This document shows positions 1-61,280 of a DNA stretch of 61,280 bases, one piece after another (within the stretch, counting starts at the first letter, position 1; each line of letters begins with the position of its first letter). Where the stretch lies: positions 100,050-161,329 of the forward strand of contig NW_015162578.1 of the NCBI RefSeq assembly GCF_001447785.1. The letters run 5' to 3'. The notes below the pieces were generated by a model. That model was given only the letters and a program-made list of their open reading frames with translations, had not been told where the DNA came from and made no database searches. This DNA is from Gekko japonicus (lineage: Eukaryota). A program made the translations under genes and the position numbers.

Positions 1-33
1 CTCTTTTCACTGAAGAATGTTGATCTTTTTCAG

Positions 34-108
34 GTGAAGGGGAACTTTTATTTAGAGAAAGCATTCAAATTTGCAAACTCATCTTCAACTTGAAATAGGA
101 CAATCCAG
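34..108 (+). other. Candidate non-coding 5' UTR exon of the OR at 637
   Basis: Acceptor tctttttCAG at 31-33 and donor CAG|GTAAGA at 108/109; a downstream acceptor ttttcccctcTAG (614-616) precedes the ATG. Confidence 0.45.
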
Positions 109-212
109 GTAAGAACATAACCATTATCCCCATAATCTGTGCTCAGTGTTATGTCCCCATTTAACTGCATGTTCACCTGACTCTCTTATCCCTTTATTTT
201 ATCTCTATTTCA

Positions 213-213
<1 letters not shown>

Positions 214-285
<72 letters not shown>
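214..285. repeat. (ATT)n microsatellite running into an assembly gap
   Basis: Direct sequence. Confidence 0.98.
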
Positions 286-636
286 NNNNNNNNNNNNNNN
301 NNNNNNNNNNNNNNNNNNNNNNNNNNNNNNNNNNNNNNNNNACATAAATAAATTATTCTTCTACATGGAGAATCCCCAGGCACAATTGTACCAAATAGTG
401 AATAAGGTGTTGGATCCAAAAGTTTCATTCTTCTAATAGTGGCACCTTCCTCCAGTGCAAGAGGCTTACTCCACCAGTGGAAGATTCCTTGCACCACAGG
501 AAACTTCCAATGATAAAAGAATGGATACAACCAATATCCAATAAATGCTTGTTCTTTTGCAATCTCATAATAATTTATTTTCATTCTCCTTTCCCAAATC
601 CATTTTTCCCCTCTAGGAAATATGATGCACTAAAAT

Positions 637-1572
637 ATGGAAGAAGATAATAAAACAATTGTGACTGAATTCATCCTTCTGGGATTTCAGAGCACTCCCT
701 CCCTAGAAATTCTGCTCTTCGTTGCCTTCATCTTTGTATATGTACTAACAATCACAGGTAATGCCTTAATAATTGTATTAGTACTGACCAATCACCACCT
801 TCAATCACCCATGTATTTTTTCTTGAGTAACCTCTCATTCCTGGAGCTCATGATCACTTCCACTGTCATGCCTAAGATGCTAGTAAATTTTATCACAGGG
901 AAGAAGACCATTTCCTTTGTGGGCTGCCTTACACAGTCATTCTTTTATTTCCTCATGGGCTCCACTGAATTCTTCATCCTGGCTGCTATGTCCTTTGACC
1001 GTTATCTGGCAATATGTTACCCATTACGTTATGCATCCATCATGAACAGCAGGGTCTGTTTCCAGCTCCTCTTGGGGTCATGGACTGGTGGCTTTTTGAT
1101 CATTCTAGTTCCCAGCATCGTGACAGCTGGCCTGCCATTCTGTGGCCCAAACATTGTCGATCACTTCTTCTGTGACAGTGCCCCTTTGCTCAAACTTGTC
1201 TGTGCTGACACATCACTGGCTGAACTGGTTGACTTTGGGACCTCTTGCATACTGCTCTTGGGCTCACTTCTTATAACAGTTGTGTCCTATATTTATATTA
1301 TTATTGCTGTCTTGAGGATACCATCAGCAAAAGGGCGAAAGAAGGCCTTCTCAACATGTGTATCTCATATGACTGTGGTTACAATGTATTATGGAAGTTC
1401 TATCTTCATCTATGTCCGTCCTACCAAAGGGAATGTTCTGGATTTCAATAAAGTAGGCACTGTGTTGAATACAATGATGACTCCTATGCTAAATCCTTTC
1501 ATATATAGTCTCAGAAATGAGAGAGTAAAGGATTCCTTGAGAACTATCCTCAAGAAGGCCATTTGTGTGTAA
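637..1572 (+). CDS. Olfactory receptor, class II, OR6-family-like (311 aa)
   Basis: Intact 7TM ORF with [54 protein letters not shown] and an N-glycosylation sequon NKT. Confidence 0.97.
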
Positions 1573-1750
1573 AGTGCCATCAAGTCACAGCCGACTTATG
1601 GCAACCCCATAGGGTTTTCAAGGCAAGTGAGAAGCAGAGGCGGTTCACCATTGCTTTCCTCTGCAAAATGTTCCTTGGTCGACTCCCATCCATATATCGA
1701 CCTTGTTTAGCTTCAGAGATTTGATGAGACTGGGCTGTATTATACCAATC
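1565..1750 (-). mobile_element. 5S rRNA-derived SINE with RTE/Sauria-like tail
   Basis: ctcccatcca...tttagcttcagagatttgatgagactgggc resembles reverse-complement 5S rRNA; the tail aagtgccatcaagtcacagccgacttatggcaacc recurs elsewhere in the window. Confidence 0.75.
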
Positions 1751-1770
1751 CACATCCTGAAAAAGCCCAT

Positions 1771-1883
1771 GCGTGTTTATAAAGTGCTGTCAAGTCACAG
1801 CTGACTGCTGGGAAACCAATGAGGGGCTTTCAAGGCAAGTAAGAAGCAGAAGTGGTTTGCAATTGCCTTCCTCTGCACAGTCT
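1771..1883 (-). mobile_element. Second, 5'-truncated copy of the same SINE
   Basis: Repeats aaagtgctgtcaagtcacagc...caaggcaagtaagaagcaga...ttcctctgca of the preceding copy. Confidence 0.75.
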
Positions 1884-3053
1884 TTCAAGAAGACCATAGT
1901 TGTTCTACAAAAGTGATCAGGACACCTAGGGCACAAGTCAGCAGAAACAGCAAAATTACATAGATGGAACTTATAAGTGGGGTTTCAATGCAAATTTTGT
2001 TGCAGTGGATAAAATATGGGACTAACTGGGGAGACTCGGGTTCAGAGTTCCACTAAGCAATGGAGTTTAATAAATGATTTTGGGCTAACCCTAGCTACTC
2101 CTCTGAGTTGTTGTGAAGTCTCTCCAGTTAGTCATGGGAATCATGTACTTGCAGAGTTAATAATGAGTTGTGAATTGTGTCAATTTAAAAGGCATTGATA
2201 TATGTAATGTTAAAGTTCTTGTTGAGGATGCTGTTTCAGTCTTTTTAGAGAAACCATCCAAGGCTCTAACAGTGTGGTGTGATTTGCTTTGTGTTTAAGA
2301 TGTGCTTTGCATTATTTAAAACATAACATTTTTTGTAATATATTGTGTGTTGGATCATGCATTATGAAGGTGGATTTTTTTGGTATGCTAAACCTATGGA
2401 TTGAATCCAACCATCTTTTCTGAAGATGAAAAAAAAAGTAGGTGATCTGCTTTTTGATCACCAAATAAACTATAATGGGGAAAATGGGGCCTGCATTAAA
2501 AAGCCATGTAGGACTGGGCTATGATAAGAAGGAGAATTTGGTTAGATTGACTGCATCCAATCCCAAGCATACCACTTCTCAGAGTCATCATTGGGAAAAG
2601 TGTAATGGATAAACAGGCATATTTAAATCCTGTGTTCATATGCCACTTACAAGTATTTGAAGTCAGCTGGGACACATCCTTAGTGGCTAGATGTGCAGGT
2701 GTTGAACTTTGCATACCCATTTTGTAATTAAATACTGATTTCTAATAACTTCATAAAATAAAAATATTCTAAAAGTGTCATTGCTATATTTGGTCTTCCC
2801 TCCATTCAGGTTGACTTTGTTTGTTTCAAATAATATATTTGATGCAAAATGCTAGATTCCACTTTAAAGAATTAAGACCAATGATCATAATCGGTTGAAT
2901 CAAATCACTTCATTGTTTGTTGGGTCAAATGACTCTGGGTTATATTCAACCTGCTTTTCTGCTGGTGAAAACGTATGGATGGGTCACCTTTGATTGCTAA
3001 AAATGCTATGTTGAACATCATTGGACCTGCATGGACCTAAAACATTATTCATT

Positions 3054-3400
3054 ATTTGTTTGTTTATTTATTACATTTTAAGTCACCTCTCAACCAAATG
3101 TTCTCATGGCGCTTTACAACATTAAAACCAATAAGGTGAAAACAACATAAAAACAAATAATAAATATTAAATATTAACAGTAAAATATTAAAATACGTGA
3201 CTATCACCATACCATCATTAAAACAGATCAAACATGTGGTTACCTTCCAAAGGTCAATCTAAACAATTCAGCTTTGCATGCCCTGTGGAAACTAAACAAG
3301 TCCACAGGGCACAGATGGCATCCAAGGGTGCATTCCACAGTGTAGGGGCCACAACTGAGAAGGCCCTTCTCAGCTAACAGTCATCCCCTGGGATGGGGAC
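3054..3400 (-). mobile_element. L2-type LINE 3' fragment
   Basis: tttattta tail and ggggccacaactgagaaggccc, typical of squamate L2 ends. Confidence 0.5.
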
Positions 3401-4165
3401 CACAGAAAGTAGGGGAATTGGTTGAGACAGAGCAACCCCCCCACTACCAAAAGGCTAGCTGCAAACATCTGTTCCATTTAGTGAGCTATGTGAGTAGCCC
3501 TTGTGTTGTTCTGACATCAGATGCCCAAAGTGGTTCTCACTGAACAGGCCCAAAGTCTTGTTCAGGTTCAGGCTTAAGATGGTTAGATATCTATATATCT
3601 ATATCTACGTATACACATACACACAATCTGTTAAAGTGTTAATGAGATAGATTTCATTGCACCTGACATATGTGAATGCAAAGAGTCACCAAATTTTAGA
3701 ATTTTCATATAGCAAATATCCTCTATCAGGTGAAATGAATAAATTGGACTGCTGGCAGAGAAAGAGTTACTTTACTGTTCTGGATAAGGGGCATACAAGA
3801 CCAATTCATTTATTCTTCAGATTTGGCTCTGTGTGTCCTGGGAAGTGAGGTACAGAAGGAAAATATACTGTAACTACCCATCCATCTGATCCACCATTTG
3901 CAGCTCTGACACTGCTCTCCATCCACACGCTTGCATAATGTAAGAATAGGGAGAATTCTAAGGAATATTCATTTGCTTCCTTGGCCTGGAGTTTTCACAT
4001 AATCTATATATCTAATAGCCAACTTGCCCCCTCTGCCTGGGGGAGAGGGGAGGGCCGCCGGGTTGGGAGGGGGAGGGGGGAAGGGAAACAGCGAGGGGCG
4101 AGCGGAGAGCCCGCTTGCCCCTGGCTTCACTGCGGGGTTGGGAGGGGGGAGGGAAACAGCGAGGG

Positions 4166-4285
4166 GCTTCAAGGCAAGTGTGAAGCAGAGGTGGTGTGCC
4201 ATGGCCTTCCTCTGCTGAGTCTTCCTTGGAGGTCTCCATTCCAAGCACTGACCCAGCTTAGCTTCGAGATCTGACAAGATTGAGG
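4166..4285 (-). mobile_element. 5S-derived SINE fragment
   Basis: ggtctccattccaagcactgacc...cttagcttcgagatctgacaagat is antisense 5S-like. Confidence 0.65.
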
Positions 4286-4852
4286 GGGGAACCGGCAGGA
4301 TGGGTGGGAACTTACCTCCTCCTCCTGCTTCCTCCTCTTCCTCATAGGTGTGGAGCTCCCCCTCTCCCGCGAGTATCGCGGGTCCCCCACTTGTTGCTAT
4401 ATATTTCCAGACTACAGCTATCAGTTCCCCCAGTTGCCTGCTTATGGTAGCTGAATTCCTGCCAGAAGCCCTCCCCTGAAAATCGATCTATCAAGAGTGG
4501 AAGAAAAATGGTGGCAATGCTCCATTATTACTCTCTATGATAACTGCAGAGACAAGGAGGGGAAAAAAATCATACAGTGGTCAGTTCCACCTAGAATTAA
4601 AACTTGACTTGTATCACCAGACCATGTGAAGTTCTGAAAGAAGGGAGAAGTGTGTTCAGCAGCAGCTCTCTCATAAGTATGGATTTTATGCCACAAACAC
4701 ACTTTCTTAGCTGTTCCATGGTTGCAAAAAGGATCAAATCATCTTTGGCTACCAAAAGGCTGGGTGAGGGGGGAGCACTCATGGGAACTACAAAAACAGA
4801 ACTCAGGAGAAATTGGCACGATTTAGCAAAAGCACCAGCCAAAGCAAACCCA

Positions 4853-5785
4853 TTATTTTGATTCTTTTATTGGGAATGACAACATTTTCCTAATCAGTTT
4901 TCTAACAGCATCTTTCATTTCTCTGTTTCTCAGAGTAAAGATCATTGGATTTAACATTGGAGTGATAAGGGTATAGCAAACAGAGGCTATTTTGTCACCT
5001 GGAAATACCCGGAAAGGACGGCCATATATGAACATTCCTGGAATAAAAATTAAGCTCGTAACGATGATTTGTGCAGCACATGTAGACAGGGCTTTGTGTT
5101 TCCCTTCTGTGATATGTGTTCTGATCTTTATCAAAATGACAGTGTATGATACTAGTAAGACACAGAAGATTAGTGTGAGAAGAAATCCACTGTTCGAAAC
5201 CATCAGTAGCTCTGTGATGTATGCATCTGTACAAGCCAGTTTGATGAGCTGTGGGACATCACAGAAGAAATTGTCCAATATATTGGGTCCACAGAAGGGC
5301 AGCTGAAGTATTAATGCTACCTGTATAATGGAGTGGGCAAAGCCACCCAACCAAGCACCTGCCACCAAACCAACACATACTCCTGGATGCATAATAAGCA
5401 AATATTGCAGTGGTCTGTAGATCGCTATGTATCTGTCAACAGCCATTCCTATTAGAAAAAAGGCCACAGCTCCTCCAGTAAAATGGAAGAAGAAAATTTG
5501 GGCAATGCACCACCTGTAGGAGATTGTATTTCTATGGGTGATGAGGTCCCACAGCATTTTGATTGCAGTCACTGTGGAGTCACTGATATCTATGACAGCC
5601 AGGTTGGCCAAAAGGAAGTACATGGGTGTGTGGAACTGAGGCATGAAAATCACGGTAATGATGATTGTCAGATTCCCCAGCCACGTTATGATGTAAATGG
5701 TGAGGAAAAGGAGGAAGAGGATGGTCTGCACCCTCGGATTCTGAGAGAAGCCCAAGAGAATAAATTCTGTTACTGTCGAATTCAT
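4853..5785 (-). CDS. Olfactory receptor, OR4D-like, paralogue A1 (310 aa)
   Basis: FHTPMYFLLANLA, MAVDRYIAIYRPLQY, LDNFFCDVPQLIKLAC, KALSTCAAQ, PMLNPMIFTLRN. The ORF-track start at 5791 is TTG; the true ATG is at 5785. Confidence 0.96.
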   Translation of the reverse strand: MNSTVTEFILLGFSQNPRVQTILFLLFLTIYIITWLGNLTIIITVIFMPQFHTPMYFLLANLAVIDISDSTVTAIKMLWDLITHRNTISYRWCIAQIFFFHFTGGAVAFFLIGMAVDRYIAIYRPLQYLLIMHPGVCVGLVAGAWLGGFAHSIIQVALILQLPFCGPNILDNFFCDVPQLIKLACTDAYITELLMVSNSGFLLTLIFCVLLVSYTVILIKIRTHITEGKHKALSTCAAQIIVTSLIFIPGMFIYGRPFRVFPGDKIASVCYTLITPMLNPMIFTLRNREMKDAVRKLIRKMLSFPIKESK

Positions 5786-7869
5786 TGCCAATGTGAAAAG
5801 TGAGGATTTAATTTCTGTGTATTACATGCCCAGATTTTACCCAGTTCATTATTTTAAGTGGTCTATCATTTTTTGTGTTCAGTCATATGAGAAAGTGAAC
5901 TTCTGTTCATTGGATCAGCTCAGCATGTTCTTAATTAATCTCAATCATAGTTTATCAATCAGTCGAGACACCAGGAGAGTTCACTGTATGTGTGGAGCCA
6001 AATGTTCAATGCTGAAACAAATGTAATCATAAAGCAAAATTAGGTGCTTCAAAAGCATAAATCACGCTACCGTCCTATATCTATAGTTAGGCTACCGTTC
6101 ACATTAACTTCAATGAGATCCAAAGCAATGTAGGCTGTAATTCGATGAACACTTTTTTCCTGAGAGTAAACCCCATGAAATAAAATTAGACTCTCTTATG
6201 ATTATTCATTGGATTACTTTCCGAATTGTATAGTATACAATTGCCTTCTCTAGTGAGAGGAAACAAAACATGTTATCACTGTAGTTATTGTGTTCATATA
6301 CAGCCAGTGGATAAAACCATTAGTCTATCCCCATCATGTACCCCAAGATGGCTTCTTTCTTACTGGTTTGGGAAATGCATTAATGAACCCACCTTGCTTT
6401 GCGTAAATGCAGAGCCCACCTTGCTTTGTATGAACATAATATATATACCCCACATTTTTTAAAAAAAAATGTATTTGTTTATTGAAGTTTAAAATAAAAT
6501 ACAATGAAGTGCTTAGTAAAGCATGAATGAAAAACAATTACAAAATTAATATTAAGCTGGTGGTGAATCGAGGATTGCCATTACAAGTTATCTGCCAATT
6601 TTGAGCTGATCAGTCATCATCATCATCAATTCTTTATTTGGCCTACGACCAGTACAAGTCAGTTATAAAAGCTTTACAATGTCATTAGAAAGTAAAATTG
6701 ATCCGATCTATTGGCAACAATTAGTTAAAATCTGTACATAAAATATCTCTAAGAATTCTACAGGCTACTGAAAAAAAATTGGCACAACTAATGGTAACCT
6801 GTTGATTAGCACCCATTAAAAATTTCTTTAAAATATATACATCTGAACATCCAGAAAAATTGATAAGCAGAGGGGAAATTATATTAGAATGAACTTCCTG
6901 ATAGAAGCGACAGTGGAATAACACATGCTCGACTGACTCCACCTGTTCAGTGCCACACAGACAAATACTTTCCTTCATGTGAATCTTTTTATATCTCCCC
7001 TCTAAAACTGCAGAGGGAAGGACTCGCCATCTCGCCAGAGTAAAAGCTCTCAGTTGACTGGGTACCTCCAGAACAGAGAGATAAGGTGCCGGGGCAACAA
7101 CATATTTAAGCTTCTCGGGTATCAGAGAGTTTGGAACATTGTTAATGTCTCTCGTCATTCTACATCAAGCAAGTTTTATTTGATCATTGATTTTGCTTGA
7201 TCAAAACCCATTTGCAGGAAAAATTCAGGAGAGAAACCCAAATTCTGCAGGTTGAATGGCCTTCTCCCAAGAGGATTGGAAATAGTCTTGCAGGACTAAC
7301 GTTATTAAACCCCATGGGTTATATGATAATTTTAACCAATAGTTAATGGAGGCAAGGCTTACCCTGGCCTCTACCTTAATCATGCCTGACTCGAGACGTA
7401 AGCTGGCATTGGACACACAGCTTGGCACCTGAAATAAAGCTCTCAGGAATCTTGATTGATTTTTTTCTAACGGGGCAAAGTGGGAGGAGGGGGGTCCAAG
7501 AGTTTCTCCATACATTAATTGGGACAATGTTTTTTGCCTGAAACAACCGGAGGGCTGCTTCCCTTAGAGCATGCAAATCTAAGAATGGCCTGTGCAGATT
7601 TTTGACCAGTTGCTGCAGCATACACAGGGTAGTTCTACTCCCTGTGGAGTGAATCATCACCCCTAAGTATTTGAAATAAGGTACTTGTTCCAGCTTATGG
7701 CCATTGATGTTCCAGGACCTTCTTTTCTGACCTTTGCCAAATACAACAATTTTAGTTTTGTTTTTTTACCATAAATTTTATTGAATTATTCATATAAACA
7801 CATGAAGAACAATTTTAGTTTTTTGATAGTTAATCAAAACTATAGCTAGAGACTCTTTGCAATAACAAC

Positions 7870-8255
7870 CAGGGGTCATTTCCCGCGGGAGTGCACAGGA
7901 GCGGAGCACCGGAAGTAAATAGCTCAGGGGGCGGGCACATGCAACAAGCCCCACCCCCTGCTCCCAGCAGCCCTCAGTCAGAGCAAGAAGCAGCTAGGTA
8001 AGTTGCAGAGCCAAAACAGTTCAGTGGCAGCTTTAAGACCAAGTTTTATTCAGGTACAAGTTCTCCCTCTTCTGTGCAGACAGACCTGCACGTTCCTCCC
8101 CCCACCCAATAGCTAGCCATCCAAAACAGTCCAGTGGATCCTGAGAGGTGGGTGTTGCCTTCTGACACACTTCCGGTGATGTCAGGGGGCGTGGCCTATG
8201 AAAATGAGTCATGCTAATGAGCTCCTGCACCTCTTTTTCTACTAAATGACCCCTG
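7870..8255. mobile_element. hAT-superfamily non-autonomous MITE
   Basis: Perfect 12-bp TIR CAGGGGTCATTT/AAATGACCCCTG; 8-bp TSD ATAACAAC (7862-7869, 8256-8263). Confidence 0.92.
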
Positions 8256-8794
8256 ATAACAACTGAATGCCTTAAGCATTCTTTTCAAGCCCACTGGGGT
8301 TCTGGACAGTACAACTGTATCATTGGCAAAAAGCAAAGCCAGGATTTTCCTATTGGCTAAAGCAGGGGGGTGGGTTTCAGTGGAGCTTATGCTACTGATC
8401 AGATTATTAATGTATAAATTGAACAGCACTGGTGCCAGGACACACCCATGTTTTACTCCTTTAGCTGTATTTACCAGGTTGGAAAGGTGCCCAGCCCTAT
8501 CACATCTAACTTTAAGTGATGTATTTGTATAGAGAGTTTGCATTAAATATAAAAGTCTAAGATCTATGTTCATAGCTTTCAATGTTTCCCACAACAAGCC
8601 CCTAGATATGGTATCGAAAGCAGATCTCAAGTCAAGGAAAGCAGCATATAACGAGGCAGACCTACTAGATGCGTATTTCTCTATTAGACATTGCATAGTT
8701 ATACATTGACCCAGTGTAGAACCCTCCCTGAAGCCTGCCTGTTCCAAAACAAGGATATCTAATTGTTCAATCCAGCATTTCAATTTGTCCAGTA

Positions 8795-10256
8795 ATAAAG
8801 CTCCCGGCGACCCAGCAACGCCGCTGGTCGTTGGGGGCTGATATGCCACCCTGAGGAAGGCAGGCAGCAACTGTAGCCACAATGCCTTGTGTCATGATGT
8901 GGGCGAGGGGGTGGAGCTGGCTTGGATAAACAGCCAGGCTATGCTCCTGCCCGTTGACATTTTTTCCAATGTGCTCACCCACCCTCCTGGCCTGTTCTTA
9001 GTGTAGCTTATGGCTAGTTGCCTATTGGGGCCAGGTAGGAATGTTTTGCTTTTACCCAGTAGTGGCTGAACGGGTGTAGGTGTTTTTGCCTACCTTGCAC
9101 TGAGAGCAGTGGATTGGATAATTGGTTGTGGTGGTTGACACCTAAATAGGCTGGTCATTTTATAGGTTGGTGCAGGCAAGATACCAGAACCAGTGAGCAC
9201 CTTACGGCATTTTCCCCGTTAGGGAACAAGGGGTCATCAGGAACTGCCTTCGGATTTCTAAGGTCCATGGTGGGGAATGGTGATCACCTCCTCTGGGAAC
9301 CATTGCATAGTTATACATTGACCCAGTGTAGAACCCTCCATGAAGCCTGCCTGTTCCAAAACAAGGATATCTTCTTGTTCAATCCAGCATTTCAGTTTGT
9401 CCAGTCACAAAGCTCCTCCCGGCGACCCGGCAATGCCGCTGGTGTTGGGGGCTGATTTGCCGCCCTGAGGAAGGCAGGCAGCAACTGTAGCCACAATGCC
9501 TTGCATCATGATGTGGACGAGGGGGTGGAGCTGGCTTGGATAAACAGCCAGGCTCTGCTCCCGCCCATTGACATTTGTTCCAATGTGCTCGCCCACCCTC
9601 CTGGCCTGTTCTTAGTGTAGGCTATGGCTAGTTGCCTATTGGGGCCAGTTAGGAATTTTTTTGCTTTTACCCAGTACTGGCTGAATGGGTGGAGGTGTTT
9701 TTGCCTACCTTGCACTGAGAGCAGTGGATTGGATAATTGGTTGTGGTGGTTGACACCTAAATAGCCTGGCCATTTGACAGGTTGGTGCGGGCAAGAAACC
9801 GGACTGAATGGGTGGAGGTGTTTTTGCCTACCTTGCACTGAGAGCAGTGGATTGGATAATTGGTTGTGGTGGTTGACACCTAAATAGCCTGGCCATTTGA
9901 CAGGTTGGTGCGGGCAAGAAACCGGAACCGGTGAGCACCTTATGGCATTTTCCCCATTAGGGAACAGGGAGTCATCAGGAACTGCCTTCGGATTTCTAAG
10001 GTCCAGGGTGGGGAACGGTGATCACCTCCTCTGGGAACCTCTTAGGGTATGCTCCTCTCTGCAAGTTGGAAGGCTTCAGGGGTAGGCACTCCTAAGTGGC
10101 GACCAGTTTGCTGGGCTGCCGGTCATGAGCCAGACCAATGGCTCAGGACCGGAGCTGGGTGGCAAGGAGGTTGGTCAGGGGAACGACACCAGCCTTGCCT
10201 GTTCTGTGCTCGCTTAGCTGGTCCCTTGCCACAATGTTATGTTAAATAGTTAATAA
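8795..10256 (+). mobile_element. Non-coding retroelement-like insert (possibly a DIRS/Ngaro 3' region), internally tandem-duplicated
   Basis: Interrupts the LINE RT; a ~610-bp unit is repeated (about 8690-9300 and 9301-10040) with a further ~120-bp repeat; family assignment is tentative. Confidence 0.5.
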
Positions 10257-12313
10257 CCCACCTGTTCCAAAACAAGGATATCTTCTTGTTCAATCCAGCA
10301 TTTCAGTTTGTCCAGTAAATGGCTAGTGTATAATTTGCCTATAATGCTGAGGAGACTTATAGGTCTGTAGTTAGCTGGGTCATCTCTCCTCCCTTTCTTG
10401 TAGAATGGTATAATGATTGCCTGCTTCCAGTCCTCTGGAATACGACCTGTTGAGTCAATGTATGAGAAAAGTGAGGCTAAAGGTGCTGCCCACCACTTGA
10501 TGTTGTTCATTAGGAAATCTGAGGGTATATTGTCAATACCAGGGGCTTTTCCTTTCTTTAATTGCTTTATAAGTGCTGTGACTTCTTTTGTTGATAAATC
10601 GGATAAATCTGATGTTATTTGTAAGTGCAGATCACACAAACTCACTGCAAAGATCTTTCGGAAGTAAGATTCTCAAACATCGGTCATGATTACTGAGTCC
10701 AAAGGAGAGAAGTCCTTGAAAGAGTGCTTAGAAGCCAATTTCCAAAAAAGTTTGGAGTTTTTATCTTGCTCCTGGGTCAATTTTCCCCATGTTTCCATTT
10801 TATCTGCTTTTCTCTTTTTAGCCACAGTTAATTTGTATGATTTCTTTCCATCTAAATAGGTTTGATAAAGAGCTCAGCTTTCTAAGTTGGATGTGGATTT
10901 GTAGACATGGAATGCAGAGATACAGATTCTTTTGGCATCTTGACAGTCCTTGTCAAACCATTTCCTAGAGGAACGTCCAGATTTCTTAATTTGTGATTCC
11001 GTGTTTTACAGTATTAGGGACTTTAATCTTTGAATGATGTTGTCATAGGGAATTAAGGGGTTCTCTCCCTCTGGGCAGTCAATGATGGCTGCTCTATTTG
11101 CCATACATTCCTCCTCAATTAAATATTTCAATATTTGATCTAATTGGGGTGTCCACTTGGCACGACAGCCTGTTTGTTCTGTTGGTATAATCTGTGTCTG
11201 GTATAATTTGGTATAATTTGAGCTTTAAGGTAACTCTTTTATGAACTGGCTTTTGTGAGCAGAGTAAGATCCAAGTCAGAGCAGAGACATCTGTAAGTTA
11301 TATCCCATAATCTCTGTAGTTTCCACCTAAATGAAAAGACCTCACAGGTTACGGTGCTTACCACCATAATGGCAAAAGAAAGAATGAGTTAATGCTAAGT
11401 ATCACCCTACCTCTGGAGTACTGTAATCTTATGCTTATGAATAATGTGAGCATCTGAGCATCTTCATTTCTATATCATTTGTTGTAGATAGGCCTTGTTC
11501 CCCCATTCCACCCATTTCCATCAATCGTATTCCCAAGTCAGTTGTTTCTTTTATGCCCTATGCACAGTTTCTGTGTCAGTCACCATTTATATGCTAAAAT
11601 AGAATTAATAAACATGTATATTTAATTGGGGGGGAAATCAGGAAAACAAAATGGAAAATGGTGCAGATCTTCAGATTCTCATGCTTTATCAGCACATGAC
11701 ATCTTTGGAGCAAACATCGGTCATGAGTAGAAATTCAAAATCACCCCTAATTTAGATTTAGCTCTTACTTTTTTCTTCCTCTATAAATCAATGCAAAAAA
11801 CAGTGGTCAAACTGTTTTGTGCCAGAGATAAGAATCATACTCACTTGTTCTNNNNNNNNNNNNNNNNNNNNNNNNNNNNNNNNNNNNNNNNNNNNNNNNN
11901 NNNNNNNNNNNNNNNNNNNNNNNNNNNNNNNNNNNNNNNNNNNNNNNNNNNNNNNNNNNNNNNNNNNNNNNNNNNNNNNNNNNNNNNNNNNNNNNNNNNN
12001 NNNNNNNNNNNNNNNNNNNNNNNNNNNNNNNNNNNNNNNNNNNNNNNNNNNNNNNNNNNNNNNNNNNNNNNNNNNNNNNNNNNNNNNNNNNNNNNNNNNN
12101 NNNNNNNNNNNNNNNNNNNNNNNNNNNNNNNNNNNNNNNNNNNNNNNNNNNNNNNNNNNNNNNNNNNNNNNNNNNNNNNNNNNNNNNNNNNNNNNNNNNN
12201 NNNNNNNNNNNNNNNNNNNNNNNNNNNNNNNNNNNNNNNNNNNNNNNNNNNNNNNNNNNNNNNNNNNNNNNNNNNNNNNNNNNNNNNNNNNNNNNNNNNN
12301 NNNNNNNNNNNNN

Positions 12314-14100
12314 CATGGCTGAACTAGAATTGGAGACATACACTACTTATGACCTGACTTGGCCAAGTTTTCAGCCTCCGTATTCTATATCAATTGAAGC
12401 TTCCAAACTAAACAGAAAATGTTTTGATAGACAATTCCAGAGGTAACAATGTATGGTGCCAGGGTCAAAATCCGTGTCTGAGAGAAGCCAGTCACGGTGG
12501 GCTTATAACCTCCATTGACGAAACCAACTATCACTGCCTGAGAATTCTCACTGTGATTTTCCAATGTGTAGATAGATGCTGCTGCTGATGATGATGATGG
12601 CAGACAGACAGACCGAGAAGGAATTTTCCTCAAATGCAAATCTGAATATGAATCAGGAATGCAATGAACACATTCCTGGATACTCACCTGGACCCTTGTT
12701 TCATAATGAATTTTCCGATCATTGTCTGAAATTAGGTATTCCTTTGCACACATCCTGCCACTTCAACAATCAAGCAATCCACAAGGCATCCACATGTCAT
12801 AGCTGGGTTTGCCATGGACACATGTTCAGGGAGATTAAAAATACAACTTTAATCCCCCATGGAAATCCAGTGACCTGTTGTGAAAAAGAGCATGCTATGA
12901 TCTGGATCATTACAATAGTGTTCCCATTTGTCACCTAAGACTACTGTCTCATCCCCGCATAATCAAGGGGTTGTGATGACACGGGGATTAGACCACAAGG
13001 GACATCATTAAAATGTATATGTATAACTGAAGTTTCTTTTTTATTATTTGAATATACTGTTTGTGTATGTTGAGATGTAAAGATACGAAGAAAAAAAATT
13101 ACCAGCTACATGGCTCATGAATTTGTGGAAAGGCAGGACCCCTGGGCTCTTACCTACAGACAGGACACTAAGCAATGCACTGATTTCAATGGGATGCATC
13201 CAGCCAGCTTTCCCACTTGTAACTACTCAAAAGGCTATGCTGCAGATTGTGCATATGAACAAAAGCTTCCTGGCATTGCATAATACCCAGGGTCATTGCG
13301 TTATTTAAAAATCTGTACATTAAATGTGCTGCTGTTGTGCCTGAACTATTGACTGCATTCTTTAGTGACATATGGTGAATGTTTTCTTCTTCCAAGAACA
13401 GAAGGGCTGGCTATCTGCTTTGGCATCTTGGCCCATCAAGTTTAGGGGGAGAGTTCAGATCGTAATTGAACCCATACCTACAGCATCATTAATTATGTGA
13501 ACATGACCTCTGCGTCACCTGCTTTGCTATTATAAAAGAGGAATGGAACATCCCTCAAGACTTGTTGGCCAGATGTATTGGCTTGACATTGTCCCAAATC
13601 CAGAACGGGAAAGGCTAGTCAGTAGTGGTGCTCTGTCCAGCAGGATCAGGCTTGCATCAATATAAGGGTGACGATCATCACCCCCAACCTCCTAACACTC
13701 TCAGTCCAGAACACCATTTAATATACTTCTTTATTCCACAACAACAGAAAAATATGGGCAGATAAATTCTTTCTCAGTGTAAATAAATTATGTTTAGGCA
13801 CAATTCCACTGAAGCCAAAGATGAGATGAAGCAAAGACAGATATGAAGTAAGAAAAAGGTGAGTAAGCAGAAAGTAAGACAAAATCTCTCACAATGCAAT
13901 CCGAAGGGGGGGGGGTGAAAATGCTAAGGGAGCTGACTAGTCATTACTTTGGCCTATCTTGTAGTAGTGGTTGGCTCCCAAAGCCTGGGAATGCATGCAC
14001 TCAATGGTGGAAAGGTTTGTTTGCTTGTTTTTGCCATCAACTCACAGCTGATTTATGGCAACCCCTTGGGGTTTTCAAGCCAAAAGAAATTCAGAGGTGG
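12314..14100. promoter_or_regulatory. Duplicated OR upstream cassette, copy 1 (homeodomain + O/E-like motifs)
   Basis: Homologous to 23490-27420 and, inverted, to 37400-39840; minus-strand ACATTTTAATGATGTCCCTTGTGG at 12993-13016; plus-strand donor AAG|GTGAGT at 13859. Confidence 0.55.
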
Positions 14101-14334
14101 TATACTATTGTACCAACCCTCCTTAGCTCCCAACTGGCCCGTAGCTAACATGGGGCCCACGGGGCCCGCCCCCCTAGTGTTTCTTCTGGGGCCCCTCTCC
14201 TGGGCTGCCCCCAAAGTGCTCCATCTTACCACCCGCACTGTACTTTCATTTAATTAGCTGGACGGCCCCCCGAGGCCCCCTCCCCCCTAGCTACAGGGCT
14301 GGCTCCCAATATATAATGAGATAGAGCTCTCTCT

Positions 14335-15815
14335 GTGTGTGTTATGTGCCATCAAGTCACTTCCAATTTATGAAGACTCAATAAATTGATGACCTCTAAA
14401 ATGCCCTATTGTGAACAGCCTTGCTCAGGTCTGGCAAACTGAGGGCCATACCCTCCTTAATTGAGTTAATCCATCTCATGTTGAGTCTTCCTCTTTTCTC
14501 ACTTCATCAAAAGTTTCTTCTTGGAACAATATGTCATTCTTTTATCTATTTTGTATAGTTCTTCAGGGTATTGTTCACAACTTTCCCCTATTTTGTCTCT
14601 TTCAGTTAATGTATTATCATGTCCATGCTTTCAGTTTCCCTTTGATCTCTCTTCTGTTCTCTTCCATTTCTTTACAGTGCTTATTATTATAGTTCTCTTT
14701 TATTTATTGTCAGATGTATACCCTGCCCTCCCCGCAAAGCAGGCTCAGGGCAGCTTCCATAACATAAATGCATGATAAAAACATAAATAATACAAATTAA
14801 AACAGTTAAAAATAATACATTACAAAGTGCTGGTGGCAGTTAAAATTCAGTCAGAAGGAATGCTTTCAGATGGATTTCCAGCTTCCAGCATAAAAGTGCT
14901 TAGATGTTATTCTGCTCGTCACTCTTATGGCAGCTGTTCAATGATGACTTTGTGGGCTGTGCACTGCGGTGGCAACCCCTAATTATATGCCTGGCAGAAG
15001 AGCTCCATCTTGCAGGCCCTGCGGAACTGCAAAAGGTCCCACAGGGCCCTGATCTCCTCCGGGAGCTCGTTCCACCAGGTAGGGATCGCCACCGAAAAGG
15101 CCCCGGCCCCAGCCCCAGTAGCAGCTAGCCTGGCCCCTTCTCTGCCTCTATGTGCAAGTTACTGAAATACTGCATTTTGACTTCTGATTCTATTTCTGTC
15201 ATGTTTTACTTTTGCTTCTTGTCTATTTTTTGCAGTTTTACAAGTGTCATCAGTCATACATTGAAGCTTTTTTATTTCTTTTGGCTACAGGAATAGTCTT
15301 TGCACATTCTTCCTGGAAAATATCTCTGGTTTCAACTCATAGTTCATCTGGCTCCCATTCACTTGAATTCAGTAAGGCAAATCTGTTCTTTACATGGTCT
15401 TTAATCTCTTCAGGAATTATGTTTTGATTTTATATAGACATTATGAATGATTTGGAATTTTTCTTGAACTTTATTCTTATTTTTGATATTAACAGTTCAT
15501 ATTCTGTTCAAAAATCACCTCCTGGTATTGTTTAGTAGAGAAAATAGAGCTCCTCCATCTTCTGCTTCTGATTATGTAATCCATTTGATTTCTATATTGG
15601 CTGTCCAGTGATGTCCAGGTATACAATTGTCTGTTTGGTTGTCTGAAACATGTGCTTGCAATGAAGAAATTGTTGTCTTCACAGAGTTCTATGAGTCACT
15701 CTCCTGCTTCATTTCATGCCAGTAGCCCAAATCCTCCAGCATTATTCAATTCTGCTTTGTTTTCTGCTTTTGTGTTCCAGTTAACTAATATCATCACCAC
15801 ATCTTCTTTAAGTGA
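14335..15815 (-). mobile_element. RTE/BovB-type LINE remnant with a nested L2 3' fragment (~14695-15130)
   Basis: Antisense translation near 15570-15715 gives NEAGE..IELCEDNNFFIASTCFRQPNRQLYTWTS..QYRNQMDYII (APE endonuclease); RTE-like 3' end at ~14340. Confidence 0.7.
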
Positions 15816-15839
15816 GTGAACTTTTTTTTTCTCGGCACA

Positions 15840-16280
15840 CAGACACATACACACAGTACTCCACTCAGTTATAACCTTTGTATCATTCTATGCTAACTAT
15901 GTATTTTTAAAATATAGGTATAATTTTAATAATTTCATTATTGGTTTGTTGACAGTTATGAAAATGTATGATATAGGTGAAGCACTGACAGTAAGTCCAT
16001 TTGTAGAAGCCTCTGAATTCCATGTGCTTTTGGGAGTATTGAGGAATTTCTCCACTATGTTTATTATTGTGGTAGCCTGGGCCATCTGGCTGGCCACTGT
16101 GGGAAACAGGGTGATGGGCTAGATGGACTGTTAATTGTATTCTTAAAATATTCTCTTCAACTTGAGCAACAGGACACATGTTCAGGATGTTCAGGATGCA
16201 TGCCATCAGTTTTTATTGACCTGCATTGAGCTACATATCATTCCTGACAAGTGAAACTAGAACTCAGAGCATTGTCCCCA
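15840..16280 (+). pseudogene. Orphan, internally deleted copy of the upstream region of OR B1 (no CDS)
   Basis: Matches ~30480-30560, ~30985-31258 and ~34130-34180 in order, ending about 95 bp before the ATG position. Confidence 0.7.
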
Positions 16281-16690
16281 CTTGGCCTGCAAGATGGAGC
16301 TCTTCTGCCAGGCTTTTGAGTGGGAGCCACTGCCGTCACTATTCCACCACTGTGGTACTGTTCCATCATCTACCCCTATAATGGGGGGGGGGGTACGTGT
16401 CACCTAGTGGAAGTGGGGAGAACATAACTGCTGGAGCCCTCAGTATTTAATAAAGCTGGCCGTCGATTTGGGATTATTGTCCATCTTGGTAATTTAAATA
16501 TAGGATAATAGAGCACCTTAAATACTATGAATTTTATTGTGGATATGTAATATTGTTTTATTGTATTTTATCTATTTAATCTTGTATTTTATCTATTTAA
16601 TCCGGCATTAGCCACTTGTTAGCTGCCCTGAGCCACTTGGAAGGGCGGGATAAAAATCTCAAAATAAATAAATAAATAAATAAAAATAAA
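16281..16690 (+). mobile_element. L2-type LINE 3' end
   Basis: gcctgcaagatggagctcttctgccaggc...gccctgagcc...gggcgggataaaa(ataa)n. Confidence 0.6.
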
Positions 16691-17052
16691 TTGGCGCATG
16701 CGGGAAGGGGCGCCAGAAGGTAGCCCCGCTTGGGCGCCAAAAAACCTCAAGCCGGCCCTGTCCACCTACAATTAAAAGCTGGCTTGTATCACCAGACCAT
16801 ATAAAGTTCTGAAAGAAGGGAGGTGTGTTCAGCAGCAGCTCTCTCATCAGTGTGGATTCCATGCAACATGCACACTCTTTCTCAGTTTTTCAATGGGTTG
16901 AAAAAAGACCAAGTCATCTTTGGCTATTAAAAGACTGGGGTGGTGGTGGCACTCATGGGAACTACAAAAAGAAAACTCATATGTCATGGGGAATGTGACA
17001 TTAAAATAGAAATTAGCAACATTTAGCAAAAACACCAGCCAAATCAACCCCA

Positions 17053-17985
17053 TTATTTTGATTCTTTTATTGGTAATGAGATCATTTTTCTAATTAGTTT
17101 TCTAATAGTATCCTTAATTTCTCTGTTTCTCAGAGTAAAGATCATTGGATTTAACATTGGAGTGATAAGGGTATAGCAAACAGAGGCTATTTTGTCTCCT
17201 GGAAATACCCGGAAGGGACGGTCATAAATGAACATTCCTGGAACAAAATTTAAGCTTATAACAATGATTTGTGCACCACATGTGGACAGGGCTTTGTGCT
17301 TTCCTTCCGTGACATGAGTTCTGATCTTTATCAAAATGACAGTGTATGATACAAGTAAGACACAGAAGATTAGTGTGAGAAGAAATCCACTGTTTGAAAC
17401 CATCAGTAGCTCTGTGATGTATGTATCTGTACAAGCCAGTTTGATGAGCTGTGGAACATCACAGAAGAAATTGTCCAAAATATTGGATCCACAGAAGGGC
17501 AGCTGAAGTATTAATGCTACCTGTATAATGGAGTGGGCAAAGCCACCCAACCAAGCACCTGTCACCAAACCAACACACACTCCTGGATGCATAATAAGCA
17601 AATATTGCAGTGGTCTGTAGATCGCTATGTATCTGTCAACAGCCATAACTACTAGGAAAAAGACCACAGTTCCTCCAGTAAAATGGAAGAAGAATACCTG
17701 GGTAATACACCAGTTGTAGGAGATGGTATTTGTGTGAGAGCTGAGGTCCCACAGCATTTTGATTGCAGTCACTGTGGAGTCACTGATGTCTGTGACAGCC
17801 AGGTTGGCCAAAAGGAAGTACATGGGTGTGTGGAACTGAGGCATGAAAATCACGGTAATGATGATTGTCAGATTCCCCAGCCACGTTATGATGTAAATGG
17901 TGAGGAAAATGAAAAAGAGGATGGTCTGCACCCTCGGATTCTGAGAGAAGCCCAAGAGAATAAATTTTGTTACTGTCGAATTCAT
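17053..17985 (-). CDS. Olfactory receptor, OR4D-like, paralogue A2 (310 aa)
   Basis: Intact ORF highly similar to A1; ATG at 17985 (the track start is TTG). Confidence 0.96.
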   Translation of the reverse strand: MNSTVTKFILLGFSQNPRVQTILFFIFLTIYIITWLGNLTIIITVIFMPQFHTPMYFLLANLAVTDISDSTVTAIKMLWDLSSHTNTISYNWCITQVFFFHFTGGTVVFFLVVMAVDRYIAIYRPLQYLLIMHPGVCVGLVTGAWLGGFAHSIIQVALILQLPFCGSNILDNFFCDVPQLIKLACTDTYITELLMVSNSGFLLTLIFCVLLVSYTVILIKIRTHVTEGKHKALSTCGAQIIVISLNFVPGMFIYDRPFRVFPGDKIASVCYTLITPMLNPMIFTLRNREIKDTIRKLIRKMISLPIKESK

Positions 17986-20250
17986 TGCCAATGTGAAAAG
18001 TGAGGATTTAATTTCTGCGTATTACATACCCAGATGTTACTCAGTTCATTATTTCAAATGGTCTATAATTTTTGCATTCAGTTATATGAGAAAGTGAACT
18101 TCTATTCATTGGGTCAGCTGAGCACATTCTTAATGATTCTTAATGATAGTTTATCAATAAGTAGAGACAGCTGTGTATCTGGAGCCAGAAGTTCAATTCT
18201 GAAACAAATTTAATCAAAAAGCAAAATTAGGTGGTTCAAAAGCATAAATCATGCTGCCATCCTATATATAGTTAGGCTACGGTCACATTAACTTCAATGA
18301 GATCCAAAACAACGTAGGCTGCAATCCTAAGAATACTTCCTTCCAGAAAGTAAGCCTCATGAAATAAAATTAGACTTTCTTATTATTAGACCTGCTTTGG
18401 ATTACTCTCTGAATTTTATAGTATGCAATTACCATCTCTAGTGAGAGGAAATAAAACCTAACAGTAGCTATTGTGTTCATAGAAGGCATATGGATAACAC
18501 CATTAGTCTATCCCCATCATGTACCCCAATATGGCTTCTTTCTTACTGGTTTGGGAAATCCATTAATAAACAGATTACCCAGAGCCCATCTTGCTTTGTA
18601 TGAACATAATGTGACTACCACACAGTTAATAGCACCCTCCTCAAGTCATAAAACTTTCTAAGGGGGGGGAGTTACGGTGGGAGTGCAGTTATATCCCATA
18701 ATTTCTGTTGTTATATCCCATAATTTCTGTAGCTTTTAATTTCCACCTAAACTAAAAGACCTCACAGGTTCCTATGCTTACCAGCATAATGTCTAAAGAA
18801 TGAGTTAGTGCTAAGTATTATCCTACCTGTGGACTACTGCAGTCCTATGATTCTGAATGATGTGAGCATCTTCCCATCTTCATTTCTAGATGTTTCACTT
18901 GTTGGAGATAGAAGGTTCCCCCCCCCATTCTGCCCATTTGCATTGATCATGTTCCCAAGGTGATTCTTTCTCTTATGCCCTATGCAGAGTTTCTGTGAGA
19001 GTCACCATTTATATGCTAAAACCAGAACTGATTAACATGTAAATTTAATTGGGAAAAAATCAGGAAAACAAAAAAGAAAATGGTGCAGATTTGCAGATTC
19101 TCATGCGTTATCAGCACAGGAGAGAAGATAAAATAACATGGGGGCTTTGGAGCTGAAGCATCAGTGAGAAGAATTTCAAAATCATCCCTAGTGTAAATTT
19201 AGCTCTTGTTGATTTCAGTGAAACTTACTCTGAATTAAGTGTGCATAGAATTGTGTTCTTCAGTACTTCATTGAACAGACTAAGGTAGTTATGCTAAAAT
19301 CAAGCATAAATGTGATTCTGGTGAGCTCTTTCACTTGTTAAAACTCCAAATATTCTTCAACAGCCCAACAAACTGTATGTTTTATACTGCAATTCTAAAC
19401 AGAATATATCCCATTGAAGTCAGTGGGCTAATAAAGGTATAGCTTTGCTTAGTATGGCATTGTTAATCACCTCAGAAAATGTCACACCTCTCACACCACC
19501 ATAATTTTAATTATTTACCTATCTGTGAGCACATTCCAATCATTGGATAATGGATTGGAAAATAATTTTAAGAATATATTGGCATATTGTTTAAAGCAGA
19601 TGCCTTATTTGCCTTTTTAAAAAATGCATATGCTTTAAAATGCATATACATTCTCTGCCATGGAAGTGACTATCAACATGGTATACAATCATTACAAGAC
19701 TCTGTGGTGGATTCAACCAGCTTTTGCAGCTGGTGTTCCCTTTGACCACCATGACCCTCAAAAACTATACCGGAGATCATGTCATTGCATGGATAAAAGT
19801 CAATTTGGAAATGCATGGGAAGGGTCTGAGAGCCATTCTCTGGTCCCCATCCCTAGGTTCTCTTTTGAAAGTAGGATTCAAATAATGTCAGACTTTTAAT
19901 ACATTGATTATGACTATCACTGACCATAGGAAGGAGATGGGTCTCTTTTCTAGACTGATGGAGATTTTCTCTCCATTCTTACTTAAGCCATTTGTTCATA
20001 AGGCAGTTTGTTCATAAGGAATTTGATGGAGCTAGTAGGGCTGCTAAATGTCTGATATCCCATAAATTGCAACTTATGAGAAAGCTTCGGACTGATAGTT
20101 CGGTGAAAGATCTCCTGGCTGGTAAGCAAATTGTACAGGGGGGAAAAAACTGCTGCCAGAATGAGATCCTGGCAGATGCTAATCAAGGCTGCTTAGTGTG
20201 ATGAGACATCCAGATTCTGGTTGATTGTCTCCTCTTCTTTAAAAACTAGA

Positions 20251-20590
20251 GGTAAAAAGGTAAAGGTAAAGGTTTTCCTTGCTCGAAAGCCAGTTGAATC
20301 TGACTCTAGGGGGTGGTGCTCATCTCCATTTTCAAGCCAAAGAGCCAGCACTGTCCAAAGACATTTCTTTGGTCATGTGGCAGGCATGACTAAACACCGA
20401 GGCACATTGAATGCTGTTACCTTCCCACCAAAGCGGTACCTATTTATCTACTTGCAGTTTCGTGCTTTAGAACTGTTAGGTTGGCAGGAGCTGGGGCCAG
20501 AGACGGGAGCTCACTCCCTCACACAGCACTAGGGTCTCGAACTGCCAAACTACAGACCTTCTGATCTGCAGCTCAGTGTCTTAACCTCTG
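20251..20590 (-). mobile_element. Sauria SINE
   Basis: (AAAGGT)n is the antisense ACCTTT tail; ggtggtgctcatctcc...ggtacctatttatctact body. Confidence 0.8.
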
Positions 20591-20599
20591 AGTCTCTCT

Positions 20600-22450
20600 C
20601 ATATTACTGCAGTTTTCATCATTGTATTCGAAGTCAAATTATGATGACAATTTGCCACAATGTCTCTTGATCTTCCAGAATAGCAGCCCGTCCTATGTAC
20701 AGAGACAGAAAACCTTATTAAAGGACTCCATATTCGGAAGGCCACAGGTCCTGATAGTATTCCAGCAGGATTTATTAATAACTCAGACTTGGGTATCACA
20801 GTTTTCATCATTGTATTCTAAGTCAAATTAGGATGACAATTTGCCACAATGTCTCTTGATCTTCCAGAATAGCAGCCAGTCCTATTTTCAGAGACAGAGA
20901 ACCTTATTAAAGGACTCCATATTCGGAAGGCCACAGGTCCTGATAGTATTCCAGCAGGATTTATTAATAACATGGACTGGTGGGTGCCTCTTTTGGCTAA
21001 TAATTTTATTAGAGTGAACTCAACTGGTGTGATGCCCCCTGAATGTTGTTCTAGTATACTTGGTACAATCCATAAAGCTGGGTATGAAGACAATTCTAAG
21101 AACGCAACCCATTAGTTTGATGTCAGTTTTAGGTAAGATCTATGCAATATTTTTGTTGAGCAGACGTCACTCTCGGATGGCTGATTCTAAGATCATTGTC
21201 CCAGATTTTATTAGAGCGAACTCCACTGGTGTGATGCACCCTGAATGTTGTTCTAGTATACTTGGCACAATCCATAAAGCTGGGTATAAGGACAATTCTA
21301 AGAACTCAACCCATTAGTTTGATGTCACTTGTAGGTAATATCTATGCAGCATTTTTTTGAGCAGACATCACTCTTGGATGGCTGATTCTAAGATCATTGT
21401 CCCAGAACAGATAGGCTACTCCCCAAGTGGGGTGTAATAGTGATGGTCACTTAAGAACTTCCTTTCTTGTTATCCAGGTGGTTCAACAGGACCATATTTA
21501 TTTAGTTTGTATTTGTCTGATTTGCGAGTTTTTTTTTTTACTGACCCCATCCTTTATTTGCCTAAATTACTGGATGTTTCAGTCCCTCTTTTACTTTACA
21601 CAAGTGACTCATTTTTACTTTCCCAAAACTTGGTTGCTTTTCTTTGGGGTTTGAAAACCCATACTTATTGTTTACATGATTATAAAGTTTGCACCTGGCT
21701 CTTTGATCAAAAGAGAGACATGGATACTTAATGGGTGGAAGATCTTGCAGGTTTCCTCTTTTAGGTATTTTGGCTGTGTTATTTCATTCTACCTTGTCCT
21801 GGAGATGTCAGAAACAATTGGTCACTCAGAAGACTATGGCTACTATGAAGACCATTTTGTGTTTCTTTTTTTTCTCTCTCTAATGGGACACATTATATTC
21901 CAGTGGCTATTAGAGTTTTTAACTCAATTGTGATTTCACAACTTTTGTATGGCGTCTTTATATGCATTTCTGCTCTGGACAATTCTACACATACAGTCCT
22001 TGTTTATTCAGGCAATCAGTGAGCTCCCATCATCAGCCCTTTGTTATGACTTTGGTCTTAACTCTATAGAGGCCTGTGCCTCGGTACAAGCCTTTAATTT
22101 TTGGTTCCATCTGATTTTGAGGCCCCTGTGGGTAGCTTGGTAAGACTCCCTGGTTCCAGCTTTTTGAACAGAACTTATCTAAAAGTGGAGGATTGTTTTT
22201 CTTCCTCTATAAATTAATTCAAAAAAACATGTGGCCTAACTGTTTTGTGCCAGAGACAGGAATTACACTCACTTGTTCTCCATTTGCCTGGGGCCTTTCA
22301 TCTAAGGGTAAATTCCCTCCTTATTTAGATTCCTTGCTTAGTCCAAAGTAATGTGGGACCTTTATGCATTCATGATTCAACTGCCCCTTTTCAATGGTAT
22401 CGCTAGGTCATCTTCTATAGATCCCTTTTTCAGATCAGTTATATCTCTGC
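20600..22450 (+). mobile_element. Old degraded LINE (RTE-X-like) with two ~190-200 bp internal tandem duplications
   Basis: KATGPDSIP and QPISLMSVLGKIYA remnants; duplicated units at ~20610/20800 and ~21005/21206. Confidence 0.6.
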
Positions 22451-22477
22451 CCATTCCAGTCAGTGGTCTCTCTTGAG

Positions 22478-22769
22478 AGCCAGTTTGGTGTAGTGATTAA
22501 GTGCGCAGACTCTAATCTGGGAGAGCCGGGTTTGATTCCCCACTCCTCCACCTGCACCTGGCTGGATGACCTTGGGCAAGCTGTAGTTCTGATAAGAGCT
22601 GTTCTTGAAAAAGAGCAGTTTCTGTCAAGAGCTCTCTCCACCCCACCTACCTCACAGGGTGTCTGTTATGAGGAGGGGAAGGGAAAGGAGTTTGTAAACT
22701 GCTCTGAGACACCTTTGGGTAGTGAAGGGAGGTGTATAAATCCAATCTCTTCTTCTCCTTCTTCTTCTT
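22478..22769 (+). mobile_element. tRNA-derived SINE (Squam3-like)
   Basis: A box tggtgtagtga, B box ggtttgattccc, (TTC)n tail. Confidence 0.8.
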
Positions 22770-23626
22770 GTACATATTCTCCTGCAATATCTTTACGTGT
22801 ACTCCAGTTTAGGCTAAAATGGATTATGCCATGCCTTGATTAATGAAATTGGAGCAAAACATTCAGTTCCTCTCAGAGGACTCCGATTCTCAATGTACTT
22901 ATTTTATTGCTTGATTTCTAGAGGCTGCAGAAAAGTGTCAAAGAGAAGGGTTTTCAGATACGGGTTTTATTTAAGTTTTTTGGTTTTATTGTTCGAGTCC
23001 TTGGTATAAGAACAGGGGGATGAAAGCAAAATGAGTGTGTAACTGGCATGGACAAAAGCTATGTAGGAAGTGCTATATAGTGTGCAGTAGAGCTGAGCAA
23101 GATTGAGCAAAAAAAGCTGGCGGGATTCAATGTAAGGAAACATCTAAAGTCATAATAAAATTAAGGAGAAACTCTGCAGCAGAAACCCAATTCCAGTGTC
23201 AGTAACCATCCAAATTTCAACTAGCAGTCAGAAAGCCAGAAGCAAAACTGCAAAACAATCTTTACTTAGCAGGTCAATCTACGGAGTAGACATCATCATT
23301 AGAAATGCTTTAAATTCATGGAGTTCTCTGATTCTTCTTGGATGGGAAATTGATTAGCATTTATCCCACTGATTGGGTATTCATGGTACAGGAGAAGACA
23401 AGTATGCAGGTCCCAGCCTGTGCAGCACTTTAATGGCCATCACTAGAACTTTTAAGTGGGTCTGGGTACATCAAACAAAGGTACTATGATGGAACTGGAA
23501 TTGGAAACATACACTACTTGTGACCAGGCTTGGTCAGCTTTTCAGCCTCAGTATTCTATATCAATTGCAGGTTCCAAACTAAACAGAACATATTTTGCTA
23601 GTAAGTACAAGAGGTAACAATGTATA

Positions 23627-23960
23627 GTAAAGGTAAAGTTTTCCCTTGCTCAAAAGCCAGTCGAATCCCTCTTTAGTGGGTGGTGCTCATCTCAGTTTCC
23701 AAGCCGAAGAGCCAGCATTGTCCAAAGACACTGTCTGTGGTCATGTGACTGGCATGACTAAACGCTGAGGTGCACGGAATGCTGTTACCTTCCCAGCAAA
23801 GTGGTACCTATTTATCTACTTGCAATTTCTTGCTTTCAAACTGCTAGGTTGGTAGGAGCTGGGAGCAGAGATAGAAACTCACTCCGTCACATGGCACTAG
23901 GGTATCAAACTGCCAAACTACAGATTTTCTGGCCTGCAGCTCAGCATCTTAACCTCTGAG
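23627..23960 (-). mobile_element. Sauria SINE
   Basis: Similar to 20251-20590; absent at the equivalent site in cassette copy 1. Confidence 0.8.
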
Positions 23961-24873
23961 GTGCCAGAGTCCAAATGCATGTCTGAGAGAAGCCAGTCAC
24001 AGTGGGCTCATAACCTTGTTTGACAAAACCAACTGTCACTGCCTGATAATCTAGAAGCAGTTCTCACTGTGATTTTCCAATGTGTGTCTGTGTGTGTGGG
24101 GGGGGAAATAGGTAGAAGGAATGTCTGTGTAACAAAATAAGGCTGTATCTTCGTAAGTTTTAGGAGCTCAAAATACAAAAAACCATGGCGAGTTCTTTCA
24201 AAGCTATAGGGAAAAGAACGTTATGAAATGATTATTCCTTTTCCTTCCTTTTCTTTTCATTCAGAGATGGATTTAAGGCTGTGTAGTATTTTCCTCAAAT
24301 GAAGAACTGAATATGAATCAGGCATGCAATGAACAAATCCCTGGATACTCACTTGGACCCTTGTTTCATAGTGAGTTTTCTGATCATTGTCTGACATTAG
24401 GTATTCCTTCGCACACGTTCTGCCACTGCAATAATCAAGCAATCCATAAGGTATCCTCATGTCATAGCTGGGTTTGCCATGGACACATGTTCAGGGAGAT
24501 TAAAAATACATCTTTAATCCCTCGGGAAAAACAGTAACAAGTTGTGAAAACAGCATGCTATGATCTGGAACATTACAATGGTGTTCCTATTTGTCACACA
24601 ACAAGAATGCTCTCTCATGCCTGCACAGTGGAAAAATAATCAAGGGGTTTTGGTGACATGAGGATTAAACCACAAGGGACATCATTAAAAAAGTATATGC
24701 ATAACTGAAGTTTCTTTTTTATTTGAATATGTTATTTGTGTATCTTTTTTAAATAAAGATTTTATTAATTTTCCAAAAGAAAAGAAAAGAAAGGAGAAAG
24801 CAAAAAGCACATACAAAGTGAGAACGAAAAAGACAAAAAAAAAGCCTACCCAGCAATGTAAAGATGTAAAGAT

Positions 24874-26230
24874 ATTGCAATAGTAAATAAATTTATTTGG
24901 CAATCTAAGAAGCCAAGAATAAAATTTAAAACTTGCAGGACAGCAAAGAGAGAGGAGGCCTGGCTGTGCCCAACTGGCAGCTGTACTATTTTGCAGCAGC
25001 AATGACTTGGATCAAAGAGTGGATGGAACTAAAAGATGTGAGAACCTTAGCGTTAGAAGGAGCGGATTTGTTAATGGGGTGGCATGCGTACATATGGTAC
25101 GGAAAGGATAAAATCCATGCCAACTTCCATACAAATATAATAAGAAGCGCCTTGATGAAAATCTGGAACATAATAAAACAAAAATTCTACATTAAAACCT
25201 CCTTGTGGGTATCTCCATTAGAGGCATTTACAAAACCAACTTTGATAATAGAAGAGACCAAAGAAACATACAGTAGGCTATTAAATGAAAAAGTAGAATT
25301 AAAAGCAGATGAATTAATAAAAAAACAAAACACACAACTGTCATGGTGGGAAATAAATATAATTAAAGCAAGATACATGCTATATAAGAAAGTAGGATTC
25401 TACACGACCCTTAATGAAATGGACAAAATCTGGCTTTCGTCAAGTGATAAATTAATCCAGAAAATATATAACAAGCTGTTAGAGGAGGATCTCCAAGAAG
25501 AAATTATTAAAAACACAATAGTAGCATGGATAAAAGAGTTAGGTTATACACTAGAAGCAGACCAATGGCAGAAAACATGGAGTTCAATAAAATATGAGAG
25601 CGACGGCATATAAAGAAGATATCTACAAAATGTTTTACAGATGGCATTGGACCCCTGAAAAAATTGCCAAATGCTTTCCTAATGCTTCTATCTTATGTTG
25701 GAGATGTGGAAGTAATATAGGATCTTACCTCCACATATGGTGGAGATGTGGTAAAATACAATCTTTTTGGAAAAAAATATATAAAATCTTTTTGGAGACG
25801 TTTAAATTAAACATCCGTCTAACGCCCGAAACATATCTGCTTAATATGATTCGGGACAATATAAAAAACCACAAACATATAATAATCTACACTTTAACAG
25901 CAGCAAGAATTTTGATAGCTAAACGTTGGATGTCAAAAGCCATACCATCCATAAAAGAACTTAAACACAAGATTCTGGATATAGCGGAAATGGACAAGCT
26001 GAGTTTAGTATTGAACAATAAACCAGAGGATCTTTTCTTGAATAGATGGAAGATAATCTATGACTGGCTAAAACACAAGAAGATAGAATAATGTTTAGTT
26101 AATGCTAGTTTAAAATAATGGATTGGAAGTAACAAGTGGATCATTATTTTAAATCTATGTATAAAGTAAGAGTTGACTTATGTATATATTGATGTAAAAT
26201 GGAATGAAATTGTGAAGATAATTTTTTTAA
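24874..26230 (+). mobile_element. 5'-truncated L1-clade LINE
   Basis: GGLAVPNWQLYYFAA and CWRC...HIWWRC knuckle; 14-bp TSD AAAGATGTAAAGAT (24860-24873, 26231-26244). Confidence 0.88.
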
Positions 26231-27852
26231 AAAGATGTAAAGATGTGAATAACAAAATTACCAGCGACATGGTTCATGAATTTGTGGAATTGCAGGACCT
26301 CTGGGATCTTATCAACGGATAGGACACTAAGCAATGCACTGATTTTAATGGGATGCATCCTACCAGCTCTCCCACTTGTGACCACTCAAAAGGCTATGCT
26401 GTGGATTGGACAAATGAACAAAAACTTGCTGGCATGAAATATTTCGCAGGGTTATTGCATTATTTAAAAATCTGTACATCAAATGTGCTACTGTTGTGCC
26501 TGAACTACTGATTGCATTCTTTAGTGTCATGTGGTGAGTGCTTTCTTTTCCTTCCAAGAATAGAAGAGCTGACAATCTGAGTTGGCATCTTGGCCCAGCA
26601 AGTTTAGGATTCATTTGGGGAGATTTCAAATTGTAATTGAACCATACCTACAGCATCATTAGTCCTGTGAACATTACCTCTGGTCACCTGCTTTGTTGTT
26701 ATAAAAAAGAAGTGGAACGTCCCTCCATACTTGTTGGCCAGATGTATTGGCTTGCCATCCTCCCAAATCCAGAACGGGAAGGGCTACAATTGGCTTCGGT
26801 GCCCTGGCCAGCAGAATCTGGCTTGCATCAATAAGAGGCTAAAGATCTTCATCACCCCCAGTTTCCTAACATCACCAGTCCAGAACACCTTTTAATATAT
26901 TTCATTATTCCACAACAACAGATAAATTCTTTCTCAGTGTAAATAAGTTATATTTAAACACAACTCCTCTGAAGTCAAAGATGAGATAAAGCAAAGACAG
27001 ACAGGAAGCAAGAAGAAGGTGAGCATGCAGAAAGTAGGAGAAACTCTCTCACAGCACAATCCTAAAGTGAGGGGGTGAAAGTGCTAAGGGAGCTGACTAG
27101 CCATTACTCTGGCCTATCTTATAGTGTCTGGGCCAGGGTATGTGATGGGAAGTAATTGGCTCCCAAAGCCCAGGAACACCTCCACATCAGTGGTGGAAAG
27201 TTCGTTGTTTGTTTTGCCATGGTCACAGCCAAGGGCGTAGACTTTCCAATTTTCCGGGGGGGGGGCTGGGGCTGGGCCAGAGGCATTGCTAAGTCATTAA
27301 AAGAACTGGGACCCAATGGTGGAAAGTTCGTTGTTTGTTTTGCCATGGTCACAGCTGATTTATGGTGACAACTTGGGTTTTACAAAGCAAGAGATATTCA
27401 GAGGTGGTATACCTTTGCCAATGCTCCCTCTAAGCTTTGGAGTCTTGTGAGCAAAAAATCTAGTTTGTGAGCTACTGGCATTGAAGTTGTGAGCAAGCAA
27501 TTTGGCTGCTGCATAAATTCTTGAAGGGGAGTGACAAGTGGAGTGCCTCAGGGATCTGTCCTGGGACCTGTTTTGTTCAATAGATTTATCAGTGATTTGG
27601 ATGAAGGGATAGAGGGAATGCTTATTAAATTTGCAGATGAAACTAAATTGGGAAGGATAGCCAATAAGGTAGAAGACAGAGTCAGGATACAGGATGATCT
27701 TGACAGGCTAGAAAACTGGGCTAAAACAAATAAATTCAATTTCAGTGGGGATAAATGTAAAGTTCTGCATTTAGGTAGGCAAAATCAAATGCATAATTAT
27801 AGGTTGGGGATGACTTGTCTTGGCAGTAATATGTGCAAAAAGGATCTAGGGG

Positions 27853-28389
27853 TGTCACAGTTCAAGTGGGGTGTCACCTGACACTGCCACCACTCTGGAT
27901 TTAGGATCCCTTGAGAAAGTCCAGAGCACCCTCCCAAGACCTTCAGACCTCCCTTTTGGCTGAATAATAGGCATGAAGACCAGGCAGAGTACAAAAAAAA
28001 GTTTATTTTATAGGAGGTCAAACAAACAAGGTGCAGAATAATAACAGTAAGTGGGTGAAAAGAAAAGAAATCAAATGCCCTAACATGTCTAAATATATAC
28101 TGTCCCGAACTCACTATCTCAATTGGCCTTAGACTACTTACCCTTCCATCAGGATGAGGGTCTCTTCCCCACAGCAGCCTCAGTCCTGTCTGGCTCTGTT
28201 CCCTGGGAAGAAGAAAAGCTTTCCCTGTTGTACCAGTTCTCTTATTCCCCAGCCCTCTTCTTCCTTATTGGTCAAAATCGGTGCCAAAACTTCCTAAGGC
28301 CTTCTGGGATTTGTAGGCCTAGCCTCCCCTAATGCTAGCCAGGCTCCATAGGCCTGATAGGCCATGCTTGCACAGCCCAGATCATGACA
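27853..28389. mobile_element. Solo LTR
   Basis: TGTCA...TGACA termini; 5-bp TSD AGGGG/AGGGA (one mismatch) inside the CR1. Confidence 0.7.
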
Positions 28390-28673
28390 AGGGATCTTGG
28401 TAGACCATACACTGGAATCAGCAGTGTGATGCAGTTGCTAAAAAGGCAAATTGTCAGATTGTCAGCAGAAGTATAGTGTCTAAATTATGTGAAATGATGG
28501 TACCACTTTACTCTGCTCTGCTTAAATCTCACCTAAAGTATTGTGTTCAGTTTGGGGCACCACAATTTAAGAAGGATGTAGACAAGCTGGAATGTGTCCA
28601 GAGGAGGGCAACAAAGATGGTGAGGGGGTCTGGAGACCAAGTCCTATGAGAAAAGATTGAAGGAGCTGGGTAT

Positions 28674-29858
28674 GGGTGCGTTCAGATGGGGCATTTAAGC
28701 TGGTATAGAAGCTGCTTAGAAATGGAGTACTTACATGCAATCATACGCATAACATCTGTCTTCTGTTCCTAACCATTGCCAACCATCACAAACATCCCTT
28801 AAACCGGTGTAATTTGCCACTAGGTACCCAGGTGGTGTTATCCTGAGTGCTACGGTTCTAGCCACTTTTTCCCTGTCTGATAGCCACTTCTGCTGGGAAG
28901 CCCGAGGCTTCCGCTTTTCGGTCGCCTTTTTTTTTTGCCTCAGCGATATGCTTGGTTTTAGGCTTCGGACGAGTCTGGCTCTTTTTGCTGTAAAAGTTTA
29001 AAGGGCAGTGTTCCTTCAGGGCATGCTTTTTGGGACAGGGTGTTCTGAGCCTGCGCAAAGATCTCAATTCTGTGGATGGCTGCCTATGCGCATGCACAAA
29101 ATCTAAAATAATAGTTTATTAAAAACCTCGCCGATGCGCTCTGCTGCACTCCTAGTGTGGACGCCCGGTAGCGATGTGTTGCGCGGTGGGGGAGGTGAGT
29201 GTGACTATGCTTGCCCCAGATCAAATTAGTCCACTTGGAACTGGATGTCAGAATTGGACCTGGAAGGGGGTCAGTATAGATATGCACTGGTGTTCTGATG
29301 TACATAGCCTTGCTTTGCCTTCTCTGCTTCTTTTAGAATTCTAAAAGCTTTATCTCTAAGTTCCCATACTGGGGCTCTATTCTCATGCTGATAGTAACAC
29401 CTGCTAGCAATGAATCAACTCAGTTACCCATCCTCCTCTGACATTCTCAGGCAGAGGGATAGTTGATACCTGCTCAAATGTCTATGGTAGATAGTACGCT
29501 AAGCAACCCTGTTCTAAAGATGCCTCCTCCACAATCAGCCAGGAGATTGTTCGCTTCTTATGACATGTCTTGGCCGGGCAGGAAGTGTATTGGATAAACA
29601 TTCTCACAGTAGACATTGTATTCTAGTAACCTGTCTTTATGCTATGTAACCATGACGTGTGAACGAAGGCTGTCCCAGAGTTCTCTTGAGGACACAAGTT
29701 GTATTGTATGTCAGTTCTGTCAAAGACCTTTGATTCAACTGCAACTCTGCTGATTGCTAATAAAATCTCTTAAAAGGACTTATCGCGTCTGAGAGTTACT
29801 GTGGAGCCTTACACCGGAGCAGTTTAAACCGCTCCCACCAGGCCGTCTGAACGCACCC
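28674..29858. mobile_element. PIF/Harbinger-like MITE
   Basis: TIR GGGTGCGTTCAGA/TCTGAACGCACCC; 3-bp TSD TAT. Confidence 0.8.
28808..29813 (+). mobile_element. Solo LTR (~1.0 kb) nested in the MITE
   Basis: TGTAA...TTACA termini, 4-bp TSD CCGG, AATAAA near 29759. Confidence 0.75.
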
Positions 29859-31419
29859 TATGTTTAGTCTGGAGAGCAGACGACAGAGAGGTAATATGAT
29901 AACCATGTTCAAGTACTTTAAGGGTTGTCATATAGAGGATGGTACAGAGTTGATTTCTTTTGTCCCAGAAGATTGGATCAGAACCAACGTGTTGAAATTA
30001 AATAAGAAGACTTTTTGGCTAAACATTAGGAAGAACTTCCTAACAGTTCAAGTGGTTCCTCAGTGGAACAGGCTTCCTTGGGAGATGGTGGGCTCTCCTT
30101 CTCTGGAGGTCCTCAAACAGAGGCTAGATGGCCATCCAACAGCAATGCTGATTGTGTTAACTTAGACAGATCATGAGAGGGAGAGCAGGAAGGGTTGCCT
30201 CAGTGCTTAGTTCTTGTGGCCCTTTCTTACGCACCCAGGGAAATGCTGATCGCCACTTTTGGGTCAGGAAACCATTTTTCTCCAGGCCACTTGGACTGGA
30301 GATCCTGGAGGTTTTTTGTTATCTTCTGGGCACGGAACAGTAGTCACTGCAGGTGTGGAGGGGGAGGCATTTGTGAATTTCCTGCCTTGCACAGGGGGTT
30401 GGACTAGATGACCCTGGAGGTCCATTCCAGCTCTATGATTTTATGACACACAGCCACACACACAAACACACACAGATAGAACACTCCACTCAGTTATAAC
30501 CTATGAATCATTCTGTGCTATGACTTCTAAAAATATAGGTATGATTTTAATTATCTCTCTTGGGGTTTGATTCCCTGTTCACAAAATATCTGATATTGTT
30601 CTTCTGTATGATAAAATGAAATCATTGCAACAGACTGCTGGAATACAGCAATAACATAGGATGTAGGAGTTTTTCAGCATGGGGGTGGGAAACACAGAGC
30701 AGAGAGTAAGCTGGCTGGAAGTGAATTATGTATGCTATGTGATATCATTTTTGTGAGTGCTCAGAGTAGCTTTAGATACACTGATCAGTGTTGCAAGGAA
30801 CAGTGCCATTATATTAGGTATCACCACAGTTTGGTTACAAAATTAAATTCATTAGCTTCAGATCTCTGGGACTGTAAAAAAAAATCAGAAACAGAGTATT
30901 CTTTGATGTAAGGGAAACACATTGCTGGAAGAAAGAGGAGTCACTGAGCTGAAAATGAAGAACTGAAGCCCAGAATCTGACATTTCTTATTTGGTATGTT
31001 GACATTTATGAAAATGTATGATGTACGTGAAGCTCTGACAGTAGGTCCATCTATAGATGGATTTCAGCTTGTGGGAGGGCTGAAGGATTTTGCACTGTGC
31101 TTATTCTTGTGGTAGCATGAGCCATCTGTCTGGCCATTGTCAGAAACAGGACGTTGGACTAGATGGACTATTAATTATGTTCGTAAAACACATTCTTCAA
31201 CTTGAGGAACAAGATATATGTTCTAGATGCATGCCATCAGTTTGTATTGAACTGCATTCTCTCTGTTTTCTTCTCTTAATGATATCTATGTGAAAACTAT
31301 CACATTGCATCTTAATGAGGCAAAATCAGGGATGAAAACATGCTGGGAAGGGCAAATACAGAACATGATCAGGTACACGAAAGGACTTCTTACAACATAT
31401 CTGTGCCAAAAAAGAAAAT

Positions 31420-31800
31420 AAATTATCACAATATTCCTAGAAATAGACGAGACTGGATTTCTTTTCTTCTGATAGCAGTAAAACTAGTGTTGGCTTCCAG
31501 ATGGAAAAATAAACAACCTCCAACTAATACTCAATGGATTAACAAACTGTGGGATTTCTTTGAAATGGCTAAACTATCTGATCAAATTCCTCTCTCTGAA
31601 TCACCAAATAATAATTCAAACTTTGCAGAATAATGGGTTCCAGTTCTGTCTTATCTTACCTCTAAAAAGGGTCCATATATAAAAACTCCCACATTCCTCT
31701 CTCTGAATCACCAAATTATAATTCAAACTTTGCAGAACAATGTGTTCCAGTTCTGTCTTACCTTACCACTAAAAAGGGTCCATATATAAAAACTCCCAAA
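31420..31800 (+). mobile_element. L1-like ORF2 C-terminal fragment with a ~108-bp tandem duplication
   Basis: LLIAVKLVLASRWKNKQPP..QW..LWDFFEMAKL. Confidence 0.6.
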
Positions 31801-31929
31801 AATTGGTTTATTTGCTCACTTTAAAACTTAAACTTTGTGGATTATAGTTGATGTGGATTATAGCTGATGTAGCATCTTCTTGCATTACTATTCTTAAATG
31901 CTCATATTGAATGTTATCATAGTATATTT

Positions 31930-32465
31930 ACTTCTTTGGAGGTTTTCAGACAGAGGCTAGATAGCCATCTGACAGCAATGTTGGTTGTATGAATTTAGGC
32001 AGATCATGAGGGGAAGGGCAGGAAGGGTTGCCTCAGTGCTTGTGGCCCTTTCTTACACACCCAGGGAAATGCTGATCATCCTTCTAAGCTGTGGAGTTTT
32101 GTGAGCAAAAAAATTTCTTTGTGAGCAACTGGCATTAAAGTTGTAAGGGAGCAATTTGGCTACTGCATAAATTAGTTTGCTCTGGAGCCATCCTTCCTGA
32201 GCTAAGACAAAAATATGTCAGCTGGAAGCTTAAAAACTGTGAACTAGCTCACACTAACTCAGCTTAGATGGAACACTGGTCAGGAAGCAATTTTTCTCCA
32301 GATCAGTTTGGTCAGGGTTCCTGGACGTTTTTTGGTCATCTTCTCGGCATAGAACAGCGGTCATTGCAGGTATGGAGGGGGAAGTATTTCTGAATTTCCT
32401 GCATTGTGCAGAGGGTTGGACTAGATGACCCCAGAAGTCCCTTCCAACTCTATGATTCTATGATA
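31930..32465 (+). mobile_element. CR1 3' end with an inserted hAT-like MITE (~32080-32278)
   Basis: Same 3' UTR as 30160-30445; ttctatgattctatgat tail. Confidence 0.8.
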
Positions 32466-34273
32466 CTACTTTAACAAACTGCTGTTCTTGTACTGTGTTC
32501 TTGCACTATATTCTGTATATTTATGATACTAGTTTATGTCATATATTGTTGTTCTCATCTTGTTGCTTTATTGTTAACAGTTGAAAATTTAATAAAATAT
32601 ATTTGTAAAAAAACCTTGACAGAAATTTGAAGGAAGGCACAGACACAGGCTTGAAACAAAGGTCCACAACTTTGATTGAAGATCATAAACACACAGGCTG
32701 AGTTCTGACTGGCAGTTTGAAGGGGTAGGGAGTTGTGGCAAGAAAAACCCGGAACAAACTGTTCCGGGTTTTCCCATTCACACTGCAGCGACTGATGCAG
32801 GAGCATACTGGGAGAAGGCGCAAGGGAGCGTTCACACGGTTCGCCTGGAGGCACAACTGTAATTATTTTTATTATTTTATTATTATTTAGATTTTTATCC
32901 CGCCCTCCCTGTAGGGAGGTGTTTTCCTCACTCCACGGCAGACGGCTATGCGCATTAGCGCTTATGCGCATCCCTGGGGCAACCGCCAGCACACATTATG
33001 AACACGGGTTGCCAGATTGACGTTCACAGTTCCAGGAAGCAGGATATACATGGGATAGACACGCTTTCCAGGGTTTGCTACCACTTTCACCTGGTATCTT
33101 TTAAACCCGGGAGCAAAGTGTTACAAGACGGGTTGAGTATGGGTGGGGAACGCCGGACAGATGTGCCTGTGTGAATGGCCCATTTAATCCAGTTGTGAAA
33201 CATTCCTCACACGGGCCTTTATCGGGGCAAACTGCCCATCTGAACTTGGCCACAATTAGGCCATAAGAAGTTAGGGTGTTACGAAGTCAGCTAACCTAAA
33301 TGAAATTGTGCAAAAACAAAGCCTAATGAGGACAGTAATTGTTCCAGTTCATATCCTCATGGTCCATAATGATATGATAGAATACCATCACTAAGAAACA
33401 TGGGATGGGCCTTGTGATCTTCAGGTACGGGGTACGTACTATATATTTCTTTGTAAATTACTGAGATTATCTTTTGTTGGACTGCTCTTGAAAGCAACCT
33501 GGAAACAGCAGCTCCTCCAGAGTGCAGCAGTTCTATTATCATCTGGGGCTAGCAAAGAACATCCTTTGCCTATTCTAAAAAAATTCTGCCTTTTGCGATC
33601 CACACACCTAAAGGATTGCCCCATATGGCCCTGTGCACCAGCTGTGGTCCTCAGGTTCTCACTTGCTAGCTTTCTTCCTACTTATGGTAGCCTGGTCAGC
33701 ATTAACTATAGCAGATGACTCTTGTATTGTAGTTCACTCAGTGGAATGGGCTTCCTGAGGAGGTGATGGGAGCTCCATCTCTAGAAATGCTTAGACAGCA
33801 CTGCAAGGCTATTCTGTCTGCCAGGGTTTTTATTAGTATCTTCTGGGATTTTGGGGGGTTTATTTTATGGCATATGCTATTTAATTTGTGAAGTGAAAGC
33901 TACCTTAAGGAGAGAGGAAAGGCAAGACATAAATATATATATATATATATAAAAAAAGAATACATACATACATACTTTGCAAAATCATAGAAGCAATTTA
34001 CAAATGGCCTCAAAAAAAAACTCAGGTGCTAGGTGTGAAAATAAAAGGAAAGCATCATGATTAGCCCTAACACACAATGATAGTAGGTGACACTCAAATT
34101 ATCAGTAAGGTGATGATTCCAAGAATTTTGCTACATATCATTCCTGGCCAGTGAAACTGGAACTCAGAACAATGTTCCCAAAGATATATGGATATATATG
34201 ATACATTACATACCTTATGTAATGGGTTTTTTTAATTCTGCCTTTTGCAGGTACACTATCGTGACGGTTTTGA

Positions 34274-35269
34274 ATGGCTCAGGACAACCAGACCTCAGGA
34301 GTGACAGAATTTATTCTGTTGGGCCTCAGCCAGAATTCCAAAGTGAATTTGTTCCTCTTTCTACTTTTTCTCATTATCTATATAACAACATGGATTGGGA
34401 ACCTCACCATTATCCTCACGGTGATCTTCATGCAACAGCTTCACACACCTATGTACTTTCTACTGGCCAACCTGGCTGGCACAGATATTGTTGATTCCAC
34501 AGTGACTGTTCTCAAAATGCTTGGAGGTCTCCTATCCCAACCCAATACCATCTCCTTTAACTGGTGTATTGCTCAGATTTTCTTTTTCCACTGCATTAGT
34601 GCTGCTGTAGATTTTTTCTTAGTGTTGCTGGCTGTTGATCGCTACATAGCTATCTATAAACCTCTGCAGTACTTGCTCATCATGAAACGAGAAGTTTGTA
34701 TAGGATTTGTAGCAGCTGCATGGATGAGTGGCTTTATTCACTCCATTGTGCAGATTGGGATTCTCGTTCAGCTGCCTTTCTGTGGACCCAACACGCTGGA
34801 CCATTTCTTCTGTGACATCTCCCAGTTTGTCAGACTGTCGTGTACTGACACATACATGACTGAGATACTGATGGTTACTAACAGTGGGCTACTCCTTGTG
34901 GTCATCTTTTTTGCCCTCCTTGTGTCATACTCTGTGATCTTGATCAAGATTAGGACACATGTGATGGAAGGGAGGCACAAAGCCCTTTCTACTTGTGCCG
35001 CTCAGCTCATGGTCGTAAGCATACATTTTGGACCTGCAATGTTCACTTATAATCAGCTTTTCAAAGTATTTCCGACTGAGAAGTTTGTTGCGCTAATGTA
35101 TACTCTCATCACACCAATGTTGAACCCATTAATTTATACTCTGAGAAATGCAGAAATGAAAAATGCTATTAGGAAACTCAAAAGAAAAATTTTGTCTTCA
35201 AGAAGAAATAGTTGTCCTTGCGGCCCAGATTTCAGTTCAGAGTACTTAAAATGTAGAAGATGCATTTAG
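34274..35269 (+). CDS. Olfactory receptor, OR4D-like, paralogue B1 (331 aa)
   Basis: LHTPMYFLLANLA, LAVDRYIAIYKPLQY, KALSTCAAQ, PMLNPLIYTLRN; splice acceptor ttttgCAG ending at 34250. Confidence 0.96.
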   Translation: MAQDNQTSGVTEFILLGLSQNSKVNLFLFLLFLIIYITTWIGNLTIILTVIFMQQLHTPMYFLLANLAGTDIVDSTVTVLKMLGGLLSQPNTISFNWCIAQIFFFHCISAAVDFFLVLLAVDRYIAIYKPLQYLLIMKREVCIGFVAAAWMSGFIHSIVQIGILVQLPFCGPNTLDHFFCDISQFVRLSCTDTYMTEILMVTNSGLLLVVIFFALLVSYSVILIKIRTHVMEGRHKALSTCAAQLMVVSIHFGPAMFTYNQLFKVFPTEKFVALMYTLITPMLNPLIYTLRNAEMKNAIRKLKRKILSSRRNSCPCGPDFSSEYLKCRRCI

Positions 35270-36529
35270 CAGGCTAGCTAATAGTTGCACAGGATTTGTG
35301 AGCCATAAAGAAAAAGGGGAAAATAAAATAAAACTTATCCTGTAGAAACTACTTTGGCACTGTGGCAGGGATTAACAGCCACCAAGAAGCAAAGTACCAC
35401 TGTTGGAATTTCATTATGGCTGCCTGTGACATTGGTCATTTGGTGAGGCAAATTTCAGTTCAGTGAATGTTTATGTGGATATGGATGGGTGCAAAATTTC
35501 TTCTTGCCACAAGGGAACCTGCTATAGACAGTTGGTTCAATGCCCAAAGGATAGTCCTTTATGGATCATGAAAAGAGTGCTAAGAGACATGTTGGAAGGA
35601 GTCACTCAGGGTCCTCCAGGAAAGAATGGAAGAGAGTTACGGTCAGTCACAGTAATCCCCCCCCCCAAAAAAAAATCATGCAGGTTAATAAGTTATGTAC
35701 TGTCTCCTTGGACCACTCCAAAGCTTGTACTAGGGTTCAATAGACTGGTACTGAGGATGTAGTTTGGAAGATAATTGGGTGAGACTGATTCCAGACCAAA
35801 ATTTCTCTTTCCCTTAGAGTATAATAAATTCTCAGCAAAGGTGCCACAAAGATAGCCAGCACAGAAAGTCATCAAACAGTCAAAACAGCACAAATAGCAA
35901 TCATACAGGGGATAAATAGAATGGCCAGCCCAGGAGATCATTAAACGAGCAGTACATCTATATCATTCCACTGATAACTGGAGATGAATTCTGGAATATA
36001 AGCCCTCCACATACTGAAGTGACACCCTAAATGAGAATAGGCCATATGTGATTANNNNNNNNNNNNNNNNNNNNNNNNNNNNNNNNNNNNNNNNNNNNNN
36101 NNNNNNNNNNNNNNNNNNNNNNNNNNNNNNNNNNNNNNNNNNNNNNNNNNNNNNNNNNNNNNNNNNNNNNNNNNNNNNNNNNNNNNNNNNNNNNNNNNNN
36201 NNNNNNNNNAAAAGCCCAGCAGGAACTCATTAGCATAATAGGCCATACACAACAGCAGGAACTCATGTTACCAAAATTGTGGTCATCCAGCCACACCCAC
36301 CTTTTGCTTCTTATTCTCTTTACCTTTTTTGTTGTCAAAACCCAGGACTTTTTGTTTGCAGCAGGAACTCCTTTGTATGTTAGGCCACACCCCCTAATTG
36401 TAGCAAATCCTAATTAGTTTCTGCTGTTGGGTGTGGCCTATTATGTTAATGAGTTCCTGCTGGGCGTGGCCAACTTGGGAGCCAGCCGGAACTCCATTCC
36501 TGTGCGTTCCTGCCCCAAAATAGCCCTGC

Positions 36530-36564
<35 letters not shown>

Positions 36565-36576
36565 ATCTATCTATCT
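36530..36576. repeat. (TATC)n microsatellite
   Basis: Direct sequence. Confidence 0.95.
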
Positions 36577-36995
36577 CTGATATATATAAAAGCCCTAACA
36601 CGTTGACACTTTCCAGCTCTCCTGTTGGTTATGCTGTGCACTCCATCAGCCACAAGCCAGTCAACTGCCACTCAAGAGTAATTGTGTGCTATTGACTGAG
36701 TGCAGGGTCCACTCCTCTTCCCAGCCCACTGCCAGCTTGGCCACTTCCCTGACAGAATAAACTAACAAAACGGATGTCTCTCCTGCTTGGCTCCTCCATG
36801 GCTGGATGACTACTGAGGTGGGCCAGTGGCCATCAAACCCACTCTTCAACCTCCCGCTGTGTGGCTGAATTTCCCCTAGGGATGTCAATATCCAGGTGGG
36901 ACCTGGAGATCTCCCGCTTTTACAATGATCTCCAGATGCCAGATGACAATAATTGTATTGTATTATGGCATAAGCCAATTTGTTCCTCATTGTGT

Positions 36996-37040
36996 TTGAC
37001 CTCTGAAGGAGGCCTAAACAGGCTGAAATGTGTCAGGTAA
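36996..37040 (+). ncRNA. Degenerate minimal hammerhead ribozyme motif (Penelope-type)
   Basis: acct-CTGAAGGAG-gcct-aaac-aggc-TGAAA-tgtg-TC-aggt; stems present, core mutated and CpG-decayed. Confidence 0.5.
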
Positions 37041-37399
37041 ACTCCATTGGCCCTTGGGTGTATGATTTTGGTATTTTTATATGAGGTGTAATTGGGCCCT
37101 TATATGTTTTTTAATCCTTTACTAATAAATACATGTATTTTTATATTACATACATTAAGTTTTAATTGTTTTAATTGTTGCCCTCTACTCCATTTGACTT
37201 ACCTCTTTAGGTTCTTGATAGCAGTTCATGCTTCAGAGCAGGGTCTGCCAGACCAGGTTCTTGCTGTGGAAGCTGAGTGGGTGGTTTCAGACCAGTTACA
37301 GATTTTCAGCCTAACCTACCTCACAGGGTTGTTGTGCAAGTCAAAAGGGGGAGAACAGAATGATGTAAGCTGCTTTGGTCCCCACTTCTGAGACTAAAG

Positions 37400-39840
37400 C
37401 ATGCTTCCAATTGTTCAGGCTCAACAGCAGCACATTTACTCTAATGTACAGAATTTTGAATAATGCAAGAACCTGCCTATGATGACCATAGTATAGCCTT
37501 TTCCAGGGGTCATTTAGTAGAAAAAGAGGTGCNNNNNNNNNNNNNNNNNNNNNNNNNNNNNNNNNNNNNNNNNNNNNNNNNNNNNNNNNNNNNNNNNNNN
37601 NNNNNNNNNNNNNNNNNNNNNNNNNNNNNNNNNNNNNNNNNNNNNNNNNNNNNNNNNNNNNNNNNNNNNNNNNNNNNNNNNNNNNNNNNNNNNNNNNNNN
37701 NNNNNNNNNNNNNNNNNNNNNNNTCAATCCTGCAGAGCTTGCTGGCTCTGAGCGATTTACAGTTACTCATTTTTCACGAGGGACTAACAATGATTTGTGG
37801 GGTTAGGGAGGACAACATATATACATATTAATTCACACACATTTGCAGCCGATGAGGGTTTTGTTCAGTTTGAAGATGAGACGTGATCCAGACCACATTT
37901 TCCCCCCTCGGCCTGGTTTGATGGCGTCAGCTCTCTCCAGACTCCTTTGAGTTGTAATGCCGCACTGCCACTGCCTGGCTGGAACGGCCCATTACAGGCT
38001 GTCTTCATGCCAAGGAGATCTCTCTAGGTTTTCCAATCTTGTAAGCTGGACTTCCGTTCCACGGCTAACACCGCTCCACCCCACGAGGGGGTGGTTCAGG
38101 GTTCCCACTCTCTCTAAGGAGTGGTACCCATTTTATCTACTCGCCGAAGCTTTCGAACCGCTGGGTAGATGGCGAGCTGGGGACAGGGCTGGTAGCTCAC
38201 ACCAGCGTGGGGCTAGAACTGACAGCAAGCCTGTTCAGCTCAGATGTTACTATTATAACCAGAGGATAAATCCGATGTGCCACCGCTCCCCTTCATTAGC
38301 ATAATTCATTAGCATAACTCATTTGCATATACCACACCCCCTGACATCACCAGAAGTGTGTCAAAAAGCAACACCCACCACTTAGGCTCCACTGGACTGT
38401 TTTGGATTGCTAGCTATTGGGGAGGGGGAACATGCAGAATCTGTCCTCACAGAGGAGGGAGAGCTTGTACCTGAATAAAACTTGGTCTTAAAGGTGCCAC
38501 TGGACTGTTTTGGACTGGGGGGCTCTGCAACTTACCTGGATGCTGCTTGCTCTGACTGAGGGCTGCTGGGAGCAGGGGGTGGGGTTTATTACATGTGCCC
38601 ACCCCCTGGGCTCTTTACTGCCTGAGCTCCGCTCCTGTGCACTCCTGCAGGAAATGACCCCTGGCCTTTTCAGTGATAAAAGGAACCCTTTCTATTTCTT
38701 TCACCAATGGTAGCATGCATCCCACTGAAATAATGACATTACTCCACATCCTTTCTGTTGGTAAGAACTGGGATCCAAGGGTCCTACATTACCACATGTC
38801 ACTAGTAATATCTGTAATATATTTTAACATCTAGGGATACACAAGCAGCATATTCAATTTGAAAAGGAAGTTCAGTTATGCATCTACTTTTTAATGATAT
38901 TCCTTGTGGGCTGATCCCCAGATCATTGAAATCCCTTGATTATCTTTCCACTGTGCTAGAGCAAGGCAGTAGTTTTTTTGTGTGATCAACAGGAATGCAT
39001 AGTAACCATTCAGATCATGGCATGCTACTTTCACAACATGTCACTGGATTTCCCTGGGGTGGGGTTAAAGATGTATCTTTTATCTCTCTGAATATGTGGG
39101 AAATGCCAAATCCAGCTATGATATGATGAAGCCTTGTGGATGATTTGATTATTGTAGTGGCAGGACCTGTGCAGAGGAATGCCTAAAGCCAGGCAATGAT
39201 TGGAAAACTCTGTACTAAACAAAGGTCTAGGTTAGTATACATTTTTTCTCAGTGTTTAACTAATTGATATTCGAATGTTCATTTGAGGAGCCCTAAATCC
39301 ATCTCTGAAACAAAGGAAGTTATCATTTGATACCATTCATTTCCCACCTCTTTGGTGGAAAGAGGTTGCCATAGCTTTTGGTCTTTTGGACTTGCATTGG
39401 GGAAAAAGTTGTTGCTGTTGTTTTTTCCACACATTGGAAAATCACAGTAAAAATTGCTTCTAGATCACAGGAGGTAACAGGGAGTTTTGTCAATAAAGGT
39501 TCATGAGCCCACTGTGACTGGCTTCTCTCGAACAAGAATCTAGCCAACCATGTATTGTTACTTCTTGTATTAACTTTTATTTCATTTCATTTTATTGGAT
39601 TTATGTCCTGCTCTTCCTGCAGAGCAGGCTCAGGGTGGGTTCCATCAGACATCATAAACAATATACAACATACAAAAATTAAAACAGTTAAAATGCGAAT
39701 GAAATAGAACATTCCTCTGGTGCAAGTCATAGTTAAAGCCTTTTCTGTTTGATTTGGAAGCTGCAATTGACATAGAATACTAAGGCTCAAAATTTGGCCA
39801 GGACAGGTAACAAGCAGGAGATGTCTCCCAGTCCCATTCA
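37400..39840. promoter_or_regulatory. Duplicated OR upstream cassette, copy 3 (inverted), upstream of A3
   Basis: Reverse-complement homology to copies 1 and 2; ACTTTTTAATGA at 38886-38897 followed by TATTCCTTGTGG; O/E site TCCCTGGGG at 39051-39059. Confidence 0.55.
37504..38663. mobile_element. hAT MITE of the same family as 7870-8255, opposite orientation, with an internal insertion and gap
   Basis: Same 12-bp TIR; 8-bp TSD GCCTTTTC (37496-37503, 38664-38671). Confidence 0.9.
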
Positions 39841-39889
39841 GCTGTAGTAGCTGTAATTTAGGAATATGGTAATTCCCACACTTCTCCAG

Positions 39890-40410
39890 GCAGTGGCTTT
39901 CTGGATCTGTTTCTTGACTTCATCGGGTGGATATTTCAGTTCCAAAAAGGTTTGTTGTAGATCCCTCAGGTGAGAATCTCTGTCTGTAGGACTGGAACAG
40001 ATGCAGCTGTAGTACAGAGACTGGCAGTATACAATGTTTGGTATGTTTAGAATGGCAGCTGGAAGCATGTAGATATGCTTCTTGGTAAGTAGGTTTCGGG
40101 TATAAGGTGGTGTTTATGTGCCCATTGTGTATTTGTACAGAGGGTCCAGAAAATGTATTTCTTGCATAGTTTGGTTCATCATCAGGTTGATAATTTTTCT
40201 ATATTTACTGCTCAGTTGCTTATGTATCTTGACTCTAATTGGCCCTTCCTGGCAACATCCTCCTCATCCACTATCTATATGTAACGGTTGGTGATTTATG
40301 CTTCAATGTATCTGAAGAAGAGTGTGGGCATGCAAAAGCTTAATCCCAGAGTAAAACTTTGTTGGTCTTAAAGGTGCCACTGGGCTCAAACTTTGTTCTG
40401 CTGTTTTAAA
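39890..40410 (-). mobile_element. Penelope-like element fragment (RT antisense plus inverted terminal piece)
   Basis: IVYCQSL..SCICSSPTDRDSHLRDLQQTFLELKYP; ttggtcttaaaggtgccactg end. Confidence 0.75.
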
Positions 40411-40825
40411 ACATCATGGCTACCCACTTGAATCTCACAGAAATCAGTAAGTGTTAAATCTGCATTAAGGATGATTTTGAATTTCTTGTCCCTGATGCTT
40501 CGACTCGACCCACCCACCCCCAGTCAATTCTGATTCTCACTAGAGTTGATCAAACATACCAATATTCAAATCTGCACCAGTTTATATTTTGTTGGCCTGT
40601 TTTTCTCTCTCTATTAAATGGACATGCTTAACCATTCTATTTTTAGCATATAAATGATGAAAGACACAGAAACAGAGCATAGGGCATAAAAGAGACAAGT
40701 GCATAGGGAATAGTAAGCTTACATCTCCAACAGATGAAAACAAATAGAAGCGATGAAGAGAATCCATTCACATATCTCATGCATATAGTATTGCAGAACT
40801 CAACAGGTAAGTTCTTTGGGAGGGG

Positions 40826-41005
40826 GCATCAAGTCACAGCCAACTTATGGCTACCCTGTTGGGTTTTCAAGGCAAGAGACATTCAGAGGTGGTTTGTCCT
40901 TGCCTGCCTCTGCATAGTGGCCCTGGTATTCCTCGGTGGTACCTCATCCCAGCCTGCTTAGCTTAAGAGAACTGACAAGATCAGGATAGCCTTGGCCATC
41001 CATGT
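40826..41005 (-). mobile_element. 5S-derived SINE
   Basis: Same family as 1565-1750. Confidence 0.7.
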
Positions 41006-41928
41006 CAGAGAGATAAGATAATACCTAGTGTTAGATCACTTTTTCTATAGCACCTAAGGTGGTAAGTATAGGAACCTGTGATGCAGATGGAAATTAAATG
41101 CTACAAAAATGTGGGATATAATGTATAGATTATTCTACTATAACTTGGACCCTTTGGTCCTGCTCTGCTCACAGGAGCCAATTTTATTCACAAAATAGGG
41201 GGAGGATTTTCCGATTCTGCATTCCCACTGCAAAGCCCCCTCACCTTAGAAAGGTGTACAAACTTAGGAGAGTACTGTTTGTTGTGTGGGGTATAAATTA
41301 TATCCACACAAAGCAAGATGAGCTCTCAGTAGTCTGTTGATTAGTGGATTTCCCAAACCAGTAAGAAAGAATTCATATTGGGGTACATGACAAGCATAGA
41401 ATAATGGTTTTATTCACTGGCTCTATATGAACAAAATAACTACAGCTTAGTTAGGTTTTGTTTCCTTCAGACTAGAAATGGCAGTTGTAATACTATGCAA
41501 TTTGGAGAGCAATCCTAAACTGGACTAGTTATAAGTTTAATTTTATTTCATGGGGCTTACTCCCAGGAAAGAAGTGTTCTTAGGATTGCAGCCTACATCG
41601 CTCTCGATCCCATTCAAGGTAATGTGACTGGTAACCTAACGATATACAGGACAGCAGCATGAGATATGCTTTTGATTCACCTAATTTTGCTTTACGATTA
41701 AATTTGTTTCAGCATAGAACTTCTGGCTCCAGACATGCTGAACTCTCCTGGTATGTCTACTTATGACAAACTATAATTAAGAACGTGCTCAGCAGACCCA
41801 ATGAATAGAAGTTCACTTCTGCACATAAAAGAATACAGAAATTATGGACAACCTAAAATAATGAATTTAGTAAAATCTAGGTATGTAATATACAGAAGTT
41901 AATTATATATATAAGGGGGGAAACGGCA

Positions 41929-42861
41929 ATGAATACAACAGTAACAGAATTTATTCTCTTGGGCTTGTCTCAGAATCCAAGGGTGCAGACCATTCTCTTC
42001 CTCATTTTTCTTGCCATTTACATTACGACCTGGCTGGGGAATCTGACAATCATTCTTGTTGTAATTTTCATGCCTCATTTCCACACACCCATGTACTTCT
42101 TTTTGGCCAACCTGGCTGTCATAGACATCAGTGACTCCACAGTGACTTCAATCAAAATGCTGTGGGATCTCAGCTCCCACACAAATACCATCTCCTACAA
42201 CTGGTGTATTGCCCAGGTATTCTTCTTCCATTTTACTGGAGGAACTGTGGTCTTTTTCCTAGTAGTTATGGTTGTTGACAGATACATAGCGATCTACAGA
42301 CCACTGCAATATTTGCTTATTATGCATCCAGGAGTTTCTGTTGGTTTGGTGACAGGCGCTTGGTTGGGTGGCTTTGCCCACTCCATTGTACAGGTAGCAT
42401 TTATACTTCAGCTGCCCTTCTGTGGACCCAATGTATTGGACAATTTCTACTGTGATGTCCCACAGCTCATCAAACTGGCTTGTACAGATATATACGTCAC
42501 AGAGCTACTGATGGTTTCAAACAGTGGGTTTCTTCTCACACTAATCTTCTGTGTCTTACTTGTATCATACACTGTAATTCTGATAAAGATCAGAACACAT
42601 GTCACAGAAGGGAAACATAAAGCCCTGTCTACATGTGCTGCACAAATCATAGTTATGAGCTTAATTTTTATTCCAGGAATGTTCATATATGACCGTCCTT
42701 TCCAGGTATTTCCAGGAGATAAAATAGTTTCCGTGTGCTATACTTTTATCACTCCAATGTTGAATCCAATGATCTTTACTCTGAGAAACAGAGAAATGAA
42801 GGATACTATTAGAAAACTAGTTAGAAAAATGATGTCATTTGTAATAAAAGAATCAAAATAA
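41929..42861 (+). CDS. Olfactory receptor, OR4D-like, paralogue A3 (310 aa)
   Basis: Intact ORF; inverted paralogue of A1/A2 including flanks. Confidence 0.96.
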   Translation: MNTTVTEFILLGLSQNPRVQTILFLIFLAIYITTWLGNLTIILVVIFMPHFHTPMYFFLANLAVIDISDSTVTSIKMLWDLSSHTNTISYNWCIAQVFFFHFTGGTVVFFLVVMVVDRYIAIYRPLQYLLIMHPGVSVGLVTGAWLGGFAHSIVQVAFILQLPFCGPNVLDNFYCDVPQLIKLACTDIYVTELLMVSNSGFLLTLIFCVLLVSYTVILIKIRTHVTEGKHKALSTCAAQIIVMSLIFIPGMFIYDRPFQVFPGDKIVSVCYTFITPMLNPMIFTLRNREMKDTIRKLVRKMMSFVIKESK

Positions 42862-43169
42862 TGAGCTTGCTTTGGCTGGCGTTTTGGCGAAATCTTTCCA
42901 ATTTGTCTTTTAATATAACATTCCCTATCACATATGAGTTTTGTTTTTGCAGTTCCCAAGAATCCCCCCCCCAATAGCCATTTGGTAGCCAAAGATTACT
43001 TTCTTCTTCTGTTTCCAGCTGTGGAAAAGCTGCGAAAGAGTGAGTATTATAGTGTGGGATCTTCAGTGATGATCGAGCTGCTGCTTCTCACATGGCCTAG
43101 GGGTACACACCATCTTTTAACTCTACGTGGCACTGGTGATTTTTTTGCCTTTTCTCTGTGGTTATAGAG

Positions 43170-43720
43170 ACTAACAATGTCTACCCCAGGGCTAGGAGCT
43201 GCTCACCTGCAGAATCTTACTAATCCTCAACAGTGTCAGCCCTTTATGCTCGCTAGATTAAAATAAATATTTTCCCTTCAGCTGTTCTTTCAGGTAGATA
43301 TCATAATATACCTTTTAAGAACAGACTATGTAAATACTGTTTGCTGGAACCTGACTCAATTTCCCATATTTTACTTTGCTGTCCCATGCATTGTAAGGCT
43401 CATCAGCAACTCTTTGATCCTGTTATTTCCAACCTCTCTGCTCCCCCAGAGAGAATTACTCAGTATTTACTTGCCAATAAATCCATCAAACAGACGGAAC
43501 TTATGGCTGAGTATTTGATTCTTGTGTTGAATAAGGGTAATCATGTTTCTAAGGCTAAGGCAGGGAATGCTTGATTAATTTTGCTGTTATATGTTGCTAT
43601 TCTTGGACACTGTTTTATTGTCTTACCTGGCTGTATTGCTCCCATCTTGTTTTTATTTATGTAAGACTATTTCTGCATTTGTTTACACTTTATGTCATTA
43701 AAGGTTTCTGAAACTGAACT
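43170..43720 (+). mobile_element. RTE-X-like LINE 3' fragment
   Basis: PSAVLSGRYHNIPFKNRLCKYC..PDSISHILLCC, homologous to the 6721-7158 peptide. Confidence 0.65.
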
Positions 43721-46700
43721 AACAATGCAGCATTGTCCCCATTTTTTCCCCACTCTTGATAAACCAACTGGTGGGGAAGGGCTTCTGGTGGGAGTTCTCC
43801 TGGAATAAGCAGGCAACTGGGAACCCAACTCCAGAAGAACCGATAACTATAGTCTGGAGACCAGTAGTGATTCTGTGAAAACTCCAGGTTGGCAACCATA
43901 GTAGTAAGCAAGGGACCAGGAAGGGAGGTGTCTAGCACTGGCCTAGACATAAGAAGCCAGACTGGAAAGCCTCCCCCATCATAAAATGACTCAGGATAAT
44001 CATCAGACATTTGTAGCTTAAGCAAAAGAACACACCAACCTCAGTAGGCCCTAGCCGGTTTATTACAGGTTTATTTACTTAACTTTGGCAAAGTGAAGCA
44101 GGGAAAGAAGAAACCTTTCATGGCCAATCTTAAAGAGTCCAAAAATCTTACTTGGACCTGAAACAACCAGCTAATCCCACATTGCCAAATACAAATGGTG
44201 AGTGCTATTCTCAAGAAGGTGCAAACTTATAAAGTTTGCTTACTGCGTCCCCTTGAAGGGATGAGGATCCCAGTCTCCTCAAATAGCCACCCAAAAGCTC
44301 AACTTTTGTCTTTGCTGGAAAAAGGAGAGGGCAAAGAGAGTTTCTGAGCATGATGGAAGGGTGCGGAACTTCTTTCGACAATTCTCAAGCACTAATATCA
44401 CAGTCTGTATTGAACTGTCAATCACCGGTGTGGCACATGAGCATTCAGCTTTTGCACAATCATTCAGCAACAGCCTCCAAAGGGAAACACAGCAAGGTCA
44501 GTCAGTCACTATAGCCAAGAAATCATTGAACAAGAATGGCCAACTGATCTCTGATAAAGCACCTCCTGACTCAGTCTTACTCAAGCTAGTGCACATGATC
44601 TCAACTAAAGAAGAAGAAGAACCAATATGGCCCCATTCACATGGAGAAGTTGCCACGCTGAAGACACAGATGATAGGCAGATTTTCCAGGTGCGATCACA
44701 CCACAACATTTGGGAAGCGTAGTGCACCCGTGGCATGTTGCCGAAGATGCGGAGTAAAAAACCACCACATAGGATGTACTAGTTTCCAAAAAACGCGGGG
44801 CAAGGGTGGGCGTCTGATCGCGTTTCTGCTGAAAACCCTTGGCATCCAGCACCCGCCCATGTCCCCTTGCAAACCAAATGTTTTTTTAAAGTCCCCACAG
44901 GATGCACACAAACGATCATGCACATGCACAAACTTCGGTGAGACAAAAAAAAAACCCATTTGCCACAGAAGTGGCACGGCGCGATTGCCAGTGTGAACGC
45001 ACCGTGCTCCTTCTTTGCCGCGCTCCTTCTTTGCCGCGCTGCAGACTAGCTGTCTGATTGGCATCTAACACCTAACCACGGGACCTCGACAGGAGGTCTG
45101 ATTGGGCTGCCGCATGTTACTTTGTTTCGGGGCAAACAGCCACGCTTCCCCCCACACACATTTTCCGGCCCGTGTGACTGGGGCCTATATGAACTTTACA
45201 AAAACAAACTTGCATCTGCTTCTACTCAAAGGGAATATACAGAATATGCACTTTTACCCAGGGGCTGACTACCTTATCGCAAAAGTTGCACACCTGAGCT
45301 TGGACTTTGTCATTTCAAACTTGGATTGGAGATACATGTGACTGTGCATTTATATATGGTATTTGCGTAAATATGCCCAATCCCCTACATTGAGAAATCT
45401 GGATTTTAGGGACTGCATTTCAGTCTTTCCTATTATTCTAGGTTCAAAAAGAATCTTTCCCGATGAGCCTATCATTGCAAATTGAAATCAGGAAAATCTG
45501 ACCTAATGGCACATCTTCCTTCACCAATGCAAATTTTCAAAATCAAATCTCTTTTTTAAAACAAATATATCATTCCCCAAACATCTGGACTTCTTGGGGA
45601 CTAGTATTTTGATCATATTAACCATGTGATCTTCAGACATCTTGTAATTAGTCTTGTTTTATAATAGTAGGTAATATTTGGAATTAAACACGATTAGGTT
45701 CCCCCAGAATGAGCTGCTTATATCTGTCTAAAAAGAACTGAAATAAATTGTTCCTATTACTCTAATAGTGACCTTTAAGGCCCTAAATGGTCCTGGACCA
45801 ACATAACTTCAGGACTGCCTCTCCTTTTATACCCTCTCCCCTGGTGATCCTTAGCCAGAAAAAAAAATATATCTGGCTGTCCTGAATGTGTACTGAATGT
45901 TGTACAATGACATGAGTCCCAAATAATAGGTAAGGGTGGTCTAGAAATTGAATCAATCAGGCATAATGTTACTTTGCATGTTAAAATGGAAAAGAATGTA
46001 AAATGCTATTGTTCCGGAAGGCATGTTTCTAAAGGGAACAGGGCTCTAGTTTATTACGTTATTTATTGTCTGTATGTTCTTCCTCATTGCTTTCTAATTT
46101 CCGTAATTCTGTTTTTGTCTTGTTTATAATATGTCTTGTTGCATCCAATTTTACATTGCATTTTTTTTAAAAAAAACTTTTAGAAATCTTCCTTGTGTCT
46201 CAAAGAGAAAGGCAGACTACCAAGAATGTAAATAATTAATGAAAATTAATATCATTTTCCCGAGTCTTCCATGAAAAAAAATCACATTCATATTTTGCTT
46301 GTCTCAACATCTTCCATATAACTTGAAAAATAAAACAAAGTTCCAAGAAGTTGTTTTGTGTTAACTTATTTATTTATTTCAGTTTGTATCCCGCTCACCT
46401 CCTTAGGGCTCTGAGTGGCTTACATGTTTCAATTAACACAAATCCTAGCCTAGGGGCACATACATATAGGGAAAGTGACAAGCCTACCAGGCACCCCTTT
46501 TGTAGTGGATTTTCGTTGTTGTCTTTCTTGCAGGAGATAGTCTGGCGGCATCCTTTCTGGCGCTGGTCTTTGAAGTTACGCCTTCTGTTCCCACCTTCCG
46601 GCTGTTGCGATTCCTTTTCCGGGCCTGGGCCACTCGCACTTATGTACATGCTCGCTGTGGCCTCTGTCCAGACTAGGCTCCGGCCTGCTGCGACGCTCTG

Positions 46701-49339
46701 CCTCCGAGCTTGTTGGTCCAGCCTCCTTTGCTCGCTTTTTGCCTCACCAGCCACCGCCATACTTCTCTGCTGCCGCCGCTCATCGCTCACCGCTGCCGCC
46801 GCTACACAAGGGACGGGTCCCCCCCCGCTCTAATAGCAAGTACCCATTTGTCTATTCGCCCTTTAATGGGCTTTCAAGCCGCTGGGTGGGCGGGAGCTGG
46901 AACATAGGGCTGAGAGCTCACCCCGGCCATGGTTGGGCTCGAACAGCTGTTAATGCAGGCTTCACTTACCGTCTGCGCCACCGCTCCGGCTTAGCTACCA
47001 CAACTTATTGCTTGGTCATTGAGAAATGATTTCCCTGCCACAAAATCAGCCTCAAACTATATCTATATGATATTTAGTTGTTCAGTTACTAATTTCTGAT
47101 TAATCATAGGCCATCCATAAACCAAGGATTGAGGAGCAGTATTCAGGACTTTTTTTTACAAAGATTGTGAATGAAATCATCTACCACAAGAACTCTCACA
47201 GCTAATTTGTAATCACCAATGACTAGCATTTTCTTCTTCAAAATGCCATCCACATTTTGCATGGATTTGAAGATTATTTTAGGGCAATTTTTTTTACATT
47301 ATTGATGTGATGAAAACTGTAGTGCCACCCTGAAGTGATCCATACAATACAATTGTCAACCTCCTCTGGTATTAGAGAATGTCATTTTGAAACTCGACCA
47401 ATAGTTTAAGTTACTTCAAGAATTGCCATCCAATTTCATCTAATGGAAAATTCCTTGGTGAATGTGGAGGTTCCTGTTTGGAAGAAATATCTGCAGAATG
47501 TCATGAGAAGACATATATAAAAGGTTTTAGTGGTAGGGAGTAACTCCACGTATGTGTAAGTTGCTACTGGCGGCAAAACCATGATTGTTCAAGTGACCTT
47601 TAATTTTATTTATACAGTGATAGAAGAAGGGTGCCCTTAATCCTATCCCCTTATTTATTTACTTATTCATTTATTGGATTTGTTTATACCCCACATTTTT
47701 CCCCATTGGGGACCTAAAGGAGCTTACATTAGTCTCCTCTCCTTCATTTTATCCTCACAACAACCTTGTGAGGGAGGTTAGACTGAGAGAGTGTAACTGA
47801 GATAAAGTCACCGAGCAATTTTCCATGACACAAGTGGGATTCAAAGCTGGATCTTTCAGATACAAGTCCATTTAACATCCTTTTCTTTGTTATTTCATTG
47901 ACAAGCACACATACCTACACCCGAACTGTTTTCATCCATTCTGTGAAAAAGGGCTTACATGTATCCGCAAGTATCCAGGGGAAGAAATTTTAATGGAGAA
48001 AAAGGGCTAATGGGGAGGGTTAAATAGCCTCTCCCCACATGTCCCTTTCTTCCTTTAAACTACAGTCCTCATTCCACTCTCCAGAGAAAGAAGATGTAAT
48101 AAAAAGGATTATGGAACTACCTGCTATACTTAGTTTCGCCATCAAATCTGTCTTCGGAGATGGGATATGAAGCAAACAGGAGGTTTCTGCTTGGGTGAAA
48201 CATGCAGAAGGAAAAATAACTTTAATAAGATTACTGAAATTTATTTTAGAAATTTGAGTATTTCTATCATACTCCATCGGTTCTTCACTCATTGGTTTAA
48301 ACAGTTGTATGTGTAAATCTTGCTCATGCCCAAGGAAAGAAAATTAGTACTCAGGTGTAATATTTGTACAACATTTATCCAATTGTGTTTTAAAGTGTAG
48401 AAAGTACTTCAATAGCCTCCCTTGTGACTTGATTCCCCATTCACAGAAAAAGAGAGAAAACATGATTTGACACAACCTTATAAAGCTCAATCATAGCTGT
48501 AGCATAGAGGAGTAACATTTTTAAATGAGACTAAAATTTTTGCTGCAGAAGCCTTTCATTCTGAATTTGGTTAAAAGAAATTAATTAAGCAATACATTCA
48601 CTAACAAAGACTACATGAATTATTGCCTATTATTATCTTGACTTCTCTAAGTCTTTTTAGGAACAGTGTTCATCAGCACCACGGAAAACAGCCTCAGAAT
48701 ATTATTGATTAGAAAGGTACATGCTTGCTTTAACTATCATATTACGTGATTCTGGAGCAGACAATACTTAAATTTGTCTCATTCCTTTTGAGAGAAACAT
48801 AAACTAACTCATCTTTGAAATAATTTATCAGCTGTATATCTATGTCATTGGGAAAGAACCAGAGACCAGTTCTTTTTCTGGAAGAAATATGGAATTATTG
48901 GTTGAAAATCAAGAACTTTGATGAAGAATTGTGGGAGTGTTCATTGGCATGGACACAACACAGATACCCTAGGACTTATTACTTGGTATGTTGCCTTGTT
49001 TTATTCCAATGCAAAACAATATGGGATTGGTTGCAAAATATATTGGGTTAGATTCAATCAACCTTTATGCTTGTGAAAAAGAGAGGAAGGGGGCCCATTT
49101 GAAAATGAGAAAGGGTTTGCTGGAGATCATGGGACCTGCATGGAGAAATGCTATGTGGTATGGGGGCTCTAGTAAGGAGGAGAATTAGGAGTTAGTAAGT
49201 TAGTAAGGGGAGAGTTAGTAAGGAGGGCTCTAGTAAGGAGGAGAGCAAAATCAGTTGATCAAAGAGAACAAAACAAATCTGCCTGGAGTTAACTCAGTTA
49301 TTTTTTTAAAAAAATGGTATTCCATTGAATTGAACACAC

Positions 49340-49540
49340 AAAGCTGCCTTATATTGAATCATAACTTCAGTCCACCAAAGTCAGTATTGTCTACTCAGAC
49401 TGGTAGCAGCTGTCCAGGGTCTCAGGCTGAGGTCTTTCACATCACCTACTGCCTAGTCATTTTAACTGGAGATGCTGATGATTGAAACTGGGACCATTTG
49501 CATGTCAAGCAGATGTTCTACCACTGAGCCACTGTCCCCA
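49340..49540 (-). mobile_element. tRNA-derived SINE
   Basis: Antisense head tggctcagtggtagaacatctgcttg...cccagtttcaat. Confidence 0.7.
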
Positions 49541-50069
49541 CCCTGAACTGAGGTACATATTTGTATCAATTGTCCTTACCAAAGAGTCTGGGATTATATC
49601 ATATTATGATAGATTTAGATTTCACATGTTTATCATCTTGGACCTTGCTGCTTAATAGCTGTTTCAGGTGACAATCAGCACCATACAATGTGTCTAACCT
49701 GCCCGTGCAGCATCTCTGATGATATGGATGCACAATGTGTCAAAGGGGAGCAAATCTAATGCAGGTAAATTCAGATTGCACACTAGATTCCTGTCTCTTA
49801 TCTGTGAAACTAAGCACACAAACTGAGTGTTCATATGTTGAATTTCATCTTATTCCCACATATCACATATCACATCACTATGGCCAGTGGTGTGAGAGAT
49901 GAGGCAGGTTGGTGGGAATATAGACAACTTCTTGCTGTGTCCCTTACTCCCCATCACATCTAGGGCCAAGTTTAAACAGATTAGGTGTTATAAATGATGG
50001 GCTAGTGCTGAAGCATAATGAAACATACCAAAGAGCACAAGGCCATGTCTGTAAGAGAAGGATTAATTC

Positions 50070-50670
50070 TCTGGAGAGGGAGAAAAAGTTCTCTTTGTCA
50101 AATCTCTCCACCCCATGCATAATTTCATAAACCTCTATCCTGTCCCCCCTCACTTGTCTCTTTTCTAAACTGAAAAGTCCCAGAGTCTTCTTTAGCCTTT
50201 CCTCATAGGGAAGGTGCTCCAAACCCCTAATAATTTTGGTTGCCCTTCTCTGTACCTTCCCCAGCTCTGCGATGTCCTTCTTGAGAGATGGTGATCAGAA
50301 TTGTACACAGTATTCCAAATGAGGTCACACCATAGATCTATACAGGGATATTATTTATTTATTTATTTAGACATTTTTACCCCGCCCTCCCCGCAAGCGG
50401 GCTCAGGGCGGCTTACAATATTACAATATTGGCTATTTTATTCTCAACCCTTTTCCTAATAATTCCAAATATAGAGTTTGTCTTTTTCACTGCTGCAGCA
50501 CGCAGGGTTGATACCTTAATTGAGCTGTTCACTACAACCCCAAGATCTTTTCCCCTCTCAGTCTCCGCAAGTCCAGACCTCATTAGCATATCCTTGACAC
50601 TAGGATTTTTTTTTTGTTCCAATGTGCATCGTATCCTTGACACTAGGATTTTTTTTTGTTCCAATGTGCA
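50070..50670 (-). mobile_element. CR1 RT fragment
   Basis: [19 protein letters not shown] and DLGVVVNSS. Confidence 0.85.
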
Positions 50671-50767
50671 TCACTTTAGATATTAGGAGGTATGATGGAA
50701 TCTCATATTTATTACCTCACGTCACTGTTGTTTTCTGCTTGTTGCAGGTGTATTGTGAAGGTTCAAG

Positions 50768-51751
50768 ATGGCTCAGGAAAACCTGACCATAAAAGTCACA
50801 GAATTTGTTCTCATAGGTCTTTCGCAGAATCCAAAATGGAATTTCATCCTCTTCCTGATTTTCATCACTATCTACATCACAACCTGGCTTGGAAACCTCA
50901 CCATTATCTTCACAGTGATCTTCATGCGTCAGCTCCACACACCTATGTACTTTCTACTGGCCAATCTGGCTGCTTTAGACATCAGTGATTCCACAGTCAC
51001 TGCTCTTAAGCTGCTAGCAGGCTTCCTATCACACCCCAATACTATTTCTTACAACTGGTGCATTGCTCAGATTTTCTTTTTCCACTTTACTGGTGCTTCT
51101 GTGGATTTCTTGCTCACAGTAATGGCTGTGGATCGGTACATAGCTATCTACAAACCACTGCAGTACTTAACTATCATGAACCAAGGGGTTTGTATAAGCT
51201 TGGTAGCAGGTGCTTGGCTGGGTGGCTTTGTTCACTCCATTGTCCAGATTGGGATCCTCCTTCAGTTGCCCTTTTGTGGACCCAACACGTTGGACAATTT
51301 CTACTGTGACATTCCCCAAGTTGTCAAACTGGCTTGTACAGACACATACATCACCGAGTTGCTGATGGTTTCTAATAGTGGATTGATTGTTGCAGCTATG
51401 TTCTTTGTCTTACTTGTATCATACTCTGTCATTTTAGTGAAGATCAGAACCCATGTCACAGAGGGAAAGCACAAAGCTCTTTCGACTTGTACTGCACATA
51501 TTGTGGTACTGAGCTTAAATTTTGGGCCTGCAATATTCATTTATGACCGGCCTTTCAAGGTATACCCAGGAGATAAGATATTTCAAGTAATGTATACTCT
51601 CATCACCCCAATGCTGAACCCAATGATCTTTACACTGAGAAATACAGAGATGAAAAATGCCATGAAGAAACTCAAAAGGAAAATTGTGTCTTCAAGAAGC
51701 AGAATCTTTACTAGGAAAAAATCCTTTGATCTAGGTTGCACTGAAAAATGA
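50768..51751 (+). CDS. Olfactory receptor, OR4D-like, paralogue B2 (327 aa)
   Basis: MAVDRYIAIYKPLQY, KALSTCTAH, PMLNPMIFTLRN; acceptor gttgCAG ending at 50747. Confidence 0.97.
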   Translation: MAQENLTIKVTEFVLIGLSQNPKWNFILFLIFITIYITTWLGNLTIIFTVIFMRQLHTPMYFLLANLAALDISDSTVTALKLLAGFLSHPNTISYNWCIAQIFFFHFTGASVDFLLTVMAVDRYIAIYKPLQYLTIMNQGVCISLVAGAWLGGFVHSIVQIGILLQLPFCGPNTLDNFYCDIPQVVKLACTDTYITELLMVSNSGLIVAAMFFVLLVSYSVILVKIRTHVTEGKHKALSTCTAHIVVLSLNFGPAIFIYDRPFKVYPGDKIFQVMYTLITPMLNPMIFTLRNTEMKNAMKKLKRKIVSSRSRIFTRKKSFDLGCTEK

Positions 51752-52605
51752 ATATGGGGAGAAATAGATAGTGGTTATAAATTTTTAATATGCAGGAGAT
51801 GCCTTCAGTCAGTTAATTGTTAGCTCCACATATGCTGTGAACTCCTTAGAGAGCTCTACAGGTATAGTAAAGATAACAAGAAAAATTAGGCTAAAATATA
51901 CATTGATAAAATACCTAACTGTGCAAAGCCAACTTAGAGTTACACCTCAAATGGCACAAATCTCCTTAGGTTTGTGCCATTCATCATTTTAACTATCTGT
52001 TTTGTTTCAAAAAAATTGTTAGACTTGTGTAATGTATTTAAATTCTGTTCTTTGTTTCCCATGTTTAGGGGGGGTTGGTTTTATCATTTTAAAATGTGAT
52101 TATATCATGTATGTTTTAAATTGTTAGCCCCCTTAGTGGTCCTTGACAATGATAGATGATAATAAATAATGAGACAAAGGCTTTGAATTCTTTGATGTTT
52201 TATAGGAAATCATGCTTTAATCCATACTGGGGTGTGTGTGAAGAAAAACTGAATGTATTACCATTTTTGTTTGTTTTCCAACAGCAGAGCCAAAAAGGCA
52301 ACTAGAGGCATTTTAGTGGGGAAACAGGGCTGAACTGCAATCTCAGTTGCTGTTGTACATTTTGGAAATAAGAGGTTCCTTCTATTCCACTAGTTTCCTG
52401 TTCATTGTGAATCAATAATATGAACAAATCTTCCAGTTAAATCTCCAGCTGAGACAAAATTAGCATTTGCCCTATTATGACTTCTGAGATACGGACTATA
52501 CTTTAATATTCCCTTATGAGAGTTCATTCCCCATTCATAAGAAAACAAAAGAAAAAAGAAGCAGTACTATTCTTCAAAATCTGATAAAGTCTCACAGCGG
52601 CTTCA

Positions 52606-52897
52606 CTTAGGCAAATCATGAGAGGGAGGGCAGGAAGGGTTGCATCAGTGCTTAGTTCTTGTGGCCCTTTCTTACATGCCCAGGGAAATGCTGATCACCA
52701 CTTTGGGGTCAGGAAGCAATTTTTCTCCAGACCAGTTTGGCTGGAGATCCTGGAGGTTTTTTGTCATCATCTGGGTATGGAACAGTGGTCACTGGGTGTG
52801 TGGGGGGGAGGTATTTGTGAATTTCCTGTATTGTGCAGGGGGTTGGACTAGATGACCCTGGAGGTCCCTTCCAACTCTATATTTCTATGATACTATG
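52606..52897 (+). mobile_element. CR1 3' UTR fragment
   Basis: Same sequence as 30160-30445. Confidence 0.85.
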
Positions 52898-53212
52898 AAT
52901 AGCGGTTGAGGTGAGGAGCAATTTTAAATGACACTGGATGTGTGTTTGCTGAAGCATTCCATTGCAAATTTGGTCAACATTTATCTCACACTAATCAGAA
53001 AGGCAAAATGTTGTGAGATTTATTTATTGTTTTGACTTTTTAACATATTCTTAGGCACACTGTTTAGTGCTGCAATGAAAACTTCCAGAATGCTGTAATT
53101 CACAACACACACACACACACCATCTGGCTTTGTTTATCAAAGTGCATGAAATGTCGAACATTTTGAAGAAGCCAGTAGCTGAGTCCACCTCACTTCCTCT
53201 GAGAGGCACATA

Positions 53213-54662
53213 GTGGGCACATAGATGAACAAAACCTATTGAGGCAGACTCAGCACAGTTTCTGTAAGGGAAGATCTTGTCTCACTAACCTGTTAGTGTT
53301 CTTTGAGGGGGTGAACAAACATGTGGGCAAGGGGGATCCAATAGATATTGTTTACCTTGACTTCCAGAAAGCTTTTGATAGAGTTCCTCATCAAAGGAAG
53401 CTCAAAAAGCTCAAAAAGCTCAAAAAGCTCAAAAATCATGGGATAGAAGCACGTCCTTTTATGAATCAAAAACTGGCTAATTCATAGAAAACAGAGAGTG
53501 AGTATAAATGGGCAATTTTCTCAGTGGAGGGTGGTAAGCAGTGGGGTACCGCAGGGATCAGTACTTGGTCCACTTCTTTTTAACTTGTTCATTAATGATT
53601 TGGAGATGGGAGTAAGCAGTGAAGTGGCTAAATTTGCGGATGATACGAAGTTGTTCAGGGTGGTGAAAACCAGTGAGGATTGTGAGGCACTCCAAAGGGA
53701 TCTGTCAAGGATGGGCGAGTGGGCGTCAACATGGCAAATGGGGTTCAATGTGGCCAAGTGCAAGGTGATGCACATTGGAGCCAAAAATCCTAAATATAAA
53801 TACACATTGATGGGGTCTGAACTGGCAGAGACTGGTCAAGAGAGAGATCTTGGAGTTGTAGTAGATAACTCACTGAAAATGTCGAGACAGTGTGTGACTG
53901 CAATAAAGAAGGCCAATGCTATGCTGGGGATTATTAGGAAGGGTATTGAAAACAGATCAGCCAATATCATAATGCCCCTATATAAATCAATGGTGAGACC
54001 TCATTTGGAATACTGTGTGCAGTTCTGGGCACCACACCTTAAAAAGGATATTATAGCTTTGGAAAAAGTGCAGAAAAGGGCAACTCGAATGATAAAAGGG
54101 TTGGAACACTTTCCCTATGAGGAAAGGTTAAAGCGCTTAGGGCTCTTTAGCTTGGAGAAAAGACGACTGAGGGGTGACATGATCGAGGTTTATAAGATTA
54201 TGCATGGGAAAGAGCAGGTAGAGAAAGAGGTACTTTTCTCCCTTTCTCACAATACAAGAACTCGTGGGCACTCCATGAAACTGCAAAGCGGTTGGGTTAG
54301 AACGGATAAAAGGAAGTACTTCTTCACCCAAAGAGTGATTAACACTTGGAATTCACTGCCACAGGAAGTGGTGGCGGCTACAAGAATGGACGGCTTCAAA
54401 AGGGAGTTAGATAAGCATATGGAGCAGAGGTCCATCACAGAGGTCCAGCCACAAGGTATAGATAGGGGCTCTGGGACAAGTGATGCTCTGTCTTCTTGGT
54501 GCTTGGGGGGGTCAACAGTGGGAGGGCTTCTAATGTCCTGGCCCCACTGGTGGACCTCCTGATGGCACTGATATTTCTGGCCACTTTGTGACACAGAGTG
54601 TTGGACTGGATGGGCCTTTGGCCTGATCCAACATTGGCATCTCTTATGTTCTTATGTTCTTA
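53213..54662 (+). mobile_element. Relatively young 5'-truncated CR1 LINE
   Basis: Open RT C-terminal frame 53498-54562 (SGVPQGSVLGP, FADD); (TTCTTATG)n tail. Confidence 0.93.
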
Positions 54663-55356
54663 AATGCTTTTTGGAATAATTTAGTATCTCTGCCTCTGTG
54701 ACACTGGGATAGCCCCAGGAATTCAAAATTGTAACTTCTGATCAAGAAGCAAGATGGATCCTATGGTTGAAGATGAAGAACTCAGAACAAGCATTGAGAG
54801 AGTTTGCAGTATCACTGAGGCAATACAGAAATTATAACACTGGCACTGACGCAACTGAGATATCCTATATTTGCTTCTATGATCCATCCCTGTTTGCTAT
54901 GCTCAACAACCCAATAGCTCCCTGTGCTTGCCATATAATGGTGATTAGAAAACAGAATAATAAGTTTTGCCTCCTGTTGATAGAGCTTCAGCAAGAAGAA
55001 TCAACAGCAAGAACAATCATCCCCTTTTTGCAATCTGTAACCAGAATTGCATTTATAACAAACATTATGCCCACCATTGTCCCCACCATTGTTCTCTACT
55101 CCTCCATTTTATACTCACAACAGCCCTGTGAGGTAGATCTGGCTGAAAGGTTTTGACTGGACCAAAGAAATCCATCCAGGCTGTTGTCCAGAGCTGTNNN
55201 NNNNNNNNNNNNNNNNNNNNNNNNNNNNNNNNNNNNNNNNNNNNNNNNNNNNNNNNNNNNNNNNNNNNNNNNNNNNNNNNNNNNNNNNNNNNNNNNNNNN
55301 NNNNNNNNNNNNNNNNNNNNNNNNNNNNNNNNNNNNNNNNNNNNNNNNNNNNNNNC

Positions 55357-55596
55357 ACCCTTCACTACCCAAAGGAGTCTTAGAATCCCTTTCCCTTCCC
55401 TTCCCCACAATAGACACCCTGTGAGGTAGGTGGGGCTGAGAGAGCTCTCTTGAGTACTGCCCTTGAGAGGACAGCTCTGAGAGAACTTGTGACTGACCCA
55501 AGGTCACACCAGCAGCTGAATGTGGAAGAGTGGGGAATCAAACCCGGTTCTCCCAGATTAGAGTCCGCACACTTAACCACTACACCAAACTGGCTC
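55357..55596 (-). mobile_element. tRNA-derived SINE (Squam3-like)
   Basis: Reverse complement of 22478-22769. Confidence 0.8.
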
Positions 55597-57723
55597 AGTA
55601 ATGTTCTTTCTGCCAATTCCTCTCTAAGGTTCTTCTTGAGTCTGACAGGTTCTGCTCTAGGTACACTGAGCTGCAGTGCAGCGGTGATAGAAGATGCAGG
55701 TGCTCAACTCCAAAAGCAGGGGTGACAGTGAAAGGATGTAGCTCAGATCCAAAAGCCCTACTATGTGAAACATTTTGCATTTACAACCATTTCCAAATGG
55801 TGAAGAGCAGGTATATGTTACAGTAAATGTCCAAAATTTGGGGAATGTGTTATTGACTGGCAATCTTCAAAAAGGTATCTGAGGTTTTTGAACATTGTGA
55901 TTTTTGCCTGAGTTTGTTGCTGTTCACAAATCAGTTTGGACATTTTCTGTAGCAACTAGGTGTTCAGTATCTTCAATCCCATGGTCTCTCAACCTGACTT
56001 TTAAAAAAGGACAAATTGCCCACACAGACACATGAAACTATGACTAACAGACCATTAGCCTATCAAGCTCAGTTGGGGCTTTTGCATCATCTACTACTTT
56101 AGCAGGATTGAACCTGGGACCTTCTGGATGCAACGCATGTGCTGTACCTTAAGCCACAAGCACATCACTATTTTATATGCAAATTAAATGAGGATGGGAA
56201 CAAGGTCCACCAAATGATTGTCCAGGTGTGAAAACAACTGTGCAGGAACAGATGAGGGTCCAGCAGGCCTTTTCCATGTTAATAATCCATACAATTGTAA
56301 TCCTTACAATTTACAGGCAACCAGTTCAAGAATGGTGAAGTTCTGCTTAACCCCTTTTGGCCACTAGCATATCCAAAGGCAAATAATCCTTACAATTCAC
56401 AGGCAACCAATTCAAGAATGGTGAAGTTCTGCTTAACCCCATCCCGCTGTTGCATGATTGTTTTCAGGCTGCTAAAATGGAATAAGTCATAATGGATGTC
56501 CTGGCATGCTAGAGTGCAGGACTCTCTGAACAAGGGTTCCTTGTGCTATGCCATGCACCCTGGGTCCCTGAGGAACAAAGCAGATATAGAAGTCATTATG
56601 CCACAAACCCTTCCCAACAGTAATTCTCATAATGACAGGGAAGTGACAGCTGAGTATAGCATGACAGCAGTCCAGGATTCAATGGCCATGACAGCCACTG
56701 ACACCTCTTCTGGAGCCCACCCAGTGATTTTAGAAAGTGGGCAGGGCCAGGTTGGTCCTTTTGCACAACAGAGCTTCTGATTGGCCACTGCAGATCTAAT
56801 TCACTGTGCACATTTTTTTTTTGTAAAATGTTGAGCAGGAGAATTACACTGCTACAGTAAGTGAATTTGTCCTGAATAAATTGTAAATGTTGTTTTAGAC
56901 AAAATCTCTCTAATAATTCTGATTCCTCATTAATGAGATTTTTACCTTTGTTCTTTCAGCAGCAAACACCCATGTCATAACTGCTCTTGAAACTCTCTTC
57001 TGATTACCTGTGTGTGTGAGGGAAGATACACTAGGCAAGAGAGAGCTCCCCAGATCAATACACAGAGTGCAGAATCCCTGTGGAAGAACACAGAACTAAT
57101 TAAATAGTTGACCTAAACTGAATTTAGATTCCAATACTAGTCTGATTCCTTCACCATCATTTGTTAAGCCCTCAGAGCAAGACCCTTACTAATAATGCAG
57201 GTGAAGTCTCAAAAGTGTTTGTATTTTTCCCCTTGGTGGGAAAAAAGGACCCAAGGACCTCATAGATTATATGTGGTAGTGATTTCTGATTCACATGTTG
57301 GGTAAACTTACTAAGGCATCAGTAAGGTGTGACTCCCTGAAAGACTGTTTAACCCACCAATGAGAAAGACAGAACACACAGTATGGCTGTGACTTAGGAA
57401 TTAACTTATCTTGGGCATGTAGACTTTTTTTCTTCTAGTAAGTACATTTTATTTATTATGCATGATGACCCCAACAATACTGTGCTTTCATTATCCCAAT
57501 AAATTACCCCCCCAATCATAAGTTTAACAATGTTCTGCCTTTTAGAAATTAAGTCTTGTTTCATCAAAGCAGACTGTGTTCTGGGAATCTGAATACTAAA
57601 GAGTCATGGGGTCCCTTCAATTTTTAAATGAAGTAAGGAATGCTTCTTTCATATTGACTTATTTCAAATAGGTTATGATTTTAAAGATGTTCCAATATTA
57701 TATAGTACAGTATACAAATGTGT

Positions 57724-57801
57724 GGATGGATGGACGGACGGACGGACGGATGGATGGATGGATGGACGGACGGACAGATGGATGGATGGATGGATGGATG
57801 G
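57724..57801. repeat. (GGAT)/(GGAC) compound microsatellite
   Basis: Direct sequence. Confidence 0.95.
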
Positions 57802-58055
57802 AAGTGTATGTATACACAAAATGTTGATATCTGGAGGAAAGCTGTTATGATAACTGGAAAACCATGGGATATGGACAGTTCTGAAACATCTTAAGACCCG
57901 ATTGATTTGTTTGAATGGTTGGTTTTGTCAGAAACAAGAGTGTATCCAGTGGTCTCCAGATGTATAATCTTATTTAGCATTTTTTGCCTTACATTAACTA
58001 CCAAAAATATTAAGAAGTGCCCCTGGTAATGTTATGTACAAATAGCAACTAAATT

Positions 58056-58535
58056 TGAACAAAATCTATACCATGAGACAGCAACAAATATGCATAAACT
58101 GTTATTTAAATGTACTTATAAATAATGTAATGGTGCTCAATAGAACTCATATTGCATACAATCCTTGTTATTTGTATCAATAAAAGTACTACAAATGACA
58201 ATATTGTCTTCTTCTTACAACAGCCCATTGAAACAAATGAGAATTCTTTGATAAAGTGAGGATTCTTTGATAAAGACAAAGAAACGGGCTGAAAATTAAC
58301 CAGGACCCCGTGAGAATCTTTCACATGCTGCATTGTGTAATAGAACATGCTGTTTGTTTCAATGGACTGTTGTATGAAGTAGACAATATTGTCTTTTGTA
58401 GTACTTGTATTGATACAAATAACAAGGATTATATGTAATATAAGTTCTATTGAGCACCATTACATTATTTTCTAAGTAAATTTAAAGAACAGTTTATGCA
58501 TATTTGTTGCTGTCTCATGGTACAGATTTTGTTCA
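58056..58535. repeat. Long inverted repeat (arms 58056-58237 and 58353-58535)
   Basis: Arms are near-perfect reverse complements with scattered mismatches; ~115-bp spacer. Confidence 0.92.
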
Positions 58536-60239
58536 TGTTAGGTTATATGTCCATGATCCTGCAATTTGGTGCAAATAGCAACAAAAACTTGAACTGAAAT
58601 AGAGTAGGAAAAGAAATAAATCAGGTTCTGTTTCAATGTCATATTCAAAGAAATGCAAGGAGTTTTGTGGGTGTTATTTTATTGGAACACCTGTACAAAT
58701 TTAAAGACAACATAGCATGTAATTCATTTACATGGAGTTCATTAAAAAAGAAGGCACTAAAAACTGTTGACACTAACTTTAAAGATGCCAAAGAACTGTG
58801 CATGATATGCAATCAACTCAGTTGTCCACTGATCATTTTCAACAGAATTTAAATCTCATCCATGGGGGTCATCGGGGTTCCTCAGGTTCACCATACCTCT
58901 CCATGGCATCATACACATTACTTATTAACTCCACATCAGATTGGTAATTATAATATCCTTTCCATAATGAGAAAGGAGATATATTTTAGCATTGGTTTTG
59001 ATTTACATGTGCAGCCAGTCAGGTACAATCGTAACTTCATGTTTGTTTGTTTTATGTGGATTGCTATATTTATTTGTGGTTTTATTGCTCCAACCAACTG
59101 TACAAGATACACTTACTCTCTCAGTTTCTGGAGAAAATCACCTGAAAGACATTATTTGCAGTTTGAAACCTGCCAACCTTGTCTAAGGCACCCATTCATT
59201 ATTATGAATTTTATAAAAGAGTGGACTGGCAGATTCTCAAGAATCACAGCTGGTGACAAATGGGATGAGATTTTGAGCTATTAAAATAGGACTTTTAACT
59301 GTGATGTGTTCATTTTCATTTGGCTATTTTGTTTAGAATACTCTCCTTTGCTGACGTACAGATCTTTCCATGGGAGGAAGGAGTCTTTTTGCCAGTGTAA
59401 TCGTCCTCAATTAGTGGAATGGAACCACCGGATCTAGTCCTATATCTGCAGAAAAAGGAAAACAATCCAGAAGACTGAAATGCTATATAAATTCTGCTCA
59501 TTTTAATCTGAAAATTATGGATCGGATCCTGCTAGTGAAAATGGAAATGAATTGCCTTTGACCATCTAGAAAGGCTGTATTGGATACAGAACCTGCACAG
59601 ACAAAAGCTGTGCGAAATGGATGCTGTAGTAAGGAGGAAATCGGGCAAGTCTGAATGAAAAGGCTGATTTAATCGAGCCCTATGACTCTGTTCCACTGTG
59701 CTGAATGCCTTTAATGGCATATCAATTAAATACATGGTATGATAAAACGTGAGCAAGAAGGCATTACAGAGACAACAAAATAATGTTGATCATATAGAAA
59801 GCTTGATTCCCTTTCTGGTACAACCTCCTCCAACAAAGAACAACTTCCTTCAACAAAGAAATACCTCTATTCCACTGGATGAACACTGTCTCCATTAGGG
59901 AAAAAAAAATCATTCTCCATTGGGATATTTCTTTTTACCCTTGAAAGGAGACTTTGCAGAAGAAAGTCATAAAATGAAACCTATTCTTCCCATTTTTATT
60001 AGAAAAACTGAGACAGTATCCAGTCAGAGTCAGACATGAAGGTATGTGCTTTATTCTATCAGTGAACTTAGCACGTCCAAAAGGGGTTTAACATTGGTTG
60101 TATCTTCTCATTTTTTTAAAATGCTACAAAAATGTAAACTGTCACTCCTAGTAATAGCTATGTAACTGGACAATGGGGACATGACTGATTAACTTCAAGT
60201 CTTATTACTCTCTTTCTGCCTACTGCTGAAGACCGTGGA

Positions 60240-61187
60240 ATGGAGAAGGAGAATTCCACCATCAGAGTGAGTGAATTTGTCCTCCTGGGTTTATCCCAAA
60301 GTCCAGAACACCAGCGCTTCCTATTTGTCATCTTTCTGTTCATCTACTTGGCTACATGGCTTGGAAATCTCACTATAATCATCACTGTAATCTGTGACTA
60401 CCATCTTCACACCCCTATGTACTTTTTTATGGCTAATTTGGCATTGATGGAAGTCTCTGAATCCTCAATCACAGCACCCAAGTTTTTGCAAACTCTACTC
60501 TCCCAGCACAAAAGCATCTCCTACAATAGCTGCCTTATTCAGATATTTTGCATCCACTTCATTGGTGCTAGTGTCATTTTTATTCTTGTGGTGATGGCAG
60601 CTGATCGGTACCTGGCTATTCATAAACCACTGCAATACATGACTATCATGAACTGGAACATGTGTTTGAAGATAATGGTAATAGCTTGGACAGCTGCTTT
60701 CCTTCATGGAATTACTGTGATGTCAGTGGTAATACAGTTACCATTCTGTGGTCCCAACATACTTGACAATTTCTATTGTGATATCCCGCAGGTTGTCCAG
60801 TTAGCCTGCACAGACACCTCCACTGTTGAGCTGTTTATTATTACCAACAATGGACTGATAATTACAGTGGTCTTTACTGGATTGCTCATTTCATATACTG
60901 TAATCTTGCTCAAAATAAGAAATCATCTCTCAAAAGGAAAGCACAAAGCTGTTTCCACTTGTGTGGCCCAAATCACAGTGGTGAGCTTGCACTTGATCTC
61001 ATGTTCCTTTGTTTATGATCGGCCTTTTCAAAAATTTGCAGAAGATAAATTTGTCTCTGTCATCTACACAATGATTTCACCTGTGCTGAATCCAATCATC
61101 TATACTTTAAGAAACACAGAGATGAAAAGTGCCATTAGGAGATTAGCAGGCAAAGTATTTTTCTCCCACAGGGGCTCAAAGATGTAG
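60240..61187 (+). CDS. Olfactory receptor, OR4/OR4D-like, divergent paralogue (315 aa)
   Basis: LHTPMYFFMANLA, MAADRYLAIHKPLQY, KAVSTCVAQ, PVLNPIIYTLRN; AATAAA at 61225-61230. Confidence 0.96.
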   Translation: MEKENSTIRVSEFVLLGLSQSPEHQRFLFVIFLFIYLATWLGNLTIIITVICDYHLHTPMYFFMANLALMEVSESSITAPKFLQTLLSQHKSISYNSCLIQIFCIHFIGASVIFILVVMAADRYLAIHKPLQYMTIMNWNMCLKIMVIAWTAAFLHGITVMSVVIQLPFCGPNILDNFYCDIPQVVQLACTDTSTVELFIITNNGLIITVVFTGLLISYTVILLKIRNHLSKGKHKAVSTCVAQITVVSLHLISCSFVYDRPFQKFAEDKFVSVIYTMISPVLNPIIYTLRNTEMKSAIRRLAGKVFFSHRGSKM

Positions 61188-61261
61188 CATGTATTGTTTG
61201 TAAAATAGTTTGTTTATAGAGACCAATAAATAATGACAATGCTTGTCATTTACAGTGAACT

Positions 61262-61280
61262 TAAGAACATAAGAACATAA
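61262..61280 (-). mobile_element. Tail of an antisense CR1 at the window edge
   Basis: taagaacataagaacataa is the reverse of the CR1 tail at ~54640-54662. Confidence 0.65.

Follow-up and report, generated by a model that had tools for sequence, protein, structure and literature searches.

We found that a hairpin present twice in a retroelement insert of Gekko japonicus is a real, selected RNA structure that is ENE-like by architecture, with two U tracts facing each other in an internal loop. Judged from the sequences of its relatives, the hairpin appears to be one arm of a conserved, covarying three-way-junction domain of the sense strand, which occurs in the spacer between the A2 and B2 repeats of Ngaro tyrosine-recombinase (YR) retrotransposons and in the 3' untranslated regions (UTRs) of CR1 LINEs. 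We consider it somewhat probable that this arm acts as an ENE that would clamp the poly(A) tail, as in the model known from other elements. The case against chance comes from the family data rather than from the copies in the window (the whole 61,280-nt stretch of contig NW_015162578.1 that was analysed) by themselves.

Results

An insert in the window carries two damaged copies of the hairpin

The window covers an olfactory-receptor gene cluster, as told from receptor-like open reading frames (ORFs) named by eye, in a genome of 2.49 Gb. Seven olfactory-receptor-like frames are open (634-1572, 4853-5821, 17053-18021, 34274-35269, 41881-42861, 50759-51751 and 60189-61187), three of them ~91% alike and partly inverted. 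The insert with the hairpins (8797-10256) breaks the reverse transcriptase (RT) frame of a LINE on the minus strand and comprises a dispersed 790-bp unit in two partial copies (Table 1). The same host LINE also holds, at 7869-8256, an insert resembling a non-autonomous DNA transposon, whose terminal inverted repeats are 12 bp long and whose target duplication is 8 bp. We take it to be hAT-like; an inverted relative lies at 38306-38664, and similar inserts are found inside the Ngaro copies L101 and L105.

Table 1. Features of the window; R1 is a covariance model of X, built from relatives of the window's Ngaro family
Feature	Position	Strand	Evidence
Host non-LTR retrotransposon RT frame, interrupted; resumes 10257-10672	8214..8796	-	PF00078, E 4.9e-18 for 8214-8891
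Partial Ngaro A-X-B unit, copy 1 (A ~8797-8977, X ~8978-9160, first part of B)	8797..9301	+	BLAST vs 28 genomic copies; borders from full-length elements
Whole X domain, copy 1 (outer helix P1, side hairpin P2, ENE-like arm, conserved 3' block)	8966..9177	+	R1, 171.7 bits
ENE-like arm, copy 1	9033..9095	+	Sequence, fold, family alignment
Duplicated host-LINE piece separating copies 1 and 2 (like 8689-8796)	9302..9405	-	Self-BLAST
Ngaro A-X-B unit, copy 2 (A ~9410-9591, X ~9592-9775, B)	9407..10256	+	BLAST vs 28 genomic copies; borders from full-length elements
Whole X domain, copy 2	9580..9792	+	R1, 166.1 bits
ENE-like arm, copy 2	9647..9710	+	Sequence, fold, family alignment
Exact 123-bp tandem duplication within copy 2	9681..9926	+	
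Homologous module, CR1 LINE 3' UTR (CR1 tail ~30400-30445; ORF2 end upstream)	30237..30325	+	R1, 24.4 bits
Decayed module of older repeat family	44012..44217	-	R1 match
Homologous module, second CR1 3' end	52643..52840	+	R1, 44.7 bits

The A segment of copy 2 carries a GC box and a TATA-like motif, and the copy ends within a poly(A) signal (AATAAA) at 10256. Its tandem duplication yields a third copy of the hairpin, 3' half only. A 56-bp piece of the LINE is identical on the two sides of copy 2 (9350-9405 and 10261-10316), and copies 1 and 2 are only 93% alike; the identical flanks and the exact duplication reflect either a recent rearrangement or an assembly artefact.

The copy 1 arm folds with a lower stem AGGUAGG/CCUACCU (9033-9039/9089-9095), an internal loop of 7 x 6 nt (9040-9046 on the 5' side and 9083-9088 on the 3' side) and an upper stem (9047-9058/9071-9082), and it is damaged by a U>G change at 9043, which breaks the 5' U tract, and by two mismatches in the upper stem. 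In copy 2, the 5' loop reads AA and then U6, the upper stem is formed by 9662-9673/9686-9697 and the 3' loop spans 9698-9703; the lower stem is interrupted because a G>T change at 9649 gives AGUUAGG in place of AGGUAGG. An earlier note on this DNA had assigned the stem AGGTAGG/CCTACCT to both hairpins, which describes copy 1 and not copy 2, and had read AA plus a U run, seven long in copy 2. The AA and six loop U's of copy 2 are there; the seventh U is the first base of the stem, produced by CpG decay, and in copy 1 the run is interrupted.

Compared with 200 dinucleotide shuffles, the arms alone were equalled in stability by 12 (copy 1, z -1.7) and 35 (copy 2, z -1.0), and the surrounding 126-nt domain by 0 and 5, respectively. 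A strict ENE descriptor matched neither the window nor any of 100 shuffled windows, which is uninformative with both copies damaged, and Rfam returned nothing at gathering score in the window; on four loci, its one match was a weak miRNA hit elsewhere in L228, the full-length relative described below. Since the motif is damaged in each window copy and a whole poly(A) signal is missing from both, they are decayed and probably inactive.

The hairpin lies in the spacer of an element assigned to Ngaro

The earlier note had placed the hairpin in a retroelement insert, and we agree: from its sequence, the hairpin-bearing element appears to be a Ngaro YR retrotransposon, inserted antisense into the LINE. 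Within the 790-bp unit, the hairpin occupies ~235-300 and lies in X, a single-copy spacer between the split repeats A2 and B2. The right half of the unit, B (360-790), precedes the whole unit, and only 1-176 (A) recurs far to the left, giving the layout A1-internal-B1-A2-X-B2. We found these split direct repeats in L228, a full element of a sister subfamily (by self-matches), and in the window-family copies L032, L049 and L056. L228 matches RT (PF00078, E 7.8e-9) and YR (PF00589, E 5.6e-7), both on the strand of the hairpin, which had been read in the right orientation as the sense strand of the element. L228 also has a gag-like frame and an RNase H-like region, the latter read from the translation and without a Pfam hit. 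In the sister copy L227, the ORF just before B1 resembles a GDSL/SGNH hydrolase (PF13472, E 2.1e-6) at 28.8 bits, below the Pfam cut-off of 32.9, and window-family copies keep degenerate YR and SGNH motifs on the same strand (read by eye).

Ngaro elements (order DIRS), such as DIRS-53_XT of Xenopus, have a gag-like ORF, RT/RH, YR, an SGNH hydrolase and split direct repeats in the order A1 ... B1 A2 B2 (PMC9210276). The gecko element is alike in ORF set and repeat order, and it adds a unique, structured A2-B2 spacer of ~180 nt, which goes unmentioned in the accessible portion of PMC9210276. Readings by eye as a hammerhead ribozyme/Penelope element, an ERV solo LTR or a SINE were dropped after YR, RT and the split repeats emerged.

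The A-X-B unit gave 1122 first-look candidates in the genome, 40 of which were scored, and solo A-X-B units are very abundant. In the window's own subfamily, the SGNH ORF has decayed to a ~100-bp tandem-repeat array (L031:7650-8300, L032:7600-8300, L033) and several copies are without most of the interior; this subfamily is a non-autonomous lineage. Head-to-tail units (B-A-X-B-A-X-B; B-A-internal-B) in L054, L056 and L158/L231 suggest insertion into the element's own junctions or multimeric intermediates.

U tracts and stem pairing are conserved across Ngaro copies

A genome-wide pattern for the lower stem only gave 271 matches, 100 of them listed, with 0 for the reversed control. The listed matches and copies found by BLAST made up 118 distinct copies, in which the U tracts had not been selected for. 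Both U runs are at least four long in 111 of these 118. The opposed U tracts that the earlier note had drawn from the window therefore hold for the family, with that of copy 1 broken, and the two checks it had proposed, family-wide conservation of the tracts and covariation of the stems, both came out in its favour. The 5' loop is AA-U5, each U being kept in 115-117 of the 118 copies, and the 3' loop is U4 (each U in 116-117) followed by CG (33), TG (70) or CA (13). Neighbouring T columns of the spacer are conserved at 0.37-0.84, not counting the apical UU or the GUG that lies at the base of the stem. The family's upper stem starts one pair earlier (C-G) than described for the window copies; this C-G pair closes the U loop on the upper side, and two G-C pairs, offset by the AA and the CG/UG, top the lower stem.

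Pairing was scored in 163 copies of 18 spacer types, one reverse-strand self match having been removed from 164. Across the 9 multi-member types, 96.3% of upper-stem positions pair, compared with 82.0 ± 3.2% when the arms are swapped (0 of 10,000 shuffles as high), and with Watson-Crick pairs only the values are 76.5% and 60.1% (1 of 10,000); since Ngaro copies share ancestry, these shuffle counts overstate certainty and are not probabilities. Over all 18 types, 90.1% pair, against 80.7% swapped. Among 1467 pair cells, G-U/U-G outnumber C-A/A-C by 386 to 28; post-insertion decay should give U-G and C-A about equally, so this points to an RNA fold of the sense strand.

In a plain MAFFT alignment of 49 diverse copies (A2; 51 sequences were picked, and L012 and L119 left out), both-side changes occur in 8 of 11 upper-stem, 4 of 8 outer-stem and 2 of 6 side-hairpin pairs, with 94 both-side-change cells over the domain vs 28.8 ± 5.4. 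The lower stem is near-invariant there because the copies were picked on it. RNAalifold gives nearly the same three-way junction. The lengths of the two U tracts co-vary (129 short/short, 21 long/long and 13 other copies, n = 163), and their joint lengthening is clean in three spacer groups. For most of the 18 type representatives, prediction leaves both tracts largely unpaired; the invariant 5' AA may pair with the 3' U's, at ~10-20% in several predicted folds and as the dominant state in L142. Between five subfamily representatives, pairwise likeness is 75-84% for the arm, 67-81% for X, 58-82% for B and 47-58% for A.

An apical (A/U)UUGGC is kept in 139 of the 163 Ngaro copies (in the window, for example, around 9677-9681) and also in CR1 and the older family. 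The motif can be read as a reverse CCAAT box, too. A pseudoknot of the apical UUGGC with the 5' side of P2 is not supported: 91% of cells pair, without covariation, 289 of 500 shuffles score as high, and it competes with P2.

The module occurs in CR1 LINEs, an older repeat and metagenome contigs

The R1 search of the window gave three further matches besides the X copies, two of them 3' ends of CR1 (Table 1). The third belongs to an older repeat family whose better-kept relatives have the lower stem AAGCAGG/CCUGCUU; Ngaro protein similarity was sought alongside this locus and none was found. R1 detects the module in 45/45 CR1-type loci and in 9/11 loci of the older family. A genome-wide search gave 322 matches for the lower stem in its CR1 form (AGGAAGG/CCUUCCU), 2 for the control and 1 for a stem that was a hybrid of CR1 and Ngaro, and the window's CR1 3' end gave 5636 first-look candidates. 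Of 37 matches at loci found by the Ngaro 5' half, 29 had the Ngaro 3' arm and none that of CR1. In the 29 of 30 CR1 loci that were parsed (L262 was not), the CR1 tail hairpin follows the module in 24, 48-81 nt downstream. Similarity to ORF2 was present upstream of 13 of 14 loci. A cross-class alignment, A3, which was itself fitted to the model, has both-side changes in all four helices; the lower stem thus appears to be compensated between Ngaro, CR1 and the older family. With the upper-stem pairing above, this is the covariation that the earlier note's reading called for.

The CR1 tracts are looser, with each 5' U kept in 22-28 of 29 loci, and the subfamily of the window's CR1 has a rearranged lower stem and often misfolds in prediction. 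In L250, L252 and L260, CR1-derived modules inside what is apparently another shared repeat have C runs in place of the U tracts. Insertions of CR1 terminate in octamer repeats instead of poly(A). At 53465-54740 lies the ORF2 remnant of a CR1 of a different subfamily, whose 3' UTR (end near 54560-54740) has no R1 match; the module is therefore limited to some CR1 lineages. The 3' UTR of CR1, suggested to be an RT recognition site, has a terminal hairpin and the octamer repeat (PMC4316615). The module shares that 3' UTR and is likewise a conserved structure near the element's end, and it differs from the hairpin described in PMC4316615 in being a separate, larger domain upstream, missing from the other CR1 of the window.

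More distant carriers were sought by sequence pattern and DNA search. Four metagenome contigs (L292-L295) keep the architecture with yet another upper stem, and each has a second, degenerate copy of the module ~150 nt after the first. A pattern search of viral contigs gave 0 matches.

RNA reads cover the spacer

Three RNA sequencing runs of one study gave 514, 50 and 285 raw reads that matched a 1-kb stretch of L016, flanks included. They cover X and B at low depth, with little on A, and are mostly 90-95% alike to L016, in both mate directions; their source organism may differ from that of the genome. These reads derive from many copies. Among the listed read ends on L016, there was neither a poly(A) end nor a splice joint at the donor-like site of the lower stem, and read depth did not drop there. 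A search of sequencing runs matched 11 with small shares, with no RNA run among those listed.

Discussion

Comparison with known ENEs

In KSHV PAN, the poly(A) tail folds back into the U loop of the ENE (PMC7583470), and the ENE of the Arabidopsis transposon Evade/Copia93 is a precedent for the same in a transposon (PMC12501189). The gecko arm and the single-domain KSHV PAN ENE have in common the order of stem, opposed-U internal loop and stem, G-C pairs atop the lower stem and a place before a poly(A) signal (PMC7583470, PMC13541005). The gecko arm, in contrast, has an extra invariant AA on the 5' side, a 3' tract that is often U4 and two G-C pairs at the place of the three A-minor triples of KSHV; it is set in a three-way junction, carries a conserved apical motif and, in Ngaro, lies ~490 nt from AAUAAA, and its ENE function is putative. 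The KSHV PAN ENE has a 2-nt 3' bulge, which is also found in the gecko module.

Like Evade and other transposon ENEs, the module lies in the 3' non-coding part of a retroelement behind the last ORF, and a C-G pair closes its U tracts on the upper side. It is single-domain, unlike double-domain ENEs, in which one hairpin has two U-rich internal loops, and its hosts are a reptile YR retrotransposon and a non-LTR LINE, two retrotransposon orders, rather than LTR or DNA transposons. ENEs of the MALAT1/MEN-beta type have an encoded A-rich tract and a tRNA-like element downstream; the aligned 78 nt downstream of the gecko arm hold no A-rich tract, and the Rfam searches of the window and four loci gave nothing tRNA-like.

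Tycowski, in 2016, reportedly described ENE elements in plant, fungal, slime-mould and stickleback-retrovirus elements, as reviews relate. ENEs have been predicted in stickleback retroviruses, and only about ten transposon ENEs have been tested, according to the accessible portion of PMC7583470. A vertebrate retroelement ENE is thus not without precedent, and the earlier note's impression that ENEs are undescribed for such elements is too wide when applied to vertebrate retroelements. For Ngaro or CR1, none was described in the literature searched, which was mostly open-access and without Tycowski's element list. The note's main suggestion, that this vertebrate retroelement RNA may use an ENE, gains from architecture, conservation and covariation across the family; the two window copies are damaged, and neither arm is remarkable alone.

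A poly(A)-tail clamp and its alternatives

X follows the last gene and precedes the final AAUAAA, behind which there is a GU-rich stretch; from loop to signal the median is 486 nt (110 of the 163 copies have both). In the mechanism we propose, the full-length Ngaro RNA would start in A1, read through the B1 signal and be polyadenylated at B2, ~490 nt past the loop. Its tail would then fold back into the U loop, as in KSHV PAN and Evade, and the two opposed tracts would clamp it in U-A-U triples, slowing deadenylation as an ENE does. The end of X may also form a long-range helix of 8 bp with bases that overlap AAUAAA, and this could draw the tail nearer or hide the B1 signal. For CR1, the distance from the loop to the element's end would be ~110 nt. 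Several points count against an ENE: the extra AA, the 3' side of often only U4, the two G-C pairs only, the 486 nt to the signal, the looser tracts of CR1, its copies with C runs, the octamer repeats at its ends and the absence of a poly(A) end among the listed RNA reads. Moreover, an ENE includes neither the apical (A/U)UUGGC nor the three-way junction, and both are conserved, so selection also acts on another function.

That function could be the binding of a protein, and as a full explanation this is a serious if somewhat improbable one: the domain would be a cis-element for packaging, RT loading or priming (psi/epsilon-like, or a host-factor site), with the U loop as a flexible hinge or binding site. 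The apical UUGGC, the junction and the invariant AA, for which the ENE offers no explanation, speak for such a role. Of the segments between the terminal repeats, X alone is single-copy, as is the ICR of DIRS-1, which is needed for transposition and for which no primer is known in the accessible portion of PMC7192593, and the CR1 3' UTR has, as noted, been suggested as an RT recognition site (PMC4316615). Against this, the matched lengthening of both U tracts fits the register of a triple helix, and at least one CR1 of the window (3' end near 54560-54740) is without the module. CR1 and Ngaro also encode unrelated RT systems, which makes a shared RT site unlikely. The ENE role and a protein-binding role are not mutually exclusive.

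The long-range helix raises the less likely alternative that the domain mainly steers the choice of poly(A) site: the end of X would pair over the AAUAAA of B1, the full-length RNA would read through to B2, and the U loop would be just part of the fold. At each column of the 8-bp core, 106-108 of 110 copies are paired, partial folds of L228 give it a probability of ~0.38 with B1 and 0.46 with B2, and both helix halves surround the domain in 10 of 29 CR1 copies. However, there is almost no covariation in this helix, the copies were themselves picked by its two motifs, no more than 14 of the 110 have it as their best duplex in B, and it is lost when the fold holds both B1 and B2. Steering of this kind also leaves unexplained the U tracts and the presence of the module in CR1, where no such signal was seen.

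It is very unlikely that the fold acts in single-stranded minus-strand cDNA, of the kind that DIRS-1 makes (PMC7192593), or is a neutral relic carried by descent: single copies fold no better than shuffles, but the excess of G-U over C-A favours the sense strand, the arm is far more alike between subfamilies than their A repeats are (75-84% against 47-58%), and compensatory changes are found in three helices. The weakest alternative, scarcely credible, takes CAG|GUAGG in the lower stem as a splice donor, or as a U1 snRNP site that suppresses an upstream poly(A) signal, regulated by the hairpin; the donor-like motif is kept in the examined Ngaro copies, which were largely selected on it, but its GU is replaced with compensation in CR1 and the older family, a loss in two of three lineages that argues against a donor role, and the RNA reads run through the site at steady depth with no joint among those listed, so that this reading is largely refuted for the shared module.

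Returning to the tail clamp, a wider picture is possible, and we hold it tentatively, with more doubt than belief: a portable 3'-end module, made up of the three-way junction, a poly(A)-clamping ENE arm and a second conserved signal, may have moved between a YR retrotransposon and CR1 LINEs in vertebrates and been selected in both, and in Ngaro may also set which of two identical poly(A) signals is used.

Meaning

Natural variants of the module (U5/U4, U6/U5 and C-run copies) are ready controls, with the C-run copies L250, L252 and L260 serving as loss-of-motif controls. The module marks the probable end of the full-length Ngaro RNA and so gives a handle on how split-repeat elements make their template; if the module does govern the choice of poly(A) signal, choice of the 3' end and protection of the tail would be tied to the unsolved replication cycle of these elements. 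Transposon ENEs are known almost only from plants and fungi, according to the accessible portion of PMC7583470. If the ENE reading is true, an RNA module would have been exchanged between a LINE and a YR element, and a working ENE would be present in thousands of reptile copies from two unrelated retrotransposon orders, which would bring the shielding of poly(A) tails to major vertebrate repeats.

Follow-up and report, generated by a model that had tools for sequence, protein, structure and literature searches.

Can one structured RNA module be common to unrelated classes of retroelement? The question is raised by a 61,280-nt stretch of the 2.49-Gb Gekko japonicus genome, hereafter the window, which holds an olfactory-receptor gene cluster. 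The original prediction placed an ENE-like U-rich internal loop in the 3' UTRs of three CR1 LINE copies and in a '9-kb insert', and suggested a role in RNA stability or in recruitment of the reverse transcriptase (RT). Judged by comparison of many copies, the module is a real, conserved and covarying RNA domain common to retroelement classes. At about 120 nt it is larger than first described, and the second class is a Ngaro-type tyrosine-recombinase (YR) retrotransposon. Three further hosts beyond CR1 and the Ngaro-type element widen the range originally proposed.

Copies of the domain in the window

The U-loop stretches of the three CR1 copies were found where predicted (Table 1), as were the insert counterparts at 9027 and 9641. 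A union pattern matched exactly five places in the window, all of them these known copies (mean in shuffled sequence, 0.02). A covariance model trained on 29 rows from outside the window, relatives of the window copies included, scored the five copies at 35–83 bits and added a sixth, decayed copy; the next match reached 10.5 bits. Applied to the window and to fetched loci, the model matches several families. Taken one at a time, the window copies show weak folding (z −0.15 to −1.99), so the case for the fold rests on comparison.

Table 1. Positions in the window of the RNA domain and its host elements; scores are those of the covariance model.
Feature	Position	Strand	Remarks
Whole domain, CR1 copy 1	30220..30338; U-loop arm 30265-30328	+	56.8 bits
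CR1 copy 1, extent	about 29860-30446	+	ends in CR1 hairpin and microsatellite
U-loop arm, CR1 copy 2 (31931-32466)	32281..32345	+	35.3 bits
Whole domain, CR1 copy 3 (52602-52893, 5'-truncated)	52665..52783; U-loop arm 52710-52773	+	82.6 bits
Solo A+B unit, Ngaro-type YR retrotransposon	9407..10256	+	internal 123-nt duplication
Domain in repeat A of Ngaro-type unit	9602..9723	+	77.9 bits
Partial second copy of Ngaro-type unit	8794..9301	+	within 93%-identical local duplication
Domain in duplicated partial Ngaro-type unit	8988..9108	+	77.0 bits
Sixth, decayed domain copy, older repeat family	44083..44198	-	26.5 bits
CR1 of another family, 3' UTR without module	53290..54657	+	RVT_1

The five copies had been counted as separate instances. 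The two in the insert lie in one local duplication (614 nt, 93% identical, taking in host LINE sequence), so the five represent two independent families. Nor do the three CR1 copies have different stems, as was claimed: they share one stem sequence, are 82–88% identical and belong to one subfamily. The stems do differ between element classes and still pair, covarying while the U-tracts stay. The motif reported upstream of the U-loop is intact in CR1 copies 1 and 3; in copy 2 it is replaced by a foreign repeat of about 200 nt (about 32080-32279), which also destroyed the side hairpin.

The gene cluster itself is represented by seven single-exon frames of about 320 aa (634-1572, 4853-5821, 17053-18021, 34274-35269, 41881-42861, 50759-51751 and 60189-61187). 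Both frames tested are olfactory receptors, and three of the seven are recent duplicates, about 91% identical, one of them inverted.

Structure and covariation

The predicted fold consists of an outer helix (P1), a side hairpin, a 6-bp lower stem, an internal loop in which AA-U4/5 faces U4-Y-G, a variable upper stem and a UUGG apical loop. Unconstrained RNAalifold leaves both U-tracts open between two helices and returns the side hairpin with a bulged G, a lower stem of 6–7 bp and the upper stem; with 28 Ngaro rows the outer helix is added, and 12 of 32 pairs are changed on both sides. In alignment A1 (43 rows) 96.6% of cells are paired and nine of 15 pairs show two-sided change, a level reached by none of 500 shuffles (slid controls, 49–73%). 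Alignment A4, which covers all hosts in 29 rows, is 94.7% paired, and its number of two-sided pairs is reached by 44 of 500 shuffles; the covariation counts on both alignments ignore relatedness of the rows, and in most rows the search patterns had dictated the lower stem and the U-tracts. Position 3 of the lower stem shows three Watson-Crick types in A4 (U-A 13, A-U 8, C-G 3) and position 1 two (G-C 20, A-U 7). The G-C pairs below the loop are present in 28 and 26 of the 29 rows and are altered in the CR1 subfamily of the window. Between Ngaro, CR1 and the older family of the sixth copy, P1 differs entirely in sequence and yet pairs in each.

The bias towards U-tracts was removed with a pattern fixing the lower stem only, which gave 448 matches against none in the control. 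In the 30 loci fetched from these matches, which overlap partly with the earlier set, the AA is invariant, AA and the 5' U4 are kept together in 28 and the 3' U4 in all 30, followed by U (20) or C (10). The upper arms vary, and in 26 of the 30 the native partner gives the better fold. The U-tracts are thus conserved, as predicted, and form the most conserved columns. The apical loop and an upstream GCC, considered as pseudoknot partners, are both nearly invariant.

Strand preference in folding differs between hosts. The sense strand gives the better fold for Ngaro copies (z −2.5 vs −1.1), there is no bias for old CR1 copies (−0.97 vs −0.95), and the antisense strand is the better one for the four bird-like copies (−0.9 vs −2.5). 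In the Ngaro upper stems, 57 of 270 cells are G-U and 4 are A-C, a bias that owes something to one shared pair and to the choice of register.

It is very improbable that the module acts as DNA, whether as a promoter element through its loop ATTGG (a CCAAT box on the other strand) or as a single-stranded fold for YR integration. The loop motif is nearly invariant, and in repeat A of Ngaro a GC box and TATA-like site closely precede the module (by about 105 nt), as one might expect of such an element; the compensatory changes in four helices and the excess of G-U over A-C speak against it, as does the presence of the module in a LINE 3' UTR, which has no YR step.

A binding element for a host protein, serving nuclear export, translation or evasion of silencing, is a more serious alternative, though we consider it unlikely. 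Retroviral CTE and RTE elements are the model for it, and the binding surface would be the junction, the AA/U-U loop and the UUGG loop. The conserved branched unit is much larger than a minimal ENE, the apical TTGG is kept in 29 of the 30 lower-stem-only loci, and a predicted place at the 5' end in Ngaro and the 3' end in CR1 would fit an element that works regardless of position. Facing tracts of four to five U between G-C-rich helices are, on the other hand, the hallmark of an ENE, and no part of the module is better conserved.

CR1 elements

The CR1 form present in the window has 2647 exact-pattern matches in the genome, and a CR1 form with a perfect lower stem has 222 (reversed controls, 0 for both); pairwise identity is 87.8% and 81.6%, respectively. 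Being about ten times commoner by exact match and more homogeneous, the window subfamily is probably the younger. In the old register, two mismatches are fixed in its lower stem. The original prediction took this imperfection for decay of the copies; with 2647 exact matches it is instead fixed in the subfamily and arose in an active master element, so that the original caveat about the stem carries more weight than was first given to it. The sequences point to a remodelled lower stem, possibly re-paired in a shifted register (GCAA with UUGC/UUGU). The 5' strand of the lower stem reads GGTAGG in Ngaro, GGAAGG in old CR1, GGAAGC in the window CR1 and AGCAGG in the older family.

These changes bring up the possibility, which we regard as improbable, that a fold functional in ancestral elements, and in Ngaro to this day, is a decaying passenger in the window subfamily. 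Fixed in many copies are not only the lower-stem changes but also a competing CTGGAG close by; in window copies 1 and 3 it is this CTGGAG that enters the minimum-energy fold. Another CR1 family manages without the module. Against a mere passenger, the U-tracts, upper stem, side hairpin and P1 have all been retained in the subfamily, and the mapped-read rows listed show no U-tract difference of 30% or more, bar one letter private to the reference.

Same-strand ORF2 matches lie upstream of the module in 12 of 20 loci of the window subfamily and in just 5 of 30 of the older, perfect-stem subfamily, which was assigned by its common UTR and terminal motif (the motif being present in 14 of the 30). 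The module precedes the CR1 terminal hairpin motif by 54–84 nt. The window copies have the terminal hairpin and the microsatellite, the latter as had been noted; this end of the genomic copies would be compatible with poly(A) on the RNA. A presumably amphibian CR1 consensus keeps the 3' arm of the module. It comes from the supplement of PMC4316615, whose consensus alignment is trimmed over the module region and so is unusable for counts. In the window, the CR1 of another family (53290-54657) gave no covariance-model match in its 3' UTR; its ORF2 contains a short tandem repeat with an 11-nt unit (53390-53435).

The Ngaro-type element

The '9-kb insert', at about 8.8–10.26 kb, is a solo A+B unit of a Ngaro-type YR retrotransposon. 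A first look at the genome gave 643 candidates of this family. Most of the 30 loci fetched, two of which are the window itself, are units of about 750–800 nt with sharp ends, while six have an extra copy of the 3' part (B) upstream of A+B. In at least three of these B-A-B loci (L037, L051, L057) a broken SGNH-like frame lies at the end of the upstream DNA. Upstream of a locus of a related family (L116) we found matches to Phage_integrase (E 8e-5) and Lipase_GDSL_2 (E 2e-7), neither of them reaching its curated cut-off. Ngaro elements such as Xenopus DIRS-53_XT are described in the available text of PMC9210276 as having YR and SGNH frames followed by split direct repeats of the form B1-A2-B2, with repeat A expected at both ends of the element. 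The sequences of the insert family match this description, and the family is known here from loci short of a full-length element.

The Ngaro form of the module has 310 exact-pattern matches in the genome (reversed control, 0), and in 97 of the 100 listed, as counted by eye, T...A takes the place of the A...T of CR1. Thirty loci taken from this pattern fall into nine flank clusters, five of which are singletons. An AATAAA follows the module by about 390–440 nt in 20 of the 30, and the unit in the window stops at the family's AATAAA in B. The original term '3' module' fits CR1, where the module is near the 3' end, and is too narrow for Ngaro, where repeat A is expected at both ends.

In the window (8689-10318) the Ngaro-type unit lies inside minus-strand LINE-like sequence, and a 58-nt host stretch recurs on both sides. 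Solo A+B units far outnumber copies with upstream ORFs (L031-L060, L111-L140), as if repeats had recombined with one another, or A+B circles or transcripts had spread on their own.

A packaging or reverse-transcription signal, recognised by the element's own RT or Gag-like protein at both ends of the Ngaro RNA, seems to us distinctly improbable. The expected double occurrence of repeat A would suit it, and the module is kept in all nine flank clusters. The RTs of CR1 and YR elements are unrelated, and this, with the module-free CR1 family in the window, also makes the originally suggested RT recruitment unlikely. Moreover, non-coding loci in which no RT frame was seen carry the module. For the CR1 RT, the available part of PMC4316615 names the terminal hairpin and microsatellite as the presumed recognition site.

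Further hosts

The older family to which the sixth copy belongs has 28 matches in the genome, and 12 of 14 fetched loci match the model at E ≤0.05. Its other copies have the lower stem AGCAGG/CCTGCT and a different outer helix.

A metagenome scan with the module pattern gave ten matches. Four are host DNA, which we take to be bird-like from a neighbouring CR1 fragment; the other six look bacterial, show no pairing, score at most 17.6 bits and were rejected. Viral contigs gave 0 pattern matches. The bird-like contigs have a different upper stem, with decayed tandem copies downstream. They represent a multicopy element (L102, L103, L105, L110) in which about 700 nt upstream is common to the copies and the domain is followed by up to three decayed tandem copies; a frame upstream of the module matched no Pfam family above cut-off.

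A 781-nt bird-like query aligned to the gecko genome over the domain only (about 125 nt), and its best gecko matches revealed a further host: multicopy, repeat-rich non-coding loci, with an AATAAA 81–101 nt downstream of the module in all five examined. Neither an RT frame nor a recognisable coding frame was seen next to the module in these loci. Some stand behind kilobase arrays of tandem repeats of about 156 nt (L141-L150; G000 C249, C599, C16775, C7371), and the multicopy loci L141-L150 are possibly a lncRNA family. A candidate family with a change at lower-stem position 4 was rejected (10 matches vs 4 in the control). At one place in the genome (L079/L080, G000 C1703:338078-338417) two identical module copies stand in inverted orientation, about 220 nt apart. 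The covariance model covered the window and sets of fetched sequences, and further hosts may exist.

RNA reads

RNA reads came from unstranded libraries, with three raw runs and one contig run per locus set. They derive mostly from copies embedded in other transcripts; most run on into unrelated flanks, and the reads define no start or end sites. Reads continue past the Ngaro AATAAA. At one locus (L050:1665-2094) they join the end of the SGNH frame to B and pass the AATAAA to the end of B; coverage is missing before about 1472, which may reflect divergence rather than a start. Some ORF-bearing Ngaro copies are thus transcribed or read through. The loose read ends listed at CR1 or Ngaro 3' ends gave no poly(A) consensus in these unstranded libraries.

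A possible poly(A) clamp

The reading we prefer, to which we give an even chance, is that the module acts as a single-domain ENE that clamps poly(A). The roughly 120-nt sequence is predicted to fold in cells as a multi-helix RNA whose U-rich internal loop would bind the transcript's own poly(A) tail in four to five U-A-U base triples. A-minor contacts in an ENE need G-C pairs, and the two G-C pairs under the loop would be suited to make them. With its tail bound, the RNA would probably undergo slower deadenylation and nuclear decay, in the manner of a single-domain ENE. The clamp may be weakened in the window CR1 subfamily by the remodelled lower stem. The unpaired bases are also common to the hosts (the AA, the bulged G of the hairpin and the UUGG loop), which argues for one origin followed by exchange between element classes; a host-facing role would explain why unrelated elements have the domain in common.

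Several observations tell against an ENE. The Ngaro module is far from the AATAAA and also stands in a 5' position, and no bridging helix is supported: pairing over this distance between the Ngaro leader and the poly(A) signal proved not to be specific (own −22.2, cross −21.9 kcal/mol) and was rejected. The most abundant CR1 form has a remodelled stem, and another CR1 family lacks the module. Folding shows no strand bias in old CR1 and favours the antisense strand in the bird-like copies. The side hairpin and the conserved UUGG loop are left unexplained.

A bolder proposal, which we consider doubtful, would account for these two features as well. The module would be an ancient vertebrate 3'-end RNA domain, swapped among LINEs, YR retrotransposons and host non-coding loci of lizards and birds. 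In addition to the clamping of poly(A), a host factor would be recruited by its side hairpin and UUGG loop, or these would provide a pocket for the end of the tail. It would constitute a new class of ENE and explain the protection of CR1 RNAs, whose DNA copies retain no poly(A).

If the clamp works, poly(A) clamping by an ENE-like domain extends to major vertebrate retrotransposons (CR1 LINEs and Ngaro), and a regulatory RNA domain would have been exchanged between unrelated element classes. What the 3' ends of CR1 RNAs look like also becomes a testable question. For direct tests, nature offers variants in the form of three lower-stem types, dozens of upper stems and one remodelled subfamily.

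Comparison with known systems

The available parts of PMC7583470 and PMC13541005 describe ENEs as U-rich internal loops with a helix on either side; most are found near 3' ends, and some occur in both LTRs. Transposon ENEs have been reported in plants, fungi, slime mould and stickleback retroviruses (PMC7583470, as available), and an ENE was shown to aid the mobility of a plant retrotransposon, Arabidopsis Evade/Copia93 (available part of PMC12501189). The word 'vertebrate' does not occur in the available part of PMC13541005, and that of PMC5753468 has nothing on the module. No report of the domain in CR1 or Ngaro emerged from our literature search; outside its scope lie Tycowski 2016 and Zhang 2017 with supplements, which could list the element. 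Rfam gave nothing at gathering score in the window, and chance-level matches only (E up to 10) on two module regions.

The gecko family resembles Xenopus DIRS-53_XT in its B1-A2-B2 repeats after YR and SGNH frames. It differs in that most gecko copies are solo A+B units, and the available text of PMC9210276 mentions no RNA domain in repeat A.

Like MALAT1, MEN-beta and MALAT1-like vertebrate loci, the module is a vertebrate U-rich internal loop, and its repeat-rich non-coding loci would resemble lncRNA genes in layout. A MALAT1-type triple helix goes with a genomic A-rich tract and, immediately downstream, a tRNA-like element; the module does not show this combination but is followed by an AATAAA, and its U-tracts are shorter. 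Rfam found no match to MALAT1/mascRNA and no tRNA-like element in the window; tRNA-Ala-like matches lie only far from the module.

The double-domain ENE of rice TWIFB1 likewise comes from a transposon RNA and has a U-rich loop with conserved adenosines nearby. However, alignments A2–A4 show a single U-rich loop rather than two separated by a short duplex, and the bird-like loci instead carry tandem decayed copies of the whole domain.

The single-domain ENEs of KSHV PAN RNA and Evade/Copia93 lack the extra AA and the Y-G at the base of the loop, and the module sits on a junction with a side hairpin, a long outer helix and a conserved UUGG apical loop. Its hosts, vertebrate LINE and YR retrotransposons, are absent from the available parts of the ENE reviews. 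Points of likeness are the four to five U on each side, a loop between two helices, occurrence in intronless parasitic RNAs, proximity to the 3' end in CR1 and in the non-coding loci, and an expected copy in both terminal repeats that parallels the ENEs inside 5' and 3' LTRs.

Follow-up and report, generated by a model that had tools for sequence, protein, structure and literature searches.

A 30-base homeodomain and O/E-like word upstream of OR4-like olfactory receptor genes of Gekko japonicus, a candidate promoter element

To our knowledge, the regulatory grammar of olfactory receptor (OR) genes has been described almost only in mouse. No description of reptile OR promoters or enhancers was found in the literature searched (titles and the beginnings of abstracts, with subscription journals outside its scope), and as far as this search shows, the lineage is probably new for the kind of element considered here. 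Mouse OR promoters are reported to be enriched in O/E and homeodomain sites, and a conserved O/E site lies within 200 bases of the start in 246 of 314 of them, according to PMC3247239. In the composite Lhx2/Ebf motif, the two sites are separated by a 1-base spacer (PMC11643329; Sfaktiria probe, PMC5608512), and this motif is described as enriched in mouse enhancers over promoters (PMC5608512). A 13-mer reported for the elements H and P as well as for the P3 promoter is set apart from the composite motif in PMC7804114. The P element was found via its similarity to an OR promoter (PMC12547500), and TAATCC is given as one conserved homeodomain variant in the mouse TAAR enhancer TE2 (PMC8213819). 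Because mouse H and Lipsi are reported to work in zebrafish already (PMC5638857), the use of homeodomain and O/E sites by reptile OR genes would hardly surprise specialists.

The window analyzed here, 61,280 bases of a Gekko japonicus contig (NW_015162578.1, positions 100,050 to 161,329 of the forward strand), contains seven intact OR open reading frames. Genes A to E are OR4-like and form one clade (support, 0.98). The reading frames of genes A (4853-5785, minus strand), B (17053-17985, minus strand), and C (41929-42861, plus strand) are intact; genes D (34274..35269) and E (50768..51751) lie on the plus strand. The last exon of gene C spans 41714..42861, with its acceptor at 41713/41714, and D and E are 66% and 73% identical to C, respectively. 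Among solved receptors, gene C matches consOR4 best, with an E value of 2e-110 (3e-76 for the runner-up). The four-fold silent sites of A, B, and C are 47 to 51% identical to those of D and E; among A, B, and C themselves, these sites are 85 to 90% identical, compared with 73 to 89% for the non-coding flanks, which may reflect gene conversion between the coding regions.

Each of genes A to D, and probably E, has a single strand-matched copy of a 30-base word upstream of its reading frame, and these four to five copies all fall inside 36 kb. The word is composed of a homeodomain site, 2 bases, an O/E-like site, 2 bases, and TRATYCC. In gene C (38889..38918, plus strand), TTT and TAATGA (38892-38897) are followed after a 2-base gap by TTCCTTGTGG (38900-38909) and, 2 bases on, by TGATCCC (38912-38918). 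The minus-strand copies of gene B (24661..24690) and gene A (12984..13013) read TAATGA tg TCCCTTGTGG tt TAATCCT and TAATGA tg TCCCTTGTGG tc TAATCCC, respectively. The fourth copy, that of gene D (30545..30574, plus strand), reads TAATTA tc TCTCTTGGGG tt TGATTCC; in the probable fifth, that of gene E (48407..48436, plus strand), the homeodomain half has decayed to CAATAG, and the O/E half, TCCCTTGTGA, and TGATTCC are retained. The TAATKR homeodomain site is TAATGA in A, B, and C and TAATTA in D, and it is lost in E, while the O/E-like 10-mer differs from TCCCNNGGGA at three positions in C, two each in B, A, and D, and one in E. The core retained over the copies is TTTTAATKA, 2 bases, the O/E-like 10-mer, 2 bases, and TRATYCC. 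On the sense strand, the word precedes the ATG by 7.2 kb in A, 6.7 kb in B, 3.0 kb in C, 3.7 kb in D, and 2.4 kb in E.

An earlier, sequence-only reading of this DNA had described much of this arrangement, and its letters hold: TACTTTTTAATGA (38885-38897) runs into TATTCCTTGTGG (to 38909) in the C copy, an O/E site, TCCCTGGGG, lies at 39051-39059, the minus-strand paralogous copies are found at 24670-24694 and 12993-13016, and a perfect O/E site, TCCCTCGGGA, is found at 24518 in the cassette of gene B. The 2-base gap that it gave between the homeodomain and O/E sites is the best register in A, B, and C and recurs in D and E. The cassette had been called triplicated; the three copies A, B, and C are indeed present, but the set is larger and also takes in the D copy (at 30548) and the probable E copy. 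The element was also thought to duplicate along with each OR gene, which agrees with the presence of one homeodomain and O/E-like word per gene, although the term enhancer now appears less likely to apply than promoter.

Compared with mouse class II OR promoters (M71/Olfr151, MOR23, and P3, as described in PMC3247239 and PMC12547500), the gecko arrangement is similar in having TAATKR and O/E-like sites within AT-rich DNA and in lying a few kilobases before the coding exon, one per gene, with spliced non-coding exons between. It differs from the promoters described there in that the gecko sites, as read from the sequence, sit side by side with a constant gap of 2 bases, and TRATYCC comes after them. 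The Greek-Island composite (PMC5608512, PMC11643329) resembles the word in another respect, since in both a homeodomain site is followed by an imperfect Ebf site in the orientation of the Sfaktiria probe; on the letters available, however, the gecko spacer is 2 bases instead of 1, and the gecko copies are per gene rather than intergenic. When A, B, and C are placed in the 1-base register, the O/E half has 5 to 6 mismatches in 8 positions. The three copies are each one position off the loose published composite pattern, which itself matches 3.4 times per kilobase. A 2-base insertion into the composite is reported to impair binding of the fusion probe protein (PMC5608512), the shift in the gecko word being 1 base. 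Identity with the Greek-Island Lhx2/Ebf composite is not supported as far as that class is defined in these sources, because all copies have a 2-base spacer and the O/E half of C at this spacing is mismatched at 3 of 8 positions; the word probably works like an OR homeodomain and O/E element outside the composite class. Several conserved homeodomain sites, a trait of the H, P, and J enhancers, were not found in the blocks around the word in A, B, and C, which share one TAATKR site, with TAATCC in addition in A and B only.

The C copy also resembles AACTTTTTAATGA, the extended homeodomain site present in mouse H and P, in the P3 promoter, and in J-HD1 (PMC7804114, PMC8213819), with 12 of 13 letters and an exact CTTTTTAATGA. 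The 12/13 match noted by the earlier reading is thus correct in its letters, but a special kinship with H and P does not follow from it: the exact 11-mer occurs in one of the five word copies (C), A and B match at 10 of 11 positions and D at 8 of 11, only TTTTAATKA is kept, and the ACT prefix that forms part of the 13-mer is gone from the deeper copies D and E. When the window was shuffled 100 times, a one-mismatch match to AACTTTTTAATGA was reached in 29 shuffles, an exact CTTTTTAATGA in 13, and nine matches to TCCCNNGGG in 15. The 12-mer ACTTTTTAATGA, found among the word copies in C only (38885), occurs 1,013 times genome-wide, compared with 767 for a reversed control. Judging from these shuffle and genome-wide counts, neither the 13-mer match nor the O/E 9-mer exceeds what chance would give, and the 13-mer match was rejected as stand-alone evidence. 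The extended site was not found in 1,311,452 bases of other OR-cluster DNA (110 OR loci), which is uninformative because about 0.5 occurrences of the 12-mer are expected there, and a general enrichment of this site in OR clusters was set aside on this low-power count. In a histogram of homeodomain to O/E spacing over 1.47 Mb, no peak is seen at 1 or 2 bases (counts for spacers of 0 to 8 bases: 7, 9, 15, 11, 6, 6, 10, 23, and 13).

The word lies near the 5' end of a block of about 450 bases that is common to cassettes A, B, and C (38836..39289 in C, plus strand). Among these three cassettes, the 25-mer at the word is invariant at 21 of 25 columns, compared with 67 to 72% for the block, which is not significant, as four other places tie with it and 4.7% of windows reach its score. 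The identity of the block between C and A or B (76 to 77%) is no higher than that of other non-coding segments (73 to 79%). Constraint argued from A, B, and C alone was rejected for want of excess conservation, and on their evidence chance plus duplication could suffice. The excess over chance comes from the deeper paralogue copy at 30548 only. A profile trained on A, B, and C was run over the remainder of the contig together with roughly 1.3 Mb from other OR clusters (125 OR loci overall; 2,933,276 positions), in which the D site, on the sense strand, scores 25.6 bits and the next best site 16.2 bits; the E site ranks 21 among non-training sites in the same ungapped scan. The first two of three non-self hits obtained with nhmmer are the D site (E value, 0.1) and 48408-48448 upstream of gene E (E value, 2). 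The A, B, and C words are identical to that of D at 22 to 23 of 30 positions and to that of E at 19 of 30.

As a control, 749 ungapped 30-base windows tiled over the non-coding cassette alignable among A, B, and C were scored upstream of gene D, where each of the 13 highest-ranking windows overlaps the word (27.4) and the best of the 723 others reaches 18.0. Upstream of E, the word (18.5) falls below a non-motif window (20.3), so that E is not an outlier alone, and the summed score over D and E is 44.6 for the word versus 28.8 for the best other window. When D and E are aligned with each other, the stretch containing the word is one of three alignable pieces. The word is therefore better kept in D than any other non-coding window of the cassette, which argues for selection, and because this window had been named in advance without reference to D, we regard the result as moderate evidence that the word has been under selection across a deep duplication. 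Neutral simulation without indels gives P values of 0.0005, 0.002, and 0.009 at 50, 55, and 60% identity; if neutral identity is 60%, the survival of the word in D falls short of significance once the number of independent windows (about 37) is taken into account. Among the matches listed, DNA runs from three further organisms (X9, X10, and X14) align to the block in low copy and at 84 to 91% identity, and a fourth (X3) covers its 3' part only. The cover in X14 is weak or absent on either side of 38840-39325, and these alignments may give a hint of constraint, at the level of the block only.

Genome-wide, patterns fitted to the word match copies A to D and contig C36492 and nothing else, and the controls give zero matches; this contig, which shares 98.9% identity with cassette A across 1.4 kb, was excluded as an independent copy. 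None of 15 more distant OR4-like genes has the word in the upstream DNA searched (3.3 to 9.5 kb for each). The read depth at the word is that of low-copy DNA. An origin as a relic of the interspersed repeat at 41447-41650, which it partially resembles, was rejected, as the repeat profile misses all five sites. A high-copy interspersed repeat adjoins the C block upstream (38306-38664; also at 7869-8220), and just past the block, 20 bases at 39427-39446 and another run at 39514-39526 are invariant in A, B, and C.

The block likely comprises a promoter and a first non-coding exon. A second O/E-like site (39051..39060, plus strand) has one mismatch in C, is perfect in B (24518-24527), and is degenerate in A, being invariant at only 4 of 10 positions across the three. 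A splice donor, TAG/GTTAGT, is predicted at 39228..39236 (plus strand), 340 bases past the word, and the exon would end at 39230; its homologues are CAA/GTGAGT in B and CAG/GTGAGT in A, and among the matches listed, position 39228 is C in the contigs of all four other-organism runs, giving CAG/GT. Farther downstream, TTTTAGCATATAAATG (40622..40637, plus strand) is invariant in A, B, and C and resembles both an acceptor (AG/CAT) and a TATA box. A non-coding exon that ends at 40806 (seen from 40728 onward, plus strand) is spliced onto 41714: in run X16, a single contig (159 bases; depth, 3.8; 0 mismatches) joins 40728-40806 to 41714 and skips 906 bases bounded by GT..AG, from which we conclude that the gene C transcript contains a spliced non-coding exon, X13 and X16 being presumed RNA runs. 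A contig of X13 starts exactly at 41714, the gene C acceptor. Runs X13, X16, and X17 (depth, 2 to 5) have no cover over 38700-39545, which is evidence neither way, and run X5 was set aside, as its contigs start at TTAA sites and it resembles reduced-representation DNA. In run X13, one contig departs from the gene C exon at 41880-41881, at a donor-like AG/GTATGT 48 bases before the ATG, and continues with 58 unplaced letters, possibly an isoform skipping the coding region.

The word is real and is probably a functional element of a known kind. We favor, with modest confidence, the reading that it forms the upstream part of each gene's promoter, in which the block would supply the promoter and the first exon; among the readings weighed here this is the most likely because each gene has its own copy and because a second O/E site and a homologous donor follow, the donor 340 bases past the word. 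By analogy with mouse work (PMC3247239, PMC12547500), Lhx2 or Emx2 is predicted to bind TAATKR, and Ebf the O/E sites, in olfactory neurons. The start of transcription would fall in the interval from the second O/E site (39051) to the donor at 39230, and the transcript would then pass through one or two non-coding exons, one of which ends at 40806, before it reaches the coding exon (41714). The element would be copied along with every gene duplication and, in a neuron choosing its receptor, may serve as a landing site that permits the gene to be switched on and tunes how often it is chosen. Given its place before four, possibly five, related genes and its persistence relative to the flanking DNA, it is likely that the word belongs to the promoter of each gene and that it is no copy of the long-range enhancers of mouse.

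Another arrangement, possible but on the unlikely side, is that the word is a gene-linked upstream enhancer, promoter derived and comparable to the P element, which acts from 1.7 kb on a start behind the TATA-like word at 40628-40636, with exon 1 ending at 40806. TATAAAT does lie in the 16-base stretch invariant in A, B, and C, 176 bases ahead of the donor supported by RNA, but the same 16 bases also resemble a splice acceptor preceded by a long pyrimidine tract, no conserved O/E site was seen by eye in the preceding 200 bases, and no counterpart of the TATA-like segment was detected in D or E. According to PMC5608512, mouse enhancers typically have homeodomain and O/E sites next to each other, an arrangement depleted in promoters, and the likeness to an OR promoter through which P was discovered (PMC12547500) points the same way; against this, a homologous donor closes the upstream block, and the single canonical TAATKR common to the three blocks contrasts with the several sites of known enhancers. 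A true cluster enhancer of the H, P, or Greek-Island type, controlling many OR genes at long range through a composite Lhx2/Ebf motif, appears very improbable: the 2-base spacer (with 5 to 6 of 8 O/E mismatches in the 1-base register), the offset from a published pattern that is itself frequent, and the presence of four to five strand-matched copies within 36 kb, one per gene, all speak against it, even though the C copy matches AACTTTTTAATGA at 12 of 13 positions, has its O/E-like half adjacent, and lies inside an OR cluster.

It is improbable, too, that tandem duplication spread a neutral, AT-rich sequence whose likeness to mouse motifs would be due to chance and whose match in D would be a lucky survivor. 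Every motif taken singly is at chance level, A, B, and C are one duplication family with no excess conservation of the block, E is without the homeodomain half, and the extended site is absent from the 1.31 Mb of other OR-cluster DNA (110 loci; low power, about 0.5 expected). These points fit a neutral origin, but the window named beforehand is the best kept of 749 in D, the simulated P values range from 0.0005 to 0.009 (without indels), and the word stretch is among the three pieces still alignable between D and E. A more far-reaching reading, which we consider doubtful, is that the word, a rigid site in three parts (a homeodomain site, an Ebf site, and a second homeodomain site of TAATCC type, with 2 bases between each pair), is built into every gene of this lizard OR4 clade and might be a private composite choice element with a non-mammalian Lhx2/Ebf spacing, a living promoter-borne state ancestral to shared enhancers such as P. 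The word offers a concrete 30-base reptile candidate with five natural variants, one lacking the homeodomain half, by virtue of which it can be tested directly whether a 1-base or a 2-base spacing matters and whether each half is required.

Composites with the mouse-like spacing were observed elsewhere in the genome. An H-like 1-base composite (extended site plus O/E-like site) has two exact matches, G000:C27:163673 and G000:C5531:1512907, and both contigs are absent among the 139 OR matches listed. A sister OR4-like gene (59% identical to C; G000:C2868:35537, minus strand, L011) has TTTTTAATGA, one base, and TCCCAGTGAA 3.2 kb upstream. This site, whose spacing equals the 1-base spacing of mouse, opens a 420-base block shared with a paralogue (G000:C7481:67795-68688); in the counterpart of the paralogue, 4.8 kb upstream, the surrounding letters are kept and TAAGGA replaces TAATGA. 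At G000:C11834:421745 (minus strand, L120), about 17 kb past the edge of a class I OR cluster, TAATTG, one base, and TCTCCAGAGA form a Sfaktiria-like composite, a candidate J-like element. Within the class I cluster, at G000:C11834:492716 (minus strand, L117:2680-2725), two TAATTG sites and one TAATTA site lie within 45 bases, one of them as CTTTTTAATTG.
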